Shown here one piece after another: positions 1 to 60,478 of a stretch of DNA of 60,478 nt (within the stretch, counting starts at the first letter, position 1; every line of letters starts with the position of its first letter). The position numbers and the translations under genes are program-made. Under the pieces are notes generated by a model. That model saw only the letters and a list, made by a program, of their open reading frames with translations, was not told the DNA's origin and searched no databases. This stretch comes from a virus (Duplodnaviria > Caudoviricetes): positions 1 to 60,478 of the IMG/VR virus record IMGVR_UViG_3300010354_000096, one strand, 5' to 3'.

Positions 1-1
1 A

Positions 2-454
2 AAATCTATTGGTTTATCTGATTCAGTTGCTTTGTTAGAACAACAAAAATTAGTATTAGAAAATTCAACATTTACTTCTGAAATAGGTCCATTACTTTAT
101 TTAAGTAGGTTAACAGGAAAACCGATGGATATTATTGTGAATTGGTTTATACTCATTCTTGTTTCGGTATTTGATCCATTGGCTGTGAGTTTGGTTATCG
201 CTGCAAATCATCTTAAACATAAAGAAAAAGAACAAACATTGGTTGTAAATAAAGTAGAATCACAAATTACAGACGCAGTAACTACACCTGTATTTACAAA
301 TGAAGTTACTGAAGTTATTGATACAGAAGAAGTTGAAGAAAAAAAAGACTTGGAAACTGAGGAAGAAATGAGTATATTTGTTGATAGTTTGGAACAAAAT
401 CAATTTTATCAAGAAACCCCCAATCATGGTTACAGACGGGGGATTTCTGTATAA
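2..454 (+). CDS. C-terminal part of a membrane-anchored coiled-coil phage protein (5' end outside window)
   Basis: Frame is open from base 2, upstream of the TTG at 32. Hydrophobic segment WFILILVSVFDPLAVSLVIAAN followed by an acidic tail; TAA at 452-454. Confidence 0.6.
   Translation, partial: KSIGLSDSVALLEQQKLVLENSTFTSEIGPLLYLSRLTGKPMDIIVNWFILILVSVFDPLAVSLVIAANHLKHKEKEQTLVVNKVESQITDAVTTPVFTNEVTEVIDTEEVEEKKDLETEEEMSIFVDSLEQNQFYQETPNHGYRRGISV
349..380 (+). promoter_or_regulatory. Bacteroidota-type sigma-A promoter (-33/-7) inside the first ORF, upstream of clpP
   Basis: CTTG (349-352), 20 nt spacer, TATATTTG (373-380); fits the TTTG-N19-21-TAnnTTTG consensus. Confidence 0.55.
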
Positions 455-482
455 AAAATAAAAAATATAATAGGAGTTAGTT

Positions 483-1136
483 ATGGAAGATTTGTATGAC
501 GGAAATATTGAAGATACACATAGAGTTATAAAGAAAGAGAAATCTGATGAAGATATTCCATTAAGATGGAAAGAAGCAACTACTCAAATGGATTACGGTA
601 TTGACGTAAATGCTTCAAGTGTTCTTTTGTTTGGTGAAATTATGGACGGTACTCTTTATGATTTAATTACTCGTATTAGAGCAATTATACACATGAGAGA
701 AGACGATAAAAAAAATGACCCAATAAATCTTGTTATTAATTCAACAGGTGGTTCTGTATACGAAGCGTTGGGTATAATTGACTATATTCAAAGTTTAGAT
801 GTTAGAGTAAACACAATTGTACGTGGATGTGCAATGTCCGCTGCTGCTCTTATTCTATGTGCAAGAACAGGTGTTCGTGCGGCATCTAAAAACAGTACAA
901 TAATGTTCCATGAAATGTCATCTGATATTTACGGTAAATCTTCTGATATGAAAGCAAATGTTCAACACATGGAAAAGTTAGAAGATATTCTTTTAGATAT
1001 TATGTACACAAACTCCAAAAAAGATGTTGAATGGTGGAAAACAACTACAATTAAAGATTTTTACATTACACCAGTAGAAGCATTGGAATTGGGTGTAATA
1101 GATACTATTATTCAGCCAAAACATCAGAGGAGATAA
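483..1136 (+). CDS. clpP: ClpP-family serine protease
   Basis: INLVINSTGGSV, catalytic Ser in GCAMSAA, His in IMFHE, Asp in KDFYIT, C-terminal EALELGVID; SD AGGAG upstream. Confidence 0.93.
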   Translation: MEDLYDGNIEDTHRVIKKEKSDEDIPLRWKEATTQMDYGIDVNASSVLLFGEIMDGTLYDLITRIRAIIHMREDDKKNDPINLVINSTGGSVYEALGIIDYIQSLDVRVNTIVRGCAMSAAALILCARTGVRAASKNSTIMFHEMSSDIYGKSSDMKANVQHMEKLEDILLDIMYTNSKKDVEWWKTTTIKDFYITPVEALELGVIDTIIQPKHQRR

Positions 1137-1139
1137 GTT

Positions 1140-1508
1140 ATGGTTATTTTAGTTTATGTAACTATTGTATTGTTAATTGGTTCTATTTACATAAATGTGA
1201 ATCTTTTAAGAAAATTTGAAAAGATGGAAGAAATGGCAGAAAATTCGGTAGATGAATTAACGAAGAATGAAAAGTTCTTAGCAGAATTAAAGAATAGAGT
1301 ATTATCACAGCAATCTTATTTAAGACAATTGGATAGGATTGGTTCATTTGAAGCAGATGATGAAACAGGCTACTTCTTTAAAGAAATGAAAGATATTGTG
1401 AATGATATTACAGTTTACTTCGGTGAAGAACCAATGGGTGATGAAAAAACAAGTATTCTTGAAAAACAAAAATTTGATGCAAAATTTGAAAAGGATTATT
1501 ACGCATGA
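1140..1508 (+). CDS. hypothetical protein, N-terminal transmembrane helix plus coiled coil
   Basis: Hydrophobic N-terminus (VILVYVTIVLLIGSIYI), charged helical remainder; SD GAGGAG. Confidence 0.7.
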   Translation: MVILVYVTIVLLIGSIYINVNLLRKFEKMEEMAENSVDELTKNEKFLAELKNRVLSQQSYLRQLDRIGSFEADDETGYFFKEMKDIVNDITVYFGEEPMGDEKTSILEKQKFDAKFEKDYYA

Positions 1509-2233
1509 GTATAACAAAAGTAAAACAAACTATATATTTTACTCAAGAAACAGAAGATGCAATTGTTGAGTACAATACTACAGAAGATGATATACAACGC
1601 AATATAATATACACTAAAAAAATTCATCCTGCATTTTATAAACTTGCTGAAATAATGATTCATAGATTCAAGTTTTATAATTTTGATGTTTCACATGAAG
1701 ACGTTAAACACGAAGTGGTTGCTTTTTTACATGAAAAAATTCATAAATATAAAGCAGAAAGTGGTAAAGCGTTTTCTTATTTTTCTATTGTTGCTAAGAA
1801 TTATCTAATTGCGGAAAACAATAAAAACTATTATCACTTCAAACGTAGTCAGGGAATGGAAACAATTGATAGTGAAAGAAATATAGTTAATGAAAAAATA
1901 CGCAAAGATTTAATAGAAGAAAAAAAAGATTTTATTGATTTGTTTACGGATGTAGTGGAGAAATATTTACCATTAATATTTACCAAAAAAAGAGATGTAC
2001 AAGTTGCTGATTCAATTTTATATTTGTTTAGAACCCGTGAAAATATAGAAAACTATAATAAAAAAGCAATATATATTCTTGTTCGTGAAAGAACAGGAAT
2101 AAGTTCACAATATATTACAAACGTTATAAATAGAATAAAATACATTTATATAAAATTATATAGAGAATACCGAAACGGTACTAACATAACAAATTTATCT
2201 TGGTATAAATTGCAAGACATTATTAACAACTAA
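1505..2233 (+). CDS. phage sigma factor, T4 gp55-like (late transcription)
   Basis: Sigma region-2-like segment YKLAEIMIHRFKF..EDVKHEVVAFLHEKIHKY..SGKAFSYFSIVAKNYL; size similar to gp55; immediately precedes the structural cluster. Confidence 0.65.
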   Translation: MSITKVKQTIYFTQETEDAIVEYNTTEDDIQRNIIYTKKIHPAFYKLAEIMIHRFKFYNFDVSHEDVKHEVVAFLHEKIHKYKAESGKAFSYFSIVAKNYLIAENNKNYYHFKRSQGMETIDSERNIVNEKIRKDLIEEKKDFIDLFTDVVEKYLPLIFTKKRDVQVADSILYLFRTRENIENYNKKAIYILVRERTGISSQYITNVINRIKYIYIKLYREYRNGTNITNLSWYKLQDIINN

Positions 2234-2246
2234 CATATTTATTTAT

Positions 2247-2636
2247 ATGAGCTTTGATCAAGAATTGTTTGGAAATAAAAAGTTTTCTGATTTGCTGAAA
2301 GATATTTACGATAATCAGAAAAAAAAGGAACGGCAACTAAATTTATTAATTGCAGACCTAAAACCACTTATAACAAACATAAGTGATGCTGGTATGTTAG
2401 TTCCTTCTATCAAAGACTTAATGGAAGTGTCAGTTAAGAATGATGAACATTTAGTTAAATTGGCAGCGGTTATACAACGTGCTACAAGTAATAAACAAGA
2501 GGAAACTTCCTCGTTCTTGACTGATGAAGAAAAAGAAGCCTTATTAAAAGGAATTCAGGAAATTCAAGAAGAACAAGAGGAAAACAACATTGGCACAAAA
2601 CCCACAAAAGACGATTCTGAATGGTCAGGAATATGA
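2247..2636 (+). CDS. hypothetical helical phage protein
   Basis: 129-aa ORF, acidic C-terminus, preceded by the ATATTTAT motif. Confidence 0.7.
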   Translation: MSFDQELFGNKKFSDLLKDIYDNQKKKERQLNLLIADLKPLITNISDAGMLVPSIKDLMEVSVKNDEHLVKLAAVIQRATSNKQEETSSFLTDEEKEALLKGIQEIQEEQEENNIGTKPTKDDSEWSGI

Positions 2637-4905
2637 GAATATTCCAGCAGAAGTTGTTACCGTAGATTTTGATGGTAAAAATAAAGAAAAGTTATATACA
2701 ATTTATTGTAGGTTTTTGGGAGCTTATGGCTCACAAACACAAACTAATGTTATTGCTGCAAGACCATTAGATGCTAATATAAAAAATATTCCAGTAAAGG
2801 GTGAAGTTGTTATGCTCTTAAAGGGGCCAACCGCTTATAATAGTGCACTTAAAACTGGACAAGAATATTATTATACAAATCCAATTTCAATACAAAGTTC
2901 TGTTCACCATAACGGTATTCCTGGTGTAACTGATTTTCAAAGACAAGTTTCCACATCAAATGTAACTACACGAAAAAATGCAGAAGACGGCGCATACAAT
3001 AAAGTAGAATCACGTTTAGAAACAGGTAAAACGATAGATCCAGGTTTTCCAGAAAGGTTAGACGTTTATCCTATACAACCTTACCCTGGTGATATTATTC
3101 TTGAGGGTAGATGGGGAAACTCAATTAGATTGGGCTCTACCGTTGATGAAAGAAGAGTATATCCACAGCGACCACTTTGGAAAAAAGGCTTAGGTGAAAC
3201 AGGAAATCCAATATTAATAATTTCAAATGGTACAAACCCACCACAAAAACCTTTTAATGAATTTATTCTCGAAGATCCAAATACCGATGATTCATCGATA
3301 TGGATGACTTCTGGACAGGCTTTTTCATTCACACCAGCATCAGATGTAGCAGCATCTACTGCAAATCGTAGTGTTAATTTGTACGTGGATAATGTGAATG
3401 CTGGTAATCAGATTTTAATATCATCCGATAGAATATTATTAAACGCTAAAAAACAAGAACTTATGGGTTTTAGTAGTGAAGGTATTGGATTTTCTTCACA
3501 AAAAGCAATAGCTTTAGATGGTGGTATTGTTGTTGAAATGGAAGCACCACGTATAAATTTGGGTTTAAACGCAGTATCTCCTGTTTTGTTAGGTGATAAA
3601 ACATTACAATGGCTTGGAGATTTATGTGATTCTTTAGCAAATTTATGCTCATCTATAAGTAAACAAACACATCTAACAGGTACAGGTGAATCACTTCCAC
3701 CAACAAACGCACCAGATTTTAATAAAATTAAATCCGATATAAAATCACTCCGTTCTTCATTAAAATCACTTCCAAGTAATCAAGTATTTGTTTGTGAAAA
3801 TCCTGGCGGTCCTACAAAAGCAGAAATGGATAAAGCTAAGGAAAGAGCAGCAAGCGGTGGTGGATATGTTGAAACTAATAAAGTTGGTGGAGATAAACCG
3901 GATATATTAGCAGGAGCAGAATTGGAGCAACCAGTGGTTAATGTTGTAACTATAATTAGTGAATTGACTAATATTGAAAAAGAGAAAAAAGCTATATTAG
4001 AAGAAATTTCTAAATCATCGGGTGCTACTCTAACACCTGCAAGTGAAATGGGTATGAGTAATGCAGAAGCAGAAGACGCTGCTGAACGTGGAGATTTTGC
4101 AACTGGTTCTAATGCAACTGGTTCTAATGCAACTGGTTCTAATGCAACTGGTTCTAATGCAACTGGTTCTAATGCAACTGGTTCTAATACACCACCACAG
4201 GGTGCTCAAATTCCAGGTAGTGTTTCTTCAAATTATCCAAATGGTTTAACATACGAACAATTAGGATTAGAACCTACTAAGATGAAAAATGTTGGAGGTA
4301 GATGGAATTATGACGGTGACATTAATTTAGCAGCAAAAACAAACCCAATTACAAAAACAAGGTTTAATGAAATACCTATACCGTTTGGTATTGTGTTGGG
4401 TAGCTTCATTTGTAATGGAATGGATCTTACATCATTGAATAATGCACCAACCGAAGTTGGCGATAAGTTTGATTGTTCAGGTAATAAATTAGAATCTTTA
4501 CAAGGTGGCCCTAAAAAAGCTAAAAATTATATATGTAAACAATCAGAATTGAAAACTTTATCAGGTGGACCAACTGAGGTAACAAGTACATTTGATTGTT
4601 CCAATAACAGATTGGATAGTTTAGTTGGTGGTCCAACTAAAGTTGGTTTTGCTTACCGCTTGGATGGAAACATAAAGATAACTTCATTGAGAGGTATTTC
4701 TGCAAATGGTACATCAAATCCATTAAACCAATTACAATGTGACAATTGTTCATTAACCGATGTAACGATATTTGCAGGAGTAAATGAAATAAAAACAAAA
4801 ACATTCAACGGTCAATACCAACAAGAAGCAGCAGATGGTACAGAAATCAAACTTGACGCTACAATAATAAAAGAAATTACAGGTGCAACGAAAATATACG
4901 TTTAA
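2590..4905 (+). CDS. baseplate hub/central spike protein (gp5/VgrG-like) with C-terminal LRR module
   Basis: OB-fold-like N-terminus (NIPVKGEVVML), GDIILEGRWGNSIRLGS, QILISSDRILLNAK beta region, THLTGTGESLPP tip-like motif; C-terminal FDCSGNKLESLQGGP repeats. TTG start with GAGG SD. Confidence 0.65.
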   Translation: MAQNPQKTILNGQEYENIPAEVVTVDFDGKNKEKLYTIYCRFLGAYGSQTQTNVIAARPLDANIKNIPVKGEVVMLLKGPTAYNSALKTGQEYYYTNPISIQSSVHHNGIPGVTDFQRQVSTSNVTTRKNAEDGAYNKVESRLETGKTIDPGFPERLDVYPIQPYPGDIILEGRWGNSIRLGSTVDERRVYPQRPLWKKGLGETGNPILIISNGTNPPQKPFNEFILEDPNTDDSSIWMTSGQAFSFTPASDVAASTANRSVNLYVDNVNAGNQILISSDRILLNAKKQELMGFSSEGIGFSSQKAIALDGGIVVEMEAPRINLGLNAVSPVLLGDKTLQWLGDLCDSLANLCSSISKQTHLTGTGESLPPTNAPDFNKIKSDIKSLRSSLKSLPSNQVFVCENPGGPTKAEMDKAKERAASGGGYVETNKVGGDKPDILAGAELEQPVVNVVTIISELTNIEKEKKAILEEISKSSGATLTPASEMGMSNAEAEDAAERGDFATGSNATGSNATGSNATGSNATGSNATGSNTPPQGAQIPGSVSSNYPNGLTYEQLGLEPTKMKNVGGRWNYDGDINLAAKTNPITKTRFNEIPIPFGIVLGSFICNGMDLTSLNNAPTEVGDKFDCSGNKLESLQGGPKKAKNYICKQSELKTLSGGPTEVTSTFDCSNNRLDSLVGGPTKVGFAYRLDGNIKITSLRGISANGTSNPLNQLQCDNCSLTDVTIFAGVNEIKTKTFNGQYQQEAADGTEIKLDATIIKEITGATKIYV
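4099..4188 (+). repeat. perfect in-frame tandem repeat (GCAACTGGTTCTAAT)x6 encoding ATGSN
   Basis: Six identical 15-nt units read directly. Confidence 0.97.
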
Positions 4906-4918
4906 TTGGAGATAAAAT

Positions 4919-7087
4919 TTGGCTGGTTTTTCCGCATATTCAATAACAGCAAATGACTTTGTATTCTTAAAATGCTCAAAAGCAGTAGAAGAGAGTGGAT
5001 TTACATTACCACAAAATTTTAAGTTTATAGAATGTCCTGATGATCCGCATACAACAGAAGAGGCAGCAAAACATAGAAAATTAGCAAAAGTATATTCAAT
5101 AGCAAAGATATATTGCTCTGGTTTTGAATTAGAGTTAACCGATAAAACAAGAAAATACTTAAACGGTTATGAATATATAGGAGATGATAAATGTCCTATA
5201 GTAATTTTAGAAAAAGATAAAGCACCTGCAGATGGAGAAAAACCTGCACCAACTGAAAACATTAATGCAAAGAAAATGTTTGAATCCACAACAAATTCTC
5301 CATTAACGTATGAATATGCACTAGCGGATACACGAACAGCGGTGTATGACGGTTTTACACAAAGTGTCAAAGACTCTATACTTAGTGGAAAAATAAATGT
5401 TGATGCATTAAAAGACTCTGCTTTAGGCGCATTAAAAGACGCTGCTCCTGGAGTTTTACAAACATTAGCAACTAGTCTTGGTGTTGATGCAAAAACATTA
5501 TCTACAATAACAAGTGTTATTGATTTTGTAGGTAGTGATAATCTCATTAATGGTGATATTGATGCTATTAAGAAAAAATTATTAGAACAATTAGAATTAA
5601 AAAATTTAGTAGAAGTTGCATCTAAACCAGAGATTACTGATATATTATCTAAAACTTTAAACGTTGGTAAAGATGCGTTAACTAATTTATTTAGTTCTTC
5701 AAAAAACATAAAAACATTATCTGATATAAAGACCATTGAAACATATACATCAACTGATGATGTTTTTAAGATAAGAATTATTGATGAAAATTATTTAGAT
5801 ACAAGACAATCGTTGGATTTAATAGTATCCGCATCGGTATTATTTTATTCAGAAGATGAAAAGGACAGAATAGAAGGAGAAAGAATAGCTAAAGGTCTTT
5901 CTAAAGAATTTTTATCGTTACTTCAACCAATAAATACAACGGTTAGAGATGATGCAAGTCCAGATCAAAAAGTTATTTCTAAAGGAACTTGGCTAACAAC
6001 ATTTAATAAAATTGATTATCGTATTCAAAAAGTTGCTGCTATAGGATTGGGATTTGGTATAGAAGAAGACGGTGTTACAAAACTTCAACAATACATAGAC
6101 AATTTGAATAAATATCAACAATTGAATGAGAAATCTGACGAACTACGAGAAGGACTAAAAGAGCATACTGAAACATTAGAAGAAGAAAATAGATATAATC
6201 CAGACGCAGAAAAAGATTATAAAGAAAAACATGGTCTTACTGATAAACAGTATGATGATGCGTTGGGTATAGTGTATGACAGAAATAATAATAACCAATC
6301 TGACATAGAGTGTTTTCAGGATTCAGATCCATCGGAAGAAGAACCAGATATAAACGATCCAGTTTATGTTATGGGACTTGATCCTGCATTAGCAGTAAAA
6401 GATTCTTTAGGAAATGTAATTTCATATAACGGTGACATTACATTAACTGGAAAAAGAAGTGGTATGGATTTTAGAGGCGACGATTCTCCTGATAATTTAC
6501 CATTAACATCCATACCATTTAAAATTAAAAATGTTAACGGTAAATTTATATGTAAGAATATGAGATTAACAAGTTTAGTAAATGCACCAGATGTAGTAGA
6601 AGGTGATTTTGATTGTTCTGGTAACGAATTACAATCTTTAGATTTTGGTCCAACATCTGTTGGTGGAAATTATTTTGCTAATAAAAATAAATTAGAAAAT
6701 TTAGATGGACTTCCAAGTTCAATAGGACAAAATTTGAATTTATCTGAAAATAGAATAAGTAGTTTAGAAAATTTAGGTTGTGGAAAATCATCAACAACAT
6801 CTGGTTGTCCAACTACTGTTTTTGGTGATGTTAATTTATCTGATAACGATTTAAAATCATTAAATAATGCAAATTTGAATATTCGTGGTACACTTGATGT
6901 TAGTAAGAATGAATTAACAAATGAAACTATGTTTGAAGGAATAACTGAAGGTTTGGGTGGAAAGAATGAAAAATGGAATTCTGATATAAGAGTTAAAAAA
7001 TTCATTGGTATTAACCAAACAAACTCAGTTAAATTAAATACTAATTTAATTCAAACTAAATTACAAATTGATAATATTATAGTTTGA
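4919..7087 (+). CDS. baseplate-associated protein with helical body and C-terminal LRR module
   Basis: GDFDCSGNELQSLDFGP, NLNLSENRISSLENL and DVNLSDNDLKSL repeats; TTG start with GGAG SD. Confidence 0.7.
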   Translation: MAGFSAYSITANDFVFLKCSKAVEESGFTLPQNFKFIECPDDPHTTEEAAKHRKLAKVYSIAKIYCSGFELELTDKTRKYLNGYEYIGDDKCPIVILEKDKAPADGEKPAPTENINAKKMFESTTNSPLTYEYALADTRTAVYDGFTQSVKDSILSGKINVDALKDSALGALKDAAPGVLQTLATSLGVDAKTLSTITSVIDFVGSDNLINGDIDAIKKKLLEQLELKNLVEVASKPEITDILSKTLNVGKDALTNLFSSSKNIKTLSDIKTIETYTSTDDVFKIRIIDENYLDTRQSLDLIVSASVLFYSEDEKDRIEGERIAKGLSKEFLSLLQPINTTVRDDASPDQKVISKGTWLTTFNKIDYRIQKVAAIGLGFGIEEDGVTKLQQYIDNLNKYQQLNEKSDELREGLKEHTETLEEENRYNPDAEKDYKEKHGLTDKQYDDALGIVYDRNNNNQSDIECFQDSDPSEEEPDINDPVYVMGLDPALAVKDSLGNVISYNGDITLTGKRSGMDFRGDDSPDNLPLTSIPFKIKNVNGKFICKNMRLTSLVNAPDVVEGDFDCSGNELQSLDFGPTSVGGNYFANKNKLENLDGLPSSIGQNLNLSENRISSLENLGCGKSSTTSGCPTTVFGDVNLSDNDLKSLNNANLNIRGTLDVSKNELTNETMFEGITEGLGGKNEKWNSDIRVKKFIGINQTNSVKLNTNLIQTKLQIDNIIV

Positions 7088-7102
7088 TAATTGGAGAAAA
7101 TA

Positions 7103-8113
7103 ATGGCGTTACCTGCTGTAGAAGAAGTAGAAATAGAAGAAGAATTGGATGGAACAAAAGTTGAAATTAAAAATAAAATTCAATTAATAGAAGGCATAAT
7201 AGAAGATCCTGAAGATTTAAACGGATTACAAGAACAGGCAGAAGATTGGAGTGATGTAAAGGTTGGTGTTTATATTATAAAACAAGCAGAAACACCTGGT
7301 GAAAAAAGAGACGGAATAAGTGGAGGTGGTAACAGTCCATGTATTCAAGCAGGTGCAACTACTCCTGTAAATACTCCTGTAACAAGCACACCCAAGGAAA
7401 AAGAAGAATCTTCAGCAGATGCAGCAGCATCTATTAATCCTAATAATACTGGAATTAAGATAGGTGTTAATACTTCTGGCTTAAACGAACTACAAGTTGA
7501 AATTGTAAATACAGCATTGGAGTGGTTAAAGAAAGGAGTACCTGGACAAAAATGGGAAGATGCAGGAGGGCGTGGACCTTTAGTTGACGAATTGAAAAGA
7601 CAATTTGGATGGAAACCCGGAACAGATGCTTGGTGTGCTATGTTTTGTTCGGTTGTTATCAGAGACGCTATGGCAAAGGTACAAGCAAAGGGTATAGCTA
7701 CTAAAGATCAAAAGAAAGCAAAACAGCCAGATAATTTTTTAATGATCGCAGGTGCTAGATTATTGGTTTATTCAAACAGTAAACCCCCATTACTTGGTGG
7801 TGCTTCGTCTACTACTCCAGAAATTGGGGCAATCTTTCACACACCACCTGCACCTGGTGCTGATGGTTCGGGTCATGTTGGTATAGTTGTTGGAATTGAT
7901 GGTCCAAATGGACAAGTTATTACGTGTGAGGGTAATGCAAGTGATAGAGTTTGTCTGCACGTATCTAATGCTGCAAAAGTAAAAACAATGAGATTTGCAT
8001 ATCCAGGTAGACTTCCTCATTCTGGTAAATCAAGAGGAAGTGATACATTGAAAGAAATTCCAGATTTATTAAAAACTGCATATTTAGTTGGTGGTAAATA
8101 TAAAACACGTTAA
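7103..8113 (+). CDS. CHAP-domain peptidoglycan hydrolase
   Basis: AWCAMFCS (catalytic Cys), GHVGIV (His), TCEGN. ATG at 7103 sits 6 nt after GGAG, preferred over the TTG at 7091. Confidence 0.85.
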   Translation: MALPAVEEVEIEEELDGTKVEIKNKIQLIEGIIEDPEDLNGLQEQAEDWSDVKVGVYIIKQAETPGEKRDGISGGGNSPCIQAGATTPVNTPVTSTPKEKEESSADAAASINPNNTGIKIGVNTSGLNELQVEIVNTALEWLKKGVPGQKWEDAGGRGPLVDELKRQFGWKPGTDAWCAMFCSVVIRDAMAKVQAKGIATKDQKKAKQPDNFLMIAGARLLVYSNSKPPLLGGASSTTPEIGAIFHTPPAPGADGSGHVGIVVGIDGPNGQVITCEGNASDRVCLHVSNAAKVKTMRFAYPGRLPHSGKSRGSDTLKEIPDLLKTAYLVGGKYKTR

Positions 8114-8160
8114 GTATATTTATAATATATGTTATTTGATTAATTTATAGAGAAATATAA

Positions 8161-11100
8161 ATGGCAGGTCCATTAGAACCGAGAGTAGAACTTAGAAGTA
8201 AATGGGGTAGATTCAAATCCTCAAAGAAAGCGTTAAATGCACCACTTGTGTTTTGTTGTGGTGGAATACCATTAGGAGTGGATTTTGGTTGTGAAGGTAA
8301 AGCATGCGTTGCACTTCCTGGTGAATATATGTGGCCAGAAAATGAAGATGGAAGTCCTGGAAGTCCATCTGCTTCAGCTAAATATAACGGGTATTCTATT
8401 TTAACGGATTTTAATGTTTATACACCAATGTATACATCTGGTGGAAAGGGTTCAACCGGCAACCACTGGAAAGGTTATGACGCTAACACATTTGCGAGAG
8501 AATCTTGGAATGAGTTACAATCAATACTAACTAGATATGGAATAAAACCTTCTAAAAAAATAATTGTGGGTTTTTCTGGTGGTGTTGCTTTTGTAACAAG
8601 AAATATTCCAACTTTTGGTGGTAGTTGGAAATATTGGGATACTATTTTACTTGCAGGTGCATGGGCTCCAGATATAGGTGATGAAAAACCAATACAAACT
8701 GCTAAAAAACAAAATCCAAATACATACTACTTTTCAGGTGGTCCAGCAGCAGGTGCAGATAATTTCGATAATCCAGGTTATGATGCTACCGCACAACTTT
8801 TTGGTAAAGATTTCATAAAACAAAAAAAACCAAACCACATGGTATTAGTTCCTGTTACTGCTCAATGGATTAAAGATAATATTCAAGTTAGTTCTACGGG
8901 TGAAGCAGCAACACCGAGTGGTGCAGCAACATCAACAGGAACAGGTGGCACACCAAATCCAACATCAACATCAGCAGGAACGGGTGGTACGGCAACACCA
9001 ACAAAAAAAACAGTAACAACCACAACTTTACAAACTACTGGACCAGGTTGGTTAAAACCAGGAAATATTGTTGCAGATGAAAAAGGTTTAAAATTTTTAA
9101 AACAATATGAGGGCATTCGTTATCAAGTTTATGATGATAAGGGTGGTAAAATTATAAGTGATTATTCACAAGCAAGAGGTTATCCAACTATTGGAATTGG
9201 TCATTTGATTGGTGCCGGTGAGAGAGATTTTTATTCAAAGTATCTCGGTGGACGAGAAAAGATGACAGAAGCTGAGGTTTTAGCATTAAAGAAAAAAGAT
9301 ATACCAAGATTCGCTAAACCATTGAATGACAGATTGAAAGAGCCAGTTACACAGAATATGTTTAACGCAATGCTTTCTCTTGGGTTCAATACCGGTATGA
9401 ATGGTGCTGCTATAAAAAAAGCAATAGCAGCTGTAAATGCAAAAGACTATGAAGGAGCAGCAAACGCTATTGCAAATGGTCCAAAAACATCAAAGGGTGT
9501 GGTTATGGAAGGACTTAGAAAGAGAAGAAACGCAGAATATGAAATGTTTAAAGAAGGTATGCCAAGTTCTCCACCAACAGCTCAAAACACTTCTGGACCA
9601 AGTGAAACGGTAACATCCGAAGTTGTAGAAGAAAATGGAACTAATGCACAAGTAGCAACCGCTTCAAATGATTGTAATGATTTACAAAAAGAAGATGCAA
9701 AATTAAAATCAAACGAATCACCTGAAGGTGCAAAAGAAGAAGAAGTTGCAAAAGATCCATTACCACCACCAAAAGATGAAACTCCTGTGAGTTTGGACGG
9801 AAAATATAACCATAGATTTTATATTTTACCAACTAAAGAGGCTAAACCATTGACTTTAGCGGAGATGGTTGATAAAAAACAAAAATATTATAAAAGATAT
9901 TGGGCATGGAGAACTGAAGAAAACCCAGGATATGGGGTTGTTGCAAATGAAAATAAATTAGTATCGGATGATGGAAAAAATTTAATAACTGGATTAGTTC
10001 CTTATTGGCCACCACATAGTGGCTCGTTTGATGATATAAAAGAACCAACAGTAAAAGGAAAATGGTTGGAATTAATAAAAGGACAAAAAGAGATTCAATC
10101 GTTTTTAGACATTCCAATTTTATTAAATGCTTATGATGTTGGTGTGTATAACGATAATATAGGATATGTTTTTGAAGCTGGTAATGAATTACATATGACA
10201 TTACTAGAAAAGGTGTTTTTAACAAACAAGGGTTCTCAGATTGGAATTGGTAACGCTGTAAACACAACAATAACTGATAAGAAAAATCAAGATTCAAGTT
10301 GGAGAGAGTGGCCAAAATGGTCTGGTATATGGGTTGACCATTGTTTAAAAAAATCGGGATACTCTCTACACGGTGATATAAATGTGAACATAAACACTTA
10401 CCATGAAAAAGTTTTAAGTGCGGGTAAATTAATAAATTATCCTGGTAACAAAGAGTGGAAGTGGAAAGACTTAAAAGCAGCTGGTATGCAAGACCTTGTT
10501 TTCAAGCCAAGTAAAATTTGGTATGATACCGCAAACTTAAATTCAGATGAGTTACTAAAAGATAGTGGAGATATTGCAATATTCATAGTTGATTACCATA
10601 TAAAGAAAGACGGTACATTAACTGAGAGAGGGCAAAAATTATTAGATAAGATAATTTCTTTAAATTGGAAATTGGGTGTTGTTTCTGCGGTTAAAAGTCA
10701 TACGGCACAATCAAACCAATTATATGCAGAGGTTTTAGTTTATCTTGATAAAACTGGTAAAATGGTTACATTTGGTGGTAATACAACTCCACGTGGTGCT
10801 GATTCTATTCCAGGTGGTGGTCCATACCATATTGCTATAAAAGAAACAAACTTCAAAGATTTTGCAATATTAGCAGGTGATAATTGGGTAAATGGTGCGG
10901 TATTTGTTTCTAATGTAAAATCTGCACCCGAAGGTCATAGAGTCGGTGGTTTAGATTCTAAAATTTATACAACTGATATATTCAAAGATTATTACAAAAG
11001 AGTAGATAATGAAAAAGGAAAACTAACAGGTAGAATGTATAATTTCTTATTACCTTATATTGACCAAAAACCTGCTGCACCTGCTCCTGCAAAAATAGAA

Positions 11101-11790
11101 CCATCCGAATCAAATGAAGGAAAAAATACAAAACTAGCTATAGTGAGGGGAGAGGACGGTGGTAGCGATGGAAATGGCGGAACAATTCTTACAGAAAGAC
11201 CTGAAGCTGTTGCAGCAGGTTTGATAGGACTTATACCAGGTGAATCGAAGCAATATCTGAGATTATCTGCGTTACCTGATTTTAATGCAATGAAAGCTGC
11301 TGCTAAAGCAGCAGGATTTTCAATTACAAGCAACGCAGATCCAACAAGAACAGTTGACGATCAGGTGAGGATTTGGAAAAAAGACAGAGGTAAAAAGGGT
11401 GGACCTCCCGTATTCTGGCCACATGAATGGTTAACACCGTCTACTCCCAAATATGGGCCAATTATGAAATTTGGACGTGATAGTTTAACTTCGGGTGGTG
11501 AGCCGGGTCAGGTTGCACCACCACTTGGATACCATACTAAATACGGGAAAGAATACAGAGAAGGGTCTTATCATCAGAAAGGTAGAGCAATTGACGTTGC
11601 AGGAGGAGGTACGGGCGAAACAGCAAAAGCACTGGGTTTATCAGGCGATTATAAAAAATATCAAGAAAAATATCAGGGTCCTGCACAAAAATGGATTCGT
11701 GAAAATGGTCAAAAATATAACTGGTTTTCGTATTGGAACGAAATATGGCATTTTAATTATAAATTTAGTGGTAATGTAAAACCGTCATAA
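8161..11790 (+). CDS. multi-enzyme tail lysin: alpha/beta hydrolase + GH24 lysozyme + degenerate CHAP-like + M15 peptidase
   Basis: IVGFSGG nucleophile elbow; YEGIRYQVYDD..YPTIGIGHL..GLRKRRNAEYEMF (GH24); KWSGIWVDHCL..TFGGNT (CHAP-like); SYHQKGRAIDV..EIWHF (M15). Confidence 0.8.
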   Translation: MAGPLEPRVELRSKWGRFKSSKKALNAPLVFCCGGIPLGVDFGCEGKACVALPGEYMWPENEDGSPGSPSASAKYNGYSILTDFNVYTPMYTSGGKGSTGNHWKGYDANTFARESWNELQSILTRYGIKPSKKIIVGFSGGVAFVTRNIPTFGGSWKYWDTILLAGAWAPDIGDEKPIQTAKKQNPNTYYFSGGPAAGADNFDNPGYDATAQLFGKDFIKQKKPNHMVLVPVTAQWIKDNIQVSSTGEAATPSGAATSTGTGGTPNPTSTSAGTGGTATPTKKTVTTTTLQTTGPGWLKPGNIVADEKGLKFLKQYEGIRYQVYDDKGGKIISDYSQARGYPTIGIGHLIGAGERDFYSKYLGGREKMTEAEVLALKKKDIPRFAKPLNDRLKEPVTQNMFNAMLSLGFNTGMNGAAIKKAIAAVNAKDYEGAANAIANGPKTSKGVVMEGLRKRRNAEYEMFKEGMPSSPPTAQNTSGPSETVTSEVVEENGTNAQVATASNDCNDLQKEDAKLKSNESPEGAKEEEVAKDPLPPPKDETPVSLDGKYNHRFYILPTKEAKPLTLAEMVDKKQKYYKRYWAWRTEENPGYGVVANENKLVSDDGKNLITGLVPYWPPHSGSFDDIKEPTVKGKWLELIKGQKEIQSFLDIPILLNAYDVGVYNDNIGYVFEAGNELHMTLLEKVFLTNKGSQIGIGNAVNTTITDKKNQDSSWREWPKWSGIWVDHCLKKSGYSLHGDINVNINTYHEKVLSAGKLINYPGNKEWKWKDLKAAGMQDLVFKPSKIWYDTANLNSDELLKDSGDIAIFIVDYHIKKDGTLTERGQKLLDKIISLNWKLGVVSAVKSHTAQSNQLYAEVLVYLDKTGKMVTFGGNTTPRGADSIPGGGPYHIAIKETNFKDFAILAGDNWVNGAVFVSNVKSAPEGHRVGGLDSKIYTTDIFKDYYKRVDNEKGKLTGRMYNFLLPYIDQKPAAPAPAKIEPSESNEGKNTKLAIVRGEDGGSDGNGGTILTERPEAVAAGLIGLIPGESKQYLRLSALPDFNAMKAAAKAAGFSITSNADPTRTVDDQVRIWKKDRGKKGGPPVFWPHEWLTPSTPKYGPIMKFGRDSLTSGGEPGQVAPPLGYHTKYGKEYREGSYHQKGRAIDVAGGGTGETAKALGLSGDYKKYQEKYQGPAQKWIRENGQKYNWFSYWNEIWHFNYKFSGNVKPS

Positions 11791-11905
11791 AAGATTTATA
11801 TAATAAAGATACTTCTTGGTTTCCTTAAATTACTGAAAATATATAAAAATGATATTTATATTTTTAGAGAGGTTATTATTAAAAATTATTTGAGTAGGTA
11901 TTCAG

Positions 11906-12340
11906 ATGGAATCAAATCAGTTTTTTAAGAAAATCCGAGAGATAATCAGAGAAGAAATAGATTACGCTTTGGATAAAAAATTAAATACTCCACCAGTAAG
12001 TAAAAAAAGTCAAAAAGAGGCTATTGAACATGGTTTGTCTTTAATAAACCAATATAGAGATAAACCAAAACCAACTGTAAAACCAAAACAAACTAAAACA
12101 GGCTATGGTTCTGTACAAGATATTTTAGCAGAAACTCGTAGAACATTACAAGAAAGTGCTGAGATGGATGATGAATTTCACTTTACTTCACAAGATGCTC
12201 AAGGTTTTGGTATGAGAGGAAATAATAGTGTAATTCCTAAAGGTTATGAATCAGAGCAAGTATCTGAAGATGTTATGAAAGCGTTGACTCGCGATTATTC
12301 TGCACTTGTTAAAAAAATGGATGAAAAAAAAGGGAGATAA
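11906..12340 (+). CDS. hypothetical phage protein
   Basis: 144-aa ORF downstream of an ATATTTATA motif; IREIIREEI start and ALTRDYSALVKKM end. Confidence 0.7.
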   Translation: MESNQFFKKIREIIREEIDYALDKKLNTPPVSKKSQKEAIEHGLSLINQYRDKPKPTVKPKQTKTGYGSVQDILAETRRTLQESAEMDDEFHFTSQDAQGFGMRGNNSVIPKGYESEQVSEDVMKALTRDYSALVKKMDEKKGR

Positions 12341-12343
12341 TAC

Positions 12344-12838
12344 GTGGCAACATTTAGAAGAAAAAGAGAATTTGTAAATCCTAATAATCCTAATATAAAC
12401 TTAGGTAAACCAATTGGAATTTTAATTCCATTTAATGCTGCATCAGGAATATTTAGGCAAAGTTTTACAAATACTCAACAAGTTTTATCTAACTTGAAAA
12501 ATCTTTTGTTGACCTCAAAAGGTGAACGCTATATGTTACCAACCTTTGGAACAGAAATTCGTACTGTATTGTTTGATAATATTTCAAGTGAGGAAGAATT
12601 TACAAGTAGATTGAATTCTGAAATAGAAACTGCAATTACAGAATGGATGCCGTTTTTAACAATAGTTCAATTGGAAACTATAATACCAGCTGTTGACCCA
12701 CGATTAGATGATCCAGGTCATGCGGTTTCTATAAAATTGGTTGTAAAAATTAGTGGTACAAACATTTATCTACCTATACAGATATTTATATCGGATACAG
12801 GAAACTTACAAATAAAAGAGGCAATCTATAATGGCTGA
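12344..12838 (+). CDS. baseplate wedge subunit, T4 gp25-like
   Basis: NLKNLLLTSKGERYMLPTFG..IETAITEWMP motif; GTG start with GGAG SD. Confidence 0.88.
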   Translation: MATFRRKREFVNPNNPNINLGKPIGILIPFNAASGIFRQSFTNTQQVLSNLKNLLLTSKGERYMLPTFGTEIRTVLFDNISSEEEFTSRLNSEIETAITEWMPFLTIVQLETIIPAVDPRLDDPGHAVSIKLVVKISGTNIYLPIQIFISDTGNLQIKEAIYNG

Positions 12839-14732
12839 TTTAGTTAAAAAAGACATTCGTTATCTTTCAAGAGATTTCTCTTCTTTGAAACAAAACCTTA
12901 TTGATTTTACAAAAAATTATTTCCCAAACACATATCAGGATTTTAATGAAACATCTCCAGGAATGATGTTTTTAGAAATGGCTGCGTATGTTGGTGATGT
13001 TTTGTCATACTATACTGATGTTACTTTACAAGAATCAATGATTTTACATTCAACTGAGCGTGTAAATATATTAAATATTGCACAATCACTTGGTTATATG
13101 CCAAAAAATAGAATTGCTGCTAATGTAAAACTTGATGTTTTTCAAATAGTTCCTGCTAAAACTATAACTTCTGATAGTGGAAGTCAAGTTGTACCAGATT
13201 ATTCATACGCATTCGCAATAGAACCTGGTATGGTAGTTGGTGCAACAACTAATTCTGATGTTGAATTTAGAACAGTTGATTTTGTTGATTTTAAATTTAG
13301 TAGCAACATAGATCCAACCGAAGTTACTCCGTTTGAAGTTGATGCAAATGGTGAAGTTTTATTTTGGTTATTAAAAAAATCTGTAAGAGCGGTTTCTGGT
13401 AAAGTAGAATATTTTGATTATGAATTTAAAGACCCAAAACCATACGATAGAGTTGTACTGAATAATCCAGATCTTATAGAAATTTTATATAGTATTGATG
13501 AAGATAATAACACTTGGTATAATGTACCGTACCTCGCTGCTGACACTATATTTAACCCAGTTATAAACATTGCAAGAAACGATGTTGAACTTTCAGCGTA
13601 TAGAGATGAAACTCCTTATCTTCTTAAATTAAAGAAAGTTTCAAGAAGATTTACAGTAAGGACAGTTGATCAAGGGATATATGAAATACAGTTTGGTGCA
13701 GGTGTTGCTGATTTGGATGATGAGGAATTAATTCCAAATCCAGATTTAATTGGAAGTTCTTTAACTGGTATTGAGAGTTCTGTTTCTTTGGATATAGACC
13801 CATCTAATTTTTTATATACTAAAACATATGGACTTGCTCCAAATAATACTACAATTAGAATTTATTATACAACCGGTAAGGGTATGGCAGATAATGTTTC
13901 TAGTGATACACTTACGAGAATTTTAAGCAGAAGTATTTTACTCGATGAAATTGGTCTTGATAATATTTTATATACTCAAATAATTGCAAGTTTGGCAGTT
14001 ACAAATCCAAAGCCTGCCATTGGTGGTAAACTTGGTGATGAAATTAATGAAATACGTAACAATGCTTTAGCTAATTTTGCTGCACAAAACAGAGCGGTAA
14101 CAAAAGAAGATTATATTATTAGAGCATATACATTACCTTCAAAATATGGTTCTATTGCAAAAGCGTATATTACAAAAGATACAAATTTAACAGTTGAATC
14201 GATATACAATACGGAAAGAATACAAAACAATTTAGCATTAAATTTTTATGTATTAGGATATGATGCTGATAATAAATTGACGGTTATTAATGATGCAACT
14301 AAAGAAAACTTAAAAACATATTTGAACTACCATAGAATATTAACGGATGCCATTAATATTCGTGACGCATATATAATTAATATCGGAATTGAGTTTGATA
14401 TAATAACTTTTCCAGATCAAAATAGTAATCAAGTTATATTAAGATGTATAAACAGATTAAAACAATATTTTGATATAAATAAATGGCAAATAAATCAACC
14501 TATTATAATTAGTAATATATTTACTGAATTAGATAGAATTGACGGTGTACAAACTGTTGTTGATGTTAGGTTAACAAACAAATATGATCAAACATTAGGA
14601 TACTCACCACATGCTTATAATTTACAAGAAGCAACAAGGAACGGAATTGTGTTTCCTTCCTTAGATCCTTCAATTTTTGAAATAAAATATCCAGATAATG
14701 ATATTATTGGTAGAGTGAGGGCATTCGGATGA
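12831..14732 (+). CDS. baseplate wedge subunit, T4 gp6-like
   Basis: RDFSSLKQNL, MFLEMAAYVGDVLSYY, IAQSLGY, AQNRAVTKEDY motifs; follows the gp25-like gene. Confidence 0.88.
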   Translation: MADLVKKDIRYLSRDFSSLKQNLIDFTKNYFPNTYQDFNETSPGMMFLEMAAYVGDVLSYYTDVTLQESMILHSTERVNILNIAQSLGYMPKNRIAANVKLDVFQIVPAKTITSDSGSQVVPDYSYAFAIEPGMVVGATTNSDVEFRTVDFVDFKFSSNIDPTEVTPFEVDANGEVLFWLLKKSVRAVSGKVEYFDYEFKDPKPYDRVVLNNPDLIEILYSIDEDNNTWYNVPYLAADTIFNPVINIARNDVELSAYRDETPYLLKLKKVSRRFTVRTVDQGIYEIQFGAGVADLDDEELIPNPDLIGSSLTGIESSVSLDIDPSNFLYTKTYGLAPNNTTIRIYYTTGKGMADNVSSDTLTRILSRSILLDEIGLDNILYTQIIASLAVTNPKPAIGGKLGDEINEIRNNALANFAAQNRAVTKEDYIIRAYTLPSKYGSIAKAYITKDTNLTVESIYNTERIQNNLALNFYVLGYDADNKLTVINDATKENLKTYLNYHRILTDAINIRDAYIINIGIEFDIITFPDQNSNQVILRCINRLKQYFDINKWQINQPIIISNIFTELDRIDGVQTVVDVRLTNKYDQTLGYSPHAYNLQEATRNGIVFPSLDPSIFEIKYPDNDIIGRVRAFG

Positions 14733-15901
14733 TTTATACATTATACGCTCAAAAAGATACAACTATTTATGAACAGTTTGAAACTCTCAATACAGGATTG
14801 GATCAGTTGTTAGAATTATCTCACCAAAAAGCATCAACTGCATCATTTGTTTATAACAGTCGTATATTGATGAAGTTTGATATGAGTGAAATTGAAAGTA
14901 AAGTAAATGGTGGTAAAATTTCACAAAATGCAAAATATTATTTATCATTACGTTCTGCTGATGTTAGAGAAATACCACAAGAATATGTTGTTTACGCTTA
15001 TCCATTAAGTTCTTCTTGGACTAATGGAACTGGTAGATATTTTAATAATCCAATAACTACAGATGGCGTTTCTTGGAAATATTCTAATTCAAAAATAACT
15101 GGAACTCAATGGGATATTCCACCTACTATTGAAAATTACGAATGGGATTCTATTTCTCAAACTTGGGTTGACGCTAACCTTTTATTTGGTGTGAATCTTT
15201 CGGCTTTTGTTACTTCTTCATACAGTTCTAAAGAAGGTGGTGGAACATGGTGGGATTATGATAATGTAGAATGTACACAATCTTTCTCTTATGAATCTTC
15301 CGATGTTTACATGGACATTACACAAATAGCTAAAAAGTGGATAACTGGTTCTGGTAAATTTGTTAATGACGGTATGATTATAAAGTTTAGTGATGAACTT
15401 GAAAATTCAGGTGAAAGTTTAACAAGTTTAAAATTTTTTAGTACAGATAGTAATACAATATATGTTCCAAGATTACACGTTGTATGGGATGATTCTATAT
15501 TTATTACTGGTAGTTTAACTCAAGTTAATATTGATGGATTAACACCTAATATTAAATTAAAAAAGTTTTATTCTCAAAATGAAAAACCAAAAATAAAAAT
15601 ACACGCTAATAAAAGATTTCCACAAAAAAATTATACAACTGAAGCGTATCATTTAACAAACTATTATTTACCTTCTTCATCTTATTATGAAGTAAGAGAC
15701 GCACACACAGATGAAATAATATTACCGTTTGATTATACTGGTTCTAAAATAAGTTGTGACGGTACAAGTAGTTACTTTAATTTATGGATGAATTCTTTTC
15801 AACCAGAAAGATTTTATAGAATAGTATTAAAAGTAGAAACATCGGGTGGAGATAATGTTCAGATATTTGATAACAATTATTACTTTAAGGTTACGAGATA
15901 A
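14729..15901 (+). CDS. virion structural protein, DNRLRE/CBM96-like beta-sandwich
   Basis: KDTTIYE..NTG..SRILMKFD and LKFFSTDSNTIYVPRLHV pattern; located in the baseplate operon. Confidence 0.5.
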   Translation: MIYTLYAQKDTTIYEQFETLNTGLDQLLELSHQKASTASFVYNSRILMKFDMSEIESKVNGGKISQNAKYYLSLRSADVREIPQEYVVYAYPLSSSWTNGTGRYFNNPITTDGVSWKYSNSKITGTQWDIPPTIENYEWDSISQTWVDANLLFGVNLSAFVTSSYSSKEGGGTWWDYDNVECTQSFSYESSDVYMDITQIAKKWITGSGKFVNDGMIIKFSDELENSGESLTSLKFFSTDSNTIYVPRLHVVWDDSIFITGSLTQVNIDGLTPNIKLKKFYSQNEKPKIKIHANKRFPQKNYTTEAYHLTNYYLPSSSYYEVRDAHTDEIILPFDYTGSKISCDGTSSYFNLWMNSFQPERFYRIVLKVETSGGDNVQIFDNNYYFKVTR

Positions 15902-15903
15902 TT

Positions 15904-17490
15904 ATGTTAGAACGTGATATATTGACTGGTGGGATAATAAGTTATACTGATGATAGTGAAATTCAAAATCAAGGAGTTCTTGACGTAGCAGTATTGGACG
16001 GAAGATACGTACGTAGCGATTTTTCTCGTATAATAGATACTACTTTTAAGTCTCTACCTGCTGCTGCAAAAGCAGAGAAGACGGTAATGGATAAGATAAA
16101 AAAAGCACAGGCTGATATAATGAAGCCAAATTCAGATGCAATACTTCCATTATCAATAGATACTTCAAAATTAACAGACGCACAATTAAAAGAATTAGCT
16201 AAACAAAATTTCTTATCAAATATATCCAATTTGATTAGTATGGACAGTAACACAACTACTGGTATGCAATATCAAATGAATCAAATGCAAGAACAATTGG
16301 CAACTAAAGATTCTATTATAAGTCAACAAATACAAACAATTTCAAAATTTGATGATGTTCTAACATCGGTTTCAGCAGAAAGAGCGTTGGCTGTTGCAAA
16401 AGCAGAAAGGTTACGTGAAGCGAATGTTTCATTACAAAGACAAGCCGATGAAAAATTATCAAGGATACAAAATGAAGTAGTTGCTCAAAGAAAACAAGCA
16501 GAACAATCAGCAAAAGAATTAAAAACTGCTTTGGTAGATAATATAAGTGCAACAAATACAAAACAAGATGTTGATATTGAACAAATTAAATTGCAAAATT
16601 TACAATTACAGCAAAATCTTCAAGATACAAATAAAGCTATATCCGATACAAAACAATCTATTATAGATTTACAAAATTCAGTAAATACTCCAACAAATGA
16701 TTCTGCTGGAACTACTCCAACGGACACACCACCACCAAGTGGACCAACTACTGATTCTACTATATTAACAGCACTTGGATTACAAGAATCAGACGTTTCA
16801 TATGGTAACGATGCAAATGGTAATAGAGTTATGAATGTGCTCAAAAGTGTAAAAGTATCTTCACAAGTAGTAAAAAATGGAGCACTTACAGTAAATTTTG
16901 GTGTTGTTAATGGAACATTTGATTGTTCTGGTCTTGGATTAACAACTTTAGCAGGAGCACCATCTAAGTGTTCTGAATTTAATTGTTCAAATAATTTGTT
17001 AACCTCATTACAAGGTTCACCACAAATTGTTTACGATGGAACCGTTGATTGTTCTAAAAATAAATTAAAGGATTTATTAGGTGGTCCACAAACTGGTGCT
17101 TTTACTAAATTAGTAGGTGATGTAGAAAATGCACAGCGTAATACTTTTTATAGATATGACTGTTCAAACAATTTATTGAACACTCTAAAGGGGTATCCTC
17201 AGACTGCTTCCGATTTAGGTGGAACTACTGATGTTACGGTGATAATGGCTGATTTTAATTGTTCAAACAATCAGTTTCTTTTTGTAATAGATGGTGTAAC
17301 TGCCACACCTGAAAAACAACCTATGAATAGATTTAATGCAAGTAATTGTATTCTTACTGATGAAACTTGGGGACGTTCTGACGTACGTTGGACAACCTTA
17401 GAATTTAATGGTGCAAATCAACAAAATGGAAAAAAATTAGATGCTAATAAGGTTAAACAATATACAAAAGCACAAACAGTTATAGTATAA
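15904..17490 (+). CDS. coiled-coil structural protein with C-terminal LRR module
   Basis: Q/E/K-rich heptads, P/T linker, then GTFDCSGLGLTTLAGAP and FNCSNNLLTSLQGSP repeats. Confidence 0.7.
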   Translation: MLERDILTGGIISYTDDSEIQNQGVLDVAVLDGRYVRSDFSRIIDTTFKSLPAAAKAEKTVMDKIKKAQADIMKPNSDAILPLSIDTSKLTDAQLKELAKQNFLSNISNLISMDSNTTTGMQYQMNQMQEQLATKDSIISQQIQTISKFDDVLTSVSAERALAVAKAERLREANVSLQRQADEKLSRIQNEVVAQRKQAEQSAKELKTALVDNISATNTKQDVDIEQIKLQNLQLQQNLQDTNKAISDTKQSIIDLQNSVNTPTNDSAGTTPTDTPPPSGPTTDSTILTALGLQESDVSYGNDANGNRVMNVLKSVKVSSQVVKNGALTVNFGVVNGTFDCSGLGLTTLAGAPSKCSEFNCSNNLLTSLQGSPQIVYDGTVDCSKNKLKDLLGGPQTGAFTKLVGDVENAQRNTFYRYDCSNNLLNTLKGYPQTASDLGGTTDVTVIMADFNCSNNQFLFVIDGVTATPEKQPMNRFNASNCILTDETWGRSDVRWTTLEFNGANQQNGKKLDANKVKQYTKAQTVIV

Positions 17491-17504
17491 CATAGGATAT
17501 TTTA

Positions 17505-20500
17505 ATGTCAAATTTTAATTATACAAATATAGACTCAATACTTTCAGCAACGAATCCTATTCGTGGTACGCGGTTTAAATTAACTTCTATACGAAGAAAA
17601 TTAGTCGTGCCTGTTATTAGTGATCCAGAAGAACAATATTTTGGTAGGGAATCATCACTTGAATTACACGTATTTTTACCAAACACTACTTATGTTGATA
17701 ACTCTTCTTTGTATGATGTTCCATTTAAAATAGAGTCAAGAACTGAGCGTGTTACCATAGGTACTTCTACCGAAACAGTTACAAGAAAGTATGTTTTAAT
17801 CGATGTACATGACCATATTCAAAATTTATTACAGTTACCGCCGGATAATTATAAAATTGTTTATAACTTTTTTAGAAATCTTATCGGTGGTGCTACTGAT
17901 GAAAACGGAAGATTATTTATAGCAGAAATTTCACAAGATAGACGTGAATTAAAATTAGCACTTAAATATCCAGAAAATACTGCTGCGAAGACTTCATTAG
18001 AGCAATTTGTGTTGAGTTATTTAGGTTCAACACGGTATTTACCATCTGTTGTATTAAATTTTGGTGAAAATTTAATAGTTGATGTTATAAATGTTACAAA
18101 CGATGGAGATAACACATACTTTTATGTAAAATTATATGATGCACTCCCACCTGAAATTGATTTATATTATGAATGTTGGCTAGGAAGTCAGATTCTAAAA
18201 CCTTGGATAGATAATGTAGTAGTTAGAAGTCAAGAAGCAATTGATAAAATTCCTTATATCAAGGGACCAAATTTTGAAGTTGACTATGATTATTGGGTAA
18301 ATACCGAAACTGGATATAAGTCTTGGAATGATTTGTTGTCAACCAACGTACAAACCTCTCAAGAAATTCTAAATAGATATGTTAATGATACTGGTTCTAG
18401 TGTAAAATTAAATGTAGATTATAGAGACTTTGCCAACTTCGTATTTTATTCTTCAGCAGAAGATAGAAGTGCTAATTTCTTTTATAAACTTGGATTAATT
18501 GAAACATATAATACACAACTTTTACTATTGGATACCTATACTGGTTCCGTTAGTGCAAACGTTGTTAACGTTAAAAATTTACGAAATAAAGTAGAACAGG
18601 GTTTTGATGATTTTGAAAAATGGTTGTATTATGAAACAACTGCAAGTAATTTTTATACTAGTCAATCTGCTGCAACAATAACCCCTTATCCAAAATATCA
18701 AGTTGATCCAACTTCTAGCGATTATCATATTTTAACAAAAGAAGGTAAATATAAATTATATTCTGTTTTATCCGATACTGGTATTGATTGGTATAATGAC
18801 TTAGTTGACTCTGGACTTGAATATGATTTGAAAAATTATAATTCATTGCAAAAAGCAATACCAGAATACATATTAGATGATGGCCAGAGTGAGCAATTCA
18901 GAACATTTGTAAACATGATTGGTCAGCATTTTGACATTTTATATTTGTATACCGATCATATATTAAAGAAAAACACAAGAAAAGAAAATCCAAAAGATGG
19001 ACTTTCTCAAGATTTAGTTTATGAAACAACAAAAAATTTAGGTTGGACACTTTCAAGTGGAACTCAAACAAAGGATCTTTGGGAATACGCACTTGGATTG
19101 AGTGGAAGTGGTGAACCTATTTGGACAGGTAAAACAACAATAAATAAATACCTTTCAAAATCAGAAGAAAATAGAACAAAAGAAGTTTGGAGAAGGATAT
19201 TAAATACTCTTCCGTATGTATACAAAAGCAAAGGAACTTCAAGGAGTATAAAGGCTTTACTTTCTGCATATGGAATTCCTTCAACTATTCTTTCAATTCG
19301 TGAATATGGTGGACCAGATAATGCAGACTTTGGTGAAATTCCAAGAGCAGAATGGGATAAACAAACATATTATCTTGGGTTTTTAGGAAGTAAGCAACAA
19401 CCAAAAACAAATCAATATGTGCAAGTTCCTTGGGAAAAAGTAAACAACGCTAATAGTCAATGGCAGTATCCTGATACTTTAACTTTCCGTTGGAAAATGC
19501 ATAATGCAAAATACTATCCATACCATGATAATAAAGTTCAAACTATTTTACAAAAACAATCTGGCAGTAGATTAGATTGGTATGTAACAATTGCAAACGA
19601 TGGAACTGATTATGACAAAGGTAGTTTGACTTTCCACATGAGAGGTGAAGATGTTACTACAACTGGCGGTTGGTCAAAAATATCAGCAGGGTTTAATCAT
19701 ACAAGTGGTGTAAAATCAGATGGTACATTGTGGACATGGGGTCAAAACACTCATGGTCAATTAGGAGACAACACAGTTTCACATCGTTCTTCACCTGTTC
19801 AAGTTGGTTCTGATTATAACTGGTCATACGTTACTACTGGTGATTACTATACAATTGCTATTAAAACAGATGGAACTTTGTGGGCATGGGGACAAAATAC
19901 TTATGGTGAACTTGGACAAAGTGATACAGTTTCACGTTCATCGCCAGTACAAATTGGAACACTTGCAAACTGGTCAAAAGTTGATGGTGGTAATAACCAT
20001 GTTTTAGCAACAAAAACAGACGGTACACTATGGGCATGGGGTTTTAACGGAAATGGTGAATTAGGAAATAGTACAACAATTTCTCGTTCATCACCTGTAC
20101 AAATTGGAACTTTGTCTACTTGGTCTTCTGTGACTGCCGGTTCAAACCATGGATTTGCAATAAAGAATGATAATACGCTATGGGGTTGGGGTAGAGGTGC
20201 ATTTGGAGAATTAGGTGATAATACAACTAACAATTCTTCTTCACCAATACAAATAGGAACAAGTTTCTCAACAGTTTCAGCAGGTGGTTATTATACATTA
20301 GCAGTTAAAACTGATGGTACACTATGGGGATGGGGTTATAATAACAAATACCAACTTGGACTTGCAAACACAACAACATATTCATCACCTGTTCAAATTG
20401 GTACTGGATATGCTTCTGTATCCGCTGGTCCAGATTCTGGTGGGTTGAATTATGCAACTTCATTAGCAGTTAAAACAAATGGTACTTTATGGGGTTGGGG

Positions 20501-22607
20501 TAACAATTCTGATGGACAAGTAGGTACTGATATTAATGTTGGTTCATCAGTAACTTCACCTGTTCAAGTTGGTACTGATACAGATTGGAGTATAACCGCT
20601 GCTGGCATAGCTCATGGAGTTGCATTAAAAACAAATACTACACTTTGGAGTTGGGGTAATAATGGTAATGGACAAGTTGGTGATAATACTACTATAAATC
20701 GTTCTTCACCTGTTCAAATTGGTTCATTAATAACTACAACAGTAGAATCTTATAAATCTGCTTCAATTTCAGACCAATACCTTTATGATGATGTTCCGCT
20801 AAATATTATGTTACAAAGAAGAGTATCAACTGATTTAACTTCTTCAAATCAAACATATGATTTTATTCTTAAAACTGGAAAATACGGTAAAATAGTAATA
20901 GAACAATCAGCAAGTATTGTTATAAGTGGAAGTGTGAGTGGTAGTTACAACAGAGCATGGTCTGATAATGGACAATTATATATTGGTTCTGGTTCAAATC
21001 CACAAACAAGTAATATACTTTCTGGTTCTATTTTTGAATTAAGATATTGGTCAACCATATTAAACACTTCTTCTTTTGATAATCATGTGTTAGCACCGAG
21101 GGCGTATAATTCTAATAACCCAACTGGTTCTTTCTATGATTTACAAGGACAATGGCAATTTTGGAAAAAGTTTGATTCTGCTGCTACTACCAGTTTTATA
21201 AGTAGTCATCCAGATCAAACAAAGAAAACATTTTATTCTTCTTCCAAAACAGCGTATCTGAATCAATTTAATAGTTCATCATTTGATTCTTCCCTTGAAA
21301 CGTATAATATGGAAGTTGCTACAATAGCAAATAATACACCATTTACTGAAAAAGTTAGAATAGATTCTGCTTCATTACAAGATACTTTACAGTTTGAAAA
21401 GTCGGTTACTGTAACTGAGTTTGATAAGTATTCAATTGACTCAAGTAAATTAATGGTTGCGTTTTCTCCACAGCATATAATAAATGAAGATATTTATGAA
21501 TCGATAGGTTATACTGCTTTGGATGATTATTTTGGTGGTTATGATTCTGTTAATTTAGAAGAATATCCAGACTTAAAGTTTCTAGCAAAAGAATATTGGA
21601 AAAAATATTCAAATAAAAATGATTTTACAGCGTATATCGATTTAATAGCAAAATTTGATTTTAGTATATTTGACCAAATACGTCAAGTTTTACCATTACG
21701 TGTAAATGAAATTTTAGGATTAGTAGTTGAGCCAAATATTTTAGAAAGATCTAAAGTAAGAACAACAAGAGATTTCGCAGCAGAAAAATCAGATAGTGTA
21801 GAAACAAATGATATTTCAACATTAGGTTCACCTGCATTAAAATTAAATAAAGTTAAATCAACTGTTACTATTGGGTTTGATGAAAATTATGATAGTGAAT
21901 TTTTAGAATACGGTGGTGAATTTGAAATTGGAAACACATTTGAAACGGAACTACATGATATTGAGGGTGAAAAGAATTTTAATTATTTAACTACTTCTAA
22001 TTTAAGTAAAACGAGTGGGAGTGTATTTATACCTAAAAAAACTTTTACGAATGAGCATAACAAATTAAAAACCTTTTTAACTGGTTCTAAAATAAAATCA
22101 TTCGTTGCTAATGTAAAAGGAGTTGATGCTAATGTTAATCTTAAACCAACAGTTTCAACAAAAGCGGTAGATGGGAAAACTACATTCTGGTATACACCTG
22201 ACATAGTTGGTACAATTTCAACAATACCAATTCCATCTGAGTACGTTAATACCACAACAACAATTACACCAAATGAAACTGAGCAAACTACAGGAACATT
22301 TGATCAAATTAATACTCCAATTAAAATTGGTGGACATTATCAAACACCTGAGCCAGTTTATTCTACCATGGAAGAGTATATAAACAATCAACCGAGTTCT
22401 TATATTTTTGTTGATACTGATTATGTTAATCCAGATGATTTAAGAACCGCTCAACAAAATTATATGTTTGCCGGTTGTAAACTTGAAGGTAATAGTGGCG
22501 AAGGAGTTAATGATGTAGCTTATCCAGCGGTAACACCAGATGGTGGTGCAATAGTTGAAGTGCTTTCAACTGACATTCTTGAAGATGTTCCGTTCATTAT
22601 AGAATAA
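17505..22607 (+). CDS. large baseplate protein with LamG-like domain and an inserted 7-blade RCC1 propeller
   Basis: YKSKGTSRSIKALL (tail protein I/gp7-type motif); LYIGSG..LSGSIFELRYW (LamG-like); seven RCC1 units at ~19671-20725. Confidence 0.75.
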   Translation: MSNFNYTNIDSILSATNPIRGTRFKLTSIRRKLVVPVISDPEEQYFGRESSLELHVFLPNTTYVDNSSLYDVPFKIESRTERVTIGTSTETVTRKYVLIDVHDHIQNLLQLPPDNYKIVYNFFRNLIGGATDENGRLFIAEISQDRRELKLALKYPENTAAKTSLEQFVLSYLGSTRYLPSVVLNFGENLIVDVINVTNDGDNTYFYVKLYDALPPEIDLYYECWLGSQILKPWIDNVVVRSQEAIDKIPYIKGPNFEVDYDYWVNTETGYKSWNDLLSTNVQTSQEILNRYVNDTGSSVKLNVDYRDFANFVFYSSAEDRSANFFYKLGLIETYNTQLLLLDTYTGSVSANVVNVKNLRNKVEQGFDDFEKWLYYETTASNFYTSQSAATITPYPKYQVDPTSSDYHILTKEGKYKLYSVLSDTGIDWYNDLVDSGLEYDLKNYNSLQKAIPEYILDDGQSEQFRTFVNMIGQHFDILYLYTDHILKKNTRKENPKDGLSQDLVYETTKNLGWTLSSGTQTKDLWEYALGLSGSGEPIWTGKTTINKYLSKSEENRTKEVWRRILNTLPYVYKSKGTSRSIKALLSAYGIPSTILSIREYGGPDNADFGEIPRAEWDKQTYYLGFLGSKQQPKTNQYVQVPWEKVNNANSQWQYPDTLTFRWKMHNAKYYPYHDNKVQTILQKQSGSRLDWYVTIANDGTDYDKGSLTFHMRGEDVTTTGGWSKISAGFNHTSGVKSDGTLWTWGQNTHGQLGDNTVSHRSSPVQVGSDYNWSYVTTGDYYTIAIKTDGTLWAWGQNTYGELGQSDTVSRSSPVQIGTLANWSKVDGGNNHVLATKTDGTLWAWGFNGNGELGNSTTISRSSPVQIGTLSTWSSVTAGSNHGFAIKNDNTLWGWGRGAFGELGDNTTNNSSSPIQIGTSFSTVSAGGYYTLAVKTDGTLWGWGYNNKYQLGLANTTTYSSPVQIGTGYASVSAGPDSGGLNYATSLAVKTNGTLWGWGNNSDGQVGTDINVGSSVTSPVQVGTDTDWSITAAGIAHGVALKTNTTLWSWGNNGNGQVGDNTTINRSSPVQIGSLITTTVESYKSASISDQYLYDDVPLNIMLQRRVSTDLTSSNQTYDFILKTGKYGKIVIEQSASIVISGSVSGSYNRAWSDNGQLYIGSGSNPQTSNILSGSIFELRYWSTILNTSSFDNHVLAPRAYNSNNPTGSFYDLQGQWQFWKKFDSAATTSFISSHPDQTKKTFYSSSKTAYLNQFNSSSFDSSLETYNMEVATIANNTPFTEKVRIDSASLQDTLQFEKSVTVTEFDKYSIDSSKLMVAFSPQHIINEDIYESIGYTALDDYFGGYDSVNLEEYPDLKFLAKEYWKKYSNKNDFTAYIDLIAKFDFSIFDQIRQVLPLRVNEILGLVVEPNILERSKVRTTRDFAAEKSDSVETNDISTLGSPALKLNKVKSTVTIGFDENYDSEFLEYGGEFEIGNTFETELHDIEGEKNFNYLTTSNLSKTSGSVFIPKKTFTNEHNKLKTFLTGSKIKSFVANVKGVDANVNLKPTVSTKAVDGKTTFWYTPDIVGTISTIPIPSEYVNTTTTITPNETEQTTGTFDQINTPIKIGGHYQTPEPVYSTMEEYINNQPSSYIFVDTDYVNPDDLRTAQQNYMFAGCKLEGNSGEGVNDVAYPAVTPDGGAIVEVLSTDILEDVPFIIE

Positions 22608-22647
22608 ATAAATAATAAAAAAAATATTGAAAATACTATTGTTTTTC

Positions 22648-22656
22648 ATATTTATA
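22648..22656 (+). promoter_or_regulatory. putative late promoter ATATTTATA (representative copy; others at 2235, 8116, 11852, 41741, 44497, 46073, 58541)
   Basis: Same 8-9-mer in most of the longer intergenic gaps preceding structural genes. Confidence 0.6.
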
Positions 22657-22735
22657 TAAAAAAACATACCCATCGTTTCGTGGGTTACATTGATTTGTCA
22701 TATTGAGAATATAATTATATAAAAAGGAGTATGGT

Positions 22736-23500
22736 ATGGGTTATTTAAGTAATAATGGTACAGTAACCGTTGACGCAATTCTTACTAAAAAAGGAAGAGA
22801 ACTTTTAGCAAAAGGTGATGGTAAGTTTAGAATCACACAATTTGCTCTTGCAGATGATGAAATTGATTATGATTTATGGAATCCGAATCATGGGGGTGGT
22901 TCAGCATATTACGGAGTTGTTATTGAAAATACGCCAATTACAGAAGCAGTTCCTGATGAAACTCAATCAATGAAATATAAATTAATTTCTTTACCAAAAG
23001 GAACAATCTCAATTCCGTTTTTACAAACAGATGTGGGTACTACTTCATTTTCATTTAATAACGCAAATGGAGAAACTATCGCTGGTGGTGGTGCTAACTT
23101 AGGTTATAAAGAAGTTAAAATATTAACACAACAATATACTGGTATACCTGGTGAATACACCCCACCTGGTGAACAAACATACACGGTTACTATATTAGAC
23201 ACAACATATATGGATCTTTGGGTTTCTGCTCCTGCAAATGTTGTAGCATCTACAATGTCTGGTAATTCTAAAACTATATCACGAGTTCCAGAAACAAGTT
23301 TAGGTGGTAGCAATGGTTTAAATATTTTTGTTTATGGAAAAGATAAACTTGGTACTGGTACAAAAAGTACAAAAGTTATTGTTACAAATGAACAATTTGG
23401 TTCAAGACTTGTTTTGAATTTTACATATTCATGGACTAGTAAAAACGATAATAGTAGAAATTTATCTGCTTTACAGACAGCAGGTAATTATAAGGCATAA
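22736..23500 (+). CDS. baseplate/tail-collar-like structural protein
   Basis: AILTKKGRELLAKG..FRITQFALADDEIDY resembles the N-terminal part of tail-collar/baseplate domains; strong SD AAGGAG. Confidence 0.55.
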   Translation: MGYLSNNGTVTVDAILTKKGRELLAKGDGKFRITQFALADDEIDYDLWNPNHGGGSAYYGVVIENTPITEAVPDETQSMKYKLISLPKGTISIPFLQTDVGTTSFSFNNANGETIAGGGANLGYKEVKILTQQYTGIPGEYTPPGEQTYTVTILDTTYMDLWVSAPANVVASTMSGNSKTISRVPETSLGGSNGLNIFVYGKDKLGTGTKSTKVIVTNEQFGSRLVLNFTYSWTSKNDNSRNLSALQTAGNYKA

Positions 23501-23539
23501 ATGGTTTTTAAAATAAAAAAAAGATAGGAAATTAAAGAT

Positions 23540-24805
23540 ATGGCGCAAATATTTTTCCCAATAACAACTATATCAGATCCATCCAATAATTATGGTTCTA
23601 CGGTTTATACAAATACACCAACACGGCCACTTTGGGGTTCTAATATTGGGTTTACATTAAACAATTTTTATACAAGTTCTTTACAAACAGCAACTTCTAA
23701 ACAATATTATTATGAGGTATGGGCATCCGCCTCGTTAACTTGTAATGATGAAAGAATGTTTGCAGTAGCATATGGAAATATAAGTGGATCTGGTTCATCA
23801 TACGATGCAGATGATACTTCATTGACTGGTGATACACCAACACGTGCTATATATAATCAGTACAGATTGCTTTGTTTGGATGGTGATGAAAATGGTTTAT
23901 TGTTATCTAGTTCAATTGCAGATATAACTGCATTTGCAGAATCAGGTGTGGTTGGTGGTTCGATCGTACCACTTAAACATTTTTATGCACTTTCAATTAA
24001 TCGTGATAGATTTGGTGATAAATTAGATCCAGGTAATTTCCAATTAAATATTGCAGAATTGAATGGTGCTAATTTTGAAATGCAATATCATACTGGAAGT
24101 AATGTTACTGTAAAATCTGGTGGTAAAGTAATTAAGTTAATTGATGATTCTGGTGATATTAGTAATAACGCATTAGAATATAATGAACTTATTGATGATC
24201 CAAAGGCATTATCAAAACCAAGAGCACTTGTAAGTGGAAGTCTTTCAAACGGAATTTATAATAATGGTTCTGTGGATACCGCTTTTAATGGTAGAGAAAT
24301 TTATGGAATGGTATATCCAAGTTTGGGTGTAGTATTATTGTCTGCTGATAAATTAAATTTGTCTGCTTCATTCAACAGTTTTACAGCAAGTAACGCTAAT
24401 GGTGATAATGCGTATAAGTTATTTACAGCAATTTCTGGTGCTTATGCAACTCATACCTACGGTTTCCAAGCTAGGTCAATTGATATAAAAAAATCTCAAC
24501 AATATTATGTTAGTGTAATGCCAACCCAAGAAGGGTTTGGAACATCAAATCCAACATGGGTATTACCACCTGATAGTGAAGACCCATATGTACCGGGTGG
24601 AACTGTTACTGGCTTAATAAAATATTCTGATATGCGATGGAAAGGTGATCCTAATACTGGTACACCTGGACAAACCGTTGTTTACGTAACTTCTATTGGT
24701 TTATATGATGATAATAAAAATTTATTAGCGGTTGCTAAACTAAATGAACCAATAAAACATGAGAATAACGATATGTTATCTGTTACAGTTAAATTGGAGT
24801 ATTAA
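23540..24805 (+). CDS. baseplate paralog 1 (TSIGLY..LLAVAKL family)
   Basis: C-terminal YVTSIGLYDDNKNLLAVAKLNEPIK..VKLEY; FAVAYG and KLDPGNFQL motifs shared with neighbours. Confidence 0.65.
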   Translation: MAQIFFPITTISDPSNNYGSTVYTNTPTRPLWGSNIGFTLNNFYTSSLQTATSKQYYYEVWASASLTCNDERMFAVAYGNISGSGSSYDADDTSLTGDTPTRAIYNQYRLLCLDGDENGLLLSSSIADITAFAESGVVGGSIVPLKHFYALSINRDRFGDKLDPGNFQLNIAELNGANFEMQYHTGSNVTVKSGGKVIKLIDDSGDISNNALEYNELIDDPKALSKPRALVSGSLSNGIYNNGSVDTAFNGREIYGMVYPSLGVVLLSADKLNLSASFNSFTASNANGDNAYKLFTAISGAYATHTYGFQARSIDIKKSQQYYVSVMPTQEGFGTSNPTWVLPPDSEDPYVPGGTVTGLIKYSDMRWKGDPNTGTPGQTVVYVTSIGLYDDNKNLLAVAKLNEPIKHENNDMLSVTVKLEY

Positions 24806-24807
24806 TA

Positions 24808-25932
24808 ATGGCTATACTTCCAACAAACATGATTATGTCTAGTTTAGATAGAACTACAACTACTGGAAATAGCGGTTTTAATGGTGGATTGAGTTTCAAG
24901 ACTTTTGATGCTTCTGCAATTAATAATTATCAAAGACAAGTTGTAACAGCACCTCTTTGGTCAGGTGGACAAGCAAGTTTACGTAATATATACACGAGTT
25001 CTGCACAGTCTGTAAATGAGAAAAGATATTATTATGATGTTTATAATAGTCAATCAAATGTACAAGGTGCTGCGGTTCAATTCTCTGTTGCGTATGGTGA
25101 TTTGAATGGAAGTGGCTCATCCACTGGTTCAACTGGTACAAATGTATACGATTACCCAACAAAAGCAATATATTCACAATATCGTCAATTGTTGTTAGAA
25201 CCAAACGTTCCACTATTTACATTTGAAAACGGTGAAACATCAGAATATGTTTATGTTATTAATGTTAACCGTAGTAGATACAAGGACAGAATAGATACTA
25301 ATACATGGCAACTTTCTTTGGCAGAATTAAACACTACTGGTGCGGTTTCTTCTTCAAATAAAATTGTTACACTCATAGACGATGCAACTGCTTCAACTAC
25401 AGAGTTAGCAACACAAGGTGGTCGAGTATTTAATATACGAAGTGGAAGTCTTTTAAACGGAATTTATACAGCAGATACAACACCATGGGGATTGTTTTAT
25501 CCAGATAACGGTATAATAGTTTTGAATGGTAAAGCATTAGACACTTCTGCTTCTTTTGCAACTCATAGAAGTCCTGCAACTGCTAGTGGTGATGATTCGG
25601 CTAAAAAATTATTTACGGCAATTAGTGGAGCAATGACGATTAGTTCAACAACTGGTTCATTCACCGCTAAAACAAGTGAAATGTATGCAAGTACATATTA
25701 TTTCGCAAGACTTAATAATGATGAATTTAACTATACAAGTAATCCAAGTTTTTATTCTGGTAGTACAAATATAGTTAAATGGGCAGGAATGTACGATAAC
25801 CCAAGAACGTATGTAACATCTATTGGTTTATATAATGATAATTTTGAATTATTAGCGGTAGCTAAATTAAATCAACCAATAGCAAAAACATTCGATAAAG
25901 AAGTTTCAATAAAAATAAAATTAGATTTCTAA
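24808..25932 (+). CDS. baseplate paralog 2
   Basis: FSVAYG, KAIYSQYR, YVTSIGLYNDNFELLAVAKLNQPI..IKLDF. Confidence 0.65.
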   Translation: MAILPTNMIMSSLDRTTTTGNSGFNGGLSFKTFDASAINNYQRQVVTAPLWSGGQASLRNIYTSSAQSVNEKRYYYDVYNSQSNVQGAAVQFSVAYGDLNGSGSSTGSTGTNVYDYPTKAIYSQYRQLLLEPNVPLFTFENGETSEYVYVINVNRSRYKDRIDTNTWQLSLAELNTTGAVSSSNKIVTLIDDATASTTELATQGGRVFNIRSGSLLNGIYTADTTPWGLFYPDNGIIVLNGKALDTSASFATHRSPATASGDDSAKKLFTAISGAMTISSTTGSFTAKTSEMYASTYYFARLNNDEFNYTSNPSFYSGSTNIVKWAGMYDNPRTYVTSIGLYNDNFELLAVAKLNQPIAKTFDKEVSIKIKLDF

Positions 25933-25939
25933 GGTAAAC

Positions 25940-28900
25940 ATGGATCAATACTACTTCCCCAATGAAATAGAGCAGATACGAGCTGCGTATCTGGCATTTT
26001 TACAAAAAGATTATTTACTGTTATATAGCGCAATTGATGCACTTAACTTAGCATCGAATGATATTCGTGCTAGATATGCTAACCAACAGACTGAACCATA
26101 TCAACGTCCAGTTACTATTTGGAATAATTTAATAAGTCTTTTTACCATTTACGCTGATTATTTAACAGCATCAAACGGTGGAACAAGTATATCTTTCTAT
26201 GATTGGTCTGATATAGAATATGCGGATTATGGTGGTATTAAACCTTCTTCAAGAGTAGAGAAAATATACACTACATTAGAAGGCTCACAAGGATTCGCAT
26301 CAGATAAGTACGGACAATTATGGTCTATGTATTTTGGACCTGGTCCATTAGGAGCTTCTTCTATAAAAGATTATATGAAAATTCCAGTTCAACAATCTGG
26401 TACTGGTACTTCATCTGGTCAAGGATTGAGTGGTGGTACTCCAGTTACTAATACAGGTGCTACTCCATGTCTACCTACTGATTGGCATTGGCAATTCAGA
26501 CCAAAGATAGTTGCACTTCCAGAACCAGAATTAATTAATGGATTTGTTCCAGTTGGAAATAAAATAGCTTTAGAATATACATTGTATAAATGTTGTCCAA
26601 AGTTTAGTGCAAATGAATATCCAGTTAAGTTGCAAGGTGCAACCGATCAATTTGTTGTTAGAATACCAGCAAGGTTACTTGCAAACGCAGAACCATGTTC
26701 AGATAAAGACCCAAATCCTGGTAAAATAACATATAAGAGATACTTTGATATTAGAGATATTGTAGAAAAGTTATATACTTCTTTAGATATAATTCACAAT
26801 GATGGTACTAATCCGCCATTTCTTTTATTACAATATATGCTTGGAAATACAAACATATATCCAGCTAGTGTTGATTTGTGTAAGACAGCAACTTACACCA
26901 CAGGAAAAAATTATAAAATACCGTTTGGTGATTTTGGGAATGGTACTATTAAATATTTGACTTGGGGAAGCAGTGTACGTAGTATGCAAGATTACTATCC
27001 TGGTTATTTAAGTAAAGATTTTACAGATGTTATAAATGTTGCAACTCAAGTTATAGACAATCCTAACAATATTATATTAGAAAGATTTTTGTCTGATGCA
27101 GGATTTGGATCAGTTAACTTATTGAACAGTACAACATTAACAGACCCATCGGTATCTGTTATAAAAACATTCAATGAATCAGTAGGTGGTGGTACATTAT
27201 TAATATCCGCTCAACCGCAAGGTTACGCAGAAAAATGTGCTGATGTTACTATAACACCTCCAAAAGATCCAGTTGGAAGTGTTACTGTGGATTCTTGTCT
27301 TTCTCCATATAATTCAGCAAATAAATTCCAATGGTCATTGGAATTAGAAGACACACCTGTTTTTCAAGACATATACGATTTTAGAAATGATTATGATGAT
27401 AATACTAAATTATTCAGAGATTTAGAATTATTATACCCAACTACTCTTGCTGATAATGCAGCGGTTGTTATACGCAATAGAGGACGTTTCATTTTTGAAG
27501 ATAACATAAATATTCAAAAAACATCGATGAACAAAGTGGAAAGAAAATCCATTTCAAGTAATCCATGTTATACCGCAACTGCAGAAACGTTTAGATTAGA
27601 AATAAAAAGAAAAAGAAAAAGATATATTAAAGTAAAATGTGGTGCAGCGGAAACAACTGGAACAAATGGTTCACTTGGTATAAATGTTGTATACTTCGCT
27701 GAAAACGCAATGAGTGATCCAAAGTTTGCACCACCAACTATTACAACTGATATAGATGATTATTTGCGTGCAAACAATTTTACCTCTAAAGATTCTCTCG
27801 GTGGTGACAGCGGTCAAATTACTCGTGGTAAACTTGCAACATATTTAGCAGTTCAGAAATACGGAAAAAATAATGTATATAAAGAAGATTCTGGACCAAA
27901 AGCAGGTCAATTATACATTTTTGAAGAAGGTTATTATCCGTTATATAGTAGCGATAGAACAAGAGATTTTGTTTCTGAAATATCAGATGTTAATACAATA
28001 GAATTTACTAAAAATAATACTGGATGTATTCCAGACGATTATTGTATTGATAAAGGCTGGGTGCCAGATCCAACTGATTTGTGTGGTTGCGTTGAAGTAA
28101 ATGTTCAAGAATGTTATGATGTTTATCCTGCACTTGAATATTTAGACGCTAATAGAATTAAAAGAACAATACCTGAGAGATTAATATTAAAAGTATTTCC
28201 GTTTAATATTGATTATCCGTTCTTAACAAAAGGACAACGAGTAGTTAGTACAAGAAGAGCTAGTTCTGCAATATGTAATCCAAGTATTGCTAAATTATAT
28301 CATCCATTACTTTATGGTGGTGATATTCTACCTGGTGTATCTAAGAATCAAGTGTACGGTATATTCAATGGTTCTTCTTCTCTTGATTGCTATTATACAA
28401 GTTCAACTCAAACTACAGCGTCAAAACAAATATATTATGATGTACTTGGATGTAATACCTGTGATGTAACTCCTTTTTATGCAGTAGCATACGGACATTA
28501 TGAAGGTTCTGGTTCTATAGGATATAATTACGATTATAGTGACAGTTCTGCCAAAGCAATATACTCACAGTTTAGATTGTTAGGAATGGAAGCAACACAA
28601 TCAAGATTTATGTTCTTAGATTCTGGATCAGCAAATACTCCAAAAGATATTTATGTTATAAACTATTATAGAAATGGACTTTCACATAAATTAGATTTAG
28701 GTAATTTTGAAATAAACTTAGCTGAATTGAACGGTACTGCGTATCCAAACAATTATTATACAGGTAGTAATGTTCAAGTAAGTTCTTCTAATAAAGTTTT
28801 ATCACTCATTGATAATTCTGGTGATGGAGATGATAATAGATTTTGTACAGAAGACCCAACAGATTATTACGATATTGTTAGTGGAAGCCTTACAAAAGGA

Positions 28901-29377
28901 ATTCATTCAACATCTACTGGCAGTAATGTAACAACTTACGGTAAAATATTTCCAAATATTGGCGTTATAGTATTGGATGGTAGCAAGTTAAATACATACT
29001 TGAATTTTAATTCTGTTAGTGGAAGTAACGTTGTAGGTGATAACGCTTGGAAAATACACACTGCAATAAGTGGAGCAGCGGTATTAAATAAACCAATGAT
29101 TGGTAGAACGGTAAAACAAAAAACAACTAACCATTATTTTATAAGAATACCTGTTGAAGAAGCTAATTACAGTACAAATCCAACATATCTTACAGATGAT
29201 ACAACTAAAATCGGACATTTGAAATATGATTGCTTTATTGATAACCCAATTACATATATAACAACGGTTGGTTTATACGATGATACCAATGAATTACTTG
29301 CTATTGCTAAATTAAATAAGCCAATACAAAAATCATACGAAAATGATATTCTAATAAAAATAAGATTAAATTGGTAA
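25940..29377 (+). CDS. baseplate paralog 3 with long Cys-rich N-terminal extension
   Basis: C-terminal ~360 aa match paralogs 1 and 2 (YAVAYG, KAIYSQFR, YITTVGLYDD..LLAIAKL); about 20 Cys overall. Confidence 0.65.
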   Translation: MDQYYFPNEIEQIRAAYLAFLQKDYLLLYSAIDALNLASNDIRARYANQQTEPYQRPVTIWNNLISLFTIYADYLTASNGGTSISFYDWSDIEYADYGGIKPSSRVEKIYTTLEGSQGFASDKYGQLWSMYFGPGPLGASSIKDYMKIPVQQSGTGTSSGQGLSGGTPVTNTGATPCLPTDWHWQFRPKIVALPEPELINGFVPVGNKIALEYTLYKCCPKFSANEYPVKLQGATDQFVVRIPARLLANAEPCSDKDPNPGKITYKRYFDIRDIVEKLYTSLDIIHNDGTNPPFLLLQYMLGNTNIYPASVDLCKTATYTTGKNYKIPFGDFGNGTIKYLTWGSSVRSMQDYYPGYLSKDFTDVINVATQVIDNPNNIILERFLSDAGFGSVNLLNSTTLTDPSVSVIKTFNESVGGGTLLISAQPQGYAEKCADVTITPPKDPVGSVTVDSCLSPYNSANKFQWSLELEDTPVFQDIYDFRNDYDDNTKLFRDLELLYPTTLADNAAVVIRNRGRFIFEDNINIQKTSMNKVERKSISSNPCYTATAETFRLEIKRKRKRYIKVKCGAAETTGTNGSLGINVVYFAENAMSDPKFAPPTITTDIDDYLRANNFTSKDSLGGDSGQITRGKLATYLAVQKYGKNNVYKEDSGPKAGQLYIFEEGYYPLYSSDRTRDFVSEISDVNTIEFTKNNTGCIPDDYCIDKGWVPDPTDLCGCVEVNVQECYDVYPALEYLDANRIKRTIPERLILKVFPFNIDYPFLTKGQRVVSTRRASSAICNPSIAKLYHPLLYGGDILPGVSKNQVYGIFNGSSSLDCYYTSSTQTTASKQIYYDVLGCNTCDVTPFYAVAYGHYEGSGSIGYNYDYSDSSAKAIYSQFRLLGMEATQSRFMFLDSGSANTPKDIYVINYYRNGLSHKLDLGNFEINLAELNGTAYPNNYYTGSNVQVSSSNKVLSLIDNSGDGDDNRFCTEDPTDYYDIVSGSLTKGIHSTSTGSNVTTYGKIFPNIGVIVLDGSKLNTYLNFNSVSGSNVVGDNAWKIHTAISGAAVLNKPMIGRTVKQKTTNHYFIRIPVEEANYSTNPTYLTDDTTKIGHLKYDCFIDNPITYITTVGLYDDTNELLAIAKLNKPIQKSYENDILIKIRLNW

Positions 29378-29392
29378 TTTTAAGAGGGTTTT

Positions 29393-29785
29393 ATGGAAGA
29401 ACAATTTGTTATCGAGAATATCAATGACATTCTACATCAAATAAGACAATATGTTTTATTAAAAGTTACAGAGCTAGATATACTTGGAATAGACATTAAT
29501 AATCAAATATTTGAACCGAATGTTAATGAAATGGAACTGAGAAATTCTATTAATAGAGAAATTAATCGTGTTGCTGTAGATGCTACGTTAAAAATATTGG
29601 AAAAAGATTGGTTTTATGTTCCAGACGATTTTAATGCAGATGATATGTTGTTAATACTTGAAGACGCTTATCAAGATATTTTAGCAACTGACAGGGATTT
29701 TACCAACTATATAAAAGAAACTGGTGATGATTCCGTATTATCAAAGGATCAATTCGTTGGATTAAAATTTTTAGATTGGTTATAA
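29393..29785 (+). CDS. hypothetical acidic protein
   Basis: 130-aa ORF with GAGG SD, tightly packed in the operon. Confidence 0.65.
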   Translation: MEEQFVIENINDILHQIRQYVLLKVTELDILGIDINNQIFEPNVNEMELRNSINREINRVAVDATLKILEKDWFYVPDDFNADDMLLILEDAYQDILATDRDFTNYIKETGDDSVLSKDQFVGLKFLDWL

Positions 29786-29788
29786 GAT

Positions 29789-31072
29789 ATGATAAAGTCA
29801 TTTGATGTAAATAGATATATTATTACTCTATTAAAAGAATATGTTGAATTTATAAGAGCAGAAGGGTTTCCTAAGTTTGAAGATATTGGTGTTGTAGATG
29901 AAACTACTCCAACATCACCAAGACCTATACTTAGGTTTATAAATAACGGACCAGAAAAACCAAACACTTCTCTGATTTTTAAACGTTTGGATTTGAATGC
30001 CGATGTATCTGAACCAATAAAAGAATGGAGAACAACTGGATTATTTAGTTGTAATAATAGTGAAAGAATAAATACTTTTGTAAGTGGAACTGTGAGTTCA
30101 GACCATGAAAAATATTTCATGTCTATTTACAATAAACCAACTACACACCCAAATAGTTACCATGAATTTGATTTAACATACGCTCATATAAGTGGTTCAG
30201 GTTCTTCATATGAAGTAACTGTACTTACAGAACCGAGTGAATTATTACCTGCAAAAACAATGTTTCGTAAATATATGTTAGATTGTTTTGATACAGTTGA
30301 AGGTAAGTTTCCATTTAAGAATAATAAAAACGGAAATTATTTTTACGCAATACATTTTAATAGAAATTCATTTAAAGATAGATTAGATATTGGTAATTTT
30401 CAATTAACTTTAGCACCGATTTCTGTTACAGCTTCAGCAGCACCTGGTATAATTCCTGGTGAAACATTTCCTGATCCTTCTTCTTCTGTTATTTATACAC
30501 TAATAGATGATTCAATTGATGGTAAGGAATATGTTACTTATACTGAAGAATTAAAAGATTATTATTATTTAGTTTCTGGTTCTTTAAATGATGGTATTTA
30601 TGGAGAAAGTGAAAATGATGCGTGGGGTGTTGTTTTCCCAAGAAAAGGATTAATAATTCTTGATGGTGTTGTTCTCGATCAATCATGTTCTTTTAATACA
30701 GTTACCGCTTCTATTGATGGTGACAATATAAAGAAACTATTTTATTCTATTAGCGGTTCAGTAACACAAAATGCAGTTAGAACTGAAACTGGTTCATGGT
30801 GGGGAAGAGGTTCGAGCGAGTATATGACAGAAACTTATTTTTGTAGAGCATTACCATCAGAAATGAATTTTTCAAATAATCCAACGTATGTTTCTGGTTC
30901 TAATAAAGAATTGAAATATTTAACTATGAGAGACGAACCACAAACTTATATAACTTCTATTGGTTTATATAACAAGCAAAAAGAACTATTGGCTATTGGT
31001 AAATTAGAAAAACCATTACTTAAAAAGTATAATACAGAGTGTAATTTTCACGTTAGAATAAGGTTAAATTAA
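29789..31072 (+). CDS. baseplate paralog 4
   Basis: RLDIGNFQL, LIILDG, YITSIGLYNKQKELLAIGKLEKPL..IRLN. Confidence 0.65.
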   Translation: MIKSFDVNRYIITLLKEYVEFIRAEGFPKFEDIGVVDETTPTSPRPILRFINNGPEKPNTSLIFKRLDLNADVSEPIKEWRTTGLFSCNNSERINTFVSGTVSSDHEKYFMSIYNKPTTHPNSYHEFDLTYAHISGSGSSYEVTVLTEPSELLPAKTMFRKYMLDCFDTVEGKFPFKNNKNGNYFYAIHFNRNSFKDRLDIGNFQLTLAPISVTASAAPGIIPGETFPDPSSSVIYTLIDDSIDGKEYVTYTEELKDYYYLVSGSLNDGIYGESENDAWGVVFPRKGLIILDGVVLDQSCSFNTVTASIDGDNIKKLFYSISGSVTQNAVRTETGSWWGRGSSEYMTETYFCRALPSEMNFSNNPTYVSGSNKELKYLTMRDEPQTYITSIGLYNKQKELLAIGKLEKPLLKKYNTECNFHVRIRLN

Positions 31073-31073
31073 A

Positions 31074-32789
31074 GTGGCATTTCAATTTGGAAATAATATA
31101 AGTTTCGCTTGGAAACAATTAAAAGCAGGTGATTACACAGTAAGACATTTTCAAGCAAATAAAAAATGGAAATTTAGTACAATTTCTACTGATGGTGAAT
31201 ACTATGAAAATCAAGGTATAGCTATTTACCGTGCATTATATCCAGAAAACAATAAATACTTCGGTAATGTATTAAATTTATCATCAGATATGTACCGTAA
31301 TACATACACTTCCCAAAGTATTGACCCTAAGCAATTATGGTATTCACTCGACCACAATCATTATACAGTTTATTCTGATTACAGAATGTATGATTATTCA
31401 CTTGATGAAAAATACAAAGGTTATCTATGTGAAACTAGTTCTGTTTTTATGTTACCAATGAAAAATTTTGGTGAAGGTATAAAGAAAGGTTCTTTTTTTA
31501 TAAATAATTATAATACAAATCCTTCTTACAGTTATACAGTAGTAGATGATTCTTACGGTAATTTAATCGATAACACATTCGATACTACAAAATTTGTTAA
31601 TGAATCATACTGTTTGTTAAATGTGGGATTTAATGAAAAATATAGAGAATACAAATATAAAAATAATAAATCAATTTATGTATTAGATTCCTCTGCTCAT
31701 AACAATATTATAGGCATAACTAATACTAAAAAAATTACATATCATCCTGGTATTCCAACAACAGATACGGCAGAATCAACTGGTGTTTCTGCTGCACTTC
31801 ACGGAACATATTTGACAGTTGATAACTATGAAAAGTTTAATTTTAATCGTTCCAATAATTTTGCATTTAGTTTTTGGTTAAATGTACCAGCAAGTCAATC
31901 AATAGAAATATACGATCACAATTACTTATTTAACAAAAATAGAATAAAAATGTTACAAGTAGGTGATGATGTTATTGAAACTGGTTCATATTCTAATAGA
32001 TTTCCATTTGATATTTCATTAACAAATAGAACTGCTACAAATCCTTACTCAATTGTTTTCAAGCAAAATTCAGATATTGAAAATATGCAAGTAACATCAA
32101 GTATGTTAGCAACAGGAAGTTGGAATCATATAGTTTGTCAGAAAACAGGTAGCACATATCAAATATGGGTAAATGGTGCATTGAATTCTACAACTAATAA
32201 AATAATGACTAAGACTGTTAATAATGACCATAAATTTTATATAGCAGGTGACGGCACTAATGATAAAGTTTTATCTGGTTCATTAGACGAAATTAGAATT
32301 TATAATAAAGGTTTGACTTCAGATGAAGTTACTCATTTGTATAATAATAGTTCAGTAAACGGTTACGCATACCAAACAGCAAGAGTAGGTAATGTATTCT
32401 ATAATGAAGGTTTAGTTGTTATTTCCGATCCAAGACCCAAATATAAAAACGCACTTCTCGGAGCAAGTGGTTCTTATGATTATAGTGGTTTAACCAATGG
32501 ATTTAATGGTGAATATAAAAGTACAACTACTTTTTTTGAACATGAAATTATCTGTAAAATTCGTAAACATGAATATAATTTTACACAAAATCCCTCCATA
32601 TTTTCAGACATAAATTTTTCACCTTCATTAGTTGATACAAATGTAACACACAAAGATTTTAATCCGTATATAACTACCATTGGGTTGTATAATGAAGATA
32701 GAGACTTAATAGCAATTGCAAAATTGGCTAACCCGTTGATAAAGCGCGATGATGTTGATATGAATATTATTGTACGATTTGATATGTAA
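31074..32789 (+). CDS. baseplate paralog 5 with LamG/concanavalin-like domain
   Basis: FAFSFWL, WNHIV, IWVNG, LSGSLDEIRIYNKGL (LamG); C-terminal YITTIGLYNEDRDLIAIAKL..VRFDM. Confidence 0.7.
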   Translation: MAFQFGNNISFAWKQLKAGDYTVRHFQANKKWKFSTISTDGEYYENQGIAIYRALYPENNKYFGNVLNLSSDMYRNTYTSQSIDPKQLWYSLDHNHYTVYSDYRMYDYSLDEKYKGYLCETSSVFMLPMKNFGEGIKKGSFFINNYNTNPSYSYTVVDDSYGNLIDNTFDTTKFVNESYCLLNVGFNEKYREYKYKNNKSIYVLDSSAHNNIIGITNTKKITYHPGIPTTDTAESTGVSAALHGTYLTVDNYEKFNFNRSNNFAFSFWLNVPASQSIEIYDHNYLFNKNRIKMLQVGDDVIETGSYSNRFPFDISLTNRTATNPYSIVFKQNSDIENMQVTSSMLATGSWNHIVCQKTGSTYQIWVNGALNSTTNKIMTKTVNNDHKFYIAGDGTNDKVLSGSLDEIRIYNKGLTSDEVTHLYNNSSVNGYAYQTARVGNVFYNEGLVVISDPRPKYKNALLGASGSYDYSGLTNGFNGEYKSTTTFFEHEIICKIRKHEYNFTQNPSIFSDINFSPSLVDTNVTHKDFNPYITTIGLYNEDRDLIAIAKLANPLIKRDDVDMNIIVRFDM

Positions 32790-33196
32790 TGAAAAGAAAT
32801 GCAGTAGCAATAAAACATGGTTTCAGAAGTGGATTGGAAGACAATATAAATGATTCACTTCAAGAATCGAAAAAACAATTCGGTTATGAAACTGATAAAA
32901 TATCCTATATACAACCAGCAACAAAACACAATTATACTCCTGATTTTGTTCTTACTAAGAAAACAGGTGAGAAACTTTATATTGAATCAAAAGGTCGCTG
33001 GGTAAAAACTGACAGATTAAAATTTGATTTAATATTTGAACAATATTCAGAGATAGATATACGGTTTGTATTTCAAAATCCCAATGCAAAGTTATATAAA
33101 GGAAGTAAAACCACATACGCTCAGTATTGTGATAAGAAGGGTTGGAGATGGGCAAAGAAAGATATTCCAAAAGAATGGTTGGATGAGTGTTTGTAA
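32789..33196 (+). CDS. T7 endonuclease I-like Holliday-junction resolvase
   Basis: GFRSGLE, YTPDF, IESKGR, DIRFVF, TTYAQYC motifs; TAATG overlap with the upstream gene. Confidence 0.9.
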   Translation: MKRNAVAIKHGFRSGLEDNINDSLQESKKQFGYETDKISYIQPATKHNYTPDFVLTKKTGEKLYIESKGRWVKTDRLKFDLIFEQYSEIDIRFVFQNPNAKLYKGSKTTYAQYCDKKGWRWAKKDIPKEWLDECL

Positions 33197-33221
33197 TTGT
33201 CACAAATTTTTATTATATTTG
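33190..33221 (+). promoter_or_regulatory. Bacteroidota-type sigma-A promoter for the primase operon
   Basis: TTTG (33190-33193), 20 nt spacer, TATATTTG (33214-33221): exact match to TTTG-N19-21-TAnnTTTG. Confidence 0.7.
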
Positions 33222-33252
33222 TGATATAAACTATTCTATAAAAAGTGTTGTT

Positions 33253-34209
33253 ATGATAAATTATGATTTACTCAATTTGTTAGAAAAAGTTCTTGGTAAG
33301 GGACGAAAAACTTCTGGCAATAACTACTCTTTTTTCTCTCCGTTCATTTCCCATTATAAACCAAAATTAGAAATAGATTTAAGTGCATCGAACGATGGAC
33401 AGAATGTATGGCATTGTTGGGTGAGTAACGCTAAGGGTAGAAATATATCTTTACTATTCAAGAAGTTAAAAGTTGATCGGTCTTACTATACAGACTTAGA
33501 TAAAATTCTAAAGACTAAAAAACTTTATGTTTCTAATAAACAAGAAGCAAAAGAAACTGTATTGAGTCTTCCAACCGAAACCATTAAACTATATGAATAT
33601 GGAAAGATAAAAGATATTCAAACAAAAATGCAATTAAAACAGGCAATAGAATACTTGAAGAAGCGTGGAATTAGTAGAACTGATATAATACGATATGATA
33701 TTGGTTATTGCCCAAACGGTTCTTACTCTGGTAGAATAATTGTCCCATCGTATAATGATAATTTCAATTTGAATTTTTTTGTTTCTCGTTCTATTTTTGA
33801 TGAAGATACATTAAAATACAAAAATCCAAAATGGAGTAAAGATGTTATTGGTTTTGATTCGTTCATTAATTGGGATGAACCTATAACTTTAGTTGAGGGT
33901 GTATTCGATGCAATTAGTGCAAGATACAATGCTATACCACTTTTCGGTAAACTAATGTCAGATACATTAAAAGAAAAAATATTATTGCGTAAACCACCAA
34001 AGGTAATTGTTGCTTTGGATAATGACGCTAAGAAAGATACATTGAATATTTCAAGTTATTTGGTTGCAAACGGAATAAATGTTTCTATTGTAAACTTAGA
34101 ACAAAAAGATGTAAACGAAGTTGGATTTAAAGAATTCACTTCTATTAAAAGAAACAGTAAAAATACAGATACATACGATATTATTAAACAAAGGATTTTA
34201 AATGCTTAA
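33253..34209 (+). CDS. DnaG/TOPRIM-type DNA primase
   Basis: YLKKRGI, GRIIVP, KYKNP, LVEGVFDA, VALDNDA. ATG at 33253 preferred because the longer start overlaps the promoter. Confidence 0.85.
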   Translation: MINYDLLNLLEKVLGKGRKTSGNNYSFFSPFISHYKPKLEIDLSASNDGQNVWHCWVSNAKGRNISLLFKKLKVDRSYYTDLDKILKTKKLYVSNKQEAKETVLSLPTETIKLYEYGKIKDIQTKMQLKQAIEYLKKRGISRTDIIRYDIGYCPNGSYSGRIIVPSYNDNFNLNFFVSRSIFDEDTLKYKNPKWSKDVIGFDSFINWDEPITLVEGVFDAISARYNAIPLFGKLMSDTLKEKILLRKPPKVIVALDNDAKKDTLNISSYLVANGINVSIVNLEQKDVNEVGFKEFTSIKRNSKNTDTYDIIKQRILNA

Positions 34210-37200
34210 CTTACATAGAGTTATACACATCGCTGATATACATATTAGAAATTATAAACGCCATGAAGAATATGAAATAGTATTCAATCGATTATACGAT
34301 TATTGCCGTGAAACTGTTAGTAAACATAAAAATACTTTGATTTATGTTGCGGGTGATATTGTTCATGCAAAAACAGATATGAGTCCAGAGTTAGTAGAAA
34401 TGACGAGAAATTTTTTATTAAATTTATCTAAAATAGCAACTACTTTTTTTATAGCAGGAAACCACGATTGTAACTTAAACAATAAAGATAGAATGGATTC
34501 TTTAACTCCAATTTTCAATACGTTTAATAACAATAATAACTTATTCTACTTCAAAGAAACTGGCGTTTACCCAATGGGTAATGTAGACTTTGTAGTAAAT
34601 TCAGTATTCGATGATACTAAAAATTTCATTAAAGCATCCGATTTGGAAGATAACGGTAGAAAGAAAATTGTTCTTTATCATGGTGCAATTAATGCAGCGG
34701 AAACTGATACTGGTATGAAGTTACATAATACCGATGTTACTCTTGATTTATTTGAAGGGTTTGATTATGGATTTTTTGGTGATATTCACAGATTTCAATA
34801 TTTAGATTCAAACAAAAGATTTGCTTATCCAGGTTCACTTATACAGCAAAACTTTGGGGAAGATTTAAAACACGGTGTAATTGAATGGGACTTAACTAAG
34901 GGAACATCGAAGTTTGTAGAAATAAAAAATGATTTTGCTTACCACACATTAGAGGTTGAAGATGGAAAAATCAAAAATTTACCGCAAGAATTTTCAAAAA
35001 ATAATTACGTACGTTTACGTTCAATTAATACATCTAATTCGGACATTCATAAAGTCATTACCGAGTTAAAATCATTAGCGAACATTCTTGATGTTAAAGT
35101 ACAAAGAGTTGGTTCTTCTTCTGATAATAACACAAGCTCTCAGAATAAGTTGGGTGATATTAGAGATATTGCATATCAGAACACTTTAATTTCTAATTAC
35201 ATCAAAACTAACAACTTACCAGCTGATTCTAAATTATTAGAACGCATTTATGAAATTAATAGAAATGTAAATAAGCAAGTTGATGATAGTGATGTTGTTA
35301 GAAATTTAGTTTGGACTCCAAACTATTTTAAGTTTGAAAATATGTTTTCATACGGTGAGGGGAACGTTGTAAACTTTGATTCTATGAATGGTGTTTATGG
35401 TTTATTTGCACCGAATGCAAGTGGAAAATCTTCTGTGTTAGACGCTCTTATGTATTGTATTTTTGATAAATGTTCAAGAACATACAGAGCTATTCAAGTA
35501 ATGAATAACAAAAAAGATAACTTCAACTGTAAACTTAGCTTTAATATTGGTGAGCGTAATTATTTCATTGAAAGGGTTGCAACTAAGGACAAAAAGGGTG
35601 CTGTTAAGGTGGTGGTAAACTTTTGGTACTTAGATGGTGAGAACAAAGTTTCACTCAATGGTGAGGACAGAGACGATACAAACCGTATAATTAGAAAGTA
35701 TTTGGGGACATACGATGACTTTATTTTAACCGCAATGTCTGTTCAGGGCAATAATACTAACTTTGTTGATAAAGCACAACGTGAACGTAAAGACTTACTT
35801 GCTCAGTTTTTAGATTTAGAATTGTTTGAAGAATTACACACGATAGCAAATGATGATTCAAAAGGTGTAAGTACACTTATTAAAGAGTTTAGTAAGCAAG
35901 ATTATTCAACAAAAATATTAAGTGCAGAATCAAAACGTGATGAAGCAAAGACAATTTTATTGAATTTGAATTCTGAAAAATCTGAAATTGAAGAAAAAAT
36001 AGAAGGGTTCAATAATATAATTAGAGAAAATGAAAATAAATTAATACAAGTAGATTCTAATTTATCTCCTAACTCTTTACAAACACTTTTAGAAAAAGAA
36101 ATTTCAATTGATAGAAAAATAGATGAAACAATTCGCGGTATGAAATCGCTTGAATACGAATTGAAAGGTGCAAATGAAAGTCTTGATAGATACACACTAA
36201 TTCTTTCTGAGTTCAACAAAGAAGATTTATTAGAGCGTAGAAAGATGGTTGACGAAATTAGATTGAAACTTTCTAAGAATGAATCTGATTTGAGAAATAT
36301 AAAACTTCAAATTCAACATTGCGAAGATAAAGTAGATAATTTAAAGAATCATCAGTACGATCCAAAGTGTAAATTCTGTGTTGGTAATGTGTTTGTTCAA
36401 GATGCAAAGAAAGCTGAATCAAATTTAGTTGGATTAAATAAAGATAAAGATGATTTAGTTGCTGAAATTGAATTACTTGAAAAAGAATTCAAGAAAAATT
36501 CTAATGTTTATACTGAGTTGGATAGATTACAGAAGTCAGAAAACGATCAACATTTTCATCAAAAAACGGTATTTAATTTAGAAAAAAATATTTATAGTAA
36601 TAAAGAAACATTGAAAGGATTTGAAGAAGATTTAGTAAATGTTCAAAATAGAATATTAAAATTTAAAGAAAATGAAGAATCTATTAAAACAAATTCTTTA
36701 TTGATGGAAACTATAGAAGAATCTAAGAACTCTAAATCAATGTTTACTAAAGAGTTGAAGCAAATTGAAACAAAGATTATAGATTATAGTGGTGATATTA
36801 AAGTACAAGAAAGAATAATAAACGATTGTAATGAATCGATTGAAAAATTAAAAGAACTTGAAACTGAATATCTAGCTTATGATTATTATTTGAAATGTGT
36901 AAATAGAAACGGTATTCCGTACGCACTCATTGGTGACGCTTTACCGAAGATACAAGCAGAAACAAATAATATTTTATCTCAAATCGTTGATTTTCAAGTG
37001 ATTTTTGAGACAGATGGTAAGAGTATTAATACTTATATAGTATATGATGATGATAACTTTTGGCCATTGGAATTGACGAGTGGAATGGAAAAATTTATTT
37101 CATCGATAGCAATTAGAGCAGCACTTATAAATGTCTGTTCTTTGCCAAGACCAAACTTTATAGCGATTGATGAAGGACTTGGTACATTGGATTCAGGAGT

Positions 37201-37348
37201 TTTAACAAGTTTCTCTATGTTTTTAGAGTACCTTAAAACTCAATTTGATTTCGTCATATTAATATCGCACATTGATGTGGTTAGAGATATGGTGGATAAC
37301 CAGATTGAAATCAAAAAAGAGAATGGATTTTCAAAAATAGAAGGATAA
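34202..37348 (+). CDS. fused Mre11/SbcD nuclease - Rad50/SbcC ATPase (gp47-gp46-like)
   Basis: HIADIH, GDIVH, GNHD, GDIH phosphoesterase motifs; Walker A APNASGKSS; coiled coil with CKFC hook (36368-36379); TSGMEK signature, IDEGLGTLD, ISH. Confidence 0.92.
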   Translation: MLNLHRVIHIADIHIRNYKRHEEYEIVFNRLYDYCRETVSKHKNTLIYVAGDIVHAKTDMSPELVEMTRNFLLNLSKIATTFFIAGNHDCNLNNKDRMDSLTPIFNTFNNNNNLFYFKETGVYPMGNVDFVVNSVFDDTKNFIKASDLEDNGRKKIVLYHGAINAAETDTGMKLHNTDVTLDLFEGFDYGFFGDIHRFQYLDSNKRFAYPGSLIQQNFGEDLKHGVIEWDLTKGTSKFVEIKNDFAYHTLEVEDGKIKNLPQEFSKNNYVRLRSINTSNSDIHKVITELKSLANILDVKVQRVGSSSDNNTSSQNKLGDIRDIAYQNTLISNYIKTNNLPADSKLLERIYEINRNVNKQVDDSDVVRNLVWTPNYFKFENMFSYGEGNVVNFDSMNGVYGLFAPNASGKSSVLDALMYCIFDKCSRTYRAIQVMNNKKDNFNCKLSFNIGERNYFIERVATKDKKGAVKVVVNFWYLDGENKVSLNGEDRDDTNRIIRKYLGTYDDFILTAMSVQGNNTNFVDKAQRERKDLLAQFLDLELFEELHTIANDDSKGVSTLIKEFSKQDYSTKILSAESKRDEAKTILLNLNSEKSEIEEKIEGFNNIIRENENKLIQVDSNLSPNSLQTLLEKEISIDRKIDETIRGMKSLEYELKGANESLDRYTLILSEFNKEDLLERRKMVDEIRLKLSKNESDLRNIKLQIQHCEDKVDNLKNHQYDPKCKFCVGNVFVQDAKKAESNLVGLNKDKDDLVAEIELLEKEFKKNSNVYTELDRLQKSENDQHFHQKTVFNLEKNIYSNKETLKGFEEDLVNVQNRILKFKENEESIKTNSLLMETIEESKNSKSMFTKELKQIETKIIDYSGDIKVQERIINDCNESIEKLKELETEYLAYDYYLKCVNRNGIPYALIGDALPKIQAETNNILSQIVDFQVIFETDGKSINTYIVYDDDNFWPLELTSGMEKFISSIAIRAALINVCSLPRPNFIAIDEGLGTLDSGVLTSFSMFLEYLKTQFDFVILISHIDVVRDMVDNQIEIKKENGFSKIEG

Positions 37349-37367
37349 AAAACGTGGTTGAAATGAA

Positions 37368-40300
37368 ATGATTGAAAAGAAAAGATTTAAGCGTGATTTT
37401 ATAAATGTAAAAACAAGATATACAGAAACAAATAACAATTCTGCTAATATTTTGAATATTACTTTCATGCCAGAATTATTTACGGCAGGTAAAAATCTTT
37501 TCAGATTCAAGCCAAATCCCATGTTTATATCGGAAAAATTTCCAATTAATATTGAAATTTTGGATGCAAACGGAAAACCAATTTATCACGAAGTTTTAAG
37601 AAAAAAAGAAAGAGATAAATCAATAAATGTTGCCGTATATATTTATGATTCAACATTAATTGGTGGTTGTAGTATAACACTTCTTTGTACTGTTTACAGA
37701 GACTTAAACGGTATTTTATTACCAAAAAATGCAGTTACTAAATACAACTACAAATATATACACACACTCTCCGTTGATAAAACTAAAGTTAACGATAGTG
37801 AAATTATATTTGCAAAAGAACCAAAAATAACATTAGAAGAAAAGAAATTTTCAGTAGTAGAAGAAAAATTTACTAATCAAAAGCCAAGTGGTTCAATTGG
37901 TTTTGCAAAGTATTCATTAAAAGATTCTGTTCCAACTTTAACTAATTTTTCTAATAATTTTAGAAAAGAATTTGAAGGTGGTAAGATATTTTTTCCAACA
38001 CTTTCTTCAACAAGATTCCCAAACGTTGCAACCGCTTCGTTTGAATATTCATCATCAATAGTAGCGGTTATTAACCCAAATCAGTTAATACTAAAAGATT
38101 CAGTTTATTTTAGTGGTACAGATGGTGCATACAGACCAGTTTCTTCAATTGAAAATCAAGAATATAACATAAGTTATAACAACATAGCAGATAGTAGAAC
38201 AGTAACACAAAATGTAAAGTCGTATGCTAAACTTGATATTTCAAACCTTGAAACAGAAGTGGGTAATATTTCAAGTATAAAAGTTTCTGTAAAAAGTCCA
38301 AACAGATCAGCTCAAACGTATGAATTTGATGTTAATAAAAATAATTTGTTGGTAGATTCAGATTCTAATTTAATTGAAAATCCGATTGGTACATTTTCAA
38401 AAAGTGCTAGTTTGGATTTTGCAGGTGTTCCAACTACTTCTTCACTAAATACATATAACTTTTGGAAAACTGTTTCAGTTAATGGTGCACCTACTGCAAT
38501 TATAGGTTCTAGCTCTTATCAAACTTCACAATATGTTTTTGATTCTATATCAATAATTCCATCAGCAACAATGTCTGGTTCTCAAGAAATTATTCTTGAA
38601 CAAACAGGTTCTGCTGCAACTCAATTTTATAAAGATACTGTATATAAAGTAGCGTTTGATTACTATAACACAGATAACGTATTAGATACACGTGAGAAAA
38701 AAATTGCTGTTTATGCAAGTGGTAGTGCTTTCCGCAATAACACGGAATATGGGAGGTATTTAGGTAAAGTCCCAACCTACACAGGTGCGGAATCAGTTAA
38801 AAAAGATTTTGAATTAAGAATACCAGTTGATGAGAATGGTACTGGTGTTCTTAGATTTATGATGAGAGATGGTGCTAAAATTTCTAATATTCGTGTATCA
38901 TCGGATTCAGTTTATGGATTTACTCCAAATAGAGCTAGTGTATATGTTCCAATCGACCAATCATACAAAAATGAATACTTGGATTTTAAAATTCAGTATT
39001 TTAATAATACATTAAAAGAATCACAAGTTTCTTCTTCCGTTCAAGGTGTTTTCTTTGAAGGTGGTAATCAATACATTTACGGTGATGATAATATAATAAC
39101 TGGTTCTACATTTATTTCTTCATATACCGCAAGTGGTATTGAATTATTCAGTAATATATCTGGTTCATATTCTGGTTCTGCTATACAATCATATGGTTAT
39201 AATGGTATTGAAGTTGCTAAATTATATCAAACAACTGCTTCTAATTTTGGTTGGGGATTAACTGACGGAAACCCTTACTTTAGTTCCAGTTATCAGAAAA
39301 CTTCTATACAGATGATAAACGAAGCTGGAAACCTTATTGATTTTAGAGCAAATTCTGCTTCTTTTGATTTTGTTTTGGGTGGAGTTTCTTCTTCATTTTT
39401 CTTAGGAACAACGGGTTCTATTAACTCTAATTTTGGAGAAGGTGGAACACCAACTACTTATGCTAGTTATTCAGCAATTCAATCGTTTGTAAAATGGGAT
39501 GGAAGTAGAGTTGGATTAGGTGGGCCGATTGTAACAAATTTAGAATTTCAAAAATCACAAGATCCAGATAAAACTGGACAATATGTTTCTTCTTCCTTTT
39601 TGTTTGTTAGTACATCGAATACTCCACTCGGTGTTGATTTGTACTTTAGGCAAGACGGTAATTTAACAAAATTAAAATGGTTCGAGGCAGCGTTAAATTC
39701 TGGTATTTTATACGGTGGTTCACTCTCATATAGTGGAAACAATTTATATGTAAAAGGAGGTTCTGGTGTAATTGTTAATCATAACGCATCATTGATAACT
39801 GAAGTTAGTCCAATAATTTCATACGTTCAATGGAATGATATTACCGCAAGTATGACTAACATAGCAACTTCACAGAACACTTTTGTCTATATTGACGCAG
39901 CAGGAAATTTACAACAACAAACTTCAACTTTTACACCAACTCAATATCATAATTATCTTCCATTGGGTAGAGTTTCACACTATGATTATGCTAACATTAA
40001 TGGTGTTGCGAGTTTAGTTGAAACTACGTATGACGCAAACGGTCAACAGAGTGAATTTATAAGAGGATTTGGTCCATTAAAATTAAGTGGTATGAGTGTT
40101 TCTGGACAGACAGGAACACTAAGACTTAATGTTTCAAATGGTACATCCTTTAACTTGGGTGGATTTTATCAGCAAAATCCTGAAATGCCGAGTACATATG
40201 ACTCACCAACATATAATACATCAAGTATTATACGAATTTATAAAACAGCAACTGGATTTAATTTTGATAATAATGCAGGTTCTTATTATACTACAATAGA

Positions 40301-41732
40301 TCCAACACAATACGATGATGGGTCTGGAGTATTACAACCAGTTGGTAATAATAATTGGTCAGTTCAACGTGTATTCTTCAATCCATTATCTGGTCGTTCT
40401 CATGTATATTATGGTCAAGCAAAATATACAACCTTACAAAATGCAATTAACGCTATTTCATCAGAACCATTTACTGAAAGTGATATTACTGCAAAATCTT
40501 ATACATTTGTTGGTTATTTGGCGGTTTTAGCTCAAACAACAAATTTAACAAACACTTCCGAAAACACAATAGTACAAGCTGGATTATTTAGGAATATTGG
40601 TGGTGGAGGCGGTGGAGGTGGTACAGGTGGTTCAACTACATTAGCAGCACTTACTGATGTTTCACTTGGTTCTCTTACGAATAATGAAGTTTTGAAATAT
40701 AATTCTACAAGTGGTAAGTGGGAAAACTCAACGGTTACAACTGCTTCATATTCTATAAATGCAGTAACCGCTTCATATCTTCTAAACGGTGGTGCTAATA
40801 TAAAAGCAGATATTGTTTCAGGTGCTTCATTTGGAGGAACACCAAAAACTGCTTCTGTAGTATTTCCTTCTGCGTATGAAGATAATTTTTATGCGGTAAG
40901 TATATCAGCAGAATCTGCTCGTGCGTGGACAATTGAATCAAAGACATTATCTGGTTTCACTATAAACTCAAATGCTTCGGATACTATTTCTGGTAATGTG
41001 TATTGGATGACGATGCCAAAATCTTCTTCATTCATTGCAACAAGAGATATTGTAACTTCAGCATCTTATGCAGCAACCGCGTCATACTATGGTGGAACAG
41101 CAGCAACTGCTTCATGGGCAATTAATTTTACAGGAGTAGCAGTATCTGCTCTAACATCAACCTCAGCATCTTATGCAGCAACTGCATCTGTACTATCAAA
41201 TAGTGGTGGTAATATAACTATAACAGGTGGTACTACTTACGATAATTTATATTTTGGTGGTACTGCATCACAATCAATTGAAGCATCTGTTGACGGTGTT
41301 GATAAAGGTGCTGTTAATTTATATTTTGGAACAGCAGCAGATTCAAGAACTTATAGATTTGCATGGCAAAATGATAGAAATGTTGTTTTATACGGTACAG
41401 GTAATATTGCACTTTGGAACACGGGCACTGCTACATCGGATTATATACTAAAAAGAAATATAAAACCAACGGAAATGAATGGAATTGAAACATTAAAGAA
41501 ATTAAATGTGATAGATTTTGAATGGAAAGACGGCACGTCGCTTTACGATGAAGGAAAAACCCATACTGGATTTGTTGCTCAAGAAGTTGAAACTATAATA
41601 CCAGACGCAATTTATTCTCCAAGTGGTAGTACAAAATTATTACACAAAGAAGAATTAGTTCCAACTTTGGTAAAAGCGTTACAAGAGGCGGTACAAAGAA
41701 TAGAAGAATTAGAAAAAAAGTTATTACTTTAA
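37368..41732 (+). CDS. long tail fibre/spike with C-terminal S74 intramolecular chaperone
   Basis: TSDYILKRNI..TGFVAQEVE..LVKALQEAVQRIEELE; LAALTDVS..LKYNSTSGKWEN fibre repeat; TASY motifs. Confidence 0.8.
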   Translation: MIEKKRFKRDFINVKTRYTETNNNSANILNITFMPELFTAGKNLFRFKPNPMFISEKFPINIEILDANGKPIYHEVLRKKERDKSINVAVYIYDSTLIGGCSITLLCTVYRDLNGILLPKNAVTKYNYKYIHTLSVDKTKVNDSEIIFAKEPKITLEEKKFSVVEEKFTNQKPSGSIGFAKYSLKDSVPTLTNFSNNFRKEFEGGKIFFPTLSSTRFPNVATASFEYSSSIVAVINPNQLILKDSVYFSGTDGAYRPVSSIENQEYNISYNNIADSRTVTQNVKSYAKLDISNLETEVGNISSIKVSVKSPNRSAQTYEFDVNKNNLLVDSDSNLIENPIGTFSKSASLDFAGVPTTSSLNTYNFWKTVSVNGAPTAIIGSSSYQTSQYVFDSISIIPSATMSGSQEIILEQTGSAATQFYKDTVYKVAFDYYNTDNVLDTREKKIAVYASGSAFRNNTEYGRYLGKVPTYTGAESVKKDFELRIPVDENGTGVLRFMMRDGAKISNIRVSSDSVYGFTPNRASVYVPIDQSYKNEYLDFKIQYFNNTLKESQVSSSVQGVFFEGGNQYIYGDDNIITGSTFISSYTASGIELFSNISGSYSGSAIQSYGYNGIEVAKLYQTTASNFGWGLTDGNPYFSSSYQKTSIQMINEAGNLIDFRANSASFDFVLGGVSSSFFLGTTGSINSNFGEGGTPTTYASYSAIQSFVKWDGSRVGLGGPIVTNLEFQKSQDPDKTGQYVSSSFLFVSTSNTPLGVDLYFRQDGNLTKLKWFEAALNSGILYGGSLSYSGNNLYVKGGSGVIVNHNASLITEVSPIISYVQWNDITASMTNIATSQNTFVYIDAAGNLQQQTSTFTPTQYHNYLPLGRVSHYDYANINGVASLVETTYDANGQQSEFIRGFGPLKLSGMSVSGQTGTLRLNVSNGTSFNLGGFYQQNPEMPSTYDSPTYNTSSIIRIYKTATGFNFDNNAGSYYTTIDPTQYDDGSGVLQPVGNNNWSVQRVFFNPLSGRSHVYYGQAKYTTLQNAINAISSEPFTESDITAKSYTFVGYLAVLAQTTNLTNTSENTIVQAGLFRNIGGGGGGGGTGGSTTLAALTDVSLGSLTNNEVLKYNSTSGKWENSTVTTASYSINAVTASYLLNGGANIKADIVSGASFGGTPKTASVVFPSAYEDNFYAVSISAESARAWTIESKTLSGFTINSNASDTISGNVYWMTMPKSSSFIATRDIVTSASYAATASYYGGTAATASWAINFTGVAVSALTSTSASYAATASVLSNSGGNITITGGTTYDNLYFGGTASQSIEASVDGVDKGAVNLYFGTAADSRTYRFAWQNDRNVVLYGTGNIALWNTGTATSDYILKRNIKPTEMNGIETLKKLNVIDFEWKDGTSLYDEGKTHTGFVAQEVETIIPDAIYSPSGSTKLLHKEELVPTLVKALQEAVQRIEELEKKLLL

Positions 41733-41772
41733 AATAGTTGATATTTATATTGGAATTAATGAGAGAAAATAA

Positions 41773-44493
41773 TTGCCAAGTATGCAAAGAGATTTAACCA
41801 ACCTGTACATATCTGAATCGTATTACAGGCTGCTTCAAACTGACCCAACTGATGATAGAACGGTTTTGGATGGAACTGGGTCTCTTGTCACGTACTTAGC
41901 TGTATCTGGAACTGTTGACGCATATTCTTTCAAAGGAGACGGTTCTCAGCTAACTAACATTTCAAACGCTGCACTTTCAGGTGGTATAGTATCCTCCTCA
42001 ACACAAACCATACAGCATTTGATTGGAACAAATATAATATCTGGTTCAGGACAAAGAAGTATTCTTGGACTTGCAACAACTGATTCACCTACATTTAACA
42101 ACCTTGTATTAACTGGTGACTTAACTGCTAGACAACTTATAGTTTCTTCTTCGGTAATAAGTGTAACACAGTCTTATAGTAGTGGTTCTACTGTATTTGG
42201 TAATACATTAGATGATACACATAGATTTACTGGTTCATTATTTTTAACTGGATCTAGTACATTTACTGGTCAACAAATTCTTCAAAGTACAAAAGTAACG
42301 TCTGAATATTTACTTAGAGCAAAAGGAAGTGGATCTGGTTCACAACTTGCTATCGGTGTTAGTAGTGATTCTAACTTCGGTATAACAAACGATATACTGA
42401 CTTACGATGGAAGTGCTTACGGAAAATATACGTTATCCGCTAATAATATACACTTTAATGTATCGAGTGGTGCTTTTAGTCAATTGGACGCATTAAAAAT
42501 AGATGGTGACGGTAAAACAACAATTCATCAGCTTTTTACTGATAACTTTATAAATACACCTGGTATTGAAAATACAGACCACAATGGTTTTGCTAAAGTT
42601 AATTGGCATAACGGTGATGGTTACTTTGCAGATGTTATAGTAGAAAGAGCAGGAATAAGTATAGATACAGGTGATGGCGATACTACATATCAATGGGTGT
42701 TTAGTAATAGTGGCTCTTTAAAACTTCCTACTTCTGCTAGTGATGGTATACTTAATCCAGATGGAAGTGTTTGGACTGCATCAATGGCAGTTACAGCTTC
42801 TTACGCATTAAATGCAACATTTGATTCGAGTTCACTTGCAACAATAAATTCAAATATATTTACTGGTAATCAAATTGTAAACGGTAATGTATTTGTTGAC
42901 GGAACACTAACTGCAAGAACTTATGTAGTTTCTTCTTCCGTGGTAAACTATGAAACTATATCTGTATCTGGTTCAACCAGATTTGGTGATACAAATGATG
43001 ATACGCATTTGTTTACAGGTTCTTTATTTTTAACGGGTTCATTATCCGTAACAAGCGGTATAACAGGTTCATTACGAGGAGTAGCAACTACTGCATCTTA
43101 TGTTCTAAACGCAGTTAGTTCTTCATTTGCAACAAACTCAATGACTGCTTCATACTATGGTGGAACAGTAACTTCAGCATCATTTGCAACTAATTCGATG
43201 ACTGCTTCTTATGTTCTTAGTTCTGTGAGTTCTTCATTTGCAACGAATTCACTTACAGCATCTCTAGCAACAACCGCGTCTTATGCACTTAATTCTGTAA
43301 CCGCGTCTTATGTGCTTAATTCTGTAAGTTCTTCTGTTTCTAATAACACTAACTTATTTGATGGATTTGGTACTAATTCATTTGCTAAGACAGGTTCAAA
43401 TACTTTTAATGCAAATCAAGTAATAAGCGGTTCTTTAACAATTACTCAAAACTTAACTGTTTTTGGTTCATCTTCATTAACTTATGTTACCGCTTCTCAA
43501 TTAGCAGTAAGTACGTCTTTTATATCAGTTAACGTTTTTGAACCGGCTCAGAGATTTGGTGGTTTGATAGTATATGATAGTGGTTCTTCTCAATCAACTG
43601 CTTCGTTAGCATGGGATAGTTTACATAATCATTGGGTATATCAAAATGCAAGTGATGGCGGATATTCTGGTGGTATGTTTATAGCAGGTCCAAAGAATAC
43701 AGGCTCTCTTGGTCAAGAACTAACATTAACCACAAACTTTGTTCCAAAAGCACAGGGTGGTGATCATATAACTGATTCCAATATTAGTGATAACGGTACA
43801 ATTGTAAGTATAAATTCAAATACAACAATAACTGGTTCATTATTAGTAACAAGTGGTATAACAGGTTCATTACAAGGTGTAGCAACTACTGCTTCATACT
43901 ATGGTGGAACTGTAACCTCAGCGTCATTCGCAACTAATTCGATGACTGCTTCTTATGTGTTGAACGCGGTAAGTTCATCATTTGCATCAACATCTGTAAC
44001 AGCGTCGTATGTTCTAAATTCTGTGAGTTCATCATTTGCATTAACTGCATCTTATGCTAATAATGTTTCTGCAACTGCTTCATATTCATTACAATCATTG
44101 AGTTCATCATTTGCATCAACTTCTTTAACTGCATCTTATTATGGTGGAACTGTATTATCAGCATCATTTGCACAAACAGCTTCTTATTTAGCAGGAACAA
44201 TTGCATCTGCATCTTACGCATTAACTGCATCTTACGTTATCGGTGGTGCTGCTAGTTCAAATGTAAAGGGTGGATATGTATCTTCTGGATCTTTTACGGG
44301 TACACCAAAAATATCTTCTGTAACATTTGGAAGCGCATTTTCGGATAATAATTATACTGTTACTGTAACTGGTGAAGATATGAGATTATGGTCAATAGAA
44401 TCAAAAACTGCAGCTGGATTTACAATTAATACAAATTCAAATGTTGATTTAACTAATTCAGTTTATTGGATTGCAACAACATTTAGTTCGTAA
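41773..44493 (+). CDS. tail fibre protein with TASY/SSSF repeats
   Basis: FKGDGSQLTNI, duplicated FG..DDTH.FTGS module, two blocks of ~9-aa S/T/A repeats; TTG start. Confidence 0.75.
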   Translation: MPSMQRDLTNLYISESYYRLLQTDPTDDRTVLDGTGSLVTYLAVSGTVDAYSFKGDGSQLTNISNAALSGGIVSSSTQTIQHLIGTNIISGSGQRSILGLATTDSPTFNNLVLTGDLTARQLIVSSSVISVTQSYSSGSTVFGNTLDDTHRFTGSLFLTGSSTFTGQQILQSTKVTSEYLLRAKGSGSGSQLAIGVSSDSNFGITNDILTYDGSAYGKYTLSANNIHFNVSSGAFSQLDALKIDGDGKTTIHQLFTDNFINTPGIENTDHNGFAKVNWHNGDGYFADVIVERAGISIDTGDGDTTYQWVFSNSGSLKLPTSASDGILNPDGSVWTASMAVTASYALNATFDSSSLATINSNIFTGNQIVNGNVFVDGTLTARTYVVSSSVVNYETISVSGSTRFGDTNDDTHLFTGSLFLTGSLSVTSGITGSLRGVATTASYVLNAVSSSFATNSMTASYYGGTVTSASFATNSMTASYVLSSVSSSFATNSLTASLATTASYALNSVTASYVLNSVSSSVSNNTNLFDGFGTNSFAKTGSNTFNANQVISGSLTITQNLTVFGSSSLTYVTASQLAVSTSFISVNVFEPAQRFGGLIVYDSGSSQSTASLAWDSLHNHWVYQNASDGGYSGGMFIAGPKNTGSLGQELTLTTNFVPKAQGGDHITDSNISDNGTIVSINSNTTITGSLLVTSGITGSLQGVATTASYYGGTVTSASFATNSMTASYVLNAVSSSFASTSVTASYVLNSVSSSFALTASYANNVSATASYSLQSLSSSFASTSLTASYYGGTVLSASFAQTASYLAGTIASASYALTASYVIGGAASSNVKGGYVSSGSFTGTPKISSVTFGSAFSDNNYTVTVTGEDMRLWSIESKTAAGFTINTNSNVDLTNSVYWIATTFSS

Positions 44494-44542
44494 CTCATAT
44501 TTATATTATGAAAGATTTAAAAATAAATTTGGATAGATAACA

Positions 44543-45829
44543 ATGTCAACATTTTATACTAACACGGCTAGTATTGATAATCTTATAGTAACATCGTCTG
44601 CAATACTATCTGGTAGTGTAACTGTATATGGTTCATTAACTGCAACTGCTTCGTATAGCACAACTGCAAGTTTTGCATTAAGTTCACCTGCTGTATATGA
44701 CTTCGGATCATTTGCAACCCCAACTGATGTTGGTGGTGGTGGTAATTTCGGTATTGTAACCGATGGTGATAAAGGAGATATTACAGTATCGAGTTCTGGA
44801 AGTATTTGGACTATTGATAATGATGCCGTAACTTATGCAAAAATACAAAATGTAACTACATCATCCGTATTACTCGGCCGTGCTACTGCTGGTGCCGGTG
44901 ATATTGAAGAAATATCACTTGGAAGTGGATTAACACTTTCTGGATCTACTTTATCAGCAGCCGGTGGTGGTGGTGGTAGTGGTGCTCAAATTCAAATAGA
45001 TACTATTACAAGTACAAGCACTTGGACAAAGCCCGCGTGGGCAAAGTATTTTAGAGTATATTTAGTTGGCGGTGCCGGTGCAGGTGGATCAGGTGCAAGA
45101 CGAGCCACTACATCTGCTAGATATGGAGGCGGAGGAGGTGCTCCCGCGTCATCCGTATGGATTGAATTAACTGATACACAGATAACAGGTAGTAGTGTAT
45201 CTGTAACTATTGGAGCAGGTGGAATATCTGGTTCATCTGTAACTACTGACGATACAAATGGTAATAATGGGGGCAATGGTGGTGCTACTAGTTTTGGATC
45301 ATTCGCAGCTACTTATACTGCTAACGGTGGTAGTGGTGGGACAACTTCTGCAGGAAGTAGAGGTTCTGCAGTTTCAGTAATTGGTAATTACGGTCCATCT
45401 TCAACATTAGGTGGTCAAAATGGTTCTAATACAAGTCCAGGAACAGTATCAGGATTATCTAATCAGACATTGAGTTATACTGGTAATTTTGGAGGTGCAG
45501 GTGGAGCAGGCGCTGCTGGGAGTAGCACTACAACTGCTGCAGGTGGGACTTATGATTATTGGTCTCCGATTCTCCCGAGTGTTGCGGTTTCATCAGGCGG
45601 AACCAATGGTGGTGATGGAAATGATGGTGTTTCATTTACTTATGGTTATTTTACCGTAGGAACACCAGGTGGTGGTGGTTCATATAAAACAGGACAGGCT
45701 ACCGGCAGAGGTGGTGATGCTTCTTATGGAGCAGGTGGTGGAGGTGGCGCAGCTTCTGACAATGGCTTTGCTAGTGGTCGAGGTGGTAATGGTGGCAATG
45801 GTATTTGTATAGTTGTAAGTATAGGATAA
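44543..45829 (+). CDS. glycine-rich tail fibre protein
   Basis: DGDKGDITVSSSG..WTID, TWTKP..VYLVGGAGAGG, terminal GGNGGNGICIV. Confidence 0.75.
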   Translation: MSTFYTNTASIDNLIVTSSAILSGSVTVYGSLTATASYSTTASFALSSPAVYDFGSFATPTDVGGGGNFGIVTDGDKGDITVSSSGSIWTIDNDAVTYAKIQNVTTSSVLLGRATAGAGDIEEISLGSGLTLSGSTLSAAGGGGGSGAQIQIDTITSTSTWTKPAWAKYFRVYLVGGAGAGGSGARRATTSARYGGGGGAPASSVWIELTDTQITGSSVSVTIGAGGISGSSVTTDDTNGNNGGNGGATSFGSFAATYTANGGSGGTTSAGSRGSAVSVIGNYGPSSTLGGQNGSNTSPGTVSGLSNQTLSYTGNFGGAGGAGAAGSSTTTAAGGTYDYWSPILPSVAVSSGGTNGGDGNDGVSFTYGYFTVGTPGGGGSYKTGQATGRGGDASYGAGGGGGAASDNGFASGRGGNGGNGICIVVSIG

Positions 45830-45833
45830 AAAT

Positions 45834-46064
45834 ATGAGATATGCTTTAATAAATGAAAATGGTTCGGTAGAAAATATAGTTATATGGGACGGTGTTTCAG
45901 AAGTACAATGGCCAGATGGATGTACTGTTGTACTCGCTACACAAGAACATGAAACGGAATTTAGTCAAAAAAATACACCAACTCAAACGGAACAATTACC
46001 ATTATCTGATGAAGAAATGGAATTACTTAGAAGTTTGTTAAATAGGATAAATCCTAATGGTTAA
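45834..46064 (+). CDS. small tail-fibre-associated protein, probable chaperone
   Basis: MRYALINENGSVENIVIWDG N-terminus; directly follows the Gly-rich fibre gene. Confidence 0.55.
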   Translation: MRYALINENGSVENIVIWDGVSEVQWPDGCTVVLATQEHETEFSQKNTPTQTEQLPLSDEEMELLRSLLNRINPNG

Positions 46065-46103
46065 CGATAAAATTATTTATATTGAATTTATACGAGTGTT
46101 TGT

Positions 46104-47588
46104 ATGCCACTAAGATTAAGACGAGGTACGGATTCAGCCAGAACAAGTATAACACCTGTTCAAGGTGAGCCCATATACACCACGGATACTAAAAAATTAT
46201 TTATAGGTGACGGAACAACTGCGGGTGGTGTTGAGGTTGGTGGAACACCCATAAGTTCATCTTATGCAACTACTGCATCTTATGTACTAAATTCTGTGAG
46301 TTCTTCATTTGCATCAACATCTGCAACCGCATCTTATGTTCTAAATTCTGCAACCGCATCTTATGTTCTGAACGCAGTAAGTTCTTCGTTTGCAACAACC
46401 TCAACAACGGCAACAACAGCATCTTATGTTTTACAAGCAGTAAGTTCATCATTTGCAACTAATTCGATGACTGCTTCATATTTTGGTGGAACTGTAACAT
46501 CAGCATCATTTGCTCAAACAGCATCTTATGTTCTTAATGCGGTTAGTTCATCTTTCTCTACAAATTCTATGACCGCTTCATACTACGGTGGAGGAGTAAC
46601 ATCAGCATCATTCGCAACAACTTCTGTAACCGCATCTTACGTATTGAACTCAGTTAGTTCTTCACGTGCAACAACAGCAGGGAGTGCATCAGTAGCAACT
46701 ACGGCATCTTACGCAACAACTGTTGAATTTCCACTAAATAACGTAGCGGGTGCTTCGGGATTAACAAGTTTCTTTATTAATCAAGACCTTAATCAGGATC
46801 CATCTGGTAACAGAAATATAACATGGGCTGATTTATTAACGGATATTGCAGGTACAAATTTAGCAAGTGATGGTGATTCTATTAATTTGAATACAACAAT
46901 TACAGGTTTAACTTCTGTAACTTCAACCTCATTTACTGGCTCATTACAAGGAACTGCAACTACTGCTTCATATTTTGGTGGAACAGTAACATCAGCGTCA
47001 TTCGCAACAACTTCTGCAACCGCATCATATGTTCTAAACGCAATTAGTTCATCATACGCATTAACAGCATCTTATGCAGCAAATGCAGGTGGTGGTGGAG
47101 CAACTGTAACTAATCCTGGAAATAATTATGTTATAACATCAGACGGCTCATCGGGTGGTTTAGTTGGTGAAAGTAATCTTCTATTTGACGGTACAAATAT
47201 GACGATTACCGGTAGTATTTATATGACTGGTTCTTTATATAGGCCTACGTTAGTTGATTGGGAAGAAAAATATAGCTCACCATCAATATCAGGTGGTTCT
47301 TTAACATTGGATTTATTACAAGGAAATGTTTTTAGTGTAACTATTGATGCTCTTGTAGCAACATTGAGTATAACAAATCCACCTGCTCTAAATAATGCAG
47401 GTAGTTTTGTTTTAATTACAACAGGTAATGGAAGTCCTTATCCATTTGTATGGTCAAACGCAGTAACTTGGTCAGGTGGTTCAGCACCAACTCTTTCAAG
47501 TGGAAGTGGAAAAAAAGATATTTATGGATTTATTTCGTTGAATCAAGGAACTAATTGGTATGGTTTTATTGGTGTTCAAAATGTTTGA
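46104..47588 (+). CDS. tail fibre protein with Mtd-N-like anchor, TASY repeats and C-terminal beta domain
   Basis: LRLRRGT..GEPIYTTDTKKLFIGDG; repeats at ~46250-46720; WSNAVTWSGGSAPTLS..DIYGF. Confidence 0.75.
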   Translation: MPLRLRRGTDSARTSITPVQGEPIYTTDTKKLFIGDGTTAGGVEVGGTPISSSYATTASYVLNSVSSSFASTSATASYVLNSATASYVLNAVSSSFATTSTTATTASYVLQAVSSSFATNSMTASYFGGTVTSASFAQTASYVLNAVSSSFSTNSMTASYYGGGVTSASFATTSVTASYVLNSVSSSRATTAGSASVATTASYATTVEFPLNNVAGASGLTSFFINQDLNQDPSGNRNITWADLLTDIAGTNLASDGDSINLNTTITGLTSVTSTSFTGSLQGTATTASYFGGTVTSASFATTSATASYVLNAISSSYALTASYAANAGGGGATVTNPGNNYVITSDGSSGGLVGESNLLFDGTNMTITGSIYMTGSLYRPTLVDWEEKYSSPSISGGSLTLDLLQGNVFSVTIDALVATLSITNPPALNNAGSFVLITTGNGSPYPFVWSNAVTWSGGSAPTLSSGSGKKDIYGFISLNQGTNWYGFIGVQNV

Positions 47589-47596
47589 GGTTAAAA

Positions 47597-50500
47597 ATGA
47601 TTAAAAATGTTTTACTACACGTTTCAAGATCTTATACTCCTTATGTAAAATCAAGGTTAATATATGGAAACGGTCTTGCTAGTTATGGTGAATTGGATAA
47701 TGATACGCTTTTATATACTATGAATCAAGTAGATGGTAATGCAACAACTGTATCTGCCAGTATTACAAGTCATACTACCAACGCTGCTTTATTTGTTAAA
47801 TCTAATAATTCATTATGGGGATTTGGTGGCCAACCTTCATACGAGTTGGGTGATGGTACAACCACTACTCGCTCATCTCCTGTTCAAATAGGAACACTTA
47901 CCAATTGGAAATCGGTATCAGTTGGGTATTCACATACAATAGCAGTTAAAACAGATGGTACTCTTTGGAATTGGGGACATTCTTCTTCTTTATCAAGTTT
48001 ACCAATTATTTTACGCAGCTCACCGATTCAAGTAGGTGGTGACACTAATTGGACATTTGCTACGGCAGGTGACAGTTATTCAATGGCAATTAAAACCGAT
48101 GGTACTCTTTGGGGTTGGGGTAGTAATGCGTCTGGTTCATTAGGAAATGGTCAATCTGCATTTACATTTGGTAAAGTAGTATATGGAGATAGTTATGTAT
48201 CTGCTTCTGCTGGTGAATCCCATACCCTTGCTATTAAATCTGATGGAACATTGTGGGGATTTGGCGATGATAGTAGTGGTAGATTGGGTCAAGTACAATC
48301 ATCTAATTTTTTTAATAAAGTATCTATGCCGTATGGTACAATAGTATCAGCATCTGCAACCTGGGCAACATTGTCAGGAAACAATATTTTTGTTATTGCA
48401 ATAAATTCTGATGGAACAATGTGGGGTTGGGGAGCTAATGGAAATTATAACTTAGGAGATGGTACTATTACAAATAAATCACTACCGATTCAAATAACCA
48501 CAAGTAATAAATGGACAGACGTTAAAACTGGAAATTCACATACTATTGCAATACAATCAGACGGTACGCTATGGGGTTGGGGTACTAATAATGGAGGTAA
48601 ATTAGGTGACGGAACAACTACTACTCGTTCTTTACCAGTGCAAATTCCAGGTACAAGTAATTGGACTAAAATAGCAGTTGGAGGAGATAATAGTAATGCT
48701 ATTCGTTCCGATGGTACACTATGGGGATGGGGTGCAAACAATGTTGGACAAATAGGTGATGGTACAGTTGTGTCACGTTCATCACCTGTTCAAATAGGTA
48801 CATTAACTGACTGGTCAAAGGTAGATGCAGGACTTTCACATACAATGGCAATTAAAACCGATGGTACACTATGGGGTTGGGGATTAAATACAAGTGGACA
48901 ATTAGGTGATACTTCATTAGTTAATCGTTCAAGTCCAGTTCAGATTGGTACTCTTACTAATTGGAGTAAAGTGTATGGTGGCTCTTCTTGGACGATGGCA
49001 ATAAAAACTGATGGTACACTATGGGGTTGGGGTGGTAATGCAGACGGTAATTTAGGCGATGATACATCGGTTTCACGTTCTTCACCTGTTCAAATAGGTA
49101 CTCTAACTAATTGGGCAAATGTTTCTACTCGTGGTTATGTATTTACTATTGCAACAAAGACCGACGGTACTCTTTGGGCGTGGGGAAATGATTCAAATAG
49201 CTATTATTTAGTTGGTAATATGTTTTCTGTTACTCGCTCGTCACCCGTTCAGTTGGGTACATTGACAAATTGGACAAATGTTTTTGGTGGACAAGCCATT
49301 TCTTTACCTTTAAGTTCGGACGGTTTATATGCAGTAGCAGGTAGTAATTTTTTAGGTACTGGTTATAAAGTTACAATACTTAACGTTAGTTCACCTGTAC
49401 AAATTGGAGATAATAAAAATTGGCGAAATGTTTCAACAACAAGATTGTCTGTTCTTGCTTTAAAAACCAATGGTACATTATGGGCATGGGGTAGTAATAC
49501 AGCTGGTATTTTAGGAACTAATAATACAACCCAATATACTTCGCCAGTTCAAGTGGGCACACTCACAAATTGGAACTTTGTATCTAATGGGTATTCACAT
49601 ACAATGGCAATTAAAACCGATGGTACACTATGGGGTTGGGGTAGTAATTTTAGAGGAAATATCGGTGATGGTCAATCGTATGGTAGTATAAATAAAATTA
49701 ATGTTCAAATAGTAACTCCAACTGAATATGATACGAGCACTAACCATACGTTAGTTGTTAGAAACGATTATACACTATGGGCATGGGGATTAAATACAAC
49801 TGGTCAATTAGGTGATAATTCATTTATTGCTCGTTCAAGTCCAATTCAAATTGGAACTGATACTAATTGGTCAACTGTTTCTACTGGCGGTGGATTTTCT
49901 CATGGTATTAGAACAGACGGTACACTTTGGAGTTGGGGTACTGGTGGATCTGGTGTACTTGGTGATGGGACTGTTGTTGCTAAACTCTCTCCTGTTCAAA
50001 TTGGCACATTAACTAATTGGAGTAAAGTATCAAGCAACACAAACAATTCATTTGCAATAAAAACAGATGGTACACTTTGGGCGTGGGGATTTAATGGAAG
50101 TGGTTATACATTAGGATTATTTACTGATACCGCTAATCGTTCAAGTCCAACACAAGTTGGAACTGGTAACACATGGTCATCTGTATCTGCTGGTCTTTCA
50201 CACGGTATGGCGATTAAGTCCGATAACACACTATGGGGTTGGGGTTTTAATAGTAATGGACAAATAGGTGATAATAGTGTCAGTACAAGATTTTCTCCAA
50301 TTCAAATAGGTACATTAACTAACTGGGCATCAGTAGCATCTGGTCAATCACATACTATGGCGGTAAAGACTGACGGTACACTATGGGGATGGGGAATTAA
50401 TAACCTTGGACAAGTAGGTGATACTACTACTGTGTCACGTTCAAGTCCAGTTCAAATTGGGACATTAACTAATTGGTCAAAGGTTGCAGCTGGTACAAAT

Positions 50501-53500
50501 GTCACACACGCTGTTAAAACTGATGGTACATTATGGGCATGGGGTGATGGTTCTTCTTATACATTTGGTGCAGGTAATGCTATATCTACATCACGTTCAT
50601 CACCAGTTCAAGTTGGTGTTCTTACAAATTGGACAAATGTAAAAAATACACGAGATCACGTTGTAGCTATTAATAATAATGAATTATATGAAGCAGGTAA
50701 TAATATAACAGGTTGGTCATCCGATAAATCATCACCAGTTCAAGTTGGAAGTGGTAATGATTGGACGTATGTAGATGCTGGTAATGATTACACTATGGCT
50801 GTAAAATCGAATGGTACATTATGGGCATGGGGCTTAAATACGGATGGTAATTTGGGCGATGGTACAATTCTTCCAAAAGATTCACCTGTTCAAATTGGAA
50901 CTCTAACTAATTGGGCAAAAGTTTCAACAGGAAGATTACTTAACAGAGGAACTCTTGCTTTAAAAACCGATGGAACTCTATGGGCATGGGGGCAAGCTGC
51001 TTCTGGACAATTAGGCACAAATAATCTAACCTCATATTCTTCACCAGTTCAAATTGGTACACTTACAAATTGGTCTAATATTAGTATGGGTTATGGGTGG
51101 GCTTTTGCAACAAAAAATGACGGTACTTTATGGGGCTGGGGGCAGAATTCTATTGGAGAATTAGGAAATGGATTACCAACTGCAGTTTCATCACCTGTTC
51201 AAATAGGGGGTGCAACAAATTGGTCATTTGCTTATGCTGGTGTTAATTTACATAGTATTGCTGTGAAAACAAATGGAGAACTGTATAGTACAGGTGCAAA
51301 CAATAACAATTTACTGTTACTTGGCCGTTCAACTACACAAGAAGTAATTCCAATTAAAATTGGAACTGATACAAATTGGTCAAAGGTGTATGCAGGACAA
51401 TGGGATACATTTGGTATTAAAACCGATGGAACTCTATGGGCTTGGGGTAAAAATTCTGGTGGTAAATTGGGATTGGGTGATACGACTTCAAGAAATTCAC
51501 CAGTTCAAGTTGGAACTGATACTTGGTTGAAAGTTGTAAACGCTATAAGTCATACAGTTGGTTTAAAATCGGATAATAGTCTTTATGTGTGGGGTACTGA
51601 TAATCAAGGGTCTCTTGGTAGAGGTGCTGTTAATTTAACTCGTTTTACTCCAATAGATGAAGCAGGGTGGTCTGACATAACTGCAGGTGGTTTATCATAT
51701 ACAATGGGTATTAAAACTAATGGTACACTATGGGCTTGGGGTGGTAACAATAGTTCAGGCCAATTAGGTACAAATAACACAACCACATATGCTTCACCTG
51801 TTCAAATTGGAACTCTAACTAATTGGTCAAAGGTTGTAGCTGGACAGCAACACACAACTGCAATAAAAACAGATGGTACACTATGGGGTTGGGGTTGGAA
51901 TTCAACCGGACAAGTAGGTGATAATACTACTGTGACACGTTCAAGTCCAGTTCAAATTGGAACAGATACAAATTGGGCAACAGTTGATACATACGAAAGT
52001 AGTACAATGGCTATTAAAACCAATTGGACACTATGGGGTTGGGGATTAAATACAAGTGGACAATTAGGTGATACTTCATTAGTTAATCGTTCAAGTCCAG
52101 TTCAGATTGGTACTCTTACTAATTGGTCAACTGTTTCTGTTGGCGCAAATGGCGGAGTAGCGGTTAAAACAGATGGTACTTTGTGGAGTTGGGGGAGTGG
52201 TTTATATGGTGCATTAGGTGATAATACAACTGCTGATAAATCTTCGCCTGTTCAAATTGGAACTCTAACCAACTGGGCTAGTTGTGCACGAGCAACATAT
52301 TCTTCATTAGCAGTTAAAACCGATGGTACACTATGGGCATGGGGTATGAATTGGAATGCCCAACTTGGTATTGATCAACATTACAACGCATTTGGTGAGG
52401 TGTCAGGTACTACTCAAGTAACTGCTGCATCAACTGGTGAAGGAACTGCAAGTCATTATATAAAAACAGACGGTACGCTATGGGGTTGGGGAGTAAATAA
52501 TGGTAATGGTGTAGTTGGTGATAATACAAATGCTACTAAATCATCTCCAGTACAAATCGGTACAGATAATACATGGTCAAAAATAAAAGAAAATGCTCAT
52601 GTCATGGCGTTAAAAACCAATGGAACTCTTTGGAGTTGGGGTTATAACGGTAATGGAGAACTTGGACAAAATGATAAGGCAGCTCGTTCAAGTCCAGTTC
52701 AAGTTGGTACTGATATGAATTGGTATGATTTTGCTGTTGGTAGTGGCGGTGTTACGTTAGCGGTTAAAACCGATGGTACTCTTTGGAGTTGGGGTTATAA
52801 TTTTAATGGACAACTTGGACAGAATGATACAATATCTCGTTCAAGTCCAGTTCAAATAGGTACTTTAACTAATTGGAGTAAGGTTGCAACCGGTGGTAAT
52901 ATGGGTTTTGCAATAAAAACCGATGGTACACTATGGGGTTGGGGAATAAATAGTTCAGGTCAATTAGGTGATAATTCATTAATTGCTCGTTCATCGCCTG
53001 TTCAAATAGGTACATTAACTAATTGGTCATCGATTGCGGCAGGAGCAGGAACACATACCATTGCTGTAAAAACCGATGGAACTCTATGGACATGGGGACA
53101 AGGTACTTCTGGTCAATTAGGTAATGGTATTGATACAAATAATAGATCATTTCCAGTTCAAGTTGGTTTTGATACTAATTGGTCAAAAGTTTCTGCTGGT
53201 AACGCTTCTAGCTTTGCTATAAAGACAGACGGTAGTCTTTGGAGTTGGGGAAACTATATTCAAGTAGTAGGCGCAGCGTCTTCAAATCGCTCCTCACCTG
53301 TTCAAATTGGTGGCTCAAGTGATTGGTTAGAAATAATAGCAACAACTGATGGTAGTTCATATAATCAACCATTTTTAGCAATTAATACTTCTAATAAATT
53401 ATATACCGCAAGTGGAAATAATTTTTATGATTATGCATTACTGCGACCAATAACACGTTCAAGTCCAGTTCAGGTTGGAACTTTAACTAATTGGTCTGGT

Positions 53501-56110
53501 GTTGATATTGTAAACCATACAGTAGGTCTTAGTGGGTATAGCACGATTGCTTATAAAACAGATGGTACATTATGGGCATGGGGTGATAATCAAGTATATC
53601 ATCTTGGTACAGGAGAATCTACAACTGCATATAGGTCATCACCTGTGCAAATATCAAATGTATCAAACATTAATAAACTTAGTATTAATAAAACACATTC
53701 TTTAGCAAAGAATACTGCTGGTATTGTTTACTATACTGGTACTCAAGATTTAATAATTCGTGGTAATGTTACACCAAAATCCTCACCTGTTCAACTTTCA
53801 TCTGAGAGTTGGTCTGATATATCAGTATCGAATGCAAATTCTATGGCTGTAAAATCTAATGGTACACTATGGGGTTGGGGATTGAATCAAACATACGGTA
53901 CACTTGGTATTGATGGTGATGCAACTACGAATCGTTCAAGTCCAGTTCAAGTTGGTACTAAAACAAATTGGCGTATTGCAGGTAGTGGTTATCAATTTTC
54001 AATTGGAGTTGATAATTCTAATAATTTATTTAGTACAAATTATGGTGCTGTACTTATAAAATCGTCACCAATACAAATAACATCTGCTGTAAATTGGAGT
54101 TCATTGTCAGCGGGAAATTCATTCACTATGGGTGTAAAAACCGATGGTACGCTATGGGGTTGGGGACAAAATAATATAGGTCAATTAGGTGACAATACAG
54201 TCATACCACGTTCAAGTCCAATTCAAATAGGTACTCTAACTAATTGGTCAAAGGTTACTGCGGCACAATCACAAACCATAGCAGTTAAAACCGATGGTAC
54301 ACTATGGGCATGGGGATATAATGGACTTGGGGCTTTAGGAACTGGCAATACAACAAATCGTTCAAGTCCAGTTCAGATTGGTACTCTTACTAATTGGTCT
54401 GGTATATGGACTATGTGGGATTCAAGTTTTGCAATAAAAACAGATGGTACTTTATGGTCATGGGGTTATAATGGTTTTGGACAGTTAGGAACTGGTAATA
54501 CACTTGGACTTTCCTCTCCAGTTCAAGTTGGTACATTAACTAATTGGTCAAAGGTGTTTAACGGTCAATCATCACAAACCATGGCAATAAAAACCGATGG
54601 AACTCTGTGGGGTTGGGGTTATAATCTTTATGGTATGGTTGGTGATGGAACAACTACTAATCGTTCAAGTCCAGTTCAAATCGGTACTCTTACTACTTGG
54701 TCAGGTCTTGTAACAGGAAATAATCTTACAGTTGCCGTTAAAACTGATGGTACTCTTTGGAATTGGGGTGTTGGTGGAGTTTTTGGTAATGCAAAACTAA
54801 GTACAGCAAGGTCAAACCTTATGCAATTAAGTGAAAGGAATTGGCAATCAGTAGCTGCTTCAGGTGGTCATGTAATTGCTTTAGCAACCGATGGTACACT
54901 ATGGAGTTGGGGAAGTGTTAATAATGCTGGACAACTTGGACACGGTGAGTTAGTAATTAAGTCCGCTCCATTCCAAATTGGATTTCTTAATACATGGGCA
55001 AGTGTTGCTGCTGGTAATGGTATTAGTGGTGCAATAAAAACTGATGGTACATTGTGGACATGGGGACAGAATGGGTATGGTGGATTAGGAACTAATAACA
55101 CAGCGCTTCGTTCAAGTCCAGTTCAGATTGGTACTGATACTAATTGGTCTAAAATTTCTATGAGTGAATATGATACTATAGCAGTTAAAACCAATGGTAC
55201 TCTGTGGGCTTGGGGTTATAATTTTTATGGAGAATTAGGTGACGGAACAGCCGTGAGTAGATCATCACCAGTTCAAATTGGTACTGATACTAATTGGTAT
55301 GATGTTGCTACTGGTGTTTATTTTACTCTTGCAACAAAAACCGATGGTACTCTGTGGGCATGGGGATTAAATACTGCAGGTCAATTAGGACAGAATAATA
55401 CGGTAACTGCACGTTCAAGTCCAGTTCAAATTGGAACTCTGACTAATTGGTCAAAGATTACAGGTGGTACGTATAACGCCATGGCAATAAAAACCGATGG
55501 AACTCTTTGGGGTTGGGGTTATGGTGATTCTGGTAGATTGGGTACTAATGATACAATTAGTCGTTCCTCACCGGTTCAAATAGGTACTTTAACTAATTGG
55601 TCAAGTGTTTCTGCAGCAGTAACAAATCAAGTTCATGCTATTAAAACAGATGGTACACTATGGGCGTGGGGTATTAATACGAATGGTGCTTACGGTAACG
55701 GTGATACAATAACTCGTTCAAGTCCAGTTCAAATCGGTACTTTAACTAATTGGACTACAGTTTCTTCTGCTACGTCAAACGTAATGGTAATAAATTCAAG
55801 TTACAAAATGTACTCAGCTGGTGCAAACAATGGAAACTTGGGTTATTGGATTTATGACGGTAATAATAGGTCTTCTCCTATACAAGTTGGAGCTGATGCA
55901 AATTGGACAAGTGCTATGAGTGGTTTTAGTGGTGCTGATATTATAAGAACAGACGGTACACTATGGTCATGGGGTAATAACAATTTTTATGGACAAATAG
56001 GTGATGGGACTACAGTAAACAAATCATCACCAGTACAGGTTGGCTCACTTACTTTTTGGAAAACAATAAGTACAGGATATAATCACAGAGTGGGAATAGT
56101 TGAATATTAA
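47597..56110 (+). CDS. giant RCC1/BLIP-II-repeat protein (56 blades, eight propellers), probable receptor-binding appendage
   Basis: ~50-aa unit W..V..G..H..AIKTDGTLW.WG.N..G.LG......RSSPVQIG. ATG at 47597 after GAGG is preferred over 47555. Confidence 0.9.
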   Translation: MIKNVLLHVSRSYTPYVKSRLIYGNGLASYGELDNDTLLYTMNQVDGNATTVSASITSHTTNAALFVKSNNSLWGFGGQPSYELGDGTTTTRSSPVQIGTLTNWKSVSVGYSHTIAVKTDGTLWNWGHSSSLSSLPIILRSSPIQVGGDTNWTFATAGDSYSMAIKTDGTLWGWGSNASGSLGNGQSAFTFGKVVYGDSYVSASAGESHTLAIKSDGTLWGFGDDSSGRLGQVQSSNFFNKVSMPYGTIVSASATWATLSGNNIFVIAINSDGTMWGWGANGNYNLGDGTITNKSLPIQITTSNKWTDVKTGNSHTIAIQSDGTLWGWGTNNGGKLGDGTTTTRSLPVQIPGTSNWTKIAVGGDNSNAIRSDGTLWGWGANNVGQIGDGTVVSRSSPVQIGTLTDWSKVDAGLSHTMAIKTDGTLWGWGLNTSGQLGDTSLVNRSSPVQIGTLTNWSKVYGGSSWTMAIKTDGTLWGWGGNADGNLGDDTSVSRSSPVQIGTLTNWANVSTRGYVFTIATKTDGTLWAWGNDSNSYYLVGNMFSVTRSSPVQLGTLTNWTNVFGGQAISLPLSSDGLYAVAGSNFLGTGYKVTILNVSSPVQIGDNKNWRNVSTTRLSVLALKTNGTLWAWGSNTAGILGTNNTTQYTSPVQVGTLTNWNFVSNGYSHTMAIKTDGTLWGWGSNFRGNIGDGQSYGSINKINVQIVTPTEYDTSTNHTLVVRNDYTLWAWGLNTTGQLGDNSFIARSSPIQIGTDTNWSTVSTGGGFSHGIRTDGTLWSWGTGGSGVLGDGTVVAKLSPVQIGTLTNWSKVSSNTNNSFAIKTDGTLWAWGFNGSGYTLGLFTDTANRSSPTQVGTGNTWSSVSAGLSHGMAIKSDNTLWGWGFNSNGQIGDNSVSTRFSPIQIGTLTNWASVASGQSHTMAVKTDGTLWGWGINNLGQVGDTTTVSRSSPVQIGTLTNWSKVAAGTNVTHAVKTDGTLWAWGDGSSYTFGAGNAISTSRSSPVQVGVLTNWTNVKNTRDHVVAINNNELYEAGNNITGWSSDKSSPVQVGSGNDWTYVDAGNDYTMAVKSNGTLWAWGLNTDGNLGDGTILPKDSPVQIGTLTNWAKVSTGRLLNRGTLALKTDGTLWAWGQAASGQLGTNNLTSYSSPVQIGTLTNWSNISMGYGWAFATKNDGTLWGWGQNSIGELGNGLPTAVSSPVQIGGATNWSFAYAGVNLHSIAVKTNGELYSTGANNNNLLLLGRSTTQEVIPIKIGTDTNWSKVYAGQWDTFGIKTDGTLWAWGKNSGGKLGLGDTTSRNSPVQVGTDTWLKVVNAISHTVGLKSDNSLYVWGTDNQGSLGRGAVNLTRFTPIDEAGWSDITAGGLSYTMGIKTNGTLWAWGGNNSSGQLGTNNTTTYASPVQIGTLTNWSKVVAGQQHTTAIKTDGTLWGWGWNSTGQVGDNTTVTRSSPVQIGTDTNWATVDTYESSTMAIKTNWTLWGWGLNTSGQLGDTSLVNRSSPVQIGTLTNWSTVSVGANGGVAVKTDGTLWSWGSGLYGALGDNTTADKSSPVQIGTLTNWASCARATYSSLAVKTDGTLWAWGMNWNAQLGIDQHYNAFGEVSGTTQVTAASTGEGTASHYIKTDGTLWGWGVNNGNGVVGDNTNATKSSPVQIGTDNTWSKIKENAHVMALKTNGTLWSWGYNGNGELGQNDKAARSSPVQVGTDMNWYDFAVGSGGVTLAVKTDGTLWSWGYNFNGQLGQNDTISRSSPVQIGTLTNWSKVATGGNMGFAIKTDGTLWGWGINSSGQLGDNSLIARSSPVQIGTLTNWSSIAAGAGTHTIAVKTDGTLWTWGQGTSGQLGNGIDTNNRSFPVQVGFDTNWSKVSAGNASSFAIKTDGSLWSWGNYIQVVGAASSNRSSPVQIGGSSDWLEIIATTDGSSYNQPFLAINTSNKLYTASGNNFYDYALLRPITRSSPVQVGTLTNWSGVDIVNHTVGLSGYSTIAYKTDGTLWAWGDNQVYHLGTGESTTAYRSSPVQISNVSNINKLSINKTHSLAKNTAGIVYYTGTQDLIIRGNVTPKSSPVQLSSESWSDISVSNANSMAVKSNGTLWGWGLNQTYGTLGIDGDATTNRSSPVQVGTKTNWRIAGSGYQFSIGVDNSNNLFSTNYGAVLIKSSPIQITSAVNWSSLSAGNSFTMGVKTDGTLWGWGQNNIGQLGDNTVIPRSSPIQIGTLTNWSKVTAAQSQTIAVKTDGTLWAWGYNGLGALGTGNTTNRSSPVQIGTLTNWSGIWTMWDSSFAIKTDGTLWSWGYNGFGQLGTGNTLGLSSPVQVGTLTNWSKVFNGQSSQTMAIKTDGTLWGWGYNLYGMVGDGTTTNRSSPVQIGTLTTWSGLVTGNNLTVAVKTDGTLWNWGVGGVFGNAKLSTARSNLMQLSERNWQSVAASGGHVIALATDGTLWSWGSVNNAGQLGHGELVIKSAPFQIGFLNTWASVAAGNGISGAIKTDGTLWTWGQNGYGGLGTNNTALRSSPVQIGTDTNWSKISMSEYDTIAVKTNGTLWAWGYNFYGELGDGTAVSRSSPVQIGTDTNWYDVATGVYFTLATKTDGTLWAWGLNTAGQLGQNNTVTARSSPVQIGTLTNWSKITGGTYNAMAIKTDGTLWGWGYGDSGRLGTNDTISRSSPVQIGTLTNWSSVSAAVTNQVHAIKTDGTLWAWGINTNGAYGNGDTITRSSPVQIGTLTNWTTVSSATSNVMVINSSYKMYSAGANNGNLGYWIYDGNNRSSPIQVGADANWTSAMSGFSGADIIRTDGTLWSWGNNNFYGQIGDGTTVNKSSPVQVGSLTFWKTISTGYNHRVGIVEY
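48866..48964 (+). repeat. 99-bp perfect direct repeat, second copy at 52028-52126
   Basis: ACACTATGGGG...CTAATTGG identical at both sites by direct comparison. Confidence 0.9.
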
Positions 56111-56120
56111 TAAAATAATA

Positions 56121-56152
56121 TTTGTATTCCTACTCTAAATTTTGTATATTTA
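56121..56152 (+). promoter_or_regulatory. probable Bacteroidota-type promoter for the glycosyltransferase cassette
   Basis: TTTG (56121-56124), 20 nt spacer, TATATTTA (56145-56152); one mismatch to TAnnTTTG. Confidence 0.5.
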
Positions 56153-56191
56153 CAATCAATTTATTAAAAACAATAAAAAAAGGTTACGTTT

Positions 56192-57196
56192 ATGAGTAAA
56201 AAGGCTATGCATCCATTGGATTTGGCATTGGAAGCATCTATTAATGGTAATCCAGAAATTAGTGAAGACATTCTGAGAAATCAACCACAGAATGATACAC
56301 GAGTTTTATTCAATTTGGGTTGGCATGAAATGCGAAAAGGCAATATGAAGAAAGCGTTTGAACATTTCAACTACGGTAGATACATAAATGTGTTTGGTCT
56401 TCCTGCTTTACCAGGAAAAATTTGGAAAGATGAAGATTTGACTAATAAAACACTTCTTTTTAGATGCGAAGGTGGATATGGCGATCAAATTCTTAACTTT
56501 CGTTTTGCTAAACGATTTGAAGAGATGGGTGCAAAGGTATTAGTTTCATGTGCTCCAGAATTAAAAGAGTTATTTTCAAGACATGGATTTATTTGTGTTG
56601 ATAATGAAGTAGTTATGGGTTGCCACTATGATTATTGGATTCCTGCAATGTCCGCTGCCTATGTTTTAGATATGGAGTATGAGGATTTAGATGGAAAACC
56701 TTTTTTATTTACGAAAGAAAAAAGAAATTTATTTTCTAAGAAAGGAAATTTGAAAGTTGGTATTCGTTGGAGTGGTTCACCTGAGTTTGAAGATGAACAA
56801 CATAGAAGATTTAATCCAGAATTAATGATAGACTTACATGATGTTCCAAATACAACATTTTATTCTTTACAAAGAGATGAAAATTGTGTAGATGGACTTC
56901 CATTTGGCGATATGCGTGATCAAATGAAAACATGGGACGATACTGCTTCTATTATTGCGGGATGTGATGTAATAATTACTTCATGTACTTCAATCGCACA
57001 CCTTTCCGCTGCTATGGGAGTTCCAACTTGGATAGTTACACCGATTATGCCTTACTACACATGGGTAGTACCAGGTGATACTTCACGATGGTATGACTCA
57101 GTAAGATTATTCAGACAAGAAAAATATGGAGAATGGGAAGCACCATTCGCTAAAATCAGAGAAGAACTCACTAAATTAGCGGAAAACCACAAATGA
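56192..57196 (+). CDS. TPR-capped GT-B glycosyltransferase (GT9-like)
   Basis: EGGYGDQILNFRF, VGIRWSG, FYSLQ, DVIITSCTSIAHLSAAMGVPTW, SRWY; short TPR-like N-terminus. Confidence 0.8.
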   Translation: MSKKAMHPLDLALEASINGNPEISEDILRNQPQNDTRVLFNLGWHEMRKGNMKKAFEHFNYGRYINVFGLPALPGKIWKDEDLTNKTLLFRCEGGYGDQILNFRFAKRFEEMGAKVLVSCAPELKELFSRHGFICVDNEVVMGCHYDYWIPAMSAAYVLDMEYEDLDGKPFLFTKEKRNLFSKKGNLKVGIRWSGSPEFEDEQHRRFNPELMIDLHDVPNTTFYSLQRDENCVDGLPFGDMRDQMKTWDDTASIIAGCDVIITSCTSIAHLSAAMGVPTWIVTPIMPYYTWVVPGDTSRWYDSVRLFRQEKYGEWEAPFAKIREELTKLAENHK

Positions 57197-57771
57197 TGCC
57201 ACATTATTATCACTACATACATGGATGGTTTGTCCAAGAGAATGTATACACTCAGATGGTTGATTCTTGCAATGATACAGATAATTACCATTTTGTTGAA
57301 ATAGGTAGTTGGAAAGGAAGAAGTTCTTGCTTTATGGGTGTAGAAATACTAAATAGCGGTAAAAAAATTAAATTCGATTGTGTTGATACGTGGTTAGGTT
57401 CAGAAGAACATACAAATCCTAAATCTTCACACTATGAACCACTTCTTGAAATACCAGACGGACTTTACAATGAATTTATACATAACATTGAACCTATTAA
57501 TAAGGTTGTTAATCCGATAAGAATGACTTCGGTAGAAGCATCTAAACTATATGAAGATGAAAGTTTAGATTTTGTTTATATAGATGGTGCACACGATTAT
57601 GTTAGTGTGAAGCAAGATATTGAACATTGGTATCCGAAAGTAAAAAAAGGTGGTTATATTGCTGGCGATGATTTTGATATTTGGGCAGGTGTTCCTGCTG
57701 CGGTAAGAGAATGTTTTGGAAATGATTTTAATATAATAAGAGGTATAACATGGTTGAAAAAGAAAATTTAA
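57193..57771 (+). CDS. class I SAM-dependent methyltransferase (Methyltransf_24-like)
   Basis: VEIGSWKGRS, CVDTW, DFVYIDGAHDY, KKGGYIAGDD. Confidence 0.88.
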   Translation: MMPHYYHYIHGWFVQENVYTQMVDSCNDTDNYHFVEIGSWKGRSSCFMGVEILNSGKKIKFDCVDTWLGSEEHTNPKSSHYEPLLEIPDGLYNEFIHNIEPINKVVNPIRMTSVEASKLYEDESLDFVYIDGAHDYVSVKQDIEHWYPKVKKGGYIAGDDFDIWAGVPAAVRECFGNDFNIIRGITWLKKKI

Positions 57772-58538
57772 GTGTTGATATTATATTAAGAACACATGAT
57801 TTTATAGATATTCACGCTTCTCCAAGTGGTAGATATTGTGGAACTGATAAAACAACTCTTATTTGTAAATGTGTAAAGTCCTTAGTGAAGTCAGCAAACA
57901 ATTACGATGGTAAAGTTAGATTTATTTGGCTTGATGACCATTCTTCACAATCAACCATTGATAAATTACACGTTATATTTTCAGAATCAAAACATGAAGT
58001 TGAATTTGTTCCGTTGGAATTACGTGGATGGAACGCTTCTGGTTATGAACAATTTGAAAGAGGAAGGGCTTCAGATGCAGATTTAGTTTATTTTGTGGAA
58101 GATGATTATTTACATTTTCCAACAGCAATAGAAGAAATGGTTGATGGGTATAGAGAGTTTAAAGAAAATCTTGGTTTAGAAGTTGCAATTCACCCGTTTG
58201 ATGATCCAGATAACTACTTACCACAATATATTGCGCCATGTAGAGTTGTTTTGGGTAAGAACAGAAGATTTAGAACAAATGAATATAGTACATTTGTATT
58301 TTTATGTTCACCTGAATTAATTAGAAAACATTGGAGTAGATTTTATACACTCGCAACAGAATATATGACTGAGTGGGGTGAGCACAATAAAATCCATGAA
58401 GGAACAACTATTAACCATATTTGGCGGTGGGAAGCAAAATTATTTACGCCAATACCATCACTTGCACTTCACATGGGCTTTGAAGAACAAAAAGACAAGT
58501 ACATTGATTGGGAAGAACTATGGAAATCGGTAGGTTAA
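57750..58538 (+). CDS. GT-A fold glycosyltransferase (GT2-like)
   Basis: WLDDHS, LVYFVEDDYLH (acidic metal-binding motif), TPIPSLALHMG. Confidence 0.75.
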   Translation: MVEKENLSVDIILRTHDFIDIHASPSGRYCGTDKTTLICKCVKSLVKSANNYDGKVRFIWLDDHSSQSTIDKLHVIFSESKHEVEFVPLELRGWNASGYEQFERGRASDADLVYFVEDDYLHFPTAIEEMVDGYREFKENLGLEVAIHPFDDPDNYLPQYIAPCRVVLGKNRRFRTNEYSTFVFLCSPELIRKHWSRFYTLATEYMTEWGEHNKIHEGTTINHIWRWEAKLFTPIPSLALHMGFEEQKDKYIDWEELWKSVG

Positions 58539-58583
58539 CTATATTTATGGATATAACTATTTCTATAACTTATTGGATTTAAG

Positions 58584-59075
58584 ATGCATTATGTACACGT
58601 AGAAAACGGTGAAATAAAAGGATTTCCAATGCCGTTGCCTAAATCTTGGGGTAATATATCAAACTTTGATTTACTCGATGACCAGTCATTACGTCAGTAC
58701 GGTTGGTATAAATACACATTTATTCCTGCACAACAAACTGAAACAAATTATACAGATGGTTCAACTGTTGTAATAACTGAAGAAGGTGTAATTGAATATC
58801 AACTTCTTAAAGAAAAAACCGAAGAACAAATTCAAAAAGAAATAGAAAGCCGTTGGGAAAATATTCGTTCTCAAAGAAATGTGTATTTGTTAGAGTCCGA
58901 TTGGACACAACTCGAAGATTCTCCATTATTAGCACAAGAAAAAGAAGAATGGAGAGTATATCGTCAAGCTTTGAGAGATATAACAAATTTTGCAACACCA
59001 GACGAAGTTGTATGGCCAACAAAACCATCTAATGAATTAAGAACTTCGGTACAACCGAATGGAGAAGTTTCTTGA
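58584..59075 (+). CDS. phage tail-fibre assembly chaperone
   Basis: IRSQRNVYLLESDWTQLEDSP..WRVYRQALRDIT..WPTKP. Confidence 0.88.
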   Translation: MHYVHVENGEIKGFPMPLPKSWGNISNFDLLDDQSLRQYGWYKYTFIPAQQTETNYTDGSTVVITEEGVIEYQLLKEKTEEQIQKEIESRWENIRSQRNVYLLESDWTQLEDSPLLAQEKEEWRVYRQALRDITNFATPDEVVWPTKPSNELRTSVQPNGEVS

Positions 59076-60478
59076 AAAATAAAGTATTACAACTTATAAA
59101 AGAAATGAATCTTGCTATCTTCAATGAAAATGATTTGATAGATAAGCAGATTATTGTTTTATATCCAGGTACTTTTAATCCAATGGCTTTGCACCATAAA
59201 GAAGAATATGATAGATTGTGCCGTAAGTTTGGTTCAGATAATGTATACATTGTTACCGATGATATGCAAGATGCTATAAGAAAACCACTTACGTTTGCAG
59301 AAAAAAATGCTATAATGAAGCGTCATAATGTGAAGAATGTTATTAAAACAACAAATCCGTATAACCCACTCGAATTGTTGGAAGACTTCGATCCAACGCA
59401 TACCGTGGTTATATATGCCGTTGGGAAAGATAATATCGGTAAGTTAAATCAATTCAAACGGTTAACTAAGTATAATAAAGCATCTAATTTACCGTACAAA
59501 GATATTCAGAATCCTTATTTATATTATACAATTACAAATCATGTTGTTTATAATATACCTAGCTTTGGTCAAATGAATCAGGAAAATATTCAAAAGGCAT
59601 TGGGTGATAGAACAGCTAAATTAACAGAATTAAAATCTCGTTTTATTTCTATTTTTGGTTGGTTTGATGCTCAGATTTTTAATACAGTTATTGCAAGAAT
59701 GAATATAAAACGTGGTGAAATGATTGAAGTGAAAAAGAAAAAAGAAGGTGAGTTAAGACCACTTCACATGATAACAAGAAAGTTTTGGGATAAAGTATTT
59801 GAATCTGTTATAACAGAAGAAATAATAGCTTATCACAGAAGTTCAAAAAATTTTCATAAGTTTGATATATCAAATGTTAGTGTTGATAGTAATAAACAAA
59901 GGTATGGATATGGGCTTTATTTTTCTGATAATATACCACATAATCAGTACGGTGATTACTTATATAAAGTAAAACTTTTTAAAGATAAAAAAGATTATGT
60001 TTTGATAGATATGAAGAGTCCAGTTGAAGAAAATATAGTTAATAAAATTGTAGAAGCGTTAGATAGGTTGAATAAAAAATCTGATGAAGTTATTGAATTT
60101 GCATATAGTGGTTATCTTTTTTATAAAACGTTATCAAGAATTTTAGGTGGTGATAAATACGCTTCTTTATTTTTATTTAATAATGGCGTTGATGGTTTAA
60201 AAAATAGGATAAGTAATAATTGGAATGATTATATATTATTTAATGATGATTCTATAAATATTGAAGATATTAAATATGACAAAGTATTTGAAAATGTTAT
60301 AACAGAAGAAATAGAACAAATAAATGAAGTAGCAACATTACCAACTGGTTTATTGAAAGAAATAGAACCAGTTGCCGTAGAACTTTTTAAGGAAATTGCT
60401 GATTTAATACGATTAGATTCAAGTTTTCTTGGATTTAAGCGTATTTTGCTTCCTAGAGTAAAATCTGGATTTGAACAT
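59072..60478 (+). CDS. multidomain protein absent from the ORF track and running off the window: nucleotidyltransferase-like domain + ADP-ribosyltransferase-like domain
   Basis: TTG at 59072 (TTGA overlap, GGAG at 59061), frame open to the end. IVLYPGTFNPMALHH (HIGH-like), then IAYHRS..F.KFD..YGYGLYFSD..YG.YLYKV..NGVDG..DYILFN. Confidence 0.8.
   Translation, partial: MKNKVLQLIKEMNLAIFNENDLIDKQIIVLYPGTFNPMALHHKEEYDRLCRKFGSDNVYIVTDDMQDAIRKPLTFAEKNAIMKRHNVKNVIKTTNPYNPLELLEDFDPTHTVVIYAVGKDNIGKLNQFKRLTKYNKASNLPYKDIQNPYLYYTITNHVVYNIPSFGQMNQENIQKALGDRTAKLTELKSRFISIFGWFDAQIFNTVIARMNIKRGEMIEVKKKKEGELRPLHMITRKFWDKVFESVITEEIIAYHRSSKNFHKFDISNVSVDSNKQRYGYGLYFSDNIPHNQYGDYLYKVKLFKDKKDYVLIDMKSPVEENIVNKIVEALDRLNKKSDEVIEFAYSGYLFYKTLSRILGGDKYASLFLFNNGVDGLKNRISNNWNDYILFNDDSINIEDIKYDKVFENVITEEIEQINEVATLPTGLLKEIEPVAVELFKEIADLIRLDSSFLGFKRILLPRVKSGFEH
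59789..60313 (+). repeat. 36-bp direct repeats (59789-59824 and 60278-60313, 33/36 identical) flanking the ART-like domain
   Basis: GATAAAGTATTTGAATCTGTTATAACAGAAGAAATA versus GACAAAGTATTTGAAAATGTTATAACAGAAGAAATA; same frame, 489 nt apart. Confidence 0.9.

Follow-up and report, generated by a model that had tools for sequence, protein, structure and literature searches.

We describe a phage protein of 56 RCC1-type blades, encoded within a 60,478-nucleotide stretch of viral DNA (hereafter the window), in which the junctions between blades follow a regular bracket grammar that recurs among relatives. In our judgement, these blades probably form a tree of eight seven-bladed propellers produced by the recursive insertion of one propeller into another, with an inferred host-binding role on the virion. 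The constituent features are listed in the table together with the propeller to which the grammar assigns each of them.

The gene, its blades and its irregular junctions

The translation start is placed at 47597 rather than at an upstream TTG at 47555, because a GAGG sequence lies 8-9 nt 5' of the ATG and the N-terminus that it specifies, MIK(N/D)(V/I)LL(H/Q)VSRSY(T/N)PYV, is kept among relatives. Over aa 1-601, the product exceeds the Pfam cut-offs for WD40_RLD (PF25390; 293.6 bits, cut-off 150), RCC1 (PF00415; 227 bits, cut-off 21.7) and RCC1_2 (PF13540; 175.8 bits, cut-off 22), and its frame holds 44 of the 51 PF00415 matches of the whole record. A cluster look-up gave no name more specific than "alpha-tubulin suppressor-like RCC1 family protein". 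The record itself is a linear fragment, estimated to be 34% complete, of an uncultured phage. An assembly chimera is unlikely, since the DNA repeat copies are only 60-82% identical over stretches >100 nt.

Splitting the protein at the motif P[VIFT][QK] gave 49 anchors, with six over-long units concealing seven motif-less blades, and anchoring at the D strand gave 56 units. A 50-column blade HMM trained on 35 canonical blades matched the reading frame 56 times, as 55 full blades plus one C-terminal partial, which reproduces the 56 = 8 x 7 RCC1 blades proposed in a first-pass annotation of the DNA. With the HMM blades numbered 0-55, the A-strand motif (SSPVQ) is absent in exactly seven of them (0, 3, 4, 13, 26, 31 and 47), referred to here as openers, and the D-strand motif (LWxWG) is absent in exactly seven (10, 19, 23, 37, 39, 41 and 53), referred to as closers; the C-terminal partial blade 55 is also without a D-strand motif. 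The same seven openers had been named in the annotation, and the closers it numbered B11, B20, B24, B38, B40, B42 and B54 correspond to the seven HMM blades just given; the peptides quoted for both groups were found where it had placed them. The irregularities it had flagged are likewise present, in the form of irregular loops in B2 and B37 and IPIK in place of SPVQ in B24, and none of these alters the parse.

Table. Features of the RCC1 gene and its neighbours, with the proposed assignment of blades to eight putative propellers (root, P1-P7)
Feature	Position (nt)	Strand	Basis or remark
Upstream neighbour, 494 aa, tail-fibre-like: Mtd_N at N-terminus, tail-fibre PHROGs at C-terminus	46104..47588	+	syntenic in relatives
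RCC1-repeat ORF, 2837 aa	47597..56110, stop codon included	+	open frame; Pfam RCC1, RCC1_2, WD40_RLD above cut-off
N-terminal 41 aa: conserved peptide MIKNVLLHVSRSYTPYV, D-strand-like LIYGNG (aa 21-26), GELD loop	47597..47719	+	sequence
P1 blades 1-3/7 (HMM blades 0-2), opener TLLYTMNQV	47720..48157	+	HMM + parse
P2 blade 1/7 (HMM blade 3), opener SAFTFGKV	48158..48325	+	HMM + parse
P3, contiguous 7 blades (HMM blades 4-10), opener SNFFNKV, closer GLYAVAG	48326..49384	+	HMM + parse
P2 blades 2-3/7 (HMM blades 11-12)	49385..49681	+	HMM + parse
P4, contiguous 7 blades (HMM blades 13-19), opener YGSINKI, closer ELYEAG	49682..50725	+	HMM + parse
P2 blades 4-7/7 (HMM blades 20-23), closer ELYSTG	50726..51340	+	HMM + parse
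P1 blades 4-5/7 (HMM blades 24-25)	51341..51631	+	HMM + parse
P5 blades 1-5/7 (HMM blades 26-30), opener LTRFTPI	51632..52381	+	HMM + parse
P6, contiguous 7 blades (HMM blades 31-37), opener YNAFGEV, closer KLYTASG	52382..53455	+	HMM + parse
P5 blades 6-7/7 (HMM blades 38-39), closer IVYYTG	53456..53776	+	HMM + parse
P1 blades 6-7/7 (HMM blades 40-41), closer NLFSTN	53777..54058	+	HMM + parse
Root blades 1-5/7 (HMM blades 42-46)	54059..54805	+	HMM + parse; predicted (AF2) to join with blades 54-55
P7, contiguous 7 blades in root (HMM blades 47-53), opener RSNLMQL, closer KMYSAG	54806..55867	+	parse + AF2 prediction
Root blades 6-7/7 (HMM blades 54-55), last blade strands A-C only	55868..56107	+	HMM + AF2 prediction
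Downstream neighbour, 334 aa, no known family	56192..57196	+	syntenic in relatives

A nested grammar and its recurrence in relatives

When examining the order of openers and closers, it is evident that they do not alternate, as the boundaries of tandem domains would; the order is nested. If every closer claims the last seven blades still unassigned, the balanced bracket string and the eight seven-blade sets of the annotation are recovered exactly, and the closers alone predict seven of the seven openers. Chance is a poor explanation for this outcome. No all-7 parse arose in 2,000,000 random trials in which seven openers and seven closers were placed freely (analytic chance ~6e-10), and a conservative null, in which the four contiguous opener-to-closer runs were collapsed and three openers and three closers were placed on the remaining 28 blades, yielded an all-7 parse in 819 of 9,582,300 placements (8.5e-5). 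The latter figure covers the non-trivial openers, namely blades 0, 3 and 26.

The competing view is that of a string of eight propellers, each formed from seven consecutive blades, in which the 14 odd junctions are merely degenerate repeats. Tandem arrays certainly exist, as many shorter relatives have 15 or 22 HMM matches without any internal opener or closer and look like plain tandem velcro propellers, and the nested register finds no support in the similarity of inner blades. Across all positions, position-specific blade similarity as high as that observed was reached in 2 of 5000 permutations, whereas the inner positions 2-6 gave no position-specific signal (1059 of 5000), and the all-position result is thus largely a reflection of the opener and closer features rather than independent support. 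Nevertheless, a string of consecutive sevens does not account for the non-alternating order, and the openers can be predicted from the closers only under the nested rule. The same permutations gave no evidence for duplication of whole nested modules. A duplication relating P5/P6 to root/P7 was considered and dropped, since inner positions 2-6 are not significant; the 50% identity between the two pairs may not exceed that of any two blade runs in this protein.

Read as nested brackets, the protein would form a tree in which the root bears P1 and P7, P1 bears P2 and P5, P2 bears P3 and P4, and P5 bears P6. This would give a depth of four levels, with P1, P2, P5 and the root assembled from discontinuous segments. 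Each child would depart from its parent in the loop that follows the GxLG turn and connects the outer D strand of one blade with the inner A strand of its successor. The child would start at the opener, an A strand of non-canonical sequence, continue through seven complete A-B-C-D blades and finish with a non-canonical D strand and a linker (the closer), whereupon the chain would re-enter the parent at a canonical SSPVQ strand. The root, for its part, would be closed by the N-terminal D strand in combination with the C-terminal A-C strands. The N-terminal D-like strand is more canonical in relatives (ELWGMGQTLGGELD; ELWGMG), and we infer from its sequence that it completes the final blade of the root as the fourth strand, a velcro closure that is itself not included in the structural model described below. 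Insertion had been attributed to one and the same surface loop. This is correct with respect to the kind of loop, always a D-to-A connection past GxLG, but not with respect to the blade position, as in the query the parent blade preceding an insert is number 0 (the velcro blade), 1, 3 or 5, and relatives use number 2 as well.

The generality of this grammar was assessed with 121 long homologues, query included, found with the query region aa 1-300. Blades were classified from the HMM, in which columns 4 and 6 decided the state of the A strand and columns 33, 35 and 36 that of the D strand; plain regex event lists, a first HMM rule and a segment-regex rule had all been dropped, as diverged relatives were misclassified. 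A complete parse was obtained in 11 of the 121 (query included), representing six topologies, and every expected opener in all 11 is A-deviant (7/7, 8/8, 7/7, 7/7, 7/7, 7/7, 6/6 and, in four proteins, 4/4). A seventh topology comes from the syntenic locus L078, whose protein has 1458 aa, 28 blades and 3/3 openers and is read as four propellers, (...(.......)....).....(.......)..). For the other 110 homologues, the automated classifier gave no complete parse. Even among the nine that carry the exact N-terminal VSRSYxPY, three are without one (P0012, P0081 and P0115), and P0115 fits only if two of its blades are reclassified by eye.

Comparisons between relatives show that the opener-to-closer unit is also the unit of gain and loss. 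The orthologue P0003 is 65% identical to the query over 2809 columns, and the only large gaps in the alignment, 249 + 107 aa, lie at P0003 residues 2642-3012. Its extra unit consists of its blades 52-58, from opener KLTLNKV to closer YLHSGG, and sits within the contiguous P7 of the query. Here a whole seven-blade unit has been placed inside a seven-blade run, which is again at odds with propellers formed from consecutive sevens. Similarly, P0029 carries 243 + 438 aa that are absent in P0107, equivalent to 14 blades, and this insert stops exactly where closer blade 41 ends. Indels at opener/closer junctions are what the annotation had proposed to look for. P0015 and P0017 are 72% identical, yet differ in topology, which indicates that the tree is plastic. 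Where the flanking genes are shared, the RCC1 gene encodes four propellers in L078, eight in the window and approximately eight in L074 (2849 aa, 55 HMM matches, parse incomplete), and relatives overall have 4, 5, 7, 8 or 9 propellers, three of these relatives being located between the same neighbour genes. We are inclined to favour, albeit with less assurance than for the query protein alone, a general recursive grammar whereby RCC1 propellers are repeatedly inserted into inter-blade loops, with 4-9 parsed propellers at 4-5 levels, and whereby phages add, delete and re-nest whole propellers while the genes on either side stay conserved.

Predicted fold of the root and P7 propellers

AF2 was applied to aa 2152-2837 (blades 42-55) with a family alignment and no templates. 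The alignment is shallow at 12 rows, one of which (P0003) was partly mis-registered by MAFFT. The resulting model has a mean pLDDT of 80.9 and a pTM of 0.62, with pLDDT values under 50 confined to fragment residues 1-4 and to two stretches, 242-254 and 593-606, which are the linkers at the opener (aa 2393-2405) and at the closer (aa 2744-2757). Two propellers are predicted, an inner one comprising residues ~249-616 and an outer one spanning residues 12-686 around it. According to DSSP, every blade of the model has four strands, apart from the first, for which three are listed, and the C-terminal partial, which has three, and the first and last blades of the inserted propellers are complete both in sequence and in the DSSP strand order.

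Each modelled propeller closely resembles known RCC1-like domains. The inner propeller matches UVR8 (8gqe_B; Z 49.7, rmsd 1.6 A, 339 residues aligned, model 262..616) and the second RLD of HERC2 (RLD2; 7q40_C; Z 46.8, model 249..583), and the outer propeller matches UVR8 (4dnv_A; Z 44.2, rmsd 1.8 A, 321 aligned, model 12..686) and 6xzm_A (Z 43.9, 319 aligned, model 14..686). As a separate observation, the model range 262..616 extends ~20 residues beyond the closer, and the strand bookkeeping at this junction is unresolved.

For blades 42-55, the model agrees with what had been expected of the fragment, in that P7 is predicted to be contiguous and the root is predicted to be built from both flanking segments. 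Assigning residues 12 and 686 to one propeller and residues ~249-616 to the other also speaks against a string of consecutive sevens, a reading which was already disfavoured and which we now regard as highly improbable. Closure of seven four-stranded blades into a propeller is met, as a prediction only, for two of the eight propellers, and the model supports nested insertion, with a contiguous child and the flanking parent segments forming one domain, solely for the root/P7 pair. A single-sequence AF2 run on the P5/P6 fragment (aa 1343-2062) reached a pLDDT of just 29.4, from which no conclusion is possible.

The claim that four propellers are formed from discontinuous sequence is thus supported by the prediction of openers from closers in relatives, by the unit indels and by the AF2 model, although for P1, P2 and P5 the fold rests on inference from the grammar alone. 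This leaves room for a more limited form of nesting, in which P3, P4, P6 and P7 are genuine inserts and P1, P2 and perhaps P5 are not seven-bladed rings within one chain, being instead open arcs, differently paired blades or rings shared between subunits. Neither a model nor an experiment is available for these three parents, their rings could close only after 1000-2100 residues, which is demanding for folding, and the tree is plastic, as the difference between P0015 and P0017 shows. Set against this are the exact count of seven per level in the query and 11 other parsed proteins across seven topologies overall, the prediction of the three non-trivial openers from the closers at a chance level of 8.5e-5, and the root, which is the sole discontinuous propeller modelled and closes as predicted. 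We consider the limited form unlikely and prefer nesting throughout the tree.

Fold searches of the PDB with the two-propeller model gave no alignment of more than 347 residues among the matches listed. In a wider search, the only longer alignments among the matches listed were to a GH74 protein (448 residues, rmsd 13.4 A) and to AIP1 (439 residues, 12.1 A). As the pTM of 0.62 leaves the orientation between the domains uncertain, a true two-propeller match could have been missed.

Genomic setting, inferred role and known systems

The gene sits in a tail-fibre module. Tail-fibre PHROGs match the ORFs at 37368-41732, 44543-45829 and 46104-47588, and a tail-fibre assembly family matches the ORF at 58584-59075 downstream. 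Genes for the baseplate wedge and tail lysozyme are located further upstream. The three loci L073, L074 and L078 have the same flanking genes around an RCC1 gene of varying size. In L074 and L078, identity amounts to 82-85% for the downstream flank against ~40% for the RCC1 N-terminus (68% in L073). The 334-aa downstream protein could be assigned to neither a Pfam nor a PHROG family, and a PDB search gave it no relative with E below 0.59. Faster divergence than that of neighbouring genes is a typical pattern of host-contact proteins. From the tail-fibre synteny and the fast divergence we infer that the RCC1 protein is probably a multivalent, virion-borne host-binding protein, for which there are no expression or virion data. 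It would belong to the virion of a large phage with a contractile tail, where its conserved N-terminal 17-residue peptide may serve as the docking point, and could offer as many as eight propeller faces to a repeating structure on the host surface, binding it multivalently, the ligand being inferred. Gain, loss and re-nesting of whole propellers would then permit quick remodelling.

It is conceivable, though in our view rather doubtful, that the protein has a different function, either as a soluble or injected binder or inhibitor of a host protein or as a capsid or tail decoration without a role in adsorption. RCC1-like domains have many roles. BLIP-II, for example, is an RCC1-like propeller that inhibits beta-lactamase, and BLIP-II chains match the model (3qhy_B, Z 28.4; 1jtd_B, Z 28.2), below UVR8 and HERC2 and without any binding data. 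Neither Pfam nor PHROG revealed a recognised virion-anchor or trimerisation domain in the RCC1 protein, whose PHROG matches are to "regulator of chromosome condensation" families, with weak matches to "tail protein" families (phrog_11922, E 1.2e-7; phrog_20500, E 4.1e-7). A methyltransferase gene and a glycosyltransferase-like gene come after, so that the cluster is not purely structural. On the other hand, the location between tail-fibre-like and tail-fibre assembly genes is kept in relatives, the protein diverges faster than its downstream neighbour, and a second RCC1 domain of this phage occurs in a 1700-aa protein adjoining baseplate genes. Host binding from the virion is accordingly the role that we retain.

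Domain insertion and multi-propeller proteins are both already known. In integrins, the alpha I domain is inserted between propeller blades, and in AIP1 the last blade of the C-terminal propeller receives a strand from the N-terminus. The likeness of AIP1/WDR1 to the proposed closure of the root is formal only. AIP1/WDR1, GH74 xyloglucanases and DDB1-type triple propellers all carry several propellers per chain, but in an essentially tandem arrangement. GH74 and AIP1 align ~440-450 residues to our model only at rmsd 12-13 A, and we know of no multi-level nesting in double- or triple-propeller proteins. Closer in kind is the RCC1-like propeller of UBR5, which is reported to be discontinuous, with other domains inserted past blades 1 and 4 (bioRxiv 10.1101/2022.11.03.515015). 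Its inserts comprise a UBA domain along with small beta domains, not propellers, and occupy one level, unlike those proposed here. UBR5 chains were among the PDB fold matches, with a long chain range. Among phage proteins, the crassvirus muzzle gp44, a tail protein, is reported to have Ig-like domains inserted between blades of a seven-bladed propeller (PMC10172136). In both gp44 and integrin, the insert differs in fold, there is a single level and no opener/closer grammar exists, unlike in the phage RCC1 protein.

No propeller inserted in a propeller was found in full-text literature searches (excluding subscription journals and supplementary files) or among the matches listed in our PDB fold searches, and the first-pass annotation likewise knew of no description of the topology. 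What we could not find in print or in solved structures is insertion of the same fold seven times over, four levels deep, under a sequence grammar that can be read. If correct, this would be the first case of self-similar, multi-level nesting of same-fold domains, and several inferences would follow. Firstly, folding would be forced into a last-in-first-out order, with parents closing only once their children are made, which would provide a natural test of very discontinuous domain folding, as P1 would close ~2,100 residues past its start. Secondly, a simple rule would be available for segmenting and annotating giant repeat proteins that standard domain callers see as a flat RCC1 array. Thirdly, the architecture could serve as a modular design scaffold, to which whole propellers might be added or from which they might be removed at defined junctions. 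Lastly, phages would have a new means of making host-binding devices that are multivalent and quick to remodel. Direct tests of these ideas are possible with the relatives that have 4, 5, 7, 8 and 9 propellers.

RCC1, UVR8, the HERC2 RLDs and the RPGR RLD (PF00415, PF13540, PF25390) share the same repeat in seven-bladed units, but are single contiguous domains, in contrast to the eight proposed to be nested in one phage chain. As judged from sequence and DSSP, the inserted phage propellers begin with an A strand, end with a D strand and lack the N/C velcro, unlike single RCC1-like domains. The likeness to RCC1 and UVR8 does not imply a Ran-GEF or UV-sensing role. Propellers of other families occur on phage tail or baseplate proteins as well. 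The C-terminal domain of phiKZ gp131 matches the model only weakly (4gbf_B, Z 17.6), reflecting a common fold and no more, and the platform of the phage phi11 RBP places a propeller on a host-recognition protein (PMC4901313). Both have one propeller per chain, unlike the phage RCC1 protein. Plain phage and bacterial RCC1 propeller genes belong to the same blade family, but they are contiguous, single or tandem, and without internal openers or closers. In a scan of viral contigs, these were mostly single-propeller genes of ~380-410 aa, often with several adjoining one another.

Blade map and the seven-blade parse

The repeat map of the RCC1-repeat protein encoded at 47597-56110 (the query, also P0001) was rebuilt in three ways. 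Splitting at P[VIFT][QK] yielded 49 anchors, with seven blades lacking the motif hidden in six over-long units, whereas D-strand anchoring gave 56 units, and a 50-column blade HMM built from 35 canonical blades (consensus RSSPVQIGTLTNWSKVSAGNSSTMAIKTDGTLWGWGLNSSGQLGDGTTVS) gave 56 matches, numbered here 0-55. In the HMM tiling, the A-strand segment is missing from blades 0, 3, 4, 13, 26, 31 and 47, and the D-strand motif from blades 10, 19, 23, 37, 39, 41 and 53. Since a blade is defined as strands A-B-C-D followed by the GxLG loop, the former seven ("openers") have a deviant first strand and the latter seven ("closers") a deviant last strand together with a deviant loop. Both sets had been picked out in the first-pass annotation and reappear at the same coordinates in our map. 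At the termini, blade 55 ends after strand C, while the N-terminus carries a D-like strand and GELD loop (LIYGNG...GELD; more canonical in relatives, ELWGMGQTLGGELD). Judged from sequence alone, these ends are consistent with the last blade being completed in a 3+1 manner, a closure not covered by the predicted structure.

When each opener is taken to start, and each closer to end, a child propeller inserted in its parent, a stack parse resolves the query into eight sets of exactly seven blades (root and P1-P7). Under a closers-only rule, every closer takes the last seven blades still unassigned, and the first blade of each set becomes a prediction. This rule predicts first blades 0, 3, 4, 13, 26, 31, 42 and 47. 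Seven of these are the observed openers; the eighth, blade 42, begins the root and is expected to be canonical. The all-seven parse, already proposed from the sequence, withstood permutation: it arose in 0 of 2,000,000 random placements of seven openers and seven closers, and in 819 of 9,582,300 (8.5e-5) under a conservative null in which the four contiguous opener-to-closer runs were fixed and three openers and three closers were randomised on the remaining 28 blades. A mis-assembled repeat array is unlikely to underlie the pattern, since DNA repeat copies within the gene reach only 60-82% identity across stretches >100 nt, one contig matches residues 1-300 at 100% identity, and an orthologue with 68% identity was assembled elsewhere. 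Blade similarity by position was positive with all positions included (2/5000 rotations), and the signal was gone when restricted to inner positions 2-6 (1059/5000). Position-specific similarity thus carries no information over and above that of the openers and closers themselves, and no duplication of nested modules is claimed.

In such an architecture, a single loop between two blades of the parent would hold each child propeller. Children of contiguous sequence could fold once synthesised, parents would close only once the chain returns, and the root would bring together both termini.

Relatives, unit-sized insertions and predicted structure

A homologue search with query residues 1-300 against proteins of 1560-4965 aa listed 120 proteins, many with lengths close to a multiple of ~355 aa. 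When the same HMM and one fixed rule were applied to 121 proteins, the query among them, a complete closers-only parse was obtained in 11, and all expected openers were A-deviant in every one (8/8 in P0003; 7/7 in the query, P0013, P0015, P0016 and P0017; 6/6 in P0029; 4/4 in P0107, P0109, P0110 and P0119). These proteins exhibit six topologies with 5, 7, 8 or 9 propellers and up to five levels. The other 110 gave no complete parse under the fixed HMM rule; many are of other architectures, and some are family members with diverged motifs that defeat the rule. One of the 110, P0115, parses by eye only after a subjective reclassification of two blades. Its blades 9-10 pair a closer-like D strand directly with an opener-like A strand within what is otherwise one seven-blade propeller, which may mark where an insertion was once present and then lost, or may be no more than a junction that has degenerated. 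The earlier suggestion that insertions enter the same surface loop holds for the kind of loop, but not for its location, as the parent blade preceding an insertion may be at position 0, 1, 2, 3 or 5. P0015 and P0017 are 72% identical with 56 blades each, yet their C-terminal halves differ in nesting topology, and their alignment contains four single-blade offsets; either re-nesting is quick or one protein is wrongly parsed. On four viral contigs (L055, L034, L005 and L032), RCC1 propellers, whole or partial, are encoded one per gene (~380-475 aa) in groups of four to nine neighbouring genes, a multi-gene route to many propellers as opposed to the single nested chain of the query.

Nesting had been predicted to leave homologue indels at opener/closer pairs, and such indels do occur. 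The orthologue P0003 shows 65% identity with the query across 2809 columns, and the sole large gaps are 249 and 107 residues extra in P0003 (at 2642-3012), separated by a 15-residue repeat island. The extra residues correspond to P0003 blades 52-58, which begin with opener KLTLNKV, finish with closer YLHSGG and are located between the counterparts of query blades 51 and 52. Because exactly one further seven-blade unit is inserted there, the contiguous P7 of the query is discontinuous in P0003. Similarly, the 243 + 438 residue difference between P0029 and P0107 (57% identical) stops exactly where closer blade 41 does. Some metagenome loci, L078 and L074 among them, share the flanking genes of the query. 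The RCC1 gene of L078 (28 blades, 1458 aa) parses completely with openers 3/3 and a seventh topology, and that of L074 encodes 2849 aa. At these two loci, identity is 82-85% for the downstream 334-aa gene (L074:11183-12175 and L078:5116-6114) and ~40% for the RCC1 N-terminus.

For structure prediction, single-sequence AF2 of aa 1343-2062 (P5 with P6) returned a pLDDT of 29.4, too low to read a fold. The second fragment modelled was aa 2152-2837 (blades 42-55), which favours neither reading a priori, because fourteen blades could equally well give two propellers in succession or one nested in the other. With an alignment of 12 rows of equivalent 14-blade modules from family members (row P0003 partly mis-registered by MAFFT), AF2 gave a mean pLDDT of 80.9 and pTM of 0.62, with four strands in each blade bar the first (three listed) and the partial C-terminal blade. 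Only fragment residues 1-4, 242-254 and 593-606 had a pLDDT under 50, the latter two (aa 2393-2405 and 2744-2757) being linkers just ahead of the opener strand and just past the closer strand. Fold searches matched UVR8 8gqe_B (Z 49.7, rmsd 1.6 A, 339 aligned, model 262..616) and HERC2 RLD2 7q40_C (Z 46.8, 1.6 A, 332 aligned, 249..583), as well as UVR8 4dnv_A (Z 44.2, 1.8 A, 321 aligned, 12..686) and 6xzm_A (Z 43.9, 1.7 A, 319 aligned, 14..686). Since one rigid propeller aligns ~320 residues at 1.8 A over a 675-residue range, the middle ~350 residues, i.e. the inner propeller, must be skipped. These ranges mark only the first and last aligned residues; some extend ~20 residues beyond the closer, and the strand assignment at the junction is unsettled. 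The predicted model is nested rather than consecutive, with the root formed by blades 42-46 + 54-55 and P7 by blades 47-53, in agreement, for this fragment only, with the blade sets assigned in the first-pass annotation.

The closers-only parse, the relatives, the unit indels and the AF2 model of root and P7 support the nested tree originally claimed. We consider nesting as such probable, and are less sure that each level is exactly as parsed, with P1, P2 and P5 outside the predicted structure.

Comparison with known propellers

Every unit of the query is an ordinary RCC1-like propeller. Integrin I domains are a familiar case of another domain inserted between propeller blades. The UBR5 RCC1 domain bears an inserted UBA domain and small beta domains (bioRxiv 10.1101/2022.11.03.515015), and the crassvirus muzzle propeller bears inserted Ig-like domains (PMC10172136). 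AIP1 and GH74 are tandem double propellers, and their superposition on the two-propeller model is poor, with rmsd of 12-13 A. A propeller within a propeller, or multi-level nesting of one fold, was not found in the full-text literature (subscription journals and supplementary files being outside the scope), nor was either found among solved chains in fold searches with the AF2 model; the first-pass annotation likewise knew of no description of this topology. RCC1 propellers and domain insertion are both of known kinds; in the nested reading they are carried so far that structural biologists would be surprised, and relatives with 4 to 9 propellers make this reading directly testable.

Genomic surroundings and possible function

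The record is a complete, linear IMG/VR entry, and its CheckV completeness estimate of 34% indicates that it covers only part of the genome of a large phage. With few exceptions, ORFs are encoded on the + strand; G+C ranges from 0.27 to 0.40.

Genes of the window around the RCC1-repeat protein
Feature	Position (nt)	Strand	Remarks
Second RCC1-containing protein	17505-22607	+	1700 aa; a few genes past the baseplate wedge gene; one mid-chain RCC1-like domain
PF00415 matches (seven) in the 1700-aa protein	19719-20738
Fused SbcD/SbcC-like nuclease (putative)	34202-37348	+	1048 aa; PHROG and Pfam matches
Tail-fibre ORF	37368-41732		PHROG or Pfam family
ORF without assigned family	41773-44493		906 aa
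Tail-fibre ORF	44543-45829		PHROG or Pfam family
Tail-fibre-like protein	46104-47588	+	PHROG or Pfam family; Mtd_N domain at start
Query gene	47597-56110	+	single open frame, 2837 aa
Protein of no known family	56192-57196	+	334 aa; immediately downstream of query
TylF-like methyltransferase, then GT2-like glycosyltransferase-like protein			after the 334-aa gene
Baseplate wedge and tail lysozyme genes			region preceding query
Tail-fibre assembly protein gene			region following query

The 1048-aa ORF looks like a fused nuclease by its domain matches (SbcD-like PHROG at aa 6-362, SbcC-like PHROG at aa 230-1047, plus Metallophos and AAA_23). Mtd_N is the major tropism determinant domain, which diversity-generating retroelements target in other phages. 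GAGG precedes the query ATG, and the N-terminus from that ATG is kept in relatives.

We lean modestly towards the query being virion-borne and binding the host via several propeller faces simultaneously, an inference made without expression or virion data. This is supported by several observations: 1) its location among tail-fibre genes, a position kept in relatives, 2) its fast divergence between conserved neighbours, 3) the second RCC1 domain in the 1700-aa protein beside baseplate genes, and 4) weak PHROG "tail protein" matches. Counting against it, the query showed no recognisable domain of the known anchor or trimerisation types. The N-terminal 17-residue peptide is conserved well above the remainder of the protein among relatives and might act in docking.

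For the downstream 334-aa protein, Pfam, PHROG and PDB yielded no relatives; it may be a conserved partner or, with the methyltransferase and the GT2-like protein, a modification cluster. The canonical blade consensus contains TLTNWSKV with an N-x-S motif, in most repeats of the query, and the glycosyltransferase-like gene lies 1.6 kb downstream; glycosylation of the query is pure speculation. The RCC1 fold is employed at least two times by this phage.
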